The notes below the pieces were generated by a model. That model was not told where the DNA came from. It worked only from the letters and a program-made list of their open reading frames with translations, and searched no databases. 64,000 nucleotides of DNA from Octopus vulgaris (Eukaryota), in the NCBI GenBank assembly GCA_951406725.2, contig OX597818.1, positions 32,116,001 to 32,180,000 of the forward strand, read 5' to 3'. Shown one piece after another: positions 1 through 64,000 of this stretch (positions within the stretch are counted from its first letter, which is position 1; the number at the start of each line of letters is the position of its first letter). The position numbers and the translations under genes are program-made.

Positions 1-50
1 GAAACCGGGGAAACCGGGCCCATGAGTCTGGCCAGGATTTAAAAAGGGTG
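1..50 (+). mobile_element. 3' end of a SINE-C/D copy
   Basis: gaaaccgggcccatgagtctggccagg matches the 3' module of the copies at 47672-47972, 50190-50437 and 55131-55388. Confidence 0.7.
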
Positions 51-267
51 CATTTATTTTATTTATTATGTATGCGTATGCAAGCTTGATGTTTAAAGCA
101 CGATTTACGTGCTTGTGCGTGTTTGTGTGTTTGTGTGTGTGTGTGTGTGTTGGTGATAAACCATGCAGCGACATTGAAGTTACAACAGAGCACATCTTGT
201 ATTCTTTCATTTGTTTTTAGTCATCACGTCAAATGGTTATAGTGGATGGCCGAAGTATTTACTATTT

Positions 268-686
268 TTTTTACTTGTTTCACACATTTGACTGTGGCCA
301 TGCTGGAGCACCGTCTTTAGTCGAGCAAATCGACCCCAGGACTTATTCTTTGTAAGCCTAGTACTTATTCTATCGGTCTCTTTTGCCGAACCGCTAAGTT
401 TCGGTGACGTAAACAAACCAGCATCGGTTGTCAAGCGATGTTGTGTGGTGGGGGGGACAAACACAGACACACAAACACACACATACACACAAACACGCGC
501 ACACACACATACACATATATACGACGGGCTTCTTTCAGTTTCCGTCTACCAAATCCACTCACAAGGCTTTGGTCGACCGGAGGCTATAGTTGAAGACACT
601 TGCCCAAGGTTCCACGCAGTGGGACTGAACCCGGAACCATGTGGCTTGTAAACAAGCTACTTACCACACAGCCACTCTTACGCCTA
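268..686 (-). mobile_element. SINE-A, near full length (tRNA-like head, CORE-like segment, internal TA/TG microsatellite)
   Basis: Minus strand has A box TGGCTGTGTGG, B-box-like GGTTCAGTCCC, then accttgggcaagtgtctt; 3' end tgaaacaagtaaaa. About 15 homologous pieces in the window, including small fragments near 20495, 36735, 39825, 41840, 42410, 50105, 53520 and 60735. Confidence 0.9.
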
Positions 687-1035
687 TTCTATTATATTTT
701 TGATATTATCTTCCCCATTCATTGATTTCTACACACATGCGTTCCTTATACTAACGAGTATACGTAAATACATACACACACACTTACAAACATACTCACG
801 AACACACACGCAACGAAGGTATACTATTCCTGTACTCATGAGAGAAAGATAACGAAACGCATTTGGGAAAAAATCATCCCAGAAGTCTAGAGATAATCTT
901 AAATACGTACAAAACAAATGACATATGTATCGCGTACATTCACACGCGCACGTGTCTGTATTTGTAATGTATATGTATTTTGCACGTATATAGATGTGTA
1001 TGCGTGTATATATGTATGTGCGCTGTGTGTGTGTG

Positions 1036-1089
<54 letters not shown>

Positions 1090-1205
1090 TATGCATATAT
1101 ATATACTTATATACATATATACATATATATAATATATATATATATAAACACACATATATGAAATACATACCTATATTCATGTGTGTGTATATGTCTGTTT
1201 ATACA

Positions 1206-1244
<39 letters not shown>

Positions 1245-1246
1245 GT

Positions 1247-1325
<79 letters not shown>

Positions 1326-1335
1326 CATACATACA

Positions 1336-1371
<36 letters not shown>

Positions 1372-1375
1372 TATG
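1036..1375. repeat. compound (AT)n/(TACA)n microsatellite
   Basis: Direct reading; representative of dozens of such tracts. Confidence 0.95.
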
Positions 1376-2009
1376 AATACATACCTATATACCTGTGTGT
1401 ATATGTTTGCGAGTGTGTGCGTGTGTGTGTGTGTGGCACAAGGGATTCCGCCCTTACTTATCTGACCGACATTGACATTTGCTCTCAGTAAATTGATACC
1501 AACAACCAAACAAGACGTGTATTTGTATCCGGTGTGGAGTAGGTTGGTCTTTCGCCATACTTGACCGACCACGAGTTGTCCGAACGCTTGTTGCACGCAG
1601 TAAGCGCCACTAATCGTGCGTGACGTCGGTCTAACAACGAATGTCATTCTCAATGACTCGGCCACGTCAAATAAGGTTGTGGGGAAAGAAAAGAAGAGAG
1701 AGGGAGAGAATGCAACAGTAAGATGGATGGATGAATGAATGAATGAGTGGAGGGGAGAGACAGGTATAAGAGATCTACATCTGAAAGAATGTCTGGACTA
1801 CGTGTAGGAAGTCTGTACTGAAGGCATAAGGGAGGAGTCTGGTACGAAGACGAAATAAATAACTAAAGTTTCAAATATAAAGTAAAGACAAACAGTGATG
1901 GAATGACGTTTGGAATACAAAAACAAACTACGTGGATTGAATATTAGGTGGGATGCATGGTCTCACATGTTCCTTAGGATATAGATTTGAAGTGAGTTGG
2001 ATGTGATGA

Positions 2010-2238
2010 AGAAGAGATTGGAGGTGGAGGAAGAGGAGGAAGAGGAGGCGAAAGAAGAAGGAGAAGAAGACGAAGAAGAAGAAGAAGAAGAAGAAGAAGA
2101 AGAAGAAGAAGAAGAAGAAGAAGAAGAAGGAGATGAAGAAGATGAAGAAGAAGAAGATGAAGAAGGAGGAGGAAGAAGAAGAAGAAGAAGAAGAAGGAGG
2201 AAGAAGATGAAGCAGAAGAAGATGAAGAAGATGAAGAA

Positions 2239-2273
<35 letters not shown>

Positions 2274-2520
2274 AGAAGAAGGAGAAGAAGGAGGAGAAGA
2301 AGAAGGAGGAAGAGGAAGAGGAGAAGAAGAAGAAGGAGGAGGAGAAAAAGAAGAATAAGAAGGAGGAGAAGAAGAAGAAGAAGAGGAAGAAGAGAAGAAG
2401 AAGAAGAAGAAGAAGAAGGAGAAGGAGAAGGAGAAATAGAAGAAGGAAGAGGAGAAGAAGAAGAAGAAGAAGAAGAAGAAGAAGAAGAAGAAGAAGAAGA
2501 AGAAGAAGAAGAAGAGGTAA
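2010..2520. repeat. ~500 bp (GAA)n/(GGA)n polypurine tract
   Basis: Almost purely A/G on the + strand. Confidence 0.95.
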
Positions 2521-3027
2521 GAGGAGAAACCAAGAATAAGGATGATGATGGTGTTGATGAATAGGATGATGACGAAAGAAGAAAATGGCGAAGATAATAA
2601 TGAAAATGGTGTTGTTGTTGTTGGTGGTCGCAGTCGTCGTAGTGACAATGGTGTCGAGGATGGAAAGGAAGGGAGGGAGAGGGAAGTGGTGGGGCGAGGG
2701 GGGATGAATATTCTGACGACTATGATGCAGTTGGTGATAACAACGACAGTGACTGCAAAGACAGCAACGATGACGACGCGACGACCACAACAACGACGGC
2801 GACGACTATGATGATGATAGTGGTGGTGGTGGTGGTGGTGGTGGTGGTGGTGGTGGTAGCGGCGACGACGATGATGACGGTAAGTTCTTCAGACGATTTT
2901 TATGTAGAAAGCTTCGTAGGTTTCTTTCATGAAAAATGACAACAGATGCAAATAAATAAATAAATAAATATATAAATAAATATATAAATAGAGATAAAAA
3001 TTGAAAAAAAAAAAATGAACAGTAATA

Positions 3028-3083
<56 letters not shown>

Positions 3084-3185
3084 CACTACTACTACTACAA
3101 TTTGAAAAAGTGGAAGATGTGTGTAAAGAATAATATTGAAAGACTGTATATGTGCAGGAATGAAAAGAATAAATTGAATATTTGA

Positions 3186-3216
<31 letters not shown>

Positions 3217-3223
3217 ATTAAGA

Positions 3224-3750
3224 TTAATAAAAGGACATACTAAGTATGTCTACCTGCTGTAAATAATAGTTAAAACTTATTTAAATCGACAAAATACACT
3301 CACAATAATTACAGAAATCAACCGTCCGAAGGAAGGCAAACGGGCTATCTGGACTCACGTGGACCGGGTTGAGGCTCTTTGTCATGGTAACGCGTGCTGA
3401 GGAATGTTAGAGTATCATGCCGGTCCAGAAACCGGTCTACGTGAGTCCAAATACTTGAATGTATGCAGAAAGTTTGTCATAGCCCGTTTGCCTTCGGACG
3501 GTTTATTTCTGTAGCTATTATCAATGTATTTTGGCGATTTTAGTAAGAGTTTTGACTGTTATTTCCAGCCGGTAGACATACTTAGTATGTCCTTTGATTA
3601 ACGTCAATCCCAGCTATTAAATGCTTTTTGTGGGGCCTGCAATCGCCTACGTTATTGATTCTGTTATCGTTTTTAAATTGTTACACTAGATAATAACAGA
3701 GTCAATGGTGTATGCTCGCAAATTATTTTTTCGTGAATTATTTGCTCTGT
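3224..3750 (+). mobile_element. HHR-bearing foldback element (Penelope-like/retrozyme-like)
   Basis: Inverted arms ~3224-3370 and ~3428-3601; the + copy continues to ~3750 with similarity to 33597-33690. Confidence 0.65.
3391..3443 (+). ncRNA. minimal type-I hammerhead-like motif
   Basis: cgcgtg CTGAGGA ... GAAAC CG GTC tacgtg; stem I 6 bp with 2 G-U pairs; stem II poorly paired. Confidence 0.6.
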
Positions 3751-3757
3751 ATTGAAG

Positions 3758-3849
<92 letters not shown>

Positions 3850-4098
3850 ATATATGAGCACCAACAGTAAACAACATGAAATACAAAAACAAGAGTTCAA
3901 TACGCAAACAACGAGAGGAACAAATGGAAAACAAGATAATTAACATAGAGAACGACCCTTCATCAGCTGTCTATCTACTCCTCATTTCGAGTATTGAACA
4001 ACAATATGTGTCTTCAAAGACAGTTGCTCCCATAAATACCAAAATAAAATTTAGGATTTATGGAGGGTCAAAGTTGGGAACGAAAACAGTTTAGGTGA

Positions 4099-4283
4099 TT
4101 GGGGACAAACACAGACACAAAGATACACATACGCGTATATGTACGACGAGCTTCTTTCAGTTTCCGTCTACCGAAACTATTCACAACGCTTTGGTCGGCC
4201 CAGTGCTATAGTAAGAAACACTTACACAAGGTGCCACGCAGTGGAACTGAACCCGGGACTATGAAGTTGAGAAGTAAGCTTAC
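4099..4283 (-). mobile_element. SINE-A, 5' half
   Basis: Homology to 445-660. Confidence 0.8.
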
Positions 4284-4614
4284 GTAATTTATGTGTATTT
4301 GTTGTTCAGGTATCATCAATGTTTTACTTGCATGATGAAGGTCATCTGAAGACACGCAATCCTGCTCAGAAACTTTAACCAATGACCAATCACCCAGTGT
4401 AAGCCAATTACTTATGTGTTCCTGTGCATGTGCCTCTGTGTGTGTATGTGTCTCTGTGTGTGTATGTGTCTCTGTGTGTGCGTGTACGTGTGCGTGCGAG
4501 CATGTGCGTATGTGTAAAAAGCAAAAAGTGTTCGTGTTTGCATTTGCGAATGTATTTGTGAATATGTCAATGTGTATTTCAACATCTGGGTGTTTGTGGG
4601 TGTATGTAAGTTTG

Positions 4615-4633
4615 CTTGTGATTATATATGTGC

Positions 4634-4668
<35 letters not shown>

Positions 4669-4829
4669 AGAATGTGTGTGTGTGTGTACTGATATAGACA
4701 GGTAGACCTTGTGATTATATATGTGCGTGTGTTTGTGTGTGTATGTGTATGTGTGTGTGTATGTGTGTGTGAGAATGTGTGTGTGTGTGTACTGATATAG
4801 ACAGGTAGACCTTGTGATTATATATGTGC

Positions 4830-4868
<39 letters not shown>

Positions 4869-4926
4869 AGAGTGTGTGTGTGTGTGTACTGATATAGACA
4901 GGTAGACCTTGTGATTATATATGTGC

Positions 4927-4971
<45 letters not shown>

Positions 4972-5012
4972 AATGTGTGTGTGTGTGTGTGTACTGATAT
5001 AGACAGGTAGAC
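4615..5012. repeat. ~100 bp minisatellite, 4 units with internal (TG)n
   Basis: cttgtgattatatatgtgcgtgtgttt...tactgatatagacaggtagac repeated four times. Confidence 0.9.
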
Positions 5013-5475
5013 GTATTGATGCATATCCATTCCGTCCATCCATACCTGCCTGCCTGCCTACCTACCTACCTACCTACCTACCTACCTACCTACCTACCTG
5101 CCTGCCTGCCTACATACATACATACATACATACATACATACATACATACATACATACATAAATACATACACACGTGTGTACATGCATACGTAACCGCCTA
5201 TGTAGGAAAGATTACAGTATCGGGGGGAAGCAGTGGAATTGGACAAGGGTAAAGCGTGATTGAGAAGGTGAATGCATAGGCTGAGAGTGAGCTAGTCAGA
5301 CAGTGTTCACCGTTGACTGCATCTGTCATATGAATACAAACGGTCATTTATCAACGATTGTACGACAAGAGAAGAAACAAGCACCAAACTTTATTATGGA
5401 GTCTGCACAGAGAATCCATTGATATTTTGAAAATCACAATAACATTAACAACGACAGCAAGAACAACAAAAACTA

Positions 5476-5507
<32 letters not shown>

Positions 5508-5528
5508 ACGACCACTACTACTACCACC

Positions 5529-5584
<56 letters not shown>

Positions 5585-5600
5585 GACCACCACCACCACC

Positions 5601-5633
<33 letters not shown>

Positions 5634-5910
5634 GCTACTACTACTACTACTACTGCTACTACTACTACTACTACTACTACTACAGTTTTAGCAAACGAAC
5701 AAGGGAGCTTCTATGTGGTAATTTAGCTGGCTAAAAATGGCAGTTATATCTCCCACGTATCACATCTTGCAGTCTGAAATTACGAAGGAATTCCTTGCTT
5801 AATGCAATCCTACAAACCACCGAAAATATGGAGTGATAACGACTGAAATACTTTTGGTGATATTTTTCCACTAAATTAGGATTGACCTGGTGCAAAACAG
5901 CAGCTTCAAT

Positions 5911-6305
5911 GGAGGTACAATGGCCCAATGGTTAGGACAGCGGACTCGCGGTCGGAGGATCGCGGTTTCGATTCCCAGACCGGGGGTTGCGTGCGTTTAT
6001 TGAGCGAAAACACCTAAAGCTTCACGAGGCTCCGGCAGGGCGTGGTGGCGACCCCTGTTGTACTCTTTCGCTTCAACTTTCTCTCACTCTTTCTTCCTGT
6101 TTCTTGTCTCCGACTGCCTACGCAACCGCTGAGCCTGGATGCGCATTCATCCATCCGTCGATGCTCTCGGTGTCGGGGGTTGACCTTCTTTCTCTTCTGC
6201 GGGTCTTACGAATAGCAAAGGACTACGTTTTCGGACTTCTCCCATCTTGCGAGCTCAGGGACGAAGACCGTTCGCTTAACAGCAACAGCAACAGCAACAG
6301 CAGCA
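5911..6305 (+). mobile_element. SINE-C (tRNA-derived head) with an alternative 3' tail ending in (CAACAG)n
   Basis: tggcccaatggttagg A box and ggtttcgattccc B box; body matches the 47672 and 55131 copies up to ~6105, then diverges. Confidence 0.8.
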
Positions 6306-6592
6306 TCAACTTTATTTCTTCTAATAGCACAATGCTTGAAGTTTAAGGGAGGAGGTTAGTCGATTTCAATTACTCCTGTGCTCAGCTACTACTGAGTATT
6401 TTGACTGGTGTATTAATGAATCAACCAGTTCACCGCCTTCATGACAATATATATTATATAACATGTAGCTACGTTTGGATAAGGGATTTTAAATCGATTG
6501 CAATAGTGTGTTATTTATCCGAGTTCAGGTATGATCAAAAATGAAAGCGGTTTTTTGACACGTGAATATCTTAATCATATATACAGAATATG

Positions 6593-6738
6593 AAGGCGGT
6601 GAACTGGTAAAATCGTTAGCACACAGGGAAAAATGCTTAGCGGCGTTTCGTCCGTCTTCATGTTCTGAGTTCAAATTCAACCGAGGTCGATTTTGCATTT
6701 CATCCATTCGGCGTCGATAAAATAAGTACCAGTTGATT
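6593..6738 (+). mobile_element. SINE-B (MetaSINE-like domain), partial
   Basis: aggcggtgaactgg head and ggtcgattttgcatttcatcc..gtcgataaaataagtaccag domain. Confidence 0.8.
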
Positions 6739-8840
6739 CAGGTAACATTTGTTCATCCACGTCATAGTATTTTTCATTTGTTTTAAAGGTATTCAGCTTA
6801 CAGAATTAGAGGTCACATAGAGGCATACCTTTAGATTCTTCACTAGAAGATTTTATCTATCATCAATATGTAAGCTTTTGCTGCTGCTTTCAAGTGTAGC
6901 TTTTAGTAACTTGAAATCTTACCCAATTTTAATTCCTTACCTTTTGTACGAAGAAGAGCACATAACAGGCTCTTCTGTGAATTGGAAAGATTGAAAGTAA
7001 TATTAACAACGTCGTTCTTAAGTTGATACCTGATGCTAAGTTGTCCCATCCCACATTCTCTTCTGATTTATAATTTTGTACTTAGCTGATTATATTTTGC
7101 TGTAAGCAGGCAAGCTTCTTATTACATTAGATGGAGTATTATTGAAAGAGCCGTTTGATCACAACCTCATCCTACCATATCTGCTTCCAACGCATTAGTA
7201 AGTCGCATGAAGTGTGGGCTGAATAGATAAATCTGTCTCAGAATCAACCTTTGTATGGATCCAACGACACTGTGAAGGATACACACCACACTCTTAGCAC
7301 CTTGTCTAAAATATCTTTCAGAATTATGATTCAAAGTGATTTACTATATTCCTATATCCTACTTGACAGTGTTCTTCGGCAACAGCGTGACCAGCTTAGA
7401 CAATTAAGAGCATTTATAATCCACAGCCAATTGCGGTATGCATTAATCATTTTGTCGCTGCAATCATTGAATTTAAAGTTTTAGCCAACACACCGTCTGA
7501 CCAAAGACTAGTTCCTGAGAGCCGCTATTAGAATTCAGAAATTTTGTAGTTGATTCTGGTTATTAATTTTATTGACGTTCTTATGGTAATTGTCAATGTC
7601 TCTGCTACAGTGATTACTTTTATTTTTGCTGTTGTTGCTTTCAAAAGAAGTGAGAATTTAAATACTTTTCTTACCCACAACTAACCTCTCTGCCATCCAC
7701 TCCCCGTCCTTAATGTTCTATCCTTATGACTTTTCTTAATGATCCACCAATTATTCTAGTGTAACCTTCATATAAAATTGTGAGTATATCTTGTTGATCT
7801 TGTCGACCAGCTCCGCAAAATAATTAATAAAGGCCTCGAGGGAGTAAAGCTTCTTCTCCACAGGCATAGCTATTGTTCTAACCTTCTTCTTGTGTCATGT
7901 AAACAATCACAAGAAATATAGTGTAATACTTCTTTGTCACCTTATTTATTTATTTGTTCCATTGAATCCCAAGGAATCCGTATGCTTTGTGACCTTTAAT
8001 TATATCCTCAAAATCCCTTTCTCTGTGGTTTTCCTAGTCGTCATGTCTTGCGAGAAATACATTTAAACATAATTATCCTTTAGTCCATTTCTCTCGTACA
8101 ATAGTTTCAAAGGAATCCTTGTCCCCAACTAACGTATAGCCGATATCTCTTCTATACTTTCCGGGCACTATGCAAACAGCTTAACGCCCAAGTGTATCCG
8201 TCCAAAAACGGCATGTGGAAAATATTATTATTATTATTTGTATTTTGCTTTAGGTATGTTTCTTATTTTTAGATGTTGCCCTTTATATTACTGCTGTCAA
8301 TGGCACAAATATTCTTCTAGCTGGCAACACTACTGTTATTGTTGTTGTTATTGTTACAAGTGTTATCACACTTCGTACAGCTTTATTGTTAGAATTTTTG
8401 TTTCACGTTCTTTATTTTGCCACTATTGTTCGTGTAAATGATATTAACGGCGTTATTCTTGCTATTGCTGGGAATATTTCGACTCTGGGTAAAATATTCC
8501 CATTACTTCAATCGTTCGTTCGTTCACCTTATTTTTTTTCTCTTCCGGAAACGACGGCTGTAACCATAGGAAAATGCATGTTTGCCCCTCACGGCCAAAA
8601 CAGATACCAATTAAAAACACATATTCACTTAAATAGGGGGAAAGTCGGATGACAATTCAATTCTCCTTGATATTACAATATCAAAATAAACACTACAAAT
8701 CTAACTTCGCTAAGAAAACAAATATTAAACGAATATAGCAGGAACTGCCTGAAGATGTCATTACACGGTAAAAACGTAGAAACAACAAACGCAACAAGGA
8801 CAACAACAGTAGCAGCAACATCCACAGCAACGACACTAAT

Positions 8841-8940
<100 letters not shown>

Positions 8941-9207
8941 GAAATAATAATAGTAATGATTATGATAATGATTTCATTTATTCGCCACAAGGGCGAAGGA
9001 TTAGAGGGACAATACAAGGACAGACACAAAGTGTTGGGGTTTACAAATAATTCGTTCGTTTATTGGCCACAAGGGCTAACAAAAATCAATTAAAACATAA
9101 AGGGACAAAACACAGGACGAAAGTTACAATGAAATGATAATAGAAATAAATAAGTAAGACATAAAAATAAAGTATACACGGTATACACTGAAAAAGAAGG
9201 GACATAT

Positions 9208-9258
<51 letters not shown>

Positions 9259-9259
9259 T

Positions 9260-9660
<401 letters not shown>

Positions 9661-9669
9661 AATAATAAT

Positions 9670-11245
9670 CTCGAGGAGAGTAACGTAGGTGAAGATCAGC
9701 GAATGCGTAGGCAAGGTGAAATTGTCGTGGAGGAGAGACTGGCCAATCAATATAATGTAAAAAAACCGCTGGAATAAGAGAGGATATGTATGAGGAACAA
9801 AGAAATCTCAAGAATAAGACTCGAGGATATAAGAATTACAAGAACAGAGACCAAACCGGTGAATCTAAGAAGCTTCGACCGTAACAATATAAAATGCGTG
9901 ACCCAAAATGTTGATGAGATTCTGAAACACATTCTGACAAATGATCTACCAGAAACAAGGGACCTGATCTGATCCGCTTCAATTTTAGTAGGGGAACAGG
10001 TTGGAAAGAAAGAGAGGAAAGTAGACAGATAGAAGGAGCCATGGTGGAAGCGGAGAACTGAAGGCGATATTCTAACTTTACATAAAGATATGAGGCACAT
10101 AGGAGAGTGGTCAAAAGGGCAATGGAAAAATGGAAAGGAAAGTGTTAGGGTATATCTTGACACGGGGTACTAAGTAGAAAAGAAAGGATTCAAAACTGTC
10201 ATGTGCAGGCTAAAACATTAAAGGTGCAGCGTTACACTGACCGCATATCGCAGTTCCAGCAAAACCGGTTATTCTCAAACAACCAGAGGCAGCTTTTTAA
10301 GGGCTTAGGAGGGAACACAGAAGAAACCCTCTAATTTTGGAATAACATCTGGAGGTAAGAAGTTCCGCACATCCACAGAACTGAGTGGATTCATTCCGTG
10401 AGTTCCAAACTCCATCATCCGGAGATTCAACGACAGGATCATGTGCACATAACAACGGAAGATGTCCTTGCACAGATATTCCTGCCAAACTGGAAAGCAG
10501 CAGGACCAGACGGAATTCAAGGCTACTGGCTAAAGTGGTTTATGTCAATACACAAGAGCGGTGCAGTTCCGGAGTGGATGGTGGAGGGAAGAACAACATT
10601 ATTAATGAAAGATCAGTCAAAGGGCAATGAGGTTGGCAATTACCGATCCATTGCTTGTCTTAATCTCCGATGGAAAGTATTGACAGGTACCCTTCAGGGA
10701 AAATATATCCGTTCCTTGCGGAAAACAATCTTCTGCCAGTAGAACAAATGGGATGCCGAAAAGGATCCAAGGACACCAAGGACCACCATGTGATAGTCAA
10801 GGTTATAAAGAAGAACTGTAAACGGTACCAAAACACTTACGCATGTCCTGGATAGACATCAAAAAGTCTTACGACATGTTGCCGGATTTTGGAAACACTT
10901 GACATGCGTGGAATAGCTGAGAACGTGTGTGCACAACTCGTCTTTCGTGTAACATCCAGTACTTAGCCGAGGTAACAATCAAAAGAGGTATCTTCCAATG
11001 AGACTCTTGTTCACCTCTGTTATTTGTTATAGCTTTGATACCAGCTTCTTTAGCCCTACGTAAAATCAACGTGCACTATGAGCTGAGAAAGAACGGACCT
11101 CGTCTCAACCACCCTCTCTTCATGGATGTTCGCAAAAACAGAACTTGAAATGGAGAGACTGGTTGAGACTGTGCAAATGTGCAGCAAGGGTATAGGGATG
11201 GAATTCTGTATCTCGAAGTGTGGAGTGCTTATTTTGAAGCGGGGT
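9670..11245 (+). pseudogene. decayed Dong/R4-clade reverse transcriptase ORF
   Basis: Motifs KEPWWKRR (~10033), PNWKAAGPDGIQGYWLK, NYRSIACL, EQMGCRKGSKDTKDH, KRGIFQ*DSCSPLLF (10981), RLNHPLFMD (11101); many stops and frameshifts. Confidence 0.85.
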
Positions 11246-11476
11246 GCACGTCATGAATATGTGCTGTGCGTATAAATCTGCGTAATAAAGGAATTCACGA
11301 TAAGTCACTGCGGGTATATGTTTGCAATGTATAAAGTATACTCTTTTAAAGCTGAGTGAACAGGGAAAACGTGAAATTAAGTGATTTGCTTCGGAATGAA
11401 ACGCTCTGACCGCTCTCCGCATCGAAACCCCGACTTTACAACCGTGTTCCACATGCTAAACACAAGGCGACGCGTC

Positions 11477-11616
<140 letters not shown>

Positions 11617-12164
11617 ATATAATATATATATATATATATTTACATGTGTGTGAGTGTATACATATATACATATATAGAAACGTGCGTATATCTATCTATA
11701 TATCTATCTATCTGTGTGTGTGTGTATGTAGCATATGAAGGGTTTAGTTCACTTCTAATATATATACATACATGCATACACACATTCCTATGCACAAAAA
11801 GGGAATGTTGTATCTATCTACACATGTATACACACATGCACACGCACACACACAAACACACATGCACATACAGAGACACACACACGCACACAGATTTATA
11901 TACATACATCAATGAGGATGAATGTGTGCGCACGTATATATGTACGTGTATGTGCGTGTGTACGTAATTGTGCTTGTGTATGTACCCGACCGCATTTCCT
12001 GGTCTGTTTTAACTTTTCTCTTCAATGTATGTCAGCATGTACATTTACACCATACTATTCATACTCACAATTGTATACATTACATGTACACACGTGTGTA
12101 CATGAAAATATTAATGCACCAATATACATACATACATACATATATACATACATACATACATACA

Positions 12165-12275
<111 letters not shown>

Positions 12276-13188
12276 ATATACATCTGTGTATGTATGCTTG
12301 TACTTGCGTATAGATATACTGTCAGTATTCAAGTCACGATGTTTCAACATGGCGTTGTATATGCTCTATGTGTATGTGGATGTATCAGCGTTAGTAGACT
12401 GAAGAGCCGTCAGTTTCTCTGTAATCAGACCAACGAATCAAAACGAAGGCATTTCATGTCAGCGTTCCACAAAGCTTTTTAAAGAGTATTAAAACATCCT
12501 ATCACGTTTTTGCTTGCTCTTCGAGGCGGCAAACAAGACAAAACACAAGAACACAAAAGGAAACAACAAATGCATAAAAATTCTTCGGAATTGCAATGGG
12601 GCGAGAAGCTTTAGTAATTCTCCGAAGAATACTTGTCGGATGATTAAAAATAAAATAAATAGGCGATAAAGGAAAAAAAAAGAAAAGAAAAAAAAACAGG
12701 ATAAAAAGGAAAGATTAATAACTAAAAGAAAAACATGGAAGGTAAACAAATGCGTTGCATTTTCCTCGAGGGAAGTGGTTTATGGTAGCTAGTTACTATT
12801 CGTGGTATGGATCCCCTTTTGGATTGTTAATCGACCAACAAGTCACACTTAATGGAATATTTGCGATTAGTTGAGGAATTCTGATGGATTTGACTAAGCT
12901 TGAAAGATCACAGAGGACTTGATAACCTAATAATTCGTTATGATAAGTCGTTTGAATTCCGACTGTTTGTAAAGGAGGGAGATGGAGGATGAGAAGGTTT
13001 TAGCTGTTGTTGCGCTTCGTTTTGTTTTATCTATATATATGTCATCGTTGTTATTTGGCTCTTGTGGGTTATGGTTTGTAAGTTTTGTCGGTTATGAGAT
13101 CTTGATGCGTCTCTGGTATTAGCCTTTCCTATTACATTATCCGTAAAATAAGTACTAATCATTGTCTTTGTACTTGTTGCTGCTGTAA

Positions 13189-13583
13189 TCTCTCTATATA
13201 TATAAAGCTGAAGTTGTTCTGTGTATGGCAGGTTTGGTAGCCTTCAACTAACACTATCTCCTCCGAGACCCTGCGGTGCAAGTTGACCAAAATTGAAAGT
13301 ATGATAGAAGAAGGCTTGCTCTTCCTTTCGTAGAAGAAAAAATTCAAATCGGATCATGTTAAGACCAAAAATTATTTACATCAAAAAGGTGCTTTTTTTC
13401 TATGACAATCCCAATTTTTTACGATTTTTTGACTGCTGTGTCGCCATTTTTCGGTGTATTTCAACCAGAAAAATGTTCACTTAAAGAGAATAACAAGCTA
13501 CATAATGCAAAATTTTTACTTTTCAAAAATTCCAATTCTAAAGGGTCGAAACAAACCCGAGCAACGCCGGGCGATACTGCTAG
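13189..13583 (+). mobile_element. non-autonomous Helitron
   Basis: A|TC 5' end, subterminal hairpin cccgagcaacgccggg, 3' CTAG; second copy at 22632-23016. Confidence 0.85.
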
Positions 13584-13799
13584 CTGTAGTTTAAATCTAA
13601 ATTTAGACCCTCATCGAGCAAACCTATGACGGAATGAATTTTGTCTATAGTCATTTACATGTAAAGAATTGAGAATTAAGTTGTTTGTTTAGTTTTTATT
13701 ATTTTAGTTTCACTACAGGTTTCTCTGCTCATGGCCTTCGTAGACCTTCCGAAACCGGGGAAATCAATGGGGTGACTAAAAAGAAACAAAACAAACATG

Positions 13800-14025
13800 A
13801 GCAAAGAAGGAGCCAGCGGTTTGGTATTTTGGAGAAGAATAATTCGATGAATGATTAGCGAAGGGCTAGGATGAGTGCTTCAACATGAATGGTGATGAGA
13901 AGCGGAAAAGTGAGTCACTAGGATGAGTTTGAGTGGAGATAGTACGAGATGAGCCAGATCCGAGATGTAGCAGCCAATATCATAGCGGCAGGTTAAGTGG
14001 AGTGAAGAGACTCTGAGTTAATGGA

Positions 14026-14075
<50 letters not shown>

Positions 14076-14600
14076 GTCTTTCTTTCTTTCTGTGTTTCTT
14101 TCTTTCTTTCTTTTCGTTTCTATTTTTATGGTGGGGAACACTACAAAACATGTCTCTGTGTTTTGTAACTGCCCCCAAATGTTAGAGCAACTACGTGTCA
14201 CACTTGAACTTTATAGAGCGTTAGTACTTGTTTGAAGCTGAAGTACTTCTGATTCTGAAGAGTAAGCTCAGTCTTCGATATGTTCAGGATATGAGACTGT
14301 TTGGAATGATCCTCGCTGATGATGAACCGTTATGGAAACTTTGGGGTTCGTGATTGGATTTTGTGACAGTGCTGTGGACGAATGTTTCCTTGATATGTGC
14401 AATGATTATTTATTTGGGATTTTGAGAGAAGCAATATTAGAATTCTTCTCATGGGAGAATATCTCTGCGGTCCCTTTCAGGGAAGCAATGCAAGATTGGT
14501 GTTATGTGTCTAATTTGCAAATGGATGACGTTCGGATTTAGAAGGTTAGGGCGGAGTGAAGCGGGACACCATGTCCATACGAGTTGGTGTGGAAGTGAAA
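13800..14600 (-). pseudogene. decayed CR1/Jockey-group LINE ORF2 C-terminal part
   Basis: Minus-strand peptides IISEDHSKQSHILNISKT, QKYFSFKQVLTLYKVQV, CSNIWG, DLAHLVLSPLK; interrupted by (TTTC)n. Confidence 0.6.
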
Positions 14601-14829
14601 CGGTTTCGGTTAGAACTGAAACCATCTTCCAGCCTCTGCTCGTGAACTTCTCTCGAATCTATTGCAATCACCATATGATAATTTGGATTTCTAACATCGG
14701 TGTGTGGATATTAATTTCCAGAGTGATTTAATCGACAATTTCCCCTCTCCTACAGTATGTGACTTTATACCAAAGGCAAATAATTCGATGGAAACGGAAG
14801 TTTTGGAAGTCTCGAAATATTTCTTGCTG

Positions 14830-14990
14830 TTTTCCTGGAAGATATTGAAAATTACTAATGAGCATGTGACAGTGACAATCTCTAGCTGTTATCCTAAGGA
14901 CATGGAAAATAAAGGAGTGGCGAAAAGAATGGACCCAATCTTTGATTATACTTCTTCCCCAAATGGGAACTTAAGACTGCCAGAATTAAG
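14830..14990 (+). pseudogene. RTE-clade RT fragment
   Basis: WKIKEWRKEWTQSLIILLP / GNLR / CQN. Confidence 0.65.
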
Positions 14991-14999
14991 ATGTCTTTT

Positions 15000-17430
15000 G
15001 ATGAAAGGTCATCATCAAGTTTTGTGTCCAATCTTTTGGCCATTGCTTTGTTTTCCATAGCTTTTAGTTTCAATGTTGCTGTTCAAGGGATAGATGCCGC
15101 TCGAATTTTTGTAAATAACTTAGATGAAGTTGCTGTCAAAATTGAAATCCCGCATGACTTGCCAAAAACTCCCATCTCAATTACTGAGGAAAGTTTTTTT
15201 GAAATCAGTGCTGTTTTGGTAAAAGTTGCATTGTTGCATTGGTGTCCAAGATGTTTCTTGATCAGCAATTTGATGTCAAATATTTCCTCTTTTATTTCAA
15301 TCTTGCCCGTTCTTCTGTTAGCACTTCTGTCTTCCACTTAAGTCTGTTTAGGAGAACAGTCAACAGTACTTTACTGAAATGGCCGATCTAACTGGTGATT
15401 TTGTAATTCTGGCAATCTCAAGTTACCTTTTGTGGAGAAAGTGTATGACCAAGGATTGGGACTATAATTTGGCCACTGCTTGAATTTAAATATCCTTGGA
15501 AAACACCAGTCTTTGTCTTAATGCGTTCGACCTCTCTTTCGTTCCAGAAACTCTGTTATATTACAAACACCCGGTGATTCTACTTTTCTGAGCTTGCACA
15601 CCGCCTTTTCGCCTAACTTCTTGTCCGTTGGAGTATCCTCAAGTTCTCTCTTTGTTAGAGGTGACATTTTCCAAGATGCTGATATCTTGATTAAATAGCG
15701 TTCCTTGAAATAATCAGATCATTCTCTGACGACAGATGTCTTGCCTGCGAGGGAGTCTTTTGATCCTCAACGACAGCAGCGGTAGATGGCTTCAGTTTTG
15801 TTCGAATTTCAAGCATCTACAAAAAAGCTTTACTATTGCTATCTTTTATCCTAACTCAAATTTATTACACTAGTTTGTTATTCATTATTCCTTTGATTCT
15901 TTAATTTTCTTTTTCATCTTCTTATTCACCGTGCCATATTGCTGAGTTGCTTTTGGATCTGTTACTTTGATCTTCTTCGGGTCACACCGTGTATCACATA
16001 GGTGCAGAATGTTTCGGGTTTAGTTTGTGTTTTTTCCCCTCTTTTAAGCACCTCTAAAGTCGTTTCACCGCTTAATTCCTTTATATCTACAGTCAGAAAG
16101 TTGATACCTTTTAGTGAGTTAAAGACTGCAGAAATGACTACAATACCTGCTATAACTTCTCGATCCCTTTCAAATCGTATACGTTAGGTTTTTCTTTGCT
16201 TTTATATTTATTTCAGCTAGGAATTTAGTGTCATCAATTCCGTGATCTTTTGCGACATGCATACCATTAAAGGTTTTGGTATTGGTCTTATAAATATATT
16301 TAAGGTGTGAAAGGCGGCGAGATGGTAGAATCGTTAAACATGTCGGGCGAAATGCTTAGCGGTATTTCGACCATTTTACATTCCACCGAAATCGATTTTA
16401 CTTTTCACCATTTCGGGTCGATAAAATAAGCAACAGTCGAACGCTGGGGTTGATGTAATCGACTTAATCCTTCCCCCGAAATTGCTGGCTTTGTGCCAAA
16501 ATTTGAGACCAATGTATTTAAGGTAAGACAACAAAGTCGATCTAGTTTTGACTCTCACTATTAGGTGCGTGAAATGTTCCCTGGACAGATTTTGTGTTGG
16601 AACATCAGACTGGCTAAGATATACTGCTGGCAAGTTTTAAAATCCCTGCCTACACTTATTTGTTTCTGCAATTCTAAAACGTCTCACTGTTCCTGCCCTA
16701 TGGACATAAGCGTACAAGGTCTAGTTCAGTTTTCGAGAGTTACTTTTGGATCTGAATTGAGTGCTTTTCTCTTAATCGTCATAAAATTGTTCAGTTGCTT
16801 TGACGTCATATTAAAGTGTTGCGGCATAGATTTAAATGATGAGATGCTCTGCGATTTTGAGGAAACACATACGACAAAAACTTAAAGCTTTATCTGACGA
16901 ATCCTACATCAAGTTGGCGTCTGACATCGTCACCGCTGCAGCAAAATTTGAAGTTGCCTCCCGTAGATGACTAGATGTTTTCACATCCAGTTAATCTCAT
17001 TTCATCCAGCCCTGAAATGTCTCCATGTGTATTTGGCTATTTCAAGAGTAAGTTGTTTCATCCTTCCACATGAATTACTGGGACGGACATCCTTATGTAT
17101 TCTCTGGTGAGATTGCTACTTGTCTATATCAATGGTTTTGTAGTTAGTCCTCCAGCCGTCGAGGGATCGCTTACACTCTAGCTACTAACAGTAGAGGGTG
17201 ATGTCGTTGTTGCCCTCAGCCTCGACAGATTCGGCATATCATTATTTGACTGTATATATAACATGGTCTTTCAGTGGGCAGCGGAGAATGATTGAGGGCA
17301 CATAACTTCTCTAAATGTCCTTGTTTCTCATTAAGCTTGATTTGTTAGAGGAAGCAGTTATGGTGAAAGTCAGTGTAACCGTCCACCCCAAATGACTGCT
17401 GCTCCGACATCAAGGTATTCTAACTCAGAA
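15000..17430 (-). mobile_element. decayed RTE-clade LINE (5' region, APE endonuclease, N-terminal RT)
   Basis: Minus-strand peptides DISGLDEMRLTG, IYAAT..EQFYDD, HAPNSESQN*IDFVVLP, ESPGVCNITEFL, CQNYKITS*IGHFSKVLLTVLLNRLK; interrupted by SINE-B at 16307-16510. Confidence 0.8.
16307..16510 (+). mobile_element. SINE-B with ~14 bp TSD
   Basis: TSD aat(a/g)tatttaaggt at 16293-16306 and 16511-16524. Confidence 0.85.
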
Positions 17431-17866
17431 CTCCGCATACATAAATACATACACACATGCATACACATATGCAATCATACATGCATAAATGCATATATGA
17501 ATACACACATTATATAGTTCAAATCATATCAACTTTCAGCGCGGGCACAAACACGCACAAACACACACATGCATACACGCACAGGTACACATACACACAG
17601 AATTTCTCCCCATTCTCTCTCTTACTCCTCTCTTTCTCCCTCCTTTCTCTCTCCCAACTCATCTCTCCCTCGTCTCTCTCCCTTTTTCCCCTTCTCTCCT
17701 TTTCTCGTACTCACACAATTATATATCCACACACACGGACAAACACATAAACACACAAACATACGCATGCAACTTGTATGCGTGTGCTTAAATATATAAA
17801 CGTATATAAATATATATGAATAACTGTGTATGTATGTGTATATATATATAAACACATACACAGTTA

Positions 17867-17931
<65 letters not shown>

Positions 17932-18154
17932 CATGTATTAGTGTGTGTACATCGGCATTTATACACAAATTAGTTTGTACACATATTCACACGCACAATC
18001 GCACACACACACACGTTCACACACACACGCGTATTTGCATGTGTGAATTTAGACACACGCACTTACATGCAAACAACTAAATGTATACGAATACATACAG
18101 ATCTATATGCACACACATAGATACATAGATACATACATACATACATATGTACAC

Positions 18155-18230
<76 letters not shown>

Positions 18231-18830
18231 ATGTGTGTGTGTGTGTGTACGTGCATATGTGAATGTATGTGTGTGTGCGTGTGCGTGTGTGCAGGTATAA
18301 AGAGAGAAAGGGAAAAGAGGGAGGTTAAAATAAACAAACAAAAGGCTAAGCCAACGGACAATTTTCTTTATGAAATCAATATTCCATCGTGTGACCTTTA
18401 AACATACTTTAATTAACAGGGTCAAATCGAAGATCAAAGCTTAATAATTTTCCGAAATAGCGTTTATTTTTCGGAACTGGGATAGGGCAAATTTCTTTTG
18501 TAGGTAGGGTGGGTATCTATTTCAAGATATGTGTGAATATACGTGATATTATCAGAGAAAACTTAAAAGCAAATAGAGAATGAGATTTTTGAAGCGGAGT
18601 ACAAGTTGGTCGTTTGACATTTCTAATTTTTGAAGTTTAATTGAAACTCCTGTTCTTTAGACACACACATATCGAGCGCACGCACACACACGCACACATA
18701 TATGCACACACATATTTACATACGTAGACACACATGTATGTTTATAAATAATATATATATATATACATATATATATGTACATCTATATCTTCATGTCTAT
18801 CTATATATTCCTCTCTCTCTTTCTCTCTCC

Positions 18831-18944
<114 letters not shown>

Positions 18945-19114
18945 CTATATATGCCTATAGAAAGATAGACATAAATATAGATATAATACAAGCATATACG
19001 TGTGTATGTGTGTATACACCCATGCACACACAAATATAAACATATGTTCATATGCATATACATATATACATATACATACGTACATACACAGAAACGTAAG
19101 CACCTTTTTATACG

Positions 19115-19149
<35 letters not shown>

Positions 19150-19882
19150 TAAACATACATACGTCCATACATACATATATACAAACATATATATATGTGT
19201 ATATTATGTACGTATGAATTCATATAAACACACGTATTTGAAATACCATAAATGTATGTATTTGTAAATGTATAAAACTTTGTTTGAACTCGTATAGTTT
19301 TCCTTTTTATGCAAACAGCTATCCTCAGAGATACTTATTCAAATATTGGTATGCGCACATCTTTAGAGAGAGGCGCTTCTATGTACATCTTACTTATCTT
19401 GTCCTTCTTCTCCTCTAACTTCCACTCTTTTTCTCCTTTCCTTCTGTCTTCTCAATATTAGCGTGTGTATGTGCGCGTGTGCGTGGAGAGTCTTGCGTGC
19501 ATATATATCATTAATTAGGTTTCTAATTAATTAATTATTTACATAAAGTTTCAAGTTCTTTCTCAGTGAATATTAGTAGTTGATTTCAGTAATTAGTTTT
19601 AAAAACACTAGCCTTACGTCATGTATATATATGTTTGTATATGTATATATATTATGAATATATATATATATATGTGTATATATATGTGTATATATATATG
19701 TATATATATATATATATGTATGTGCATATATATAGATATATATGTATATGTATATGAATATGTATATATATGCATATATTTATCATATGTACACACATAC
19801 ACAGACACATACATACATACATACATACATACATACATACATACATACATACATACATACATACATACATACATGTATGTAT

Positions 19883-20000
19883 GCATGTATCATATCATGT
19901 TGAGATCATCAGTTCTCGTCCGAGCGCCGCAGTTGAGTAACGTCGAACATAGATTGAACTTAGGTGAGTGACCGTTTGGGAAACCTAAATCCATTAAGCA
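19883..20000 (+). pseudogene. 5S rRNA pseudogene or 5S-derived SINE head
   Basis: catatcatgttgagatcatcagttctcgtccgagcgccgcagttgagtaacgtcga...acttaggtgagtgaccgtttgggaa is collinear with metazoan 5S rRNA (GTTCTCGTCCGA, AGTTAAGCAACGTCG, GTGACCGCCTGGGAA) but heavily substituted. Confidence 0.8.
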
Positions 20001-21282
20001 AAACTTTTAGTTCTTACTGGCTGCGTCCATTCCTTACACAGCTACTTCCTTGATCTACCAACACCACAGGTAGGTACCATTGAAATAGTTCCATCAGTCC
20101 CAAACAGTGCAACTTGCCCAAGATTCTATAAAGCACCCCCAACACATAAGAAAAACGTAAGTAAAACAGGTTTGTGTCATTGGTTGTTTACTCACATTAA
20201 GAGAAATAGAAAAAGTGATTTTAATCGTGTGCCTATTAAATAACTTACTATACCTATAGTTGTTAGGGAAGTAAATATCTAATAAGTGTAAGAATCTTCT
20301 ACCTATATTTGTCTAAACATCTGGGGAGAAATGCGGGTGAACCATAAAATTTTTGGGGACTTATTCTTACGACTAAATGGCTGAGGAGGTGAGGGGGTTA
20401 TAAAGATTTAATCTGTAAACCACTATCATGTAGTCTTCTCATGTGGGGAGGCCTTTTTAGATATTTCTCTAGATATTTCTCATCATCCGACTCAAGGTGC
20501 CATGCAGCGGGATTGAACCCGGAAGCATGTGGTTGGGAACCAAGCTCCTTACCACACACCCACTCCTGCGCCTCACTCTCTCTCTCTTTATATATATATA
20601 TAATATTTGTATCAACACACACATATATGTGTGTGTGGATGTGTATATAATATTTGTATATATATATTTTTATATGTAAGTATATATATATGTGTGTGTG
20701 TGTGTATATATTTATATATATATCTATACTCACACACGGAGTTTTTTTTTATCCATCTACATCTTTTATATCTTTCTTCACCTTCTCTCTTTCTCTCCTT
20801 CTCCCTCCCTCCCCCCTCTCTCTCCCCTTCTCTCTATTTCCTTTCTCACCTTCTATATATGTGCGTGTGCATAGAAATACTACACAATTTCTGCGTATCG
20901 GAATTGCAAGAAACCATTGCGCGGCAACATCTTTTTACCAACTGTTGGAAGCCAAAGAAATGTGTGGATTCTCCTCCTCCACCGCCACTGAATGACAGGA
21001 TTTCATTCTTTGTTGGTTTCTTTAATTTCCTTCACTTGGTTTCTTGTATACGCTCTTTCTTCGTTCAACAAGGCTTTCATATCTTCTCTTCGTTTTTGTC
21101 GTCTTCCTTTGTTTTTCTTGTTGCACCTGTTAATTCAGATTTCTCTGGAGCATTTCTTGCTTTTCCATAGTTTTTTTGTTTTGCAGCCTTATCCTTATCC
21201 AGTAACATTAATTTCCTCCTCCTCCCCTCCTCCTCCTCCTCCTCCTCCTACTACTACTACTACTACCACCACCACCACCACC

Positions 21283-21350
<68 letters not shown>

Positions 21351-22449
21351 CAAGGAAAATAAGTAAAAAAACAAGTAGCAGTTGCAGTAGAAGCAGCAGT
21401 AGTAGTAGTAACAGCAGTAGTAGTAGTAGTAAACAATAGTAGCAGCAACGGTATTTTCATCATCATCATCATCTTCATCATCATAACCAGCAGCAGCAGC
21501 ACCAGTAATCCTGTAGATTTAGTAGTAGTAGTAGTAGTAGTAGCAGCAGCAGTAATCGTAGTAGTAGTAGTAGTCTAGATTTCGGTAGTGGCTTCAGCAG
21601 AAGCGGGCGAGATGTACTCGGCCAGAATTGACCAAGTACACATCGCTTGGTGTTCCTTGCGCTTAACTGTCGTAGAATATCGTCTTCATCGCAACAAAGT
21701 CTTTCACGAATTGAAAAACCAATTGATCCTGCAACCATTACTGTACTGTGGCAGGTATGCGCATGTTGCAGTAATTGCGAACATCCAGGTGTTTTCTTTT
21801 TATCTTTGCATTTTTGTTTTGTTGTGTAGGTAGTCGTTTGATGTGGTCTGTATACAAACTCTTGTGCGCTGTTTTGTCTTCCGTGTAATTTACTGTGGTT
21901 ATTGTGAATTGACTGGGAGCTCTGGTAGAACTGAGATAATACACGGCAGATCTAATATATTATTGCGTTTTAAGATATTGTATTCGCTAAATATGATATC
22001 TGTGTTTACTTTATGTATGTTTGTGCATTGTTTTACTTTACTATATCGTCTGCGTGTGTTGTGAATTTGTAATTCTGCATGTAACTCCTTATCACCTAGT
22101 CTTCTGTGGAGGCTGTATGTTTACATTAAAGGCGAGGAAAGAGACGGTGTATTTAGGAGGCTTTACTTTGAGTTCGATGCTGTGGAACCAGGTTTCTAAG
22201 AGATTTTAAATATGTTTGAAGTCACTGGGTGGAAATTTCTGGAGAATATATTTGGAGAATGTTACTGTTATGTGAATGTTATAGTATATACATATCAGAC
22301 TGAATGTAAGTTTTGAGTATTACCATGATGTAGTACCAAGGTTTGTTTGTCTTTACCCCGGGTGTTTTTTCCCCACACCCTCTCTCAAAAGACTCCGAGA
22401 AAAAAGCAAAAGAAAAAAACATACAAAATAACAAAAACAAAAGCAACAG

Positions 22450-23320
22450 AAATTCTTTATTCCTCCTTTGACCACATGCAACAAACTCATGATGAATGAT
22501 AGCCTGCTAATCAATAATAACAACCAATACTACCTTTACATTTGAAGTCCAATGAGGTAAGTTTTCCGGTTGCGGCGACAATTGCCTTTTTATTTCGACG
22601 TGCTTGACGTATACCCACGTTTCATCACTTACTAGCAGTATCGTCCGGCATTGCTCGGGTTTGTTTCGACCCTTTAGAATTGGAATTTTTGAAAAGTAAA
22701 AATTTTGCATTATGTAGCTTGTTATTCTCTTTAAGAGAACATTTTTCTGGTTTAAATACACCGAAAAATAGCGACACAGCAGTCAAAAAATCGTAAAAGA
22801 TAGGGATATTCATAGAAAAAGAGCACCCTTTTGAGGTAAATAATTTTTGGTTCGATTTGAATTTTTTCTTCTACGGAAGGAAGAGCAAGCCTTCTTCTAT
22901 CATACTTTCAAATTTGGTCAACTTGCGCCACAGGGTCTCGGAGGAGATAGTGTTAGTTAAAGACTACCAAACCTGCCATATACAGACAACTTCAGCTTTA
23001 TATATAGAGAGAGAGATTACGACCCTTTTCAGAAAATGTTCTTCAATATTCGAATGCTCTAACAACTCGTGTTTGTGTCTCGGTTCTCTTTTTGTTTATT
23101 AACTACCAGACACGGAACAAATTTTACGATAAGATACGTCTTCAATTTTCTTTTAAAATTACGCAGTACGAAGTTCTACAAATGTTTACTCTTTCAGTTA
23201 AAGTCAGACGATTTTCACGGATCAAAGCAAGTACTTTTGCAAATCTGTTTGTCGTCTGTTGTTGGGGAAATTCGTCTCGATTGAGGATCATCTTCGGTAG
23301 ATGTTCTTGCAAATGTGAAA
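22450..23320 (-). pseudogene. decayed mariner transposase interrupted by a Helitron
   Basis: EDDP, LIRENR, KFVP, FLKRVVI|SDETWVY, SNVKVVLVVIID, IIHHEFV. Confidence 0.85.
22632..23016 (-). mobile_element. non-autonomous Helitron (same family as 13189-13583)
   Basis: A|TC...CTAG|T, hairpin present, no TSD. Confidence 0.9.
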
Positions 23321-23349
23321 CGTTGATACCACTCATGCTATTCTTTCAT

Positions 23350-23700
23350 TCTTTTATTTGTTTCAGTCATTTGACTGTGGCACCGCCTTTAGTTGAGCAA
23401 ATCAATCCCAGGACTTATTCTTTGTAAGCCTAGTTCTTATTCTATCGGTCTCTCCGAACTGCTACGTTACAGGGACATAAACACACCAGCATCTATCGTC
23501 AAGCGATGTTGGGTCGACAAACATAGACACACAAACACACACACACACACACACACACACATAAACGACTGGCTTCTTTTAGATTCCGTCTACCAAATCC
23601 ACACACAAGGTTTTGGTCGGCCCGAGGCTATAATAGATGACACTCGCCAAAGGTGCCACGCAGTGGGACTGAACCCAGTACCATGTGGCTGGTAAGCAAG
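23350..23700 (-). mobile_element. SINE-A
   Basis: Homology to 268-686. Confidence 0.85.
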
Positions 23701-24294
23701 CACATTGTGTATAGCACAAAAATATTCCCCGCAGGTTTGCTACAACATTAAATTAATCTCTGTAAAAGTTTTCTTTTCCCAAATTTGAAATTTCATACAA
23801 ACACTTGTCCTTCCAAGTACTACATCGTTCAACCTACTACAATTCCCCAAATGCACTAAACATACGTCGTCTCTAGTAGGACATGTTGTGATGTTAGTTT
23901 TATTAGGGTGATCACAGTCACTCATAAACAACATTGCAGTTACACCAGTTGGTTGGCGTACTGTTTTAGGAGACCAAGCATTTTTTGGACAGACTCTGGA
24001 TTTGGGATTCTTATTAAATTGTGTTGGTGTCATGTGACCGTTGTGATTGTTCTTGATTACGCTAATTACTCTATATAATGTTGTTTGTTTTGTGGTTTAT
24101 ATTTGATACAAATGTTTTTCAGTTTGAATGAAAATATTTTTGTAAGGTTTAAGTATTTCGTTTATTGAGGGATAAGTGGGTTTTGGTGTATTATGTTTGA
24201 GTTTTATTTCGGTTGAGTTGGTTTTGATATTTTGCGTTTGAGGCCGTTATTGCTGTAACTGATACGGGTTGTATTGGTGTCTTTAGCACGGATT

Positions 24295-24345
24295 TTTGTC
24301 AGTGAACAGGTCGCGGTCTTAAAGGGACGAAAATATTTTGACAAA
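24295..24345 (+). ncRNA. minimal type-I hammerhead-like motif with G3-C8 core
   Basis: tttgtca GTGAACA g gtcgc-loop-gggac GAAA atatt t tgacaaa; perfect 7-bp stem I; partial second copy at 42240-42345 (minus). Confidence 0.6.
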
Positions 24346-26227
24346 TTAAACTTAAATGTTGAAGTGAATCGAACGGCTTTTGTGTGTTTCTTAAATGGCT
24401 TACAAACTCCTTCCACGCTGCAATTGTTTTCGTTTCAGCACACCATCTCAGATCAAATCACTTGCTATGCAAGTACATCTCCGTAATCTTTATTATTATT
24501 GTTGTTGTTCATGGTAATGTTTATTGTTTTGTTGTCTTTTATATTTTCTACATCCATTCCTGTTCAGTCTGTCGATGGCATGACTTCATTTAGGAACCTC
24601 TAAAGTTCAAAACAGCCTTATAGTAAAACACTTTAACGAGAGGTAAACATTTAAATCAGGAATGGCTGAATATAGTCGAAAAGAAATCGTGTATCGTTAT
24701 GAAATCAAAATATTGCTAATTGCTGTATTCGGCTGTTATTTCTAGCAGACAGTTACAACGCAGAGGCTACCCTATTGGTTCATAACAACATTTTTTTTTG
24801 TTGTTGTTGCTATTTTTGTCATTCTGATAGTGTCACTACCTGTTGCGTTTAACAGTTACTATTAATACTAACAAATAAATAATATAGGAAACCTTACACT
24901 TGTATTACTAATATTATATCGATTATATCACACACTGCGTTTATAACTTATAGTATAAATTAACATGACACGAAAGTGCCAATTCCACCAGTTATAGATT
25001 TTTCGTCTTACATTGTAACAACCAGACAGTTTCCCAGACGATTTTTGCCAATAATCCACTGACATCACGCTTACCATTTATCACAGCTCCTCTCACTAAA
25101 TATTGATATATTCCGATACACTTACAACTACTATTATTATTATTATTATGCGAACGAGAGCAGAAGAATATTCGGTGAGTGCAATATGAAACATGGCGTC
25201 TATATATATATGCCATCAATCATTCTTTCTTTCCGAGTTATTTGCTTGTCAATTACATTCAGATATCACATTGATTACATATTGCCATGATAAATAGCAT
25301 TTGACATTTTATATTATCAGTAAAATGAAATACCCGCCCTAAAATTATAGTCTACCGTGATCTTATCTCCGAAAGATTGAAAAATAAGCTGATCTATGAA
25401 TTTAGAGGTTAGGTCTTCAACGTTATTTCAAGCAAGGTTTGGCAAAATAAATAGGAGGCAATTAGATACGCCCATGTCAGAAAATAATGTCAAAATTCCC
25501 GATTTTCCACATGGTTGCTTGTCTTACTGTGTACAATTGCAAACGTTGAATTCTATATAACTAATACCAACGCTGACAGACTTGTGCATTAGTCAGTGTA
25601 AAGCTGGAAAACAAATCGGTATAATTATATGGAGCATTTGTTTGTTTGTTTGTTTGTTTGTTTGTAGGGTGGTTTATTTATTTATTTATTTATTTATTTA
25701 TCTATTTATTTATTACCTGTTGGATTCAGCATACTGCAGTGTCATTGAACTGGAGTGGAAGAACGCCTGATCAACAATTACATCTACGCATGCATCAACA
25801 CACCCATCGCCAACCCTGCAAATGTACCACCAACATCACGACGACGATGACGATCACCACCACGACGACGATGACGATCACCACCACCACCACCGCAACC
25901 ACCACCACCGCAACCACCACCACCGCAACCACCACCACCACTACGGCTACCAACACTACTGCTGTTATTACAACAACTACTATTACTACCACTACAAATT
26001 GCAATAATAATAAGTTTGGGACGAGTGCAGCAATTTTGAGAGGAGAGGAGTTTGTCGATAACATCCAACCCTAGAACTTGAATGTTTTTTTTTAGTTTAT
26101 CGAGGTAAGAAGGGTGTAAGGTAAAGTCGATTTCTGTGGCATTTGAACTTAGAACGTAAAACGCCGAGAGAAATGCTACGAAGCGCTAAGGACTTTGGCA
26201 GTTCATTGCTTTCAAAAATTATAATAA

Positions 26228-26440
26228 TGGCTTTAAATTTTGCCACAAGAGCAGCCACTTTTTTGGGGGGTGGGGGGAGATAGTCGATTACATCGACCCC
26301 AGTTTTTCGATGGTACTTAATTCATCGACCTCGAAAGGATGAAAGGCAAAATCGACCTCGGCGGAATTTGAACTCAGAACGTAAAGACGGACGAAATGCC
26401 GCTGTGCATTTTGCGCAGCGTGATAACAATTCTGCCAACG
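26228..26440 (-). mobile_element. SINE-B (an older copy lies adjacent at ~26020-26210)
   Basis: Reverse complement of the SINE-B domain. Confidence 0.8.
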
Positions 26441-26451
26441 TAATAATGATG

Positions 26452-26498
<47 letters not shown>

Positions 26499-26767
26499 TG
26501 CTGCAGTTGCCACAAGAGCCGAACACAAACCAAAGGGGGACAACAAAGAACAAGTGGGGATTACTACAAAAAAATCTGTGTATCAAAAATAAAATAAGAA
26601 CAATAAGAACACCCAAGGACAACCACACATCCAACTTCTAAGGAACCTAAGTAGGTGCCTCTCTCCTTCTCAACTTCTCCGGCCTACAAGCGTATGTTCA
26701 GGACCAAAACAGTAACTATATAGCGATAGAGATCATTTTCTATATATGTGCATACAAAGACAAATAA

Positions 26768-26810
<43 letters not shown>

Positions 26811-26833
26811 GTGTTGTGTTGTGTTGTGTTGTG

Positions 26834-26869
<36 letters not shown>

Positions 26870-26904
26870 TACTGTGTGTGTATGTGTGTAGGTTAGTGTT
26901 TATG

Positions 26905-27125
26905 GTGTTACATTCATGGCTGTAAGATTTGGGTTTCGAATCCTGGATCGGGTGACGCATTAAGCCCAAAACGTTCATTCCACGTTGCTCGAGTCCACTT
27001 AGATGGCAAAAATAAGTTATCCTGCAACGGACCGGCGCCCCGTACAGGGCGACGTGTATGATATTTACAGAATCCGGGAAACGAGGCTTTATGAACCTCT
27101 GGCGTTCGAGAAGGGACTTTCATCC
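26905..27125 (+). mobile_element. decayed SINE-D
   Basis: Homology to the reverse complement of 50190-50437. Confidence 0.65.
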
Positions 27126-27414
27126 TTTTGATACATATTGATATATATTTTTATACAGACAGATATAATCCGGTATATTTAGATTATTACCAAATATTAC
27201 TGAATGATTTTTGTTTATTTGTTTAAGTTTTCTGATGGGTGGTTATCTTGCACACGAGTAACTGTATAACACACAGACGCTTACTCCACTACTTGGTGTA
27301 GATCTATGGTTCTCAACCATTTTAAACTTATGGCCCACTGTGATACCCCTTTTACTTGACAACACCCTCACATCCATTAAATGTTTAAGAAAATGGTATT
27401 ATCCTTTTTGACAG

Positions 27415-27632
27415 TAAGGCAGCGAGCTGGCAGAATCGTTAGCGCGCTGGACGAAATGCTTAGCTGCATATCGCCCGTTGCTACGTTTTGGGTTCAAATT
27501 CCGCCGAGGTCGACTTTACCTTTCAACCTTTAGGGGTCGATAAATTAAGTACCAGTAGAAGACTGGGATCAATGTAGTCGTCTCGTCCCCTCCGTGCAAA
27601 TTGCTACTCACGTTGGCAAAATTTGAAACCGT
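27415..27632 (+). mobile_element. SINE-B
   Basis: aaggcagcgagctggcagaatcgttagc head plus domain. Confidence 0.85.
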
Positions 27633-27682
27633 TATTATATAGTTAGGAATTATGAAAAATTGTTTAAATATGTTGTGTATTA

Positions 27683-27887
27683 CTCTTTTACTTGTTTCAG
27701 TCATTTGACTGTGGCCATGCTGGAGCAACGCCTTTAGTCGAGCAAATCGACCCCTGGACTTATTCTTTGTAAGTCTAGTACTTATTTTATCGGTCTCTTT
27801 CTCCGAACCGCTAAGTTACAGGGACGTAAACACACCAGCATCGGTTGTCAAGAGATGCTGGGGGGAAATACAGACACACAAGCGTAT

Positions 27888-27937
<50 letters not shown>

Positions 27938-28109
27938 GTATACGTATATACGACGGGCTTCTTTCAGTTTCCGTCTACCAAATCCCCTCACAAGGCTTTG
28001 GTCGGCCCGAAGCTATAGTAGAAGACACTTGTCCATGGTGCCACGCAGTGGGACTGAACTCGGAACCGTGTGGTTGGTAAGCAAGCTACTTAACACACAG
28101 CCACTCCTG
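27683..28109 (-). mobile_element. SINE-A, full length
   Basis: Homology to 268-686. Confidence 0.9.
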
Positions 28110-29522
28110 GTCAACAAGGATAATGATACTTCAACTGATAAATTCCAGTACCGCCTCCCACGACAAAAAGATATTTTGACCACATATCCTCTTTCTCCGC
28201 CTTTGAGGTGACAATTTTTAAACAATTAAGACCGTGGAAATTAAATACAATTCGTAATTAATTTCTTTCCTTACAGTCCTTTCCTCATGGTAAGCACTAA
28301 ACTAACGAAGTCATTATGAAGTCATTTCAAAACTAGAAATAACAGCCAAATTACTCTGAAATCATTCTACACACTCTTAAAAGGAAATGGACGTATTTTG
28401 ATGCATTGTTTGAATAAAGACCCGGGAAGGTAACGATTGGAATGTCTTTCATCGTAATTCTGTTCAATCAGAACTACATTGGTGTTAAAGAATAAAAATA
28501 AACACGCCCAAAAATATTTTTAAAGGAAAATAATAGTGATAACAACAATACCACACAAAGACCGCATGAAAAGCAGCAATGGAACCAAGACTAGCCACAG
28601 TAATAACAACAAGCAACAACAATGTCAATTGGAACAATAACAGTGACAGTAATAGCAGCGCCGCGAGACACACTTTTGTCAGAATTGCTAGTAATAAATA
28701 GTACAGAGAATCAGTTGGAAAAGAAAGTCTGAGACAGTGAATGAGGTCAAAATTTAGGTCACTGACTAAGCGTTGTCACCTCACAGTGGGAAGAGAGGTG
28801 GGGTGGAGTGCGAGGCAAGAAGGAGGAGGAGGAGGAGGAGGTTGAACTGGTGTAAATGAAGGACAACTATTTTCCGGTGCATTCAGAAGATTTCGAAAAT
28901 AGCAGAAAAACTTCACCCACGATTAAGCAGAAACAAATGCCTAAATGCCTCAAAGAAAGATTATAAGGAGGAAAGAGAGGACATTTCTTTTTTTAATAGG
29001 AAAAGATGCTTTGGTAATGGTGGTGATGATAGTGGTGATGATGACGGTGGTAGTGGTTTGAGGAGGAAGTATTTAGTAGATAATTGGAAGCTATTAATAT
29101 TTCATTTCTCCCGTAACTGAAGAAGTCCCTTCCTGTTGGTCCTGGACCTTATGAGTTAGACGACATATTGGATAGTGGCCGCTAAATTGGAGAATTATAA
29201 GGAGTTTATATCTCCGAGGCATTTCACCAGTGTGCGTGTGTATGAGTGTATGTATGTGTAAGTGTGTGTGTGTGTGTGTGTATGTGTGTGTGTGCGCGCG
29301 TGTGTGTGCGCGCGTGTGTGTGCGTGTGCTTGTGTGGCTCTGTGTGTGTTGTTGTTGTTGCATGCTAAGGATCTAGTCTTTCTCTTTCGCAGAATGAGCT
29401 CCACTTAATCTTGCTCAGATTGCTTTCAATTTTGCTGCATCGATCAACCAATTACTCTATCTCGCAAATTAAAGAATCTGATGTTATTTGGAATTAAAGT
29501 TGGGTGAAATTTGGGTAATCTT

Positions 29523-29570
29523 AGCCAATCAACAAACAACGTGGCATTAGCAGCTGGTTACCATGACAAC
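29523..29570. promoter_or_regulatory. candidate CCAAT box + E-box + RFX X-box module
   Basis: AGCCAATCA 29523-29531, CAGCTG 29551-29556, GTTACCATGACAAC 29557-29570 (reverse complement fits GTHNYYATRRNAAC), in sequence not repeated within the window. Confidence 0.4.
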
Positions 29571-30215
29571 CGCACGCTGTGTTGAGGTTCACTGTTGTTT
29601 GTGCCGCTGTTGTCAATGTTGATTTTTCACACTTGATTCTTCACACCACGAGATTCTTTTTGCCCGCGTGTATTGTTTTAATTTTTCTGTATGTTAGTAT
29701 ATTACATATTTTTCTGTGCTTCTTTGTGTTAGCATGTTTCTGTGCCTTTTTCTGTACCATAATATTTTTCTGTGCCTTTTTCTGTGTTAATATTTTTACA
29801 TATTTTTTTCATTTCATATATTTTTGGGACTCATTGACTCAGATAGCTGGATTTATGATTTCACAAGGTTTAATTCTGTTCATAAAAATTCAAATTAAGA
29901 GTATTTCTTAAACCGTTAGCTTCACATTTCAACAGCTTAACTGAAATTTAACATACGTAACAGGAACTGAGAGGAATATCGTAGAACAGAGAAACTGGGT
30001 GATACAGATAATTTGACATCTTTAAAACAATTTTGCATGCAAAAACGTATAAGATACAGGTTTTCTTTTCCTTGGGACAAATTCTATGTTGACTAGAGTT
30101 ATTCTTATCGTAGTTTACAAATCAAAGCATAGAAAAGTTACTCAAATTTGGAATTTTGGACACATCTTCATGATAGTGAACTGAACTACTGATTCATGAT
30201 AGTGAACTTGCTGTA

Positions 30216-30315
30216 CTAGGCCTGATCAATATATATCCAGACTGTTGCCATAGTAACGAAGCTAAAGCACGCAGAGTAAAGTCGCTTGGCAAAGATTGAC
30301 CTTGACCTCCGCTGT
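30216..30315 (+). mobile_element. mariner 5' terminal fragment (family of 38185-38479)
   Basis: TA then ctaggcctgatcaatatatatccagactgttgccatag, matching the reverse complement of 38380-38479. Confidence 0.75.
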
Positions 30316-30750
30316 AATTTGCCCAATACAGTACTTTGCACAATGCAGTATCATTTATACTAATGTGCACGTACCTGTATTTCATTTTTTTATATAAATA
30401 AATTTAATATTTAATCTAAAATGTGTTTGACCAAAACTCGGTGATCTGGAATGTATTTGTAGTCACAGATTTTGGAAAATTGATGTTGTACCCGACGAAG
30501 AATCCATATCACATAGAATAAGATTTGTCCAATAAAGCTATTCCTATATCATATGCAAGCAGTGGTCTTTATGAAAATAAATATTATAAATAAATATTAT
30601 AAATAAATATTTAAAGTCCATGTTACTATTAATCCAACTTTCTGATTTTTTTTTTGATAACGTCATGAAGTAGAAACTCACATAAGCATTATGGTCACAT
30701 GATGTAAGTAAACTCATCTAAATACGAAAATCGAGATATATTCTTATGCT

Positions 30751-30983
30751 AAAGGCGGCGAGCTGGCAGAAACGTTAGCACGCCGGGCGAAATGCGTAGC
30801 CGCATTTCGTCTGCCGTTACGTTCTGAGTTCAAATTTCGCCAAGGTCGACTTTGCCTTTCATCCTTTCGGGGTCGATTAAAGAAGTACCAGTTACGCACT
30901 GGGGTCGATATAATCGACTTAATCCGTTTTTCTGTACTTGTTTGTCCCCTCTGTGCGTAGCCCCTTGTGGGTAGTAAAGAAAT
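30751..30983 (+). mobile_element. SINE-B monomer with 17 bp TSD
   Basis: agatat(a/t)ttcttatgct at 30734-30750 and 30984-31000. Confidence 0.9.
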
Positions 30984-31204
30984 AGATATTTTCTTATGCT
31001 TTACAGATTCCGCCAGTAGCAGGAGTAGCAGAAGCAGGAGGAGGAGGAGGAAGAAGAAGAGGAGGAGGAGGAGGGGAGGAAGAAGAAGAAGAAGAGTAGG
31101 AGGAAGAAGAGTAGGAGGAGGAAGAGTAAGAGATGGAGGAAGAGTAGGAGGAGAAGAGGTGTAGTAGTAGTATCGAAATTTCTTGAAAGCACAAGTAGAA
31201 AGTG

Positions 31205-31247
<43 letters not shown>

Positions 31248-31805
31248 GTAGGTAGTAAATTTTTGCTAGGACATCATATAATATCATCTGACAGCGGTAA
31301 AAACTGAAAATATTAGTTACTTTTATATTTTTGTAAGAAGAAACATTCAGGCTATACTAAGTAATCAAACTTAGCGAAGTAATAATGTTCATCCATCCAT
31401 ATTAGTGGCATAAAAGAGAAGAAAAACCTGATCTATAAAATGAAAAGGGTGCCAGATCTCCAGGCTCAAATTTCGTGTTCATTCCATCATTATTTTTGTG
31501 AAGCAGAGCATGTTGGGATATCTTCAAATGGATTAGATAGCTAAGGTGGATAAATCTGAACTAAAGCGTATTGTACATCTAGAATAAAGACTTTGGGGGT
31601 TGATTCGAGATTTTGTTATTTGAAATAGGAGAAAGAAATAATAAGGTAAAAAGTAATTATCATATTACTGACACCTTTTTTTTTTGTTTGTTGCTTTGCC
31701 ACAGACAGTCAAGCGCGCACACATAGAGGTAAATGAGCGTGAGTATGTGTATGTGTGCGTGTGAGTGTAAACATTTTTATAATAGACAAGCATACATACA
31801 CATAT

Positions 31806-31838
<33 letters not shown>

Positions 31839-31865
31839 ATATTATATATATACATATATATATAT

Positions 31866-32070
31866 TCTTTTACTTGTTTCAGTCATTTGACTGCGGCCAT
31901 GCTGGTGCACGCCTTTAGTCGAAACAATCGACTCCAGAACTTTTTCTTTGAAAGCCTAGTACTTATTCTATCTGCCTCTTTTGCTAAACCAAGAAGTTAC
32001 GGGGACGTAAACACATCAACATCGGTTTTCAAGCGATGGTGGGAGCACAAACACAGACACACACAGAAAT
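31866..32070 (-). mobile_element. SINE-A, 3' half
   Basis: Homology to 268-480. Confidence 0.85.
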
Positions 32071-32087
32071 ATATATATATATATATA

Positions 32088-32270
32088 AGGCGTGACTGTA
32101 TGGTAATAAGCTTGCTTCCTAATCACATGGTTCCGGGTTCAGTCGACCCATTGCGTGGTACCTTCGGCGAGTGTTCTACTACAGCTTCGGGATTTGGTAC
32201 AGGGAAACTGGAAGAATCCCGTGGTATATACATATACATATGCATATACATATACATACATACATACATG

Positions 32271-32350
<80 letters not shown>

Positions 32351-32505
32351 TGTGTGTGTTTGTGCCTGTGTGTGTGTCCCCCAACCATCATTTGACAACC
32401 GATGCTGGTGTGTTTATGTCCCCATAGCTTAGCGGTTCGGCAAAAGAGACCGATAGAATAAGTACTAGGCTTATAAAGAATAAGCTCTGGGGTGGATTTG
32501 TTGAC
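32088..32505 (+). mobile_element. SINE-A
   Basis: Head ggcgtgactgtatggtaa..ggttcagtc; inverted relative to the adjacent copy. Confidence 0.85.
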
Positions 32506-32528
32506 AAATAGTCTTTACTTTAAAGAAC

Positions 32529-32909
32529 TGTTACTGAATATATCTCTTTGAGAGATATAGAAATAATAATGCTTCTATTTATTAGATCAGTAACAGTGTG
32601 TCACTTTGAAAACTATATTTTCGAACAGGGATTCAGCAACGCCACTTAGCCAAGCTTCTTTACTGTGTTGATAAAAGGCAATAATCTAGAAACTGGTCCA
32701 CAGATGTTGCTTAGTGCTGGATGAGGGTACTGGCCGCCCTGTTGCAAAATATAAGGACACAGGTATTGTGTCGTATAGACAGCTAGAAACGATGTTTCCT
32801 GGAGCTAATCAACAGTAACAATCGTCCCTCCTAGGACAGCCACATTATGTTGGCAAATAGCCTTGTTACCGAATATCTCTGAGAGACTTGGAAATAATAA
32901 TGTTTCTAT
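32529..32909 (+). mobile_element. ~335-nt unit with terminal direct repeat and a decayed HHR
   Basis: Direct repeats 32529-32578 and 32864-32909; ctgtg TTGATAA a ag..ct a GAAAC TG GTC cacag at 32663-32703. Confidence 0.55.
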
Positions 32910-33041
32910 ATATAAATATTATATATCTTCTAATACATGATAATATAATATTCGTGTATAATGTATAATATATAATTCACATATATGTATATTGTATGCA
33001 CTTGCATATATGTGTTATGTTGTGGATACATACATATATAA

Positions 33042-33101
<60 letters not shown>

Positions 33102-33110
33102 AGCACCTAT

Positions 33111-33164
<54 letters not shown>

Positions 33165-33165
33165 T

Positions 33166-33571
33166 TACTAATCAGCAGCAAAAATATTCAGAATTGAATA
33201 TTTATAGAGATATTAATATTGTTATTATTATCGAAGTTAATAGAAATAGTTTATAATAACAACGATATTAATATAGGTGATTACAGACCTAAATCAGCAT
33301 TATATAGCTATAGAATTAAAATTATATTAATCAAAGGACACACTGAAGTGTCTATCCACCAGAAATAAGAGTTGAAACCCTCATTTGGACCGACCACCCA
33401 ACATTTCACTGAAAATAACAGATACAATTCTATACGGGCGAGCGAAACGAAAAAAGATCTCTCACATATTATTATAACATAAAGTTATATATTTAATGGA
33501 ACAGGTATATGTGTGGACCGGGTTTCTGATTTGACACAAATTTCTTACCTTCTTTTGCGCATCTTAACCTT
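33166..33571 (-). mobile_element. HHR-bearing unit, permutation 1
   Basis: Reverse complement of 33784-34034 followed directly by 33597-33726 sequence; decayed HHR at 33511-33562. Confidence 0.75.
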
Positions 33572-33596
33572 TAGAAACATCCTTTCAGTCCTCCAA

Positions 33597-34033
33597 CCTT
33601 TCATTAATATAATTTTTATTCTATAGCTATATAACGCTGATTTAGGCCTGCAAACACCTTTATTAATATCGTTGTTATTATGGACTATTTTTATTGACTT
33701 CGGAATATTTTTGCTGCTGATTAGTATTTTCACACCGAGGCTACCCACATTTTGGCGCTAAGATTTCAAGGTGACGGATTATGAGGTTAAGATGTGCTGA
33801 GACAGGTAAGAACTTTGTGTCAAACCAGAAACTGGTCCACATATATACCTGTTCCCTGAAATATTATAGATTTATGCTATAATGGTATGTGAGCGATCTT
33901 TTTTAAGGTTCGCTCGCCCGTATAGTGTTGTATCTGTTATTTTCAGGGTAATTTTTGGTGTAGGTTTTAGTGGTCCAAATGAGGTTTTAACTCTGATTTC
34001 TTGCGGGTAGACACTTCAGTGTGTCCTTTGATT

Positions 34034-34034
<1 letters not shown>
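33597..34034 (+). mobile_element. HHR-bearing ~428-nt monomer, permutation 2
   Basis: Begins cctttcatta and ends cctttgatta; atgtg CTGAGAC a ggt..acc a GAAAC TG GTC cacat at 33792-33842. Confidence 0.75.
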
Positions 34035-34075
<41 letters not shown>

Positions 34076-34606
34076 TATATATATATTTTCACACACACGC
34101 ACACATACACATAAAGCACACGCGCGCGATTCTATGTCTTATTTATATGTTTTTTTGTTATTCTCCGACGACTTTAGTATCCTTTTGCAGTTATGGATTT
34201 ATCCCACTATTGGCATCTTTTTTCTGGTGGAATTGTCACTTGCCAAAAATAAAAAAAAAAAAGGACAACAAAAATTCTAGAATCACCATGTGACTGTAAT
34301 ATATAACACTTATGTGAGTTTCTGCTTCATGACGTTAACAAAAAACAAAAAAAAATCATGAAGCTGGAGTAAAACTAACATAGACTTCAAATATTTATTC
34401 ATAATATTTATCTTCATAAAGACTACTGCTTCCATATGATATAGGAATAGCTTTATTGGACAAATCTTATTTATTTTGTTGTCATTTAGACGTCTTCGGC
34501 ATAAAATATTGGGTGGATTTTACCGACTCTAGTTGCATACTTCCTCATTCTTAGGCAATGCTGTTGTTTTAGAAATTATTATCGTAATTTTTACTACTAC
34601 CTACAG

Positions 34607-34815
34607 TGTGGCGAGCTGGCGAATTTGGTATCACGCCGAACGGGAAATGTTTATCGCCATATCTTTCAGCTTTTACCCGTTCTAAGTTAAAATTTTGTCG
34701 AGGTCGACTTTGCTCTTCATCCTTGCAGGCTCGATAAAATAAGTACTATCTGAGCACTAAAGCCAATGTAATTGATTTCTTCCTCCCTTCAAAATATCTA
34801 TCCTTTTGCCAAAAG
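34607..34815 (+). mobile_element. old SINE-B with a mariner inserted in its tail
   Basis: ggcgagctggc head and SINE-B domain. Confidence 0.75.
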
Positions 34816-34817
34816 TA

Positions 34818-35382
34818 TTGGGTTGTCCGGAAAGTTCGTGCCGATTTATAGTAGCTTACATTTCGACTTATTTTAGAACATGGTTGAGTCTATGAAATAG
34901 GATTTGACTACACCTCCATTTAGAGCACAGTTTAAGCTATCTTTTCGTGGAAGAATTTTTATGTTCCTATGACCTGTGTTAATTCTGTAACTCTTTAAAA
35001 TGGAAGATAAGAAAGTTCATTTTCGGCACTTGATGCTTTGGGAACCAGACAAAAATTGCTGCAGCTCAGCTGGGATGTGTTACCCCACCCTCCATATTCA
35101 CCAGATGTTGCCATTTCGGATTTCCCTTATACACGTCTCTGCAGAATAGTGTTAATGGTAAAAATATCAGTTCCTTGGATGACGTAAAAAGATACCTTGA
35201 TGAATTCTTTGCCATGAAACCACCTCAATTCTGGGAAGAGGGTATTTTCAAGTTAAAGGAAAGATGGAGACGCATTGTGCAACAAAAGGGTTCATATTTG
35301 GTTGATTAAAAATGTAATGGCAAGTACTTATTGACCTTTTTCTTTCCTTTAAAAATCGGCACGAACTTTCCGGACAGCCCAA
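34818..35382 (+). mobile_element. internally deleted mariner (565 bp)
   Basis: ~30 bp TIRs ttgggttgtccggaaagttcgtgccgattt / aaatcggcacgaactttccggacagcccaa, TA on both sides; MEDKKVHFRHLMLWE joined out of frame to WDVLPHPPYSPDVA...GIFKLKERWRRIVQQKGSY. Confidence 0.95.
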
Positions 35383-35859
35383 TAAAAAGAATTATAGCTG
35401 ATATCGATGGCAGTTTTACACTGGCTTAACGTTTTGAAATATTGCCGCTTCAAATACGTCTTTTACCAAAATAGAGCCGTTAATAGTTAGTATGAGCCAA
35501 GTAAAATATGTAAAATCCGTGTAGACGTATGCTAAATTTAATGAGGCTCATTATCATAGCACCTTAGAACGCAGATGAGAGGTGGTATTTTCCCTTAGCA
35601 GTAAGGACAAACCTGAATTTGGAGGTTTCCTTCATGCGGTCAATATGACTGTTTTTCTATTATGACTTCTCATTCCATTTTTTTGTTTTTGTTTCCCGTT
35701 CCCGTTTATTCATTTACCTAAATATTTATTTATATTTGATAATCGATTGTCTGATTCTCACCCTTCCATAAGATTTTTGTAACTTGTTCTGGCTATGTGC
35801 CCTGGTCAGACGCTCTTGTGGCAAATAAACAAAGATCATTATTACAACTTAGAGAGAGA

Positions 35860-36330
35860 TTGTAAGCTGGCAGACTTAGTAGCACATCGGCCAAAATACT
35901 TAGCGGCATTTCGTTCGTCTTATCTTCTGGCTTCAAATTACGTCATAGTCAACTTTTCCTTTCATTCTTTCGGGGTCGATGATATAAATACCAGTTGAAT
36001 ACTGGGGTCGTTTTAATCGATCCACCCACTCAAAAAAAAAAAAAAAATAAAATAAAATAAAAAAATTAGGACCCGAACCTGTTGTTGGAAGGATTATTAT
36101 GATCAGGAGAAAAGCTGCAAGCTGGTCGAATCAGTAACACGCCGGCCAAATTGTTTAGTAGTATTTCTTCTGGCTCTTCATGCGCTGAGTTCAAATTCGC
36201 TGAGATCATCTCAGTAATTCATTCTTTTCGGTGATCGATAAAAAAAAAAGAAACTATCAGTCACGTGCTGCGGTCGATGAAATCGACTAATATCCGCCCA
36301 CTAAATTGTTGGTGAATCATTGAACCATTG
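35860..36330 (+). mobile_element. two decayed SINE-B copies
   Basis: Two head-plus-domain matches. Confidence 0.7.
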
Positions 36331-36638
36331 TTATTACTAGAAGAAAAAACGCTCGATTGGTGGTGTTTCATCTTGAATATAATATTTGGTCCAAGACGAC
36401 AAATGGTCAAATAAGTTTACAATACTTAAAGCTGCAAGTGTTATTCTTATGTTGATAAATATGAGGGAGTAAGCTCAGAAAATTACATATAATATGAAAA
36501 AAAAAACGTATTTTGTAAACAGGGCTCACGATATAGATTTAAAAGATTATATTTATGGAAATAGATAAGCACAGGCGTTTAGGCATTTTTAGGGATTTCC
36601 TTTTGTCTACCTGTCTGTCTGTATCTATGTCTGTATCC

Positions 36639-36712
<74 letters not shown>

Positions 36713-36780
36713 CTCCTTCGGATTTCCACTTTCTCTTTTTACTTGTTTCAGTCATTTGAACTGCGGCCATGCTGGAGCAC

Positions 36781-36831
36781 AGGTCTCTGCAGAATAATCT
36801 TAATGGTATAAATTTCAATTCCTTGGATGAC
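36781..36831 (+). mobile_element. 51 bp mariner internal fragment
   Basis: Matches ~35134-35184 (tctctgcagaata..aatggta..ttccttggatgac). Confidence 0.7.
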
Positions 36832-37059
36832 TCTTTATCTTTTATTAAACTTTTAATACTTTTGATATATATTTAAAATAATATAAATTAATTAATTTTA
36901 TGTATTGGCTTATGATTTTCATTGTTTGATTTGCCTAATAGTGGTTTTATCTCTAATTTAATATAATATAATATAATATATTTATACTATAAAATTGGAT
37001 TTAATCCTAAATCTGATTTTTCCCTGTAAGTTTGGATTTATTCCCTAATATTTTATTAT

Positions 37060-37775
37060 ATATATATACATACATACATACATACATACATACATACATA
37101 CATACATACATGTATGTATGTATAAGTGTATGTATTTATATATATATAGATGTACATATATACATGTATGTATGTATAAGTGTATGTATTTATATATATA
37201 TAGATGTACATATATATATGTATATGTGCACATGTATGTATGTGTAAGTGTATGTATTTATATATATATATAGATGTACATATATATATGTATATGTGCA
37301 TATATATGTGTGTATGTATGTATAAGTGTATGTATTTATATATATATAGATGTATTTATATATATATGTATATGTGCATATATATGTGTGTATGTATGTA
37401 TAAGTGTATGTAGTTATATATATATATATATATATATAGATGTATTTATATATATATAGATGTACATATGTATATGTGCATATATATGTGTGTATGTATG
37501 TATGTATAAGTGTATGTATTTATATATATATATAGATGTACATATATATATGTGCATATATATGTGTATGTATGTATAAGTGTATGTATTTACATATATA
37601 TATAGATGTACATATGTATATGTGCATATATGTGTGTATATATGTATGTATAAGTGTATGTATTTATATATATATATATATATATATATAGATGTACATA
37701 TATATATATATATATGTATATGTGCATATATATATGTGTGTATATATGTATATATACATATGTGTCTATATATAT
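37060..37775. repeat. AT/GT-derived compound minisatellite
   Basis: tataagtgtatgtatttatatata..gatgtacat recurring about 10 times. Confidence 0.9.
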
Positions 37776-37879
37776 GTGCCTTGGCAAAGAATCATATTTT
37801 TTCGCAAAATATAAACCTACTTTCAAGTCTTTCAACCAGATAACGCTACTACAAGGGTCTTAGAATAATACCCACGCAT

Positions 37880-38180
37880 ATATTAAAAATGATAGCTGTA
37901 TTGCACCCAAGTGTACGAGTGGTTCAAACGTTTCTAAGAAGGCGATAGTGACGAACGTTCTGGGAGACACGCAACCAGCAGAGCTGAGAAAGACATCGCA
38001 GATGTGTGCGCAGCTGTGAGGGGAAACCGTTGAATCACTATCCATAAGTTGTCAGAGGATGTGCAGATTAGTTACGGTTCAGTTCAGTCCATTATCACTG
38101 AAGATTTGAGTATTAGACGCGTGTCTGCTAAATTTGTGCCAAGACTGCTTTCAGCTGACCAAAGAGACACTGGAGTTGCC
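37880..38180 (+). pseudogene. mariner transposase HTH-region fragment
   Basis: QVYEWFKRF*EG..DERSGR..ISYGSVQSIITEDLSIRRVSAKFVPRLLSADQR. Confidence 0.85.
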
Positions 38181-38184
38181 TTGT

Positions 38185-38479
38185 GATGAAAAGTTTTTGA
38201 AAACTTTGCGTAGGCCTCTGAGCAGGCATCGCCAAGCATTTAGCAAAATTTGAAGTAGATTCTCTACCCAACTTTCTCTGTCATTTTTCAATGCGATGAT
38301 CACTCGCTACACACCTTCCTTCCAAGCACTGCTATAAGCAGCGGAAGTGAGCTAGAACGTTAATACTTAGTGCGCCTGCACAGCGAAGTACAAGGTCAAT
38401 CTGTTCCGAGCGGCGTTATACTGCATGCTTTAGCTTCGTCACTATGGCAACAGTTCGGATACTTATTGATCAGACCACG
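38185..38479 (-). mobile_element. mariner 5' TIR, leader and N-terminus
   Basis: TA|cgtggtctgatcaataagtatccg; MTEKVG*RIYFKFC*MLGDACSEAYAKFQK. Confidence 0.8.
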
Positions 38480-39399
38480 TATAGTAAAGTGTTCAGTAAA
38501 GAAGGACACATTGGGTAATATTGCACACCGTCTGAAAATTAGAAAAGGAATCAATCTTTTAAAAATATGAATAAATAACATGCGGTATCTTTATTGCCGA
38601 AACACCTTTCATCATAGGTCTGACTGACGGGGCTGATCTGGGGATAAAAAGCCATCGATAGGATACACGTTTCCCCCAAAACCCTCTCTCTCTTTTCCTT
38701 CTTTCTCTCTCTCTCTATCTCTTAAAACTATATGACCAGCTGCTTTATTACTCCCTGGACATAACATATGTCTGAAAAACAAGGTCATTCTGAAAATTCT
38801 GACGGAAAGAATGCAATAAATATTTATTCACAAATTGTCAAGCGTGTGTGTATTGTGTATGAATGGGGCTGTGTGCGTGTGTGGGCGTGTGTGTTTAGGA
38901 GAGAGTGGCAGAGACAGAGAGCGAGTGTGTGTGTGTATATGTGTCTGAGAGTGAGTGTGTTGTGTGTGTGTGTAAAGATAAAGAACGTTCTGATGATTAC
39001 CACAGATGTCAGACTTGTAGCTTGACCGTTTCTTTCTGTCTAATTTCTCTCGGTTTCATATTCCTATATATATATAATTGTTCCAATGGGGAAAATACAC
39101 TTCGTCTCAGTTTTGTTTTACTCCTTTATTAAAAACACAGCCAGACAACTAAAACCCACACATAAATACATATAAAGCTTCACTCGCATACATATAGTGA
39201 TTTACATTGTATTCTAGGTGAAATAAACAGTCCCCCAACTATCTTTCTCTCGCACACATTCACACCCAAATACACATTAATGGAATTCAAAATATTTTAT
39301 TCTTCAAATAATGATTCCTTTTGTTTTTAACAATGTAATCCACATGTTCAAAACACATACAATATTCTAATATATCGTGAATATAATTGTGTATATAAA

Positions 39400-39798
39400 C
39401 TAGCAGTATCGCCCGGCGTTGCTCGGGTTTGTAAGGGAAATAACTATATAAGCATTTTTAGAGAGTTATAGCCAAAAAATAGCAAAAAAAAAATGCATTA
39501 AAAATGGAAAAAAAATTATGGTAAATTTTTTTTAAATCGTTGACTCATCGTAGACATTTTTAGAGAGTTACTTCCATTATATAATAGCGAAAAAATGCAT
39601 TAAAATGGAAAAAATGATGGTAAATTTGTTTTTAAATTATAGACTCATCGTAGACGCGCGCTAATACCCAGAAGGGCTCGATATGAATCACGACTATAAG
39701 ATACCCGGTTTTGGTTAAACTGCACCGCAAAATGTGGGAGTAGTTAGGAATCTAAATCGTAGGAGACAGACACACAACTTCTCTTTTATATATAAAGA
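39400..39798 (-). mobile_element. non-autonomous Helitron, second subfamily
   Basis: Same 3' end (acaaacccgagcaacgccgggcgatactgctag), 5' TCTTTATATATAAAAG, A|T target, different interior with a ~105 bp duplication. Confidence 0.85.
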
Positions 39799-40633
39799 TA
39801 TATATATTCTTGTATTCTCTTATACTTTTTCAGTCATTTTGACCGTGACCATGCTGGAGCACTGCCGTAAAGGGTTTTAATCGAAGAAATCGACCTCATA
39901 CTTTCTGCGTTCTTTCCACTTTTCTTTTTCTCGCTCCCCCCTCTCTCACATTTCTTGGCTTTCTTTTCATTCTTATCACTTTCCCTCGTCTTTTACCTCT
40001 CTTGTACCTCACTCTGTCCATTTCCTTTATTTCTCTCTCTTTCTCATCCCTCTCTAATTCTTCAATCCCTCTGCCCCCACCTCTTTCCTGTCCTTCCACG
40101 TGACCGGTGTTCCGCCAAGCCTGACCTTTTTTTCTTGATTCGACCACCATCCGTGTAGCATCTCTTATATTCCTTCCCATGACGTTCATCACTTATGATC
40201 CTGCCGTAAGACTTCACTTCACACACACCTGCTTAATTTAATTTGTCCTTAGTCGAAAGACACCTGCTATTTGTATTTGTAATTGTGCACCATTTCTCCG
40301 CTTTTTCGTCCTTGTTTTCATATACATTCACTTACTTTCTTCCAAAGAATCTAGTGCTCTTAGTTTAGATTTTCTTGAGGCCGGTTAGATTGGAGCAGTC
40401 TCGAGTGTAACCGGCCGAAAGTCCAACGACGATCTGAAACTCGATTGACGATAGAAAGCTCCGAATGACCCGTCTTTGTGTTTTCCTGTTCTTTTTCGTA
40501 TCGTCTAACTGTCTGAATGTTTTGTGGTCACCTGTTATGTCCTTGTTCCATTTTTTGTTTTGTTTTGTATGTATACATATAGCGGCGTACATACACTTTT
40601 GGTCTACTGTATGTAAGTATATATATATATATA

Positions 40634-41024
40634 TAGGCGTAGGAGAGGCTGTGTGGTAAGTAGCTTGCTTACCAGCCAGATGATTCCGGGTTCAGTCCCA
40701 CAGCGTGGCACCTTCGGCAAGTGTCTTCTACTATAGCCTCGGGCTGACCAAAGCCTTGTGAGTGGATATGGTAGACGGAAACTGAAAGAAGCCCGTCGTA
40801 TATGTGTGTATATGTTTGTGTGTCTGTGTTTGTCCCCCCAGCATCACTTGACAATCGATGGTGGTGTGTTTACGTCCCCGTAACTTAGCGGTTCGGGAAA
40901 AGAGACCGATAGAATAAGTACTAGGCTTACCAAAAATAAGTCCTGGGGTCCATTTGCTCGACTAAAGGCGGTATTCCAGCATGGCCACAATCAAATGACT
41001 GAAACAGGTAAAAGAGTAAAAAGA

Positions 41025-41025
<1 letters not shown>
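40634..41025 (+). mobile_element. SINE-A, full length
   Basis: Head to gagtaaaagagt tail. Confidence 0.9.
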
Positions 41026-41065
<40 letters not shown>

Positions 41066-41109
41066 AACATATATATATATATATATATGCATATATATAT
41101 ATATATATA

Positions 41110-41168
<59 letters not shown>

Positions 41169-41374
41169 GATATACATATATATATATATATGCACATATA
41201 CATATATATATATATATATGCACATATACATATATATATATATATATATGCACATATACATATATCATACATATATACAGACATGCATACACGCTCATAC
41301 ACACACACACATATATAGATATATATGTATAAATGTATATATATATATGTACATGTGTGTGTATGTGTGTGTAT

Positions 41375-41444
<70 letters not shown>

Positions 41445-42029
41445 GAAGATTGACTACATGTTATGATCACCCATATTTCCTTTATCGTTTCCATCAGGAT
41501 TTCGTTACTTACAGTTTTATTTTCAATGCATCATCAGATTATCGTAGCTCCAAGTATTTCATAATGTACACGTAATTTTACTGAGCAATTTTGCTGAAAA
41601 TATTTCCCTGATACTGTACACTCTTCACTTATGTTAAAATGTAAAGAGTATCATTTTATGAATAAACATACAAGTCTACCCATATCATGAAAGTAAACGA
41701 AATGGTTATTACACCACAGATTTTATCTCTTTGTGGGTAGCAAACATTTGTTCGTTATGTGCAGATTCATATTTTCTGAGAAAGAGTATTCGCTTTCTGT
41801 TCGTAGATCTATTGCCGTAAAGATGTTTATATTTTTATCTTTAACGTGTTTCAGTCATTCGGCTACAGCTATACCGAGGTGCCGCCTTCAAGGGTTTAGT
41901 CGAATAAATCACCCAAGTACATTTTTTATGCCTCTTTTGCACTGAGTCAGAGACAAACCAACACCATTTGTCAAGCAGTTGTATGGGACATCTCACACAG
42001 ACACACACACACACGCACAGACACATTTA

Positions 42030-42222
42030 TGTATGATAGATCGTTAGCTACCACATTCATTTTTTTCTCTCCTTGTTTCTCTCCTTGTATATTTCTGTGG
42101 AAGAGCGTAGGCTCGAAACGTAAAAGACTTTTTCTATTCCTGAGCGATATACTAATACATTTGTTTGTTTGTACACCACCTGCCTTCGTCTTTTGTTTAT
42201 TTTCGTAAACTTTCCCTTTATA
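42030..42222 (+). repeat. dispersed repeat with HHR-like motif (second copy 57070-57258, minus)
   Basis: ttt CTGTGGAA gagc-gtag-gctc GAAAC GTA aaa at 42092-42125; core is non-canonical. Confidence 0.55.
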
Positions 42223-42780
42223 TATATATACACATATACAATTGCAACGTGGAAGGTGTTTATAAGCCATTTAAGAAACACACAAAAACCGTTAGATTCA
42301 CTTCAACATTTAAATTTAATTTGTCAAAATATTTTCGTCACTTTATATATATGCACACACACACAGACCCCCCCCCCCTATATATATGTGTGTGTGTGTG
42401 CTCTACAGCATTCCTTACATTTTTTGTCAACCAAATACACTGAAGAGATTTGGTAGAAGGCACTTTCAAAAGGTGCCGCTTTGTGGGACTGAAGTGGAAA
42501 CCCACTTGGTCGCAGAGAGAACATCTTAACCCCACAGCCATCTGGAAAATTCGTAAATTTATATCGATAATCGGCAATATTTTGTTTGGCTTGAACAACA
42601 TCACTTTTTTCTAAGGAATGTTTTCAAAAGTTTTGCACTCATATACAGAATCATTTTGCCTTAAAGAAAATTAATAACATACCGGGAGGGAAGTACTTTG
42701 GGATAAAATAGAGAGGATCCAAGAAAAGGGATAGTCAAAAACTGTAATGGAATTATAAGCTCACTTCATCCCCCCCCCTG

Positions 42781-42819
<39 letters not shown>

Positions 42820-42906
42820 ACGGGCGAATAGAGTTGACCGCACATACACTTTCTCACTCACTTTTCTAGGCAACCTTTTATAGACGGTATAAATTAGAAC
42901 GTTGAA

Positions 42907-43322
42907 AGGCGGCGAGCTGGCAGAATCGTTAACACGCCGGTCGAAATGCTTAGCAGTATTTCGTCTGTCGCTACGTTCTGAGTTCAAATTCCGCCGAGGT
43001 CGACTTTGCTTTTCATCCTTTCGGGGTCGATTAAATAAGTACCAGTTACGCACTGAGGTCGATATAATTGACTTAATCCATTTGTCTGTCCTTGTTTGTC
43101 CTCTCTGTGTTTAACCCATTGTGGATAGTAAAGAAATAGGTATTTCGCCTGCTGCTACGTCCTGAGTTCAAATTCCGCCGAGGTCGACTTAGCCTTTCAT
43201 TCTTTCGGGGTCGATTAAATAAGTACCCGTTACGCACTGGGGTCGATATAATCGACTTAATCCGTTTGTCTGTCCTTGTTTGTCCTCTCTGTGTTTAGCC
43301 CCTTGTTGGTAGTAAAGAAATA
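42907..43322 (+). mobile_element. SINE-B dimer with ~21 bp TSD
   Basis: TSD ggtataa.tt.gaacgttgaa at 42886-42906 and 43323-43343; internal junction aaagaaatag|gtatttcg. Confidence 0.9.
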
Positions 43323-43829
43323 GGTATAATTTGGAACGTTGAAGTTATTGAGATTCCTTACCATGGAAAGTAAAACAATTTATTCTTTGTGTTATACTTA
43401 GAATCATTTTTTAAAAAATATTTATAATATAATCAGTTATTATGTTTTGTGATTCCACCATTAATTTTATAATGTTTGATATTATACACAGACACTTATG
43501 CATATATATTTATATATCACACATACAATGCAACTACTTTCAAATGATTTCATATGCTATAGTTTTTCTTGTTTAAGAAGGATGGATGTCAAATTTTGAC
43601 ATTCGAGAAAGGATTTCAATTCGACAGGTTCTCTTTTGCTCCGACCAAATAAATAAAAGGTTAAATTTCAGCAGCCGGGAAAGGGTGAGACTCTTCGCTA
43701 TTTTGGATACAAGTCTATACGCCGTGGTTAAGAAAAGAGGTCTGATGTTTCAAGACTGTACCTTCCTCTGATGAAGGGCGAGTGTTGTCTTAATAGCGAT
43801 CTGTCAGTAATAGTTATTCTACCTATAGA

Positions 43830-44045
43830 GTGACGAACTAGTAGAATCGTTAGTACGCCGAGCAAAATGCTTAGCAACATTTCGTTTGTCTTTACTTTCC
43901 AGGTTCAAATTCCGCCAGTGTCGAATTCGACTTTCACCCTTTCGGGGTCGATAAAATAAATGCCAGTTGAGTACTGGGGTTGACGTCATCGACTTTTTCC
44001 CCCTCCTCAAAATTGCTGGCCTTGTGCCAAATTTTAAAACCAATA
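43830..44045 (+). mobile_element. SINE-B (short-tail subfamily)
   Basis: Domain plus aaattgctggccttgtgccaaa tail. Confidence 0.85.
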
Positions 44046-45113
44046 TCTATTCTACCAGTGGCATTATGAAATTTATAGGCTTCATCAAGTTTGTTAATGT
44101 CAAGGATGTACTTATTTTTAGTGGGTATAACTTTAGTTCAAATATTTCGTATTCTTCAAATTTTCCAGTATTCCTCAAAAAACGCAGAAGAAATTGAAAA
44201 GAGAGATATTTTTAGAAACATTCTAAAGTTTTACTTGTCTCTTGGAGGTTTCTGCAGGGCTAACATGACATGTGACAAAATAATGGTTTCAAATTTTAGC
44301 GGGAGAGGTTGAATAAATAACAGTAATTCGCAAAAGAACTCATAAACTTAAAGATAATTAGGTTTTAGAAATGATATCAAATGCATTGTATAATTGTATA
44401 ATGAATTAATTCTATGTAAGACTATACGACTCACAGCAAGATTAAATTTATATTCGTATATAGAATACATTTGATGTTGATCTTTTGTCTGTATTCTATT
44501 TCATTGACCTTTTCCTAAGTCACCTCCCCAAAACTGTTTCTATATTTACCCAGTACCAATTACATATGCAGAAATAATTATGTTTTTCAACATATGGAAC
44601 GTATTGCTGTTGGCTATTCACAGTGCATTCCATATTTTGCTTACTGAGAAAACTATTTTTAAAATTATTTCATTTTTTTTTTTTTTCAATCCTACTTAAA
44701 ATATTATTCTCTAATCCTCTTATAATCCAAGTACGAATTTATCTCACTGAATTTTACTCTGGATTTTCCCAAATATTTTTATGTAGACAACATTCTAAAA
44801 TAACGGTTGTCTTACGACGTCGCCTTCATTGTCATCATCGCCATCAACAATTAAATAGCCTAAGTATTATTCACTTCCACATTTAATTTTGTCTTAATTT
44901 CATTCTTTTCCAACTATGTCATCGTTCTCAATTCTTTTCCCTCTTCCACATACACACACACACACACACACACACATACTAACTCTGTCCTATTTCCTCT
45001 TCACCATCTTTTTTGTATCCTTCATCTCATCCATATTCCTTCTTTTTCTTTCTTTCTTTCTTTCTTTATTACCTTCTGTATATCGTTCTCACTTCATCGT
45101 TCACCATCCTACT

Positions 45114-45156
<43 letters not shown>

Positions 45157-45879
45157 CCCCCCCTCTCTCTATCTATCTATCTGTCTGTCTGTGTCAGTTC
45201 TTCTGTCTATTTGTCTGTCTGTCTGTCTGTCTACCTGCCTTTCTGTCTTTCTGCCTGCCTTTCTGTCTGTCTTTCTGTCTGCCTTTCTGTCTGTCTGTCT
45301 GTATGTATGTATGTCTGTCTGTCTGTCTGCCTGTCTGTAATATGTACAAATAATAAGATCATTTTAATATGCCTAACGGTTAGATCACACGTTGCAGTTT
45401 CAACTCGCGGATGAAGCTAATTTATTTCACTTACATCGCCAACACCACTCGTTGAGAAAGAAAAAAAGGCGACACTTTCTATTTCCCTCTTTTACAATAT
45501 ATGGACTTCATATCTAGACTTCAGAAGCAAACATGTTTTGGAGTCAAACAGTAGAGTGCAAGAATCTACCTCTTTGTCAATGAATGTCAGTGACCCGGTT
45601 TCCATTTACGGTTGATGAAAATTCAATTTTACTCCCATAATTGATTTGCAAGATGTACTGTGAGCATACTTTACATATTGAGTCTTTGAAAATACCATCT
45701 CTTTAAACGTTCCCGAAAAATAAAACCAGTGTTACATTAATATGAAAGCGACAGAGTGGAAGAAAAAGTAGTAGGTTAGAATATTTTAAACATTGGCGTT
45801 ATTGGTTCAAAAGTCGCCTAAGTTGACCTTTTTAATTGTATATCTGCACCAGAAAAGTTCCCCACCAAAGCGCAAGCCT

Positions 45880-46226
45880 TTACTCTTTTTACTCTTTTAC
45901 TTGTTTCAGTCATTTGACTGCGGCCATGCTGGAGCACCGCCTTTAGTCGAGCAACTCGACCCCGGGACTTATTCTTTTGTAAGCCCAGTACTTATTCTAT
46001 CGGTCTCTTTTGCCGAACCGCTAAGTGACGGGGACATAAACACACCAGCATCGGTTGTCAAGCAATGCTATGGGGACAAACACAAACACACACACGCATA
46101 CATATATATATATACATATATATGACAGGCTTCTTTCAGTTTCTGTCTACCAAATCCACTCACAAGGCTTTGGTCGGCCCGAGGCTATAGTAGAAGACAC
46201 TTGCCCAAGGTGCCACGCAGTGGGAC
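45880..46226 (-). mobile_element. SINE-A, head truncated
   Basis: Homology to 268-625. Confidence 0.9.
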
Positions 46227-46448
46227 GTGTAGGTATGTGCAAGACCAGCATTTTCCCCGCATGCTAATCTCTCCTCTCCCAGCTACAGTTATAGCTAAGA
46301 GGACAGGCAAGGCCAAAATACTTTGATACCAATATTATCACCCTCTTCCTTTCATGCTGGGCCCTTATTCAGTTCTAGGAGAAAAAAGCAAAGCTACTCA
46401 TCATTCTCCATCCGGTTTCCGCTTCCTTACTAATCTAGAAACTAACAT

Positions 46449-46750
46449 GTGGCAGCACATGGCCTAGTGGTTAGAGCAGCGGGCTCGCAGTCGAGGGATT
46501 GCGGGTTCGAATATCAGACCGGGTGGTGTGTGTGTTTATGAGCGAAACACCTAAGCTCCACGCGGCTCCGACAGAAGGTAGTGGCGAACTTCTGCTGACT
46601 CTTTCGCCACAACTGTCTCCCACTCTTTCCTCCTGCATCTTGCAGCTCGCCTGCGACGGACCGGCGTCCCGTCCAGGTGGGGAACATGTACGCCAAGGAA
46701 ACCGGGAAACCGGCTCTTATGAGCCAGGCATGGCTCGAGAAGGAACAAAT
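46449..46750 (+). mobile_element. SINE-C
   Basis: tggcctagtggttag A box, ggttcgaat B box, gcgacggaccggcgtcccgtccagg module (V-domain-like). Confidence 0.85.
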
Positions 46751-47671
46751 AGCAAACAACAGAAACTAACTCGCCGGTAACATGGCCAGAAGCGATGGTA
46801 CTATGTTGATAAACAAGCTTCATACACGAAAAAGAAAAAAAAAAAAACGTTTAAGTAATGGTGGTTCATGGAAGCAACTGCCGCTTTATATAGGCAAATG
46901 CAAAAACCAGCCGTTAACAGTGCCACCAGGCTATAGTGACAATGATGGCGACAGAAAGAATGATAGAAAAGCGACAAAAAGATAAAATGAGCTACAAAAT
47001 TCTGATTTTATCAACCTGTCGGACTATGAAGAGCTAATAGAAAATCGATTAAACTGCAGTCTTAGGAGTTCTAATATTATTGTCAGAATACAGAATAGCA
47101 AGGTGTGCTTATACTCTTTTAGACAATACCTGTTCTGATGCCACCACAATAATGTTCAAGAAAGCCGCCACCTAAATCGTTGTTAAAATAATTCAGAGTG
47201 AATCACCAGACAGCAGTAAATTACATTGTCAAATGACAGTTAGACGCCATAATAGCAGAACCCCTTTACAAAGCAATATCACGTAGTGCAGTATTTCAGC
47301 ATAGATCAACATACCAAAGAAATACAAAATCACGTCTTGGTGAGATACACAGATGGTGTAAACCTCTGGGTTGCAGAAGGAGACATCATTAGTTGAAATG
47401 CAGGGAGGTGTTAGAGATGTACAAACACATATTTAGAACCTCTGATCAGTAAAGAAGGTATCCCCGTATTTACGGCCCCTAATTTATAATAACTCACACA
47501 AATGAGCCCATCTGGTGAAGATTTATTAACACAAAAGGGCTATGGAGTAAGTATTAAGACATAAAGCAGCTACAACGGTTCCACTTTTCCACTTATTTGT
47601 TCTGTTATAGTTATTATTGTCCTTCTGTTATATTATTTTGTCCCTGTGTTGTACACTACTTATTTCTTTTC

Positions 47672-47972
47672 GCTCTTTTCAAGCCTAGCCAGGTAAATGG
47701 GCTCGGTTTCCCGGTTTCTGTGGCGTATGTGTTCGCCCCAGCTGGACGGGACGCCAGTCCATCGCAGCGTTACTCAAGAAACAGGAAGAGAGAGTGAGAG
47801 AAAGTTGTGGCGAAAGTGTAAAACAGGGGTCGCCACCACCCGCTGCCGGAGCCTCGTGGAGCTTTTAGGTGTTTTCGCTCAATAAAACACACACAGCACC
47901 CGGTCTGGGAATCGAAACCGCGATCCTACAACCGCAAGTTCGCTGCTCTAACCACTGGGCCATTGCGCCTCC
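47672..47972 (-). mobile_element. SINE-C
   Basis: Reverse complement of the tRNA-like head and shared 3' module. Confidence 0.85.
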
Positions 47973-48002
47973 ACATACACTACTTATTATTCTGTGCGTA
48001 TA

Positions 48003-48237
48003 CCTATTTCTTTACTACCCACAAGGGGCTAAACACAGAGAGGACAAGCAAGAACAGACAAACGGATTAAGTCGATTACATCGAGCCCAATGCGTAACTG
48101 GTACTTAATTTATCGACCCCGAAAGGATGAAAGGCAAAGTCGACCTCGGTGGAATTTGAACTCGGAACGTAGCGGCAGACGAAATACTGCTAAGCATTTC
48201 GCCCGGCGTGCTAACGTTTCTTCCAGCTTGCCGCCTT
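48003..48237 (-). mobile_element. SINE-B monomer
   Basis: Reverse complement of 30751-30983. Confidence 0.9.
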
Positions 48238-48669
48238 GCTTATACCTTTGCTCGTTGACACAAATTTTTCACCGATCGAATTTTATTCAGTCGACCCGAG
48301 GCTTGAGGTCATTTTCCTGAGGTAACATTAAGCTGGATATGGCACAATATAGTTAGTATTATAACATTGTAAATCAAGGTACAGATGGGCTATCAAATGG
48401 GTAGTAGACCGAAAATGTTCGAGAATGATTTTATAACAAGAAAGATTCCAGCGAAGATGGCAGCAGATGGGAATGACATTTCACGTCATATATATTTTTC
48501 AACAAGCAGGAATTTTGACAGATTCAAGAGCCTCAACATAGTAAAGCGAAAGAAAGAAAAAATATACATCTAATTAATTGTACAATTGTAAACTCAACTT
48601 CCCAACCAAAACCTATACATACTTACATACATACATACCTACATGCACACACACTCACAAACACCCCAC

Positions 48670-48757
<88 letters not shown>

Positions 48758-49354
48758 GACACACGCATACGTATGTGTACATTGTGGCACAAACATAAAA
48801 TGACATAGCTATATACATTCAGATAGCGAGTGACAAGTATACTTTGCTCCGCATACAATTATTTCCTATCTTGTAGAGCTAGTCGGTGTCGTTTATAAAA
48901 TATTTACACAAACTTGGTTCATTATACATATGCCATGTGTATAGAAAATTATATTTACTTTCATTATACGTCTTTACACGTTTGCACAATCGGACTTCAA
49001 ATGCATACGTAGAAGTACGCGAGTTCACGAACACACACAAGTGCGCACAAAAACACACGACACACACACAGAAAACAACAAAACCTAACACACACACACA
49101 CACACGCGCGCACACACAGAGAAACACTTTCATACTGAAATACATAGAATTTTCAAAAACATATGTCTTATTTTACGAACACAATCATTACGTGGCCCAC
49201 ACTTCTATTTATTTAAAAGATGAATGCATACAAAAACTTGGCAATCATAAACGTATGTTTGCTCACGCCCCACAGCGTACCTAGTTACCCTGACACAGAA
49301 GCTCTCACATCCAACCACAAACAATTAACTCAACCACACATACACACACACATG

Positions 49355-49432
49355 ATATATATAAACAAACATACATACAGTGATTATATATATATATATT
49401 AATATGTATAAGTATATATGTATATGTATATG

Positions 49433-49467
<35 letters not shown>

Positions 49468-49594
49468 GTGCATGTATATAGGTGTATGTATATAGGTGTA
49501 TGTATGTATATATATATATATATATACATATATATTCTCTAAAAATCCATAAGTCAGAGAAAAATAGGCACTGGTATATTTACCAATAGAGTGT

Positions 49595-49625
<31 letters not shown>

Positions 49626-49644
49626 AACAAACGTACATACAGTG

Positions 49645-49683
<39 letters not shown>

Positions 49684-49745
49684 TCTAAAAATCCGTAAGT
49701 CAGAGTAAAATAGGCACTGGTATATTTACCAATAGAGTGTACACA
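49355..49745. repeat. tandem duplication with microsatellite-variable units
   Basis: ataaacaaac.tacatacagtgat and ttctctaaaaatcc...ccaatagagtgtacac each occur twice. Confidence 0.85.
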
Positions 49746-50189
49746 CACGCACACACACACGCACACACACATGCGCGCGCGCACACACACACACACTCAC
49801 ACATATATATGAGAGAAAGAAAGAGAGCTTCGTTTGCACGTTCATTTGTTTTTAAGTCTGTTTTTGCATACTGCTGGATGGGTTTAGCGAATGCCTTATA
49901 GAGGAATTTATTGCTTTACCGCGACATGCTCTTGCTGTCGGTAATCTTTACCTATTTTTAAATAAGAATGCCATTTTTTCGCACTTTTTCACTACTGCAA
50001 AGCCAGCGCACGATGGTTTATTAATAGGAGAAATAAAACATCACGCGAGATTCGGAGAAATCCACACTCACAGGCAAGTTCATACCTAAATACACATACA
50101 TGTGTGCGCACGACAAGCCTTACTTCTGCTTCGGTCTATCTAATCTGCTCACACGGCTTTGGTCGGTCCGGGCTGTAGTAGAATATATA

Positions 50190-50437
50190 TTAATATATAA
50201 TAAAGCCTAGCCAGGCTCATGGGCCCGGTTTCCCGGTTTCTATGGCGTATGTGTTCCCCAGCTGGACGGGACGTCAGTCCATTGCAGCGTTACTCATTTT
50301 TGCCAGCTGAGTGGACTGGAGCAACATGAAATGAAGTATTTTGTTCAAGAACACAACGCGTCGCCCGGTCCAGAAATCGAAACCACAATCTTACGATCAT
50401 GGTGCCGACACCCTAGCCAATAAGCCACGCGCCTCAC
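50190..50437 (-). mobile_element. SINE-D with 13 bp TSD, nested in a SINE-A remnant
   Basis: agtagaatatata at 50177-50189 and 50438-50450; tRNA-like head, CORE-like middle, SINE-C 3' module. Confidence 0.85.
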
Positions 50438-51082
50438 AGTAGAATATATAACACCCAACAAATATTTAACTTCTTTGTAATCATATTTCTCCTAGATTAC
50501 ACGAACTATATTTCAATAATTTTTTTTAAATAATGAAGAATTCAGTGAAATAACTTTATTCATAAGCTAGCGTTTGGAAGATAAATTAACACGAAATTAA
50601 ACGCTCTGTTTTCAATTAGATCATATTTAAACAGGAATTTTGTTTCAGAGAAACAGGGACAGTCCCGGGAGGTTTCATATAATAAAGTTTAAACAAGCTT
50701 CTTAAATGTATCCATTTGCAGTTCTACTCTTCTAATGAAAAAGTAATATGATGTTTCCAATTATACTTGCCATCGTGGTGTTTCTTGTAATAAAGTGAAG
50801 TATTTAGAAAGAAGCATTCCGCTACCAAATGATACTAATATAGAACAAAATATTGGAACATAAACTGGTTTAGTCTTCTCTTCAACCAATAAGTTTTAAC
50901 AACCTTAGTAAAATTTTTTTCAAATTGTTTCAAAATCTTCTCCGGCCAGAATTAGAGTTTGGATGTGGTTGACTTTGAATAAAAACGATATTTGTCCGTT
51001 AATCAACTCCACTGCATCATGAACAGTCGATAACGCTGTTATTCAAAATCTGCCATATCTTAACTGTATACACCCAAAAGTA

Positions 51083-51704
51083 AGGCGGCGAGCTGGCAGA
51101 AACGTTAGCGCGGCGGGCGAAATGCTTAGCGGTTTCGTCTGCCGTTACGTTCTAAGTTCAAATTCTGCTGAGGTCGACTTTGCCTTTCATCCTTTCGGAG
51201 TCGATAAAATAAGAACCAGTTACGCACTGGGGTCGATATAATCGACTTAATCCGTTTGTCTGTCCTTGTTTGTCCTCCCCGTGAAACGGCGGCGAGCTGG
51301 CAGAAACGTTAGCGCGCCGGGCGAAATGCGTAGCTGTATTTCGTCTGCCGCTACGTTCTGAGTTCAAATTCCGCCGAGGTCGACTTTGCCTTTCATCCTT
51401 TCGGGGTCGATAAATTAAGTACCAGTTACGCACTGGGGTCGATTTAATCGACTTAATACCTATGTCTGTCCTTGTATGTCCCCTCGTGTTTAGCCCCTTG
51501 TGGATAATAAAGAAATAGGTATTTCGTCTGCCGCTACGTTCTGAGTGCAAATTCCGCCGAGGTCAACTTTGCCTTTCATCCTTTCGGGGTCGATTAAATA
51601 AGTACCAGTTACGCACTGGGGTCGATATAATCGACTTAATCCCTTTGTCTGTCCTTGTTTGTCCTCTCTGTGTTTAGCTCCTTGTGGGTAGTAAAGAAAT
51701 AATT
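51083..51704 (+). mobile_element. SINE-B trimer with 16 bp TSD
   Basis: tatacacccaaaagta at 51067-51082 and 51705-51720. Confidence 0.9.
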
Positions 51705-52598
51705 TATACACCCAAAAGTATTATATTTCGTGTTAGCATCGATATTTTGACATCATCGATATTTTGACATCATATTTGGACACACTTCGGATTCATTCAA
51801 CATTTTTGGACTCAGCATCTTCATTTATTTCGCAATCTATTTAGAATCAGAGGCACAAAAATAAGAAATAAACTTTGCAACCAAGTAGAGTAAAATTGCT
51901 TCGCCAAACCGTACAAGTATTGCATGCTGTGCATCTCGGAATCTCATATTTTTTTAAAGCGTACTCTCGGCAAGCAAAATTTCTAATATGAAAACTGGAA
52001 ACAGTATTGAACTGTTTCTTACTATAATCCTCAATCATTCAGTATTCCGTTTTTCTTCTAAATTTCTAGTTTGCTTACTTCATCTAACTGAAGAAAATTT
52101 GAGAAAATTTTAGTATAGGTAACAATAAGAGTGTTTTCTCTCAGTAAAAACGTTTTTCAAAGCGACATAACCATAAAATTAATTTTACTGAAATATATAA
52201 TCTTACGAATAGAATTGAAATTCTCAATTTCATAAAATGTGGTTCTTTTTTGTATCCTCTTTGTCAAACCCTTTACGTTTTTCACATACACAATATTTCA
52301 TTTCCCTGTTCATTATTCTTCTGACAATTGCAGAGATGAGACTGACGTAATTCAAAAGATTTTTAGCTGTATTCATTTCATAATTTATTTTTTTTATTAA
52401 ATAATTCCAGGACTGACTCCCTTAAGGTACACATACATATACCTTAATATATATACATATATATAGGTCTATGTATATACATATACATATATCTATATAT
52501 GTATATGTATATATATGTGTATATATATGTATTTATGGATATATATATATATATGTGTGTATATATATGTATATATATGTATTTATGGATATATATAT

Positions 52599-52634
<36 letters not shown>

Positions 52635-52869
52635 ATATACATATACACACACACACATATATATACATACATATATACATATATCCATATAAATATACAT
52701 ATTTAATATTGTGGACTAATGGGTATATGTCGATTAGAGCGCTGATGTGTTGAGCTGAGCACTGACACGGTTTGGGCTACCACAGTTGGGGTATATTTCC
52801 GTTGGATCTACTTCAGGAATTCCGCAGTGTTAGTTGAGATGATAATAATAATTGATTCAATAAACAAAA

Positions 52870-53104
52870 GGATTTGATATTAGTCTTTATGTAGTACGAC
52901 GGTCGTTTCGACACATCCTGCTACTGTCCCTTATGAGTGGGATTCTAAGCATCATGCTGTGTTGCATCCATTTTTGCAGTGTGTGTCACATCAGGTACAT
53001 AATTGGATGCAACACAACATGATGCATAGAATCCCACCCATGAGGGACAGTAGCAGGATGTGTCGAAACGATCGTCATGTAAAATAAAGACTAATACCAA
53101 ATCC
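52870..53104. repeat. foldback (~100 bp arms) containing an HHR-like motif on the minus strand (52894-52998)
   Basis: Minus strand: gtac CTGATGT gacaca...tgtgtc GAAAC GACC GTC gtac. Confidence 0.7.
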
Positions 53105-53117
53105 ATCTTCTGTTTTG

Positions 53118-53478
53118 TGGTGGCACATGGCCTAGTGGTTAGATCAGTGGACTCACGGTCGAGGGATCGCGGATTCGAATCTCAGACCGGGTGATGTTTG
53201 TGTTTATGAGCGAAACACCTAAGTTCCACGCAGCTCCGGCAGAAGGTAATGGAGAAACTTCTGCTGATTCTTTCGCCACAACTTTCTCTCACTCTTTCCT
53301 CCTGCGACGGACCGGCGTCCCGTCCAGGTTGGGAACCTGCGTCGGACCGGCGTCCCGTCCAGGTTGGGAACCTGCGTCAGACCGGCGTCCCGTCCAGGTT
53401 GGGAACCTATACGCCAAGAAACCAGGAAACCGGCCCTTATGAGCCAGGCATGGCTCGAGAAGGAACAAAAAAAAAAAC
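53118..53478 (+). mobile_element. SINE-C with an internal 35 bp triplication
   Basis: Head as at 46449; repeat at 53301-53405. Confidence 0.85.
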
Positions 53479-53896
53479 ATCTGTTTTACTTAATAAATTA
53501 TATATATATATATGAAAAGTTACTTTCAGTTTCCGTCAACCAAATCCACTCAAGACTTTTATCAGCCCGAGGATGTAGCAGAAAATACTTTCCCAAAGTG
53601 CTATGCAGTGCGACTGAACCACGTGGTCGGGAAGCAAGCTTCTTACCATACAGTCACGCTGTTTATTGAAACAGAATGGTGATTTCAAGGAAGGTTTTTC
53701 ACTGTAGGTAGAATAAGTGTTCGCTATGAGTTAAGTAAAAGTACAGATATAGCTATAAATGAAGGCCGTACTTAAGGTTCACGCTAGGTTGGATTCAGTT
53801 ACGTGATTAACATGACACCAAATGATGAGATAAGTTCATATATGGGATAAAAGTTAAATAAAAACTGAGTATGATATATATATATGTGTATGTTTG

Positions 53897-53937
<41 letters not shown>

Positions 53938-54794
53938 AAATATGTGTGTGTGTGTGTGTGTAAATATATGTGTGTATGTGTGTAAATATATATGTGTATA
54001 TATGTATATATATATATATATATGTTTAGGAGAAGTTTTATATACGACCAGTTATTCTAATGCTTTAGGAGAATGATACAAACACATAAATTTCAGAATG
54101 AAGGTTTTTTCGTTAGTAATGGATATTATTATGGAAAAGAGGTAAAACAAAATTATAGTTGAGCTCCATTATAAAATAATATTTGAAGAATAATAAAACA
54201 TTTTTTTGAATGTTTTATTTCGATTTTTTGGGAATTTAAAAAAAAAATTATACACTGTATGATTAAGGTGAAAAGTCAACGTTTTGTTTTTTAAAGATAT
54301 CTATAAAATGTGTATTTTAATACTCGTAAATATTTAAATTTAGATTAGCTGTACAACGTATCCATGTAGTATGTTCAATTTATTTAATATGATAAAGAAA
54401 AAGAAAAGCCAGATAAATTTACGCCTATTGTGTATGAATTAAAAATGTGACTATTAATTTATGGCTTGTGTATAGGTGTCGCACGAAATATGCAATGATT
54501 GTAAAGAATAAAAGGGTGCTCACAACATACTAAAATGCATCTTTATGTACACATTACATATGCACACACGCATAGGTTCGTTAAGAGGCAAACATACACA
54601 CACATATACTAATACAGATAATATGCTAATACTAAATTTATATGAATTATTATCTGAGCAATTTGCAAATAATTTTATTAATTATATTAGAAGAAATATG
54701 AGAAATGGTTTCGTGTTATAAACACCATTTAAAGTTATACTGTTAAATTTTGTTACTAGAAAAGTCACTTTGTAACTAATTGCAGATTAATATA

Positions 54795-54990
54795 ATGCTT
54801 TCAAATTTTGGTACAAGACCAGTAATTTTGGTTGAGGGATTAAGTCGATTACATCAACCCCAGTGTTCAACTGGTACTTATTTCATCGACCTCGAAAGGA
54901 CGAAGAGCAAAGTCGATCTCGGCGGAATTTGAACTCAGAACATAAAGACGGACGAAATACTACTTAGCTGGTGTTTGTCTGGCGTGCCAC
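54795..54990 (-). mobile_element. SINE-B
   Basis: Reverse-complement domain match. Confidence 0.8.
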
Positions 54991-55130
54991 GATTCAGTCT
55001 GAGTTCTATTTATACCGTTTGTTCTGGCAAACCCATATATATTTGTGTGTATGCATGTTTCGTGTGAAGCTGTATATATTTTAAAACGTCGCCCTTTTCA
55101 AGCCTAGCCAGGCTCATGGGCCCGGTTTCC

Positions 55131-55388
55131 CGGTTTCTGTGGCGTATGTGTTCCCCCCTGCTGCACGAGACGCTAGTCCATTGCAGCGTTACTCAAGAAA
55201 CAGGAAGAGAGAGTGAGAGAAAGTTGTGGCGAAAGAGTACAACAGGGGTCGCCACCACACCCTGCCGGAGACTCGTGGAGCTTTTAGGTGTTTTCGCTCA
55301 ACAAACATACACAGCGCCCGGTCTGGGAATCGAAACCACGATCCTCCGACCGCGAGTCCGCTGCCCTAACAGGGCCATTGCGCCTCCA
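55131..55388 (-). mobile_element. SINE-C (3' module extends to ~55091)
   Basis: Closely similar to 47672-47972. Confidence 0.85.
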
Positions 55389-55814
55389 CAGTATATATTT
55401 TGTTGGAGTCAAATTCAGACTTCTCACATCTCGTTCTTTATTCTAAGTGACCTACGTTCTTATGAACTGGTTAACTCTTGCCATACATGGTAGCATACAT
55501 TTACACACATACGAACACTCGTTCACATAAACGTTTATTCACGCATTCACGCACATATACATACATACGACGTTGAAATCAATACGTCTGGTAAAAATGT
55601 ATCACTCAATTTTCATGCAAATTAGACTTGTACTTGATAAAATGTACAAAGATGAATATTTAGCACCCATAGTCCTTTTTTTTTTTTTCTTTAGGGCCAG
55701 ATGGATAATCCATCTTATTTCTGCAACATCTTTTCTGAAATCTCATTAGTTAGTCATCAAGACTGGAGTGTCTTTCAAATATTGTAATAAATTTTTTTTA
55801 TATATATTTGTTTA

Positions 55815-56104
55815 TTTGTTCCTTCTGGAGCCACACCTGGCTCATAAGTGTCGGTTTCCCGGTTTCCTTGGCGTATAGGTTCCCCACCTGGACGAGACGC
55901 CGGTCCATCGGAGGTGAACTGCAAGAGGAAAGAGTGAGAGAAAATTGTGGCGAAAGAGTCAGCAGAAGTCCGCCATTACCTGCCGGAGCCGCGTGGGGCT
56001 TAGGTGTTTCGCTCATAAACACACATATTGCCCGGTCTGAGATTCGAACCCGCGATCCCTCGACCGTGAGTCCGCTGCTCTAACCACTAGACCATGTGTC
56101 TCCG
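55815..56104 (-). mobile_element. SINE-C
   Basis: Reverse complement of 46449-46750. Confidence 0.85.
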
Positions 56105-57773
56105 CTATACATATTCAATATCAGATAAAATTGTATAAAAAATGATTTTTGGTAATAAATCAGATTTGGGCACCAATGGGTGAAAAATAAATAAATATAC
56201 AACAGCGTTGTCTCACTATTCTGTGTTAATAACATTCTTGTGTTTAAGTTACATTTTCTTGTTGAGATCAGTTGATCATATTTTGAAAGTGTTGATTCAC
56301 TAATTAAAGACAGCATAACATCAAAATAAAGTTAAGTGATAAGTTTTCGGAAATGAATACGTAGGAATATGAACGAGAATGCAAATGCCGTAGTGATGCC
56401 CATTCCTCTATCCAGTTTACCCAACTGAAAATGAGAAGTAGTAGAAGCTGGTGATTAAACCAGGGTTGATTGCTTATACGTCATGTAAGCCGAAATAAGT
56501 TGCAGCCAAATGCGCCTGATGATTCGGAAAAAACTTAAGTCTCTAAGTGAATACGAAGTAGAATGCACATAATATTATAAGATAACATCAAAATGAATTG
56601 TATAAATTGGAAATAATTAAGAATAGAAAGAAAAAAATGGAGAGAGGGCTATTCAAGTTTGAATTTAGAGATAAAGATGATATAATCTGGAATCATTATA
56701 GGGTATGTATTTAATTAATTAGTTGAATTTAACACGATTGACAAATAATTGAAAAAAAAAAAAAAAACTAAACTAACATGAATTTAATGAGATAAATTGA
56801 TGGCTTAGTAAGGATATGTAGAAAATTAATTTAAAAATCAATGAATATAATAACTGGAGCGACATAAACTGAGTCAAGGTTTAAACAATTTAATTAAGAA
56901 AGTGGTCTCTGCTTTAATCAAACTTTAGGGTTCATTAATTACTAATGCATAATTACTTCCATGCATGTTTACAAGGTCATACACCCCACCACCACATATT
57001 ATATATGTGTGTGTGCCCCTGTGTGTTTGTGAGTGTGTACTATAGGCTATATATATATATATATATATATATAGGGAGAGTTTACGAAAAAACAAAAGAC
57101 GAAGACAGGTGGTGTACAAAACAAACAGATGTATTAATATAACGCTCAGGAATAGAAAAAGTCTCTTACGTTTCGAGCCTGCGTTCTTCTACAAAAAGGG
57201 ACACAGAAAAAACAAGGAGAGAAAAAAATGTGTGTAGTGGCTAACGATCTATCATGGCGAAAAATACAGGTAAGTTCAGAAAGTAAAAACATAAATATAA
57301 AAATAACAGTTTTACGTAAAATTCAAAGGTTTTTTGACGTCGTGGTGTATTGCAAGGATTTCTCACCAAGAGTAGAGTCCACAATTATCCGTATGTAGGA
57401 GAGGTGCAGCCGGAGGGTAAATATCCAAACGAGAATACGTAAAGGGTAGATAAAGGGTAGATAAAGAATCCAGTGGAGAAGTTCCTGTGTGGTAAGAAAT
57501 GACAGGATCAACATGTGCGACCACGTGAGCGTTTGGATTTTATATATCTCATTAATAGGAATAAAACAAAGTAAACGTCTTCCAAGGTAGTATTCCATAC
57601 GTATTATATGTTATAAATATAAATATAATACACATGATATATACATACAGTCACACAACAGCCGTTTCGAGCAAAGGTCTTGTCAGTGTGATACCGTGCT
57701 TTTATATTGCATTATTCCCGTATGTAGAATCGTATAAAGTATAGGCACTGCACAAGTCAACAACGTTACATTA

Positions 57774-58110
57774 AAATACAATACAGAAAACCACCAAAAA
57801 TAGATGAAAATCGAAAGAAAAAGCTTAGTATTTATTAATCTTGATACCCTAAATTATAATTTTAATAATAATTATTATCTTTGAAGGTTTTTATTCCCAT
57901 GTTGGCCATTTGATAAGTTCGATATTTAAATAACGATCTTATATATATATATATTTAAATATCGAACTTATCAAATGGCCAACATGGGAATAAAAACCTT
58001 CAAAGATAATAATTATTATTAAAATTATAATTTAGGGTATCAAGATTAATAAATACTAAGCTTTTTCTTTTGATTTTCATATATTTTGGGTAGTTTTCTG
58101 TATTGTATTT
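57774..58110. repeat. near-perfect palindrome, ~159 bp arms, 19 bp spacer
   Basis: 57774-57932 versus 57952-58110. Confidence 0.9.
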
Positions 58111-58122
58111 ATATATATATCT

Positions 58123-58517
58123 TTCTCTTTTACTTGTTACAGTCATTTGACTGCGGCCATGCTGGAGCACCACCTTTAGTCGAGCAAATCGACCCCGGGA
58201 CTTATTCTTTGTAAGCCCAGTACTTATTCTATCGGTCTCTTTTGCCGAACCGCTAAGTGACGGGGACGTAAACACACCAGCATCGGTTGTCAAGCAATGC
58301 TAGGGGGACAACACACACACAAACATATACACACACATACATATATATATATACATATATACGACAGGCTTCTTTCAGTTTCCGTCTACCAAATCCACTC
58401 ACAAGGCTTTGGTCGGCCCGAGGCTATAGCAGAAGACACTTGCCCAAGATGTCACGCAGTGGGACTGAACCCGGAACCATGTGGTTGGTAAGCAAGCTAC
58501 TTACCACACAGCCACTC
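58123..58517 (-). mobile_element. SINE-A
   Basis: Homology to 268-686. Confidence 0.9.
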
Positions 58518-58623
58518 CATATATATATATATATTTATCTTTTGAAATATATAGAGAGAGCGGAGTTAAAGTGTGACACACTGACACAGAAATTCGTTTG
58601 GCATCTATTACTACTACTACTAC

Positions 58624-58668
<45 letters not shown>

Positions 58669-58997
58669 CATTATTATTATTATATTCTTGTCAATAGGTA
58701 TGTATATATATCTATCGGTCTATTTATCTGCATAAACAGTAAGGAGATCAGATGAATCACTCAGTGTCCAGTGGTATGTATTTGAAAAGCCAAAGAAATG
58801 CAAGTGTATCGAATACTGTACAATATAAATTCTTGAATTGTTGAAATTATCTCAGCGTCTAGAGGATGTGTGATTACCAAATGGCAATTAAGAACGATAC
58901 ATTTTGGAAAGGGAGATAATCAAGATCCAAATCAGTATCAGGAGTAATATGCCATTGAGGAAAATGACAGGTTTATTATCTGGAGATAAGGGAACAG

Positions 58998-59038
58998 GTG
59001 AAGACATGTGTTTCTGGCTCAGCAGTCTTCATCAGCAC
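58998..59038 (-). ncRNA. hammerhead-like motif with intact core
   Basis: gtg CTGATGA a gac-tgctga-gcc a GAAAC acat GTC ttcac; stems imperfect. Confidence 0.45.
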
Positions 59039-59059
59039 GACAATTGATTGTCCTGCCTC

Positions 59060-59383
59060 GGAAAGTGTAACCTCTCGAAAGAGCTGTTCTTCACTCCTGC
59101 TCCAGAGCGTCGGCTGCGGGGTCACTCCGAAAAGCTCTATCTGCGACGATTTCATCTCAATCGAAGGAGAGAGGCTTTCTCCGTCCGGGTTGCGGATCCG
59201 TGGAATAAGCTGCCGGACGAGATAGTTAAGATGCCGACGACCGCTCGGTTCAAATTCTCTCTTGACCAGAAATGGCCTGAACTCTTTACATGAACACCAC
59301 CCTGTACATAACTCCATGTCCCCCTACATGGCCTTGCCTTTTGTTTTTTGAGCCAAAAAATTAACTTAACTTAACTTAACTAA
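59060..59383 (+). mobile_element. 5'-truncated CR1-type LINE 3' end
   Basis: FFTPAPERRLRGHSEKL..RREAFSVRVADPWNKLP..FKFSLD, short 3' UTR, (TTAAC)n tail. Confidence 0.85.
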
Positions 59384-59654
59384 GTAGCAAAAGAATTTAT
59401 ACAAAAAAAGCGTAAAACACATTTATGGCTTACGTAATTTGCATGATTTATAGAAAAAGGGGCCAAGAGAAATAACTCAGAGTGGACAGTGGCATATATG
59501 TGTGGGTGCTAAAAAGATCCTGGTTTTAAGAGTCTCGCGAAAGTCCTGGCTGGTGGCCCAACCTTCCAAGTTCCTTTGCAGGGCTTAGAAAAAAACTGAA
59601 GAACCACTGCAATAAGTGTGTGAATCTGAGTGAGGAATATACTCTTATTTTTTT

Positions 59655-60046
59655 ACTCTTTTTACTTGTTTCAGTCATTTGACTGCGGCCATGCTGGAGC
59701 ACCATCTTTAGTCGAGCAAATCGACCCCAGGACTTATTCTTTGTAAGCCTAGTACTTATTCTATCGGTCTCTTTTGCCGAACCGCTAAGTTACGGAGACG
59801 TAAACACACCACCATCGGTTGTCAAGCGATGTTGGAGGGACAAACACAGACACACACACTCACACACACACGCACATATATATACATATATACGACGGGC
59901 TTCTTTCAGTTTCCGTCTACCAAATTCACTCACAAGGCTTTGGTTGGCCCGGGGCTATAGTAGAAGACACTTGCCCAAGGTGCCACGCAGTGGGACTGAA
60001 CCCGGAACCATGTGGTTGGTTAGCAAGCTACTTAACACACAGCCAC
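59655..60046 (-). mobile_element. SINE-A
   Basis: Homology to 268-686. Confidence 0.9.
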
Positions 60047-60198
60047 ATGTTGAATAAAATTATAATTAACTGATCCTCCTGCTTTTTCTTTTACTCAAAG
60101 CCACGACTTTTCAGCCCCGCTTCCGTTGTATATGAACAACATTGACAAATACAACTATATCAAACACGGTACAAAAAATTCATGATCTATTATCATTA

Positions 60199-60601
60199 TA
60201 GGCGCAGGAGCGGCTGTGTGGTTAGTAGCTTGCTTACAAACCACATAGTTCCGGGTTCAGTCCGACTGCGTGGCATCTTGGGCAAGTGTCTTCTACTATA
60301 GCCTCGGGCCGACCAATGCCTTGTGAGTGGATTTGGTAGACGGAAACTGAAAGAAGCCTGTCGAATATATGTATATATATATTTGTGTATGTGTATATGT
60401 TTGTGTGTCTGTGTTTGTCCCCCCACCATCGCTTGACAAACGATGCTGGTGTGTTTACGTCCCCGTTTCTTAGCGGTTCGGCAAAAAGAGATCGATAGAA
60501 TAAGTACTGGGCTTACAAAGAATAAGTCCCGGGGTCGATTTGCTCGACTAAAGGCGGTGCTCCAGCATGGCCGCAGTCAAATGACTGAAACAAGTAAAAG
60601 A

Positions 60602-60608
<7 letters not shown>
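60199..60608 (+). mobile_element. SINE-A, full length, followed by (GA)n
   Basis: ggcgcaggagcggctgtgtgg head to gagtaaaagag tail. Confidence 0.9.
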
Positions 60609-60670
<62 letters not shown>

Positions 60671-61867
60671 CACTGCCGCTAAGTCTTTTACAAATTCCTG
60701 CCTGAGTATTTAGCATTTAGTGGATGATAGAGTTCGACAAAAGAGATGCTAGAATAAGTACTAGCCTTACAAAAAGTCCTGGGGTCTATTTCTTCGAATA
60801 AAAAAAACAAAAAACCTTTAAGGCAGTGCTCCAGCATCGCCGCAGTCAAATAACTAAAACAAGTAAAAGAATAAACAACTATGTAAATAGGGAGAGAGAG
60901 AGAGAAAGAGAATGAAGATATTCAGGCGATGAATATTAATGTATAAATATATACATATTTATATATCAATGGTTTGGTTTTTGTCCCTCTCTTTACATGT
61001 ATATATGTATGTATATTATAATTATATATATCTAGCCCAAACGGTTTTATTTGTCTATTTGCATCATCTCTCTCTCATTTACTTTCTCTGTATATATATA
61101 TTTATATATGCTTATAAATCCATATATATATTTATATATACAAATAGCGATAGACGAACAAGACTTCGCTAGTTTACAGACAGGTACACAACGTTTAATG
61201 TCGTCGTTGCTAACGACAACAGCCCTGCGACTGTTAAGACAGCCTTATGCTAATATCAACAGCAAACAAGTATATCGGCGTAGTGAAATATCATAACAGT
61301 CTGATTATATGGCATAGCATTTTAAAAACAATTTCACAGTGAAATGAATAACGCTAATTAGTATTCTGCTGTCGGTTAGAAATTAACTGCTGTAGACACG
61401 TTTTATAATAAAGGAATCCGACAGTCACAGCCCGCACACAGACATTACGCATACATCTTACATACGTAGAAATAGACACACACATTCGTAGAAATAGAGA
61501 GAAATATGTACAAGAATTTAGAGTGACTAATGCAGGGGCGCGTACACACAGACAAATTTGAAATGTTTACCTACAGGAACTGTAATATCGAGAAATAATA
61601 GATTTAAATACTACTCTTCATATATGTTTGACATCGTTTTCTGAAGATGTCGATTGCTAAATAATGTTTTTGATGTGTATTCCTCTACGAATTTTCTATA
61701 TTTTCGCCCCATTCCTTGTATTAATACATAGTGTTACGTTAAATCTTTTTGACTGCATAAACAAAAACATTCCTTACACGTATATATGCAATGTATGTAT
61801 TACATACGATGTATGTATACAATGCATGTATATATATGTGTATATATATATATATATATCTTTTTTA

Positions 61868-62059
61868 ATCTTTTACTTGTTTCAGTCATTTGACTGCGGC
61901 CATGCTGGAGCACCGCCTTTAGTCGAGCAAATCGACCCCAGGACTTGTTCTTTGTAAGCCCAGTACTTATTCTATCGGGCTCTTGTGCCGAACTGCTAAG
62001 TTACGGGTACGTAAACACACAAAGTTACGGGTACGTAAACACACAATGCTTGTCAAGCA
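61868..62059 (-). mobile_element. SINE-A 3' half with a 23 bp duplication
   Basis: aagttacgggtacgtaaacacac occurs twice. Confidence 0.85.
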
Positions 62060-62229
62060 TTTTCCTTTTTCCATGAGAAATTATCAATTATTTATATCAC
62101 TTTTGTTACTAATACCATCTATTTTCAGCCATTTGTGTGTGTTGTTTGTGTCTACATTTTGCCAGTTGTGTGCGCATGTGCGCGAATCTGTGTTGTGCAT
62201 ACGTTTTATTTTCATGCAACCATTACAAT

Positions 62230-62472
62230 GCAACAAGCTGGCGCTCCGAATACCTCAACACTGACAACATTTTTTATTTGCCAAGATCATGCATTTCCTC
62301 AAGAAATGCTTCATTATCAAGTTCTTTTATGTTACGTCGAAAAGTTGTCAAGCATGAAAGAAAATGAGTTCTTTTATGTATTTACGCATTTCTCTATAGC
62401 CTTACATTTATTACTGTATGCCTGAAGATATTTTCACATACGCATAGACTAAAACAAATCTGCAAACTTACG

Positions 62473-62509
<37 letters not shown>

Positions 62510-64000
62510 CTCTAAATGCCTGTGTTGAAGGCTTCAGACATTGCTGATTTGATTACGTTGAGGGTAAAAGTCTAATTCTCAGTCATCCAGAATGTTTCAG
62601 ATAAAGCTGTTCTTACACGAGGTCAGAGGAACAAAGTCATTTCACCAGCTTCAAGCAGTGGATAGTTACGTTTGTGAAATATGAAGAGAAGCTTATATCT
62701 TGCAAAACATATTTAAATGATGTCCAGTGGGTAGCAACACTGATGGAAGCAGATATTTTACAATCACATTCAAAACCGCGAAGCCTCCTCGCAGTTTTGT
62801 TCACATGCAAACAGACATCGGCTAATGATCTCAAGAAGATGCCACCTTAATTCCGCCGAGGTCAACTTTGCCTTTCATCCTTTCAGGGTCGATTAAATAA
62901 GTATCAGTTATACATTGGGGTCGATATAATCGATTTAATCTGTTTGTCCGCTCTGTGTGTTACCTCTTGTGGGCAGTAAAGAAATAAGTATTTCGTCTGC
63001 CTTTACGTTCTGAGTTCAAATTCCGCCGAGGTCGACTTTGCTTTTCATCCTTTCGGGGTCGATTAAATAAGTACCAGTTACGCACTGGGGTCGATATAAT
63101 CGATTTAATCTGTTTGTCTGTCCTTGTTTGTCCCCTCTGTGTTTAGCCTCTTGTGGGCAGTAAAGAAATAAGTATTTCGTCTGCCTTTACGTTCTGAGTT
63201 CAAATTCCGCCGAGGTCGACTTTGCTTTTCATCCTTTCGGGGTCGATTAAATAAGTACTAGTTACGCACTGGGGTCGATATAACCGATTTAATCTGTTTG
63301 TCTGTCCCCTCTGTGTTTAGCCTCTTGTGTGGGCAGTAAAGAAATATGAAGATGCCAGCTTACGTGCTAGGAGACTTATAGAAGACATGGCTGGAAATTA
63401 TAAGCATTGAGTACAACATAATTTCAAAGTTGTTATTCATTTCAATGATAACACCAGCTTCAAATCGATTATTCGGACAAAAGTTTGGCTATGGGTGGAG
63501 TCGAATTGCATAAATATGATTTGTCCAGAATAACCCGTCCCAAGGGAACTAGCTTCCGCCCTCTGAGGTTCAACGTGAGCTGAAAGAAAGACTAAACGAT
63601 TTATGATTAAAAATAGTATTTGATACAAAAATTGTGAAATATGCTTTCGTGAATGATTTGTAGGAAATAATTTTCTAACAAACTTTTTATTGGATGCAGT
63701 TAGGAAACGTGGGGAAAATTGTGGAAATTGTATCTTCAGGTATTGTTGCGATTCTGCCAGGAGGGCAAAAATCTCACAGTACCTTCAAAGTGGCATTGCA
63801 CCTAACCTTTGAGGATACAACAGCAACCTGTTATATTAACAAATGAGCCTGATTAGCGGAAGTGCTAAATCAGTGTTCAATGGTGTCTTGCGATGAGTGC
63901 ACCATGTTTCACAAAGTTACTTTTGAGGCTTCGAATAAAACTCTAAAGCTCTCAAGAAGATAAAATTTCATTTCGGCAGAATAATAATAATTTTAGCTGT
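62230..64000 (+). pseudogene. decayed Helitron RepHel (linker and PIF1-like helicase), runs off the window
   Basis: STLTTFFICQDHAF; LFLHEVRGTKSFHQLQAVDSYVCE; NDVQWVATLMEA; GNNFLTNFLLDAVR (decayed Walker A); SSGIVAILPGGQKSHSTFK; DECTMFHK. Confidence 0.8.
62850..63347 (+). mobile_element. head-less SINE-B trimer with 15 bp TSD
   Basis: gaagatgcca(c/g)ctta at 62835-62849 and 63348-63362. Confidence 0.9.

Follow-up and report, generated by a model that had tools for sequence, protein, structure and literature searches.

A stretch of 869 bases in the genome of Octopus vulgaris is a single old insertion of a noncoding repeat of about 490 nt that carries a predicted hammerhead ribozyme. Its two head-to-head arms end at two fixed sites, and we consider it likely that a Penelope-like element, probably of the Neptune type, inserted them in trans with its reverse transcriptase (RT)-endonuclease. 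The insertion occupies positions 33166-34034 of the window, by which we mean the whole 64,000-nt stretch analyzed (GenBank assembly GCA_951406725.2, contig OX597818.1, positions 32,116,001 to 32,180,000, forward strand); the 2.8-Gb host genome is AT-rich and rich in microsatellites. The best reading of the family is that of a nonautonomous, Penelope-mobilized, retrozyme-type element, likely written from both cut DNA strands. Elements of this kind have already been published, and the family is an old representative with a mechanistically useful footprint. A search of mostly open-access literature listed nothing on octopus retrozymes or on tails near 160 nt.

By comparing the window with itself, we observed two diverged copies lying back to back, inverted and permuted, as a preliminary description of the sequence had claimed. 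Three blocks are shared by the arms: 33328-33570 with 33784-34034 (82.6% alike, E = 4e-66), 33232-33337 with 33597-33702 (89.6% alike), and 33166-33189 with 33703-33726 (100% alike). The orders given in that description, hammerhead (HHR)-Z-X for the minus copy and X-Y-HHR-Z for the plus copy, were borne out, with the addition that the minus arm also begins with the end of Y; positions 33571-33596 (26 nt) likewise belong to the family. The end of Z indeed runs directly into the start of X, at the internal site A of arm B (Table 1). The unit is 485 to 491 nt by landmark spacing and profile; the earlier estimate of about 428 nt was too short because the plus arm carries deletions in X and Y. The element contains no open reading frame (ORF) longer than 42 amino acids, in keeping with the earlier view that it lacks a convincing one. 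Across the window, no Rfam model matched at its gathering score, and tblastn with two Neptune proteins found no Neptune-type ORF. A loose hammerhead pattern matched the window twice against 0.72 matches expected by chance, which alone is not significant.

Table 1. Features of the insertion and its flanks (window coordinates; microsatellites assigned from the letters and family-wide flank counts).
Feature	Position	Strand	Remarks
Arm B	33166..33596	-	5'-truncated in Y; HHR-Z-X; stops at site B; profile positions 228 to 163
Arm A	33597..34034	+	X-Y-HHR-Z; stops at site A; profile positions 481 to 3
Deletions in arm A	between 33702 and 33703		42 nt of X at this point; parts of Y are missing as well
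Predicted type I hammerhead, arm B	33503..33570	-	broken core (U4 and G5); cleavage position of the family lies after 33516
Predicted type I hammerhead, arm A	33784..33850	+	broken core (G8 and A9); palindrome of loop III altered; cleavage position of the family lies after 33837
Site A	34010..34034	+	short hairpin, then fixed 3' end
Internal site A in arm B	33328..33337	-	seamless Z-to-X junction
Site B		-	where the ~160-nt tail X stops (minus arm)
Long hairpin inside tail X	33212..33274	-	about 21 bp
TA/CA microsatellite, site B end	33035..33160		likely target
TA/CA microsatellite, site A end	34037..34087		likely target

The insertion belongs to a dispersed noncoding family of at least 61 loci, spread over many contigs. 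We searched the genome with four DNA queries and one pattern, which gave 83, 37, 45, 40, and 8 matches (first-look candidates in the four DNA searches: 234, 36, 113, and 322). The 61 loci merge the best 30 of each DNA search with all 8 pattern loci and are thus best-scoring matches and a nonrandom sample; the family probably numbers a few hundred copies. The unit has the order X (about 160 to 170 nt), Y, hammerhead, Z, and then X again, and its GC content in natural copies is 31 to 37%. It closes on itself, with X-Y-HHR-Z unbroken within a piece at 29 of the 61 loci. Divergence from the column majority has a median of 10.3% (115 pieces; 7 to 11% for the window pieces), which indicates that the family is old. 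A contig from a sequencing run labeled as another organism spans 33324-33805, crossing the point of inversion, and differs at 17 of 483 letters; the insertion is therefore likely older than that split. Two sequencing runs that we guess to be RNA yielded 9 and 2 contigs less than 95% alike, which are uninformative on expression. Among the 61 best-match loci there was no unbroken tandem of two or more whole units, the longest unbroken arm covering 670 profile positions. Later insertions have interrupted three arms (L051, L143, and L144) that span two cleavage sites.

Although neither hammerhead in the window is intact, the column majority of the family gives a full type I core: C3 (52/59), U4 (54/59), G5 (53/59), A6 (58/59), G8 (49/59), A9 (58/60), G12 (60/63), A13 (56/63), A14 (62/63), A15.1 (61/63), U16.1 (60/63), and C17 (53/63). 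This majority equals the consensus that the preliminary description had guessed from the two window copies. The core is intact in 20 of 53 family pieces that span it, and the window locus is a fossil whose two hammerheads have both decayed since insertion. The family hammerhead is predicted to have an unpaired A after A9, a helix II base of three pairs, a palindromic four-letter top of helix III, and a helix I of five pairs. Within the family, covariation did not rise above shuffles (213/500), as expected because the copies decay. We also compared the family with a sister family, homologous along the whole unit (about 470 nt; 1558 first-look candidates). Here, 28 cells of the hammerhead helices had changed on both sides of a pair, a value reached by 0 of 500 shuffles; the comparison used nine rows per family and amounts to about four independent swaps; sister rows were partly chosen because their core is intact, and the structure was drawn from the same sequences. 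When six natural units were folded as circles, the results were uneven (z from -0.07 to -3.85), so rod-like folding is inconsistent among copies.

An unpaired base after A9 and a palindromic helix III are given in PMC4209133 (Cervera and de la Pena 2014) as marks of Penelope hammerheads, whose monomers cut poorly. The family hammerhead resembles those of Penelope-like elements described there in being type I, in the unpaired base after A9, and in its small palindromic helix III, which would require a dimer or a helper. It differs from them in that an A faces another A at the start of helix II, which contains an internal loop, and in that helix I seems to continue beyond an internal loop. Older Neptune families of the same genome have identical helix III letters in their 3' untranslated regions (UTRs). 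In two of these (L089:1854-2233 and L241:4870-5217), the 3' UTR hammerhead is readily visible only in its 3' half. Other short motifs that resemble hammerheads but have a longer helix III recur in several loci (L073, L169, and L196), one of them forming an inverted pair in L196.

The insertion footprint of the family is defined by its 3' ends, which we mapped with a profile having the Z-X junction internal. Among 117 pieces from the 61 loci, the 3' end lay at site A in 37, at site B in 41, and elsewhere in 39, many of the last falling at later insertions or deletions. Site B is about 160 nt past site A. The 5' ends, in contrast, are scattered over the unit, with no enrichment at the cleavage site (5/117 in the 20-nt bin 300-319, where about 5 are expected). 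Adjacent pieces form 33 head-to-head pairs and 1 tail-to-tail pair. Both ends are at a site in 16 of the 33, and all 16 combine one A with one B (binomial P = 1.5e-5); in the remaining 17, at least one end lies elsewhere. The window is such an A+B pair, its minus arm ending at B and its plus arm at A. The random permutation points foreseen in the preliminary description were thus not found: 3' ends are confined to two sites and scatter is seen only in 5' ends. The permutation is nonrandom, arising where two start sites are fixed and the stops vary; in itself it demands no circle, since two fixed priming sites on a template longer than one unit suffice.

Ends at the two sites are flanked by simple repeats more often than the background. 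Such flanks were found for 24/37 site A ends, 29/41 site B ends, and 10/39 other ends (53/78 for the site ends pooled), against 614/6100 in the background, so that a microsatellite target bias is present. Because the flanks are microsatellite, target-site duplications are unreadable. At two loci (L026:2169-2330 and L027:1340-1503; coordinates of the merged loci), a further repeat end of 165 nt, common to both, adjoins the element across a TA tract.

The closest parallels to this footprint are insertions of endonuclease-positive Penelope-like elements (PMC8557442, PMC3846280, and PMC11167929). Those insertions are truncated at the 5' end, form partial tandems, include an inverted copy that is itself 5'-truncated, bear a tail at just one end, target microsatellites, and have a hammerhead close to the 3' end. 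All of these have counterparts here. The family differs in having no ORF and in its tail, which is about 160 nt long and structured, compared with 30 to 40 nt in those reports and 31 nt in an active 775-amino-acid Neptune of the same genome. Thus, of the Penelope-type footprint, 5' truncation with an inverted copy, two fixed 3' ends, and microsatellite bias are present, and a tail of 30 to 40 nt is not. Like the family, MRC1 of Chlamydomonas and similar Chlamys elements (PMC8557442) are nonautonomous and Penelope-type, with pseudo-long terminal repeats (pseudo-LTRs) and head-to-tail copies. However, they usually match an autonomous family at the 3' end, and no such match was found here among the loci compared.

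A search of the genome for GIY-YIG domains revealed many Penelope-like elements, among them two young families whose ORFs of 775 and 781 amino acids are intact and encode RT and GIY-YIG domains (RVT_1 just below the Pfam cutoff). Both ORFs carry a cysteine linker, a feature given for Neptune in PMC8557442. The 775-amino-acid Neptune-type family (L238:1412-4420 and L218-L237) is very young and has a 3' UTR hammerhead about 530 nt after the stop codon, with a mismatch at the helix II base, and the 31-nt tail. It served as a control: all 10 head-to-head pairs among its 128 matches consist of one tail-less arm and one arm with the tail. That the one-arm-per-site rule is common to the noncoding family and an RT-coding Neptune provides genomic support for the proposed parasite-host link. 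The second young Neptune-type family (L159:430-5672) has an upstream ORF of 359 amino acids, the 781-amino-acid RT-endonuclease ORF, and tandem repeats in its 3' UTR; our scan found no hammerhead in its 456-bp pseudo-LTR.

We also looked for an autonomous partner. The unit profile had no significant match in Neptune 3' UTRs or in 58 GIY-YIG loci (30 + 8 + 20), which make up a small fraction of the 6136 first-look candidates. Likeness to Neptune is limited to the loop III palindrome and about 12 AT-rich letters at site A that resemble the end of the 775-amino-acid family, a weak lead to a possible partner. The preliminary description had also named the contrary case, in which copies are always attached to a Penelope ORF; at 61 of 61 loci, no ORF with RT and GIY-YIG domains is joined to the unit. 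Alternatively, an autonomous Penelope-like element could exist with ORF-bearing copies that escaped sampling, the repeats being only its end-pieces (a pseudo-LTR with its tail). Such an architecture is known for Penelope-like elements (PMC8557442, in part), the loop III palindrome recurs in the 3' UTRs of older Neptune families, and Neptune ORF fragments lie near 3 of the 61 loci. That number is roughly what their abundance predicts, and we rejected the three fragments as part of the element: microsatellite or unrelated DNA lies between them and the unit, and each ends in its own, unrelated UTR. Near the sister family, moreover, no Neptune ORF fragment was found at any of 20 loci, and at 29 of 61 loci X leads on into Y and the hammerhead, closing the 490-nt unit. 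We therefore regard the end-piece explanation as improbable.

The two-site footprint suggests a mechanism by which the repeat could have been inserted in trans. The enzyme would nick both strands of a (TA)n tract, and each freed end would prime reverse transcription within the RNA, one at A and the other at B. Both cDNAs would halt at variable points and then be joined head to head, the template having passed through the hammerhead uncut. According to the parts of PMC11167929 available to us, purified Penelope protein cuts and extends both target strands and starts inside the RNA at two sites bounding the tail, with the hammerhead dispensable for cutting; a tail on one of the inverted repeats is described in PMC3846280 and PMC8557442 (likewise in part). 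Since the arms read through the hammerhead, the template would have been either a re-ligated circle, towards which we lean slightly, or an uncut multimer, which is nearly as probable.

The two arms of an insertion are more alike than arms of different insertions. Arms of the same insertion share 154 of 4395 nonmajority letters (3.5%), compared with 12003 of 903718 (1.3%) for arms of different insertions, and their identity is 84.6% (32 pairs) rather than 80.1% (5863 pairs), although the pairs compared are not independent. This excess of shared letters indicates that both arms came from one source, which would also follow if priming occurred once, at B, and the cDNA then primed itself, copied the inverted arm by folding back, and was trimmed by the endonuclease at A. 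Fold-back yields an A+B pair by itself, and self-priming has been proposed for Penelope inverted junctions on the grounds of their palindromic form (PMC3846280, in part). Among the 16 A+B pairs, the 5' ends are within 30 nt of each other in 6, compared with 2 expected, and arm A lies wholly inside arm B in 7 (by hand), so fold-back suits some pairs. In 6 of the 16, however, including the window pair, the 5' end of arm A lies beyond that of arm B by more than 30 nt, which simple fold-back cannot produce. Inspected by hand, arm A in these pairs holds sequence that arm B is missing and is therefore not a copy of it. With the extension of both target strands by purified protein also weighing against it, we judge self-priming an unlikely general route and favor separate priming at A and B.

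We also considered a satellite-like DNA repeat that, without passing through RNA, was spread and inverted when microsatellites recombined or were repaired. The unstable microsatellites at its ends and the unreadable target-site duplications would suit such a repeat. Against it stand the contrast between fixed 3' and scattered 5' ends, the dispersal of copies on many contigs, and RNA structure retained by compensatory change; the strict A+B rule, common to an RT-coding element, largely excludes a DNA-only route, which we regard as very improbable. What remains of the preliminary proposal, a nonautonomous circular-RNA retroelement moved by a Penelope-type RT, is the absence of an attached ORF, the hammerhead, the Z-X continuity, and the Penelope-type insertion footprint; its random permutation and 428-nt size are not supported.

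Non-LTR retrozymes have been described as short tandem hammerhead repeats expressed as circles (PMC7229834, Cervera and de la Pena 2020). Penelope-like elements have been proposed as their movers (PMC7229834; bioRxiv 10.64898/2026.07.22.740005), and the latter study (Li, Clavereau and Pollet 2026) argues that retrozymes derive from Penelope ends; both sources were available to us in part. In its unit, the family resembles metazoan non-LTR retrozymes: a predicted type I hammerhead in a short, low-GC, noncoding sequence. The likeness extends to the single hammerhead in a protein-free unit, head-to-tail continuity, and coexistence with autonomous Penelope-like elements. The unit of about 490 nt compares with 170 to 400 nt in PMC7229834 and 51 to 972 bp in the bioRxiv study. 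However, the copies here are arms of 0.1 to 1.4 units in head-to-head pairs, whereas metazoan non-LTR retrozymes form arrays, and fixed 3' ends with paired arms are not described for them in the available portions of those two sources. The family thus bears on how animal retrozymes move and on how Penelope elements form inverted one-tailed insertions.

The tail itself appears to be structured. It is about 160 nt long in the family and about 155 to 170 nt in the sister family, and X folds better than its shuffles (median z = -2.5, 24 copies). A predicted hairpin of 21 pairs has 96% of its cells paired, with five pairs swapped between family and sister (0/500 shuffles); this test used nine copies per family and a structure predicted from the same alignment and, like the hammerhead test, compared two families, hence 4 to 5 independent swaps. 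A hairpin also precedes site A in the family, in the sister, and in an otherwise unrelated young family of 485-nt units; the stem letters differ among the three. We speculate that the tail hairpins might loop out, bringing A and B to about the spacing of the usual 30- to 40-nt Penelope tail. As a tentative extension, circular-RNA retrozymes might parasitize a dimeric Neptune enzyme by means of a structured tail of 160 nt that would take the place of the Penelope one: one hairpin would mark A, conserved hairpins in the tail would place B at the distance of a 31-nt tail, and the two active sites would each write one arm from the nicked strands. If so, start-site spacing would be governed by RNA shape rather than length, and the element would offer a short protein-free substrate for dissecting Penelope integration. 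These considerations point to a small RNA comprising the site A hairpin, the structured tail, and site B as a candidate substrate for purified enzyme.

Other repeats lie in and near the window. A decayed stretch at 34815-35385 has inverted ends, by eye, and resembles the remnant of a mariner-type transposon. At 3224-3760 lies a head-to-head insertion of the sister family, its minus arm stopping at site A and its plus arm at site B, with an intact hammerhead core at 3397-3437. About 1.09 Mb beyond the window, a young array (L187:1584-4132, G000:C5) contains five and a quarter identical 485-nt units. We rejected it as a relative of the family, to which it has no homology by profile; nonetheless, it has the same letters, and a hairpin, immediately before site A.

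Follow-up and report, generated by a model that had tools for sequence, protein, structure and literature searches.

The 64-kb window, by which we mean the whole stretch of Octopus vulgaris DNA analysed, contains a SINE family in which three of the five young-tail loci are arrays of a 184-nt unit within one target-site duplication (TSD), and all four internal junctions of these arrays re-enter the SINE head at position 48/49. Multimeric cDNA was inserted at least once, at the head-less array at 62850. For the arrays as a whole we prefer the explanation, to which we give an even chance, that source loci already bearing the junction gave read-through transcripts and that these were copied into multimeric cDNA. 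A sequence-only reading had described a dimer, a trimer and a head-less trimer, each inside a single TSD, and their coordinates and unit structure are as described there; the repeat of ~180 nt that it proposed is real, with an exact unit of 184 nt.

The element measures 231 nt, is represented by 20 BLAST matches in the window and has no notable coding frame. TSDs are present at 5/5 young-tail loci, one of them weak. The head carries A-box-like and B-box-like motifs, as judged by eye against the general consensus, and the element is a putative tRNA-type SINE of ~231 nt with putative Pol III transcription. ARAGORN found no tRNA in the window, and Rfam gave 0 matches at gathering score for the entire window and one match, at chance level, by E-value for 51000–51800. 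The head is predicted to form one long hairpin with the re-entry point of the junctions at its apex; the head of the full unit T2 (51288–51376) folds as a single rod hairpin with positions 43–48 as loop (z −3.05). GGTATTT occupies positions 48–54 of the head, and the unit consensus has no T4 run (no TTTT) but TATTT at 50–54, hence in every junction. The stem of the tail shows covariation when old and young tails are compared, with 93% of 44 cells paired and two-sided changes in 4/4 pairs, the two lineages being related and so not an independent proof of the stem. Octopus tRNA-type SINEs are represented in the literature by OK, OR1 and OR2 (Ohshima and Okada 1994, cited in PMC4824008, PMC4758252 and PMC5804259). 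By eye, the body of our SINE is similar to no more than the 3' portion of the ~60-bp CORE of CORE-SINEs (OR1/OR2). MetaSINEs are marked by a 66-bp Meta domain downstream of the head; to their bivalve alignments in the supplement of PMC4824008 the body shows no likeness by eye, and none of three body motifs occurs in that file. The 5' CORE motif was seen in a different SINE of the window, not in the multimeric family. The loci are the following:

42886–42906, plus strand: 5' TSD of the dimer, starting GGTAT, 19/21 match to 43323–43343
42907–43138, plus strand: D1, full unit with tRNA-like head (A-/B-box-like motifs, long hairpin), body and tail
43130–43147, plus strand: junction 1, tail end followed by head position 48/49, a small palindrome containing TATTT
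43139–43322, plus strand: D2, 184-nt unit without head
43323–43343, plus strand: 3' TSD of the dimer
51067–51082, plus strand: 5' TSD of the 51083 array, 16/16 match to 51705–51720
51083–51283, plus strand: T1, headed, 3'-truncated at position 202 directly before the TTT of a TGTTT motif, with a 2-nt deletion at the hairpin apex
51284–51287, plus strand: 4 extra bases between T1 and the full T2 head, likely the scar of an end-to-end jump or re-insertion
51288–51517, plus strand: T2, full unit
51518–51701, plus strand: T3, head-less unit after junction 2 (51509–51526)
51705–51720, plus strand: 3' TSD of the 51083 array
62835–62849, plus strand: 5' TSD of the head-less 62850 array, 14/15 match to 63348–63362
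62850–62986, plus strand: H1, unit 5'-truncated at position 81
62987–63170, plus strand: H2, head-less unit after junction 3
63171–63346, plus strand: H3, nearly identical to H2 and derived from it by late duplication (or by conversion)
63348–63362, plus strand: 3' TSD of the 62850 array
30751–30984, plus strand: Ma, young-tail monomer, TSD 30734–30750 and 30984–31000 (16/17), tail stem-loop 30960–30972
48005–48236, minus strand: Mb, young-tail monomer whose GGTAT end overlaps an 11-bp TSD
8955–9125, minus strand: two elements without SINE head, with young tail and CUUGU stem-loop, ending (C/A)AT-TAT and not AGG-TAT, likely tail-donor 3' ends

The TSD scores of the three arrays were matched or exceeded by 0.9–1.5% of random window pairs (n = 1000), and the weak TSD of Mb (10/11) falls between the 2.6% and 10.3% bins of such pairs. 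The motif AAAGAAATA occurs 12 times in the window, 9 times in young units and 3 times elsewhere; within the young units it marks the four junctions, every time followed by RGTATTTCG, and the five element ends. The H-array junction has A where the other junctions have G. An ending in G(G/A)TAT, previously ascribed to the monomers, is found in both of them and also in the dimer (3/5 element ends) but is lacking in the two trimers. The junction at 51283 had been singled out as a full head restart, which it is, with the refinement that T1 is 3'-truncated at position 202 and that four extra bases precede the new head; it was probably made by template jumping.

All four junctions re-enter at the same base, as had been claimed, but they are not four independent events. 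H2 and H3 differ at 2/173 sites (1.2%), most other unit pairs at 6–10%, and the other adjacent pairs show 11/137, 15/183 and 12/182 differences (Fisher p against H2/H3 of 0.003, 0.002 and 0.012). One junction is thus a later local duplication, showing that local unit duplication does happen, and we reject the count of four in favour of three. These three are exact and have no added bases. Three coincidences within 0–1 nt among ~200 positions have a chance of about 2e-5 to 2e-4, so the common entry at 48/49 is not accidental.

Could all arrays be the product of DNA duplication after insertion, between short GGTAT repeats, or even of assembly error? The H2/H3 pair, a local duplication or conversion, speaks for it, as does the fact that unequal recombination is the published explanation of tandem SINEs (PMC11481361, PMC10702118), but as the sole cause we hold it to be highly improbable. 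H1 begins only at position 81, where it directly adjoins the TSD, and H2 holds positions 48–80, which a local duplication of H1 could not have supplied; a purely local origin is therefore rejected and the array must derive from multimeric cDNA. Post-insertion duplication, put forward earlier as a counter-explanation, thus accounts for the third unit at 62850 and not for the first two, and the proposal that this SINE retrotransposes as multimers is supported for at least this array. In addition, D1 and D2 have no derived alleles in common and T2 and T3 only one (H1 and H2 have four, p 3e-4), and slippage between 5-bp repeats that lie 184 bp from each other would not be expected to yield arrays at as many as 3/5 loci. 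Since adjacent units of the D and T arrays diverge by 6.6–8.2%, we also reject read collapse or stutter for these two.

Among the three mechanisms originally offered, a tandem source fits best, although not as one fixed master locus. Unit-position-specific variants shared across loci, which would point to such a master, were looked for and none was shared by D2/T3, D2/H2 or T3/H2 and one by D1/T2 (three arrays, low power). The distance is 7.9% within and 9.6% between arrays (H3 left out), and the tree of 10 units is a star with 6/7 inner branches open and a weakly supported H group (84/88). Given the lack of shared position-specific variants and the star tree, a single inherited junction is no more than putative. 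At the linked sites 125/128 T2 is unlike T3 and matches a monomer, and the body of T2 is of the Mb type while that of T3 is not, which fits a heterogeneous source. Protein databases were used as a proxy for other loci and gave matches for 3/62 candidates, 47, 3/3293 and 3/176, corresponding to 51 distinct proteins, the named ones coming from Octopus bimaculoides. A junction peptide was present in 0/51 of these proteins translated from the SINE family (47 checked by script, 4 by eye), so that no second genome corroborates the arrays; the power of this test is low, as stop codons lie next to the junction in most frames. Stray copies in bacterial or archaeal genome contigs amounted to 0 loci with the body motif and 0 with the junction motif.

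According to the preferred read-through model, the junction would have arisen once or a few times, probably by a slip of reverse transcription or by self-insertion at the apex. The junction recreates the 3' end with its tail stem-loop, 11 nt spacing and TAT, and it includes TATTT. It would thus place GG-TAT after the CUUGU tail stem-loop at the spacing found in the tail relatives, followed by TATTT as a leaky Pol III terminator, and this junction alone might have spread because it rebuilds a usable 3' end. In mammalian tests TATTT stopped 42–50% of transcripts (PMC8466645). Pol III would start at the sole A-box head and stop at any junction, or the LINE enzyme would prime there. The products would be monomers, dimers and trimers with GGUAU at their end, for which targets resembling GGTAT would serve as priming sites. 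Head-less arrays could result from incomplete reverse transcription, and arrays may continue to gain units at the DNA level, which would keep the units within one source alike. For the R2 element it has been argued that identical junctions reflect one inherited jump and that recurring jumps produce variation (PMC3414825). By this argument the three exact junctions speak for read-through, and the junction at 51283 is the one with added bases.

The target sites agree with such priming, as the TSDs start with GGTAT in 2/5 cases and with GATAT in a third (GGTAT background 0.08% per site, p about 5e-5). In old-tail copies a TSD was detectable in 2/5 tested, and its AATAT/AATAG-like start is the same as their own tail end, which favours RNA-end pairing over a fixed nuclease motif. 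Because the tail relatives at 8955–9125 do not end in GG-TAT, the GG of the monomer ends is best read as head sequence derived from the junction. These two elements have the tail and the CUUGU stem-loop in common with the SINE, and no coding part ties them to a LINE clade. An R4/Dong-like piece at 9290–9526 was rejected as partner LINE as its 3' end differs, and Pfam gave no match for the decayed RT fragment. Several points stand against read-through. There are five loci with three independent junctions only, the H-array junction deviates by its A, 2/5 element ends are without GGTAT, and the similarity of H1 and H2 is equally predicted by a jump on the same RNA. TATTT is also present in the head, where it would cut full-length transcription, and its role as terminator in octopus is putative. 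Finally, there could be an unseen LINE with the 3' end AAAGAAATAGGTAT that itself terminates in GG-TAT.

Recurrent, structure-guided template switching is less likely and is the main rival. Here, at many insertions, the LINE reverse transcriptase would pause at the apex of the head hairpin and resume at the 3' end of a SINE RNA, either the one being copied or a different one. The move would be guided by a 5-nt GGUAU match between the RNA end and head positions 48–52 or by base pairs between GAAAUA in the tail and UAUUUC in the 3' arm, which would place the RNA end beside 48/49. The re-entry point coincides with the predicted boundary of loop and 3' arm, and 3/3 junctions folded give a GAAAU/AUUUC hairpin, but these hairpins are no more stable than shuffled sequences (z 0.09, 0.64 and −1.16). 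Derived alleles common to H1/H2 would reflect a cis jump and their scarcity in T2/T3 a trans jump, and the junction at 51283 resembles an end-to-end jump in which the new template was an RNA terminated at a weak TGTTT stop. Jumps of R2 in vivo and ‘extra template’ junctions are documented (PMC3414825, PMC11331408). On the other hand, the exactness of the junctions, the fact that none of the five young loci is a monomer cut off at 48/49 and the very high jump rate per insertion that is needed (3/5) weigh against this model. In a bolder version, which we regard as speculative and rather unlikely, the SINE RNA would itself direct the formation of concatemers. GAAAUA of the tail would take the place of the 5' arm in the head hairpin and thereby dock an RNA 3' end at the apex; there the LINE reverse transcriptase would jump, or else ligation of the ends would yield a circle without any ribozyme. 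If true, programmed repeat synthesis would have a counterpart in eukaryotes, and SINEs could turn into satellites directly by retrotransposition.

Self-targeted insertion is improbable as the way in which the arrays spread, and may rather be how the junction first formed. A monomer RNA ending in GGUAU would prime at the GGTAT site and cruciform apex that the head of a resident copy offers, its 5' end would be annealed seamlessly to the duplicated head, and the old TSD would enclose the array. The GGTAT/GATAT target starts (3/5), the GGTATTT in the head and the Mb-type body of T2 next to a different T3 agree with this, and R2 forms seamless annealed junctions with as little as 11 bp of homology (PMC11331408). 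It cannot build the 62850 array, which has no upstream head and a TSD flush at 81, and T3 as the presumed older target is less diverged than T2 (4 versus 10 derived sites). Still less probable is a circular 184-nt RNA with the hairpin loop cut and the tail ligated to 48/49, on which reverse transcription would proceed in a rolling fashion, a mechanism proposed for non-LTR retrozymes. The fixed junction closed by a 5-bp stem, a unit length inside the retrozyme range of 170–400 nt (PMC7229834) and the alleles common to H1/H2 would suit a circle, which the sequence-only reading had considered as well. We disfavour it since a scan for the hammerhead core gave 10 matches in the window and 0 inside a unit, with no Rfam match either, since the full head present in 2/3 arrays would be missing from a 184-nt circle, and since T2 departs from T3 at linked sites where it agrees with a monomer. 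Moreover, 4/5 insertions, including all arrays, end at the tail and not at random points of a circle.

Single-TSD SINE arrays have already been published for blood clam and squamates (PMC11481361, PMC10702118). The blood clam arrays (2024, PMC11481361) also have one TSD, a first SINE with full tRNA head and later units with the same head truncation, but their first and internal units are described as tail-truncated, they make up about 3% of copies and recombination was proposed. In contrast, the octopus units reach the very 3' end, arrays occupy 3/5 young loci and a 5'-truncated array points to multimeric cDNA. The squamate sSat1-3 (Vassetzky et al. 2023, PMC10702118) resemble them in a sub-SINE unit (70–290 nt) that often starts inside the tRNA head and retains box B, in many dispersed loci and in local expansion. 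They differ in having tens to hundreds of homogenised, subtelomeric units, and no dimeric retrotransposition was found for them; the octopus arrays have 2–3 units, family-level divergence and intact TSDs. Thus a tandem unit shorter than the SINE with boundaries alike at several loci is found, but with at most 3 units the at least four homogenised middle units of an sSat are not. Head-to-tail multimers of rodent and jerboa B2, B1 and Dip and the dimeric Alu (PMC8466645) likewise include many multimeric copies, and sequential versus multimer insertion is open there too, but their units are full length, whereas the downstream octopus units lack positions 1–47 including the putative A box. Same-position units share 0–1 derived alleles (three arrays, low power), unlike an Alu-like fixed dimer. 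Non-LTR retrozymes (Cervera and de la Pena 2020, PMC7229834) are dispersed dimers to multimers of a 170–400 nt unit with TSDs, also in molluscs, but their defining features are a type I hammerhead and a circular RNA; the octopus SINE has tandem units within 150–450 nt and a TSD, a putative Pol III-type head and a putative LINE-type tail, and no ribozyme motif in its units. Template jumps and annealed 5' junctions of R2 (PMC3414825, PMC11331408) yield cDNAs from more than one RNA with seamless homologous joins, but the jumps start from template 5' ends, and programmed jumping is reported for DRT2 (PMC12039810). A fixed internal re-entry at the apex of a SINE hairpin was not found in the literature searched.

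How dispersed SINEs seed tandem repeats is an open question, as the published cases lean on unequal recombination and cannot separate sequential insertion from multimeric templates. With its fixed junction, intact TSDs and 5'-truncated arrays, this SINE family offers an abundant test case in a species in which SINEs are reported to make up ~12% of the DNA (PMC13282606). In repeat annotation, units without a head would wrongly be counted as truncated copies or as separate families. Should it be sufficient for the spread of arrays that a junction restores its own 3' end and a leaky terminator, this would be a simple and general route from SINE to satellite.

The window is animal DNA, AT-rich, with many microsatellites and no long genes. 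Using the first dimer unit (D1) of the tRNA-type SINE as BLAST query we obtained 20 matches in the window, of which 10 are young-tail units spread over five loci and 10 are older with a different or absent tail. Translations of the SINE match named proteins of Octopus bimaculoides (53–85% identity), which points to an octopus as the likely host. Positions in the SINE are counted from the G at 42908, and its head carries A-box-like and B-box-like motifs. At three of the five young loci the SINE forms arrays, which confirms the dimer and two trimers of the sequence-only reading; each array has one target-site duplication (TSD):

42907-43322: array D (units D1-D2), single TSD, match 19/21
51083-51704: array T (units T1-T3), single TSD, match 16/16
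62850-63347: array H (units H1-H3), single TSD, match 14/15

The TSDs of the two monomers, Ma (30751-30984, plus strand) and Mb (48005-48236, minus strand), match at 16/17 and 10/11 positions. In each of the four tail-to-internal junctions AAAGAAATA is followed by R and GTATTTCG, and the head is re-entered at one base, position 48/49, as had been claimed; the resulting unit is 184 nt long instead of about 180. This apex-type junction occurs in none of the 10 old matches in the window. Old-tail relatives form adjoining head-to-tail pairs with full heads (35865-36296, plus; 26110-26437, minus), a different tandem type.

H2 and H3 differ at only 2/173 sites, whereas the other 44 unit pairs are 6.0–16.2% divergent and the other adjacent units differ at 11/137, 15/183 and 12/182 sites (Fisher p 0.003, 0.002 and 0.012 against H2/H3). 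H3 is thus a late duplicate, a conversion product or an assembly duplicate of H2, so that all four reported junctions exist but only three count as independent. The chance of three junctions matching within 0–1 nt among about 200 positions is 2e-5 to 2e-4, which requires common descent or a hotspot. H1 starts at position 81, flush with the TSD, and positions 48-80 are present in H2; local duplication of H1 was thus unable to supply them. Post-insertion crossover, raised earlier as an alternative to multimeric retrotransposition, may explain H3 but not this part of H2, and the simplest reading of H is an inserted 5'-truncated cDNA of at least two units, in line with retrotransposition as multimers. 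DNA-level events alone, or an artefact, seem most improbable. Local tandem duplications of about 100–145 bp in microsatellite context (4615-5012, 49503-49755) show that tandem duplication at the DNA level is common in the region. As no head lies upstream in H, self-targeted insertion into a head with seamless annealing is excluded as its sole origin; it may have founded the junction, but as the general explanation we consider it quite unlikely.

Mean distance is 7.9% within arrays (5 pairs) versus 9.6% between loci (31 pairs), H3 excluded. H1 and H2 have four derived alleles in common (p 3e-4), D1 and D2 none, and T2 and T3 one (p 0.2), and at sites 125 and 128 T2 equals monomer Mb, unlike T3. 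Only 0–1 alleles are common to same-position units of different loci, contrary to a fixed multimeric master, and the unit tree is unresolved apart from a weak H group. From this pattern neither a single fixed master nor one RNA per array fits all of D, T and H.

A stem-loop with a CUUGU loop is common to young and old tails, with two-sided changes at 4/4 pairs and 93% of 44 cells paired versus 23–65% in slid controls, among sequences that form two related groups. The tail-like and LINE-like elements are these:

8955-9125 (region to 9200), minus strand: two adjacent elements without SINE head, with young tail and CUUGU stem-loop
9290-9526, plus strand: C-terminal fragment and 3' UTR ending in (AAT)n
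9680-11270, plus strand: reverse-transcriptase region, decayed by numerous stops and frameshifts, following that fragment

The head-less elements end in GAAAT-CAT-TAT and GAACG-AAT-TAT, are sited within ATT/GTT microsatellites, and are candidate 3' ends of a partner LINE or a tail donor. The two plus-strand pieces presumably resemble R4/Dong-clade LINEs in their motifs; a 127-aa piece gave no Pfam match. Monomers had been described as ending in G(G/A)TAT overlapping the TSD, which holds for Mb (GAAAT-AGG-TAT), Ma (GAAAT-AGA-TAT) and also D2 (as Mb), but the ends of T3 and H3 are A/T-rich. In old copies the TSD start resembles the tail end in 2/5 tested. These observations, with five young ends behind them, suggest that the RNA end primes by pairing with its target. 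They also suggest that monomers inherited their terminal GG from the head part of a junction, so that even monomers would derive from junction RNA. The spacing from stem-loop to TAT is preserved across the junction, and we propose that this junction alone spread for that reason.

The first ~89 nt of the SINE are predicted to form a single rod-like hairpin (z -3.05 for T2, -2.33 for D1) in 4/5 young heads, Ma folding differently; four old heads folded no better than shuffles. The predicted loop covers 43-48 and the 3' arm begins at 49, the re-entry base. TATTTC at 50-55 and GAAATA at the end of the tail are reverse complements, so that the junction could form a small hairpin, although its stability is not above shuffles. 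Recurrent template switching guided by such structure is conceivable but rather unlikely. T1 lacks 2 nt at the apex of the hairpin (window 51130-51136) and 3/47 database proteins (P0002, P0008, P0031) read as though other copies had lost about 4 nt there, so the apex seems deletion-prone. In the O. bimaculoides protein P0003, SINE similarity ends at about 48/49, as would be expected of an apex-truncated monomer.

TTTT is absent from the unit consensus, but TATTT is found there once, at 50-54, and TGTTT twice, at 186 and 201; in mammalian tests (PMC8466645) these motifs stop Pol III in 42–50% and 20–40% of transcripts, respectively. The first junction of T differs from the others, as noticed before: T1 ends at 202, within the second TGTTT, and four extra bases separate it from the full head that comes next. 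The arrangement hints at an end-to-end jump to an RNA that had ended too early; it could also be chance, or re-insertion with deletion.

As best explanation, in which belief and doubt are about balanced, source loci would already bear the junction, transcription from a single A-box head would read through, the transcript would stop or be primed at any junction, and 5' truncation and later DNA-level gain of units would follow. The tandem source proposed earlier survives in this form, but not as a single fixed master. Against read-through stand the lack of demonstrated cross-locus linkage, an A in the H junction where others have G, the GGTAT missing at two ends, the TATTT within the head itself, which would cost transcripts, and the junction being spanned by 0/51 database proteins of the family. 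No hammerhead was found in the octopus SINE units by Rfam or by a scan for its core motif. Retrozymes require one (PMC7229834), and the circular RNA once suggested, copied by rolling circle, is very unlikely.

Further repeats occur in the window:

256-697, 27663-28124, 40615-41097, 45879-46226, 57774-58538, 59637-60641 and others: second, abundant SINE with internal (TA/CA)n tract and CORE-like motif, probably OR1/OR2-like
46447-46761, 47670-47979, 53111-53480, 55089-55390, 55804-56111: third tRNA-type SINE
3224-3601, 14887-15505, 52870-53104, and 13189-13583 with 22632-23014: MITE-like elements, palindromic or carrying long terminal inverted repeats

The third-SINE copy at 53111 holds three repeats of a 35-bp internal unit (53301-53408), and Mb is inserted ~20 bp upstream of the copy at 47979.

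Template jumps and annealed junctions are demonstrated for R2 (PMC3414825, PMC11331408), and programmed jumping is reported for DRT2 (PMC12039810). In blood clam arrays a single TSD encloses a first unit with the head and later units in which the head is truncated (PMC11481361); squamates have SINE-derived satellites with fixed sub-SINE units (PMC10702118), rodents and jerboas SINE multimers of full-length units (PMC8466645) and limpets a 179-bp satellite derived from Nin-SINE (PMC11121367). The octopus SINE family and arrays are not named in the available portions of PMC4824008, PMC4758252 and PMC5804259 (including supplement look-ups) or of PMC13295347, PMC13282606 and PMC12988792, and no report of multimeric octopus SINEs was found in the literature searched, mostly outside subscription papers (e.g. 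Ohshima and Okada 1994).

That the SINE RNA directs its own concatemerisation is a doubtful idea. The local evidence for multimeric insertion appears good and the proposed mechanism would be economical, all on the basis of five loci. The arrays are a real feature and a new form of tandem SINE.
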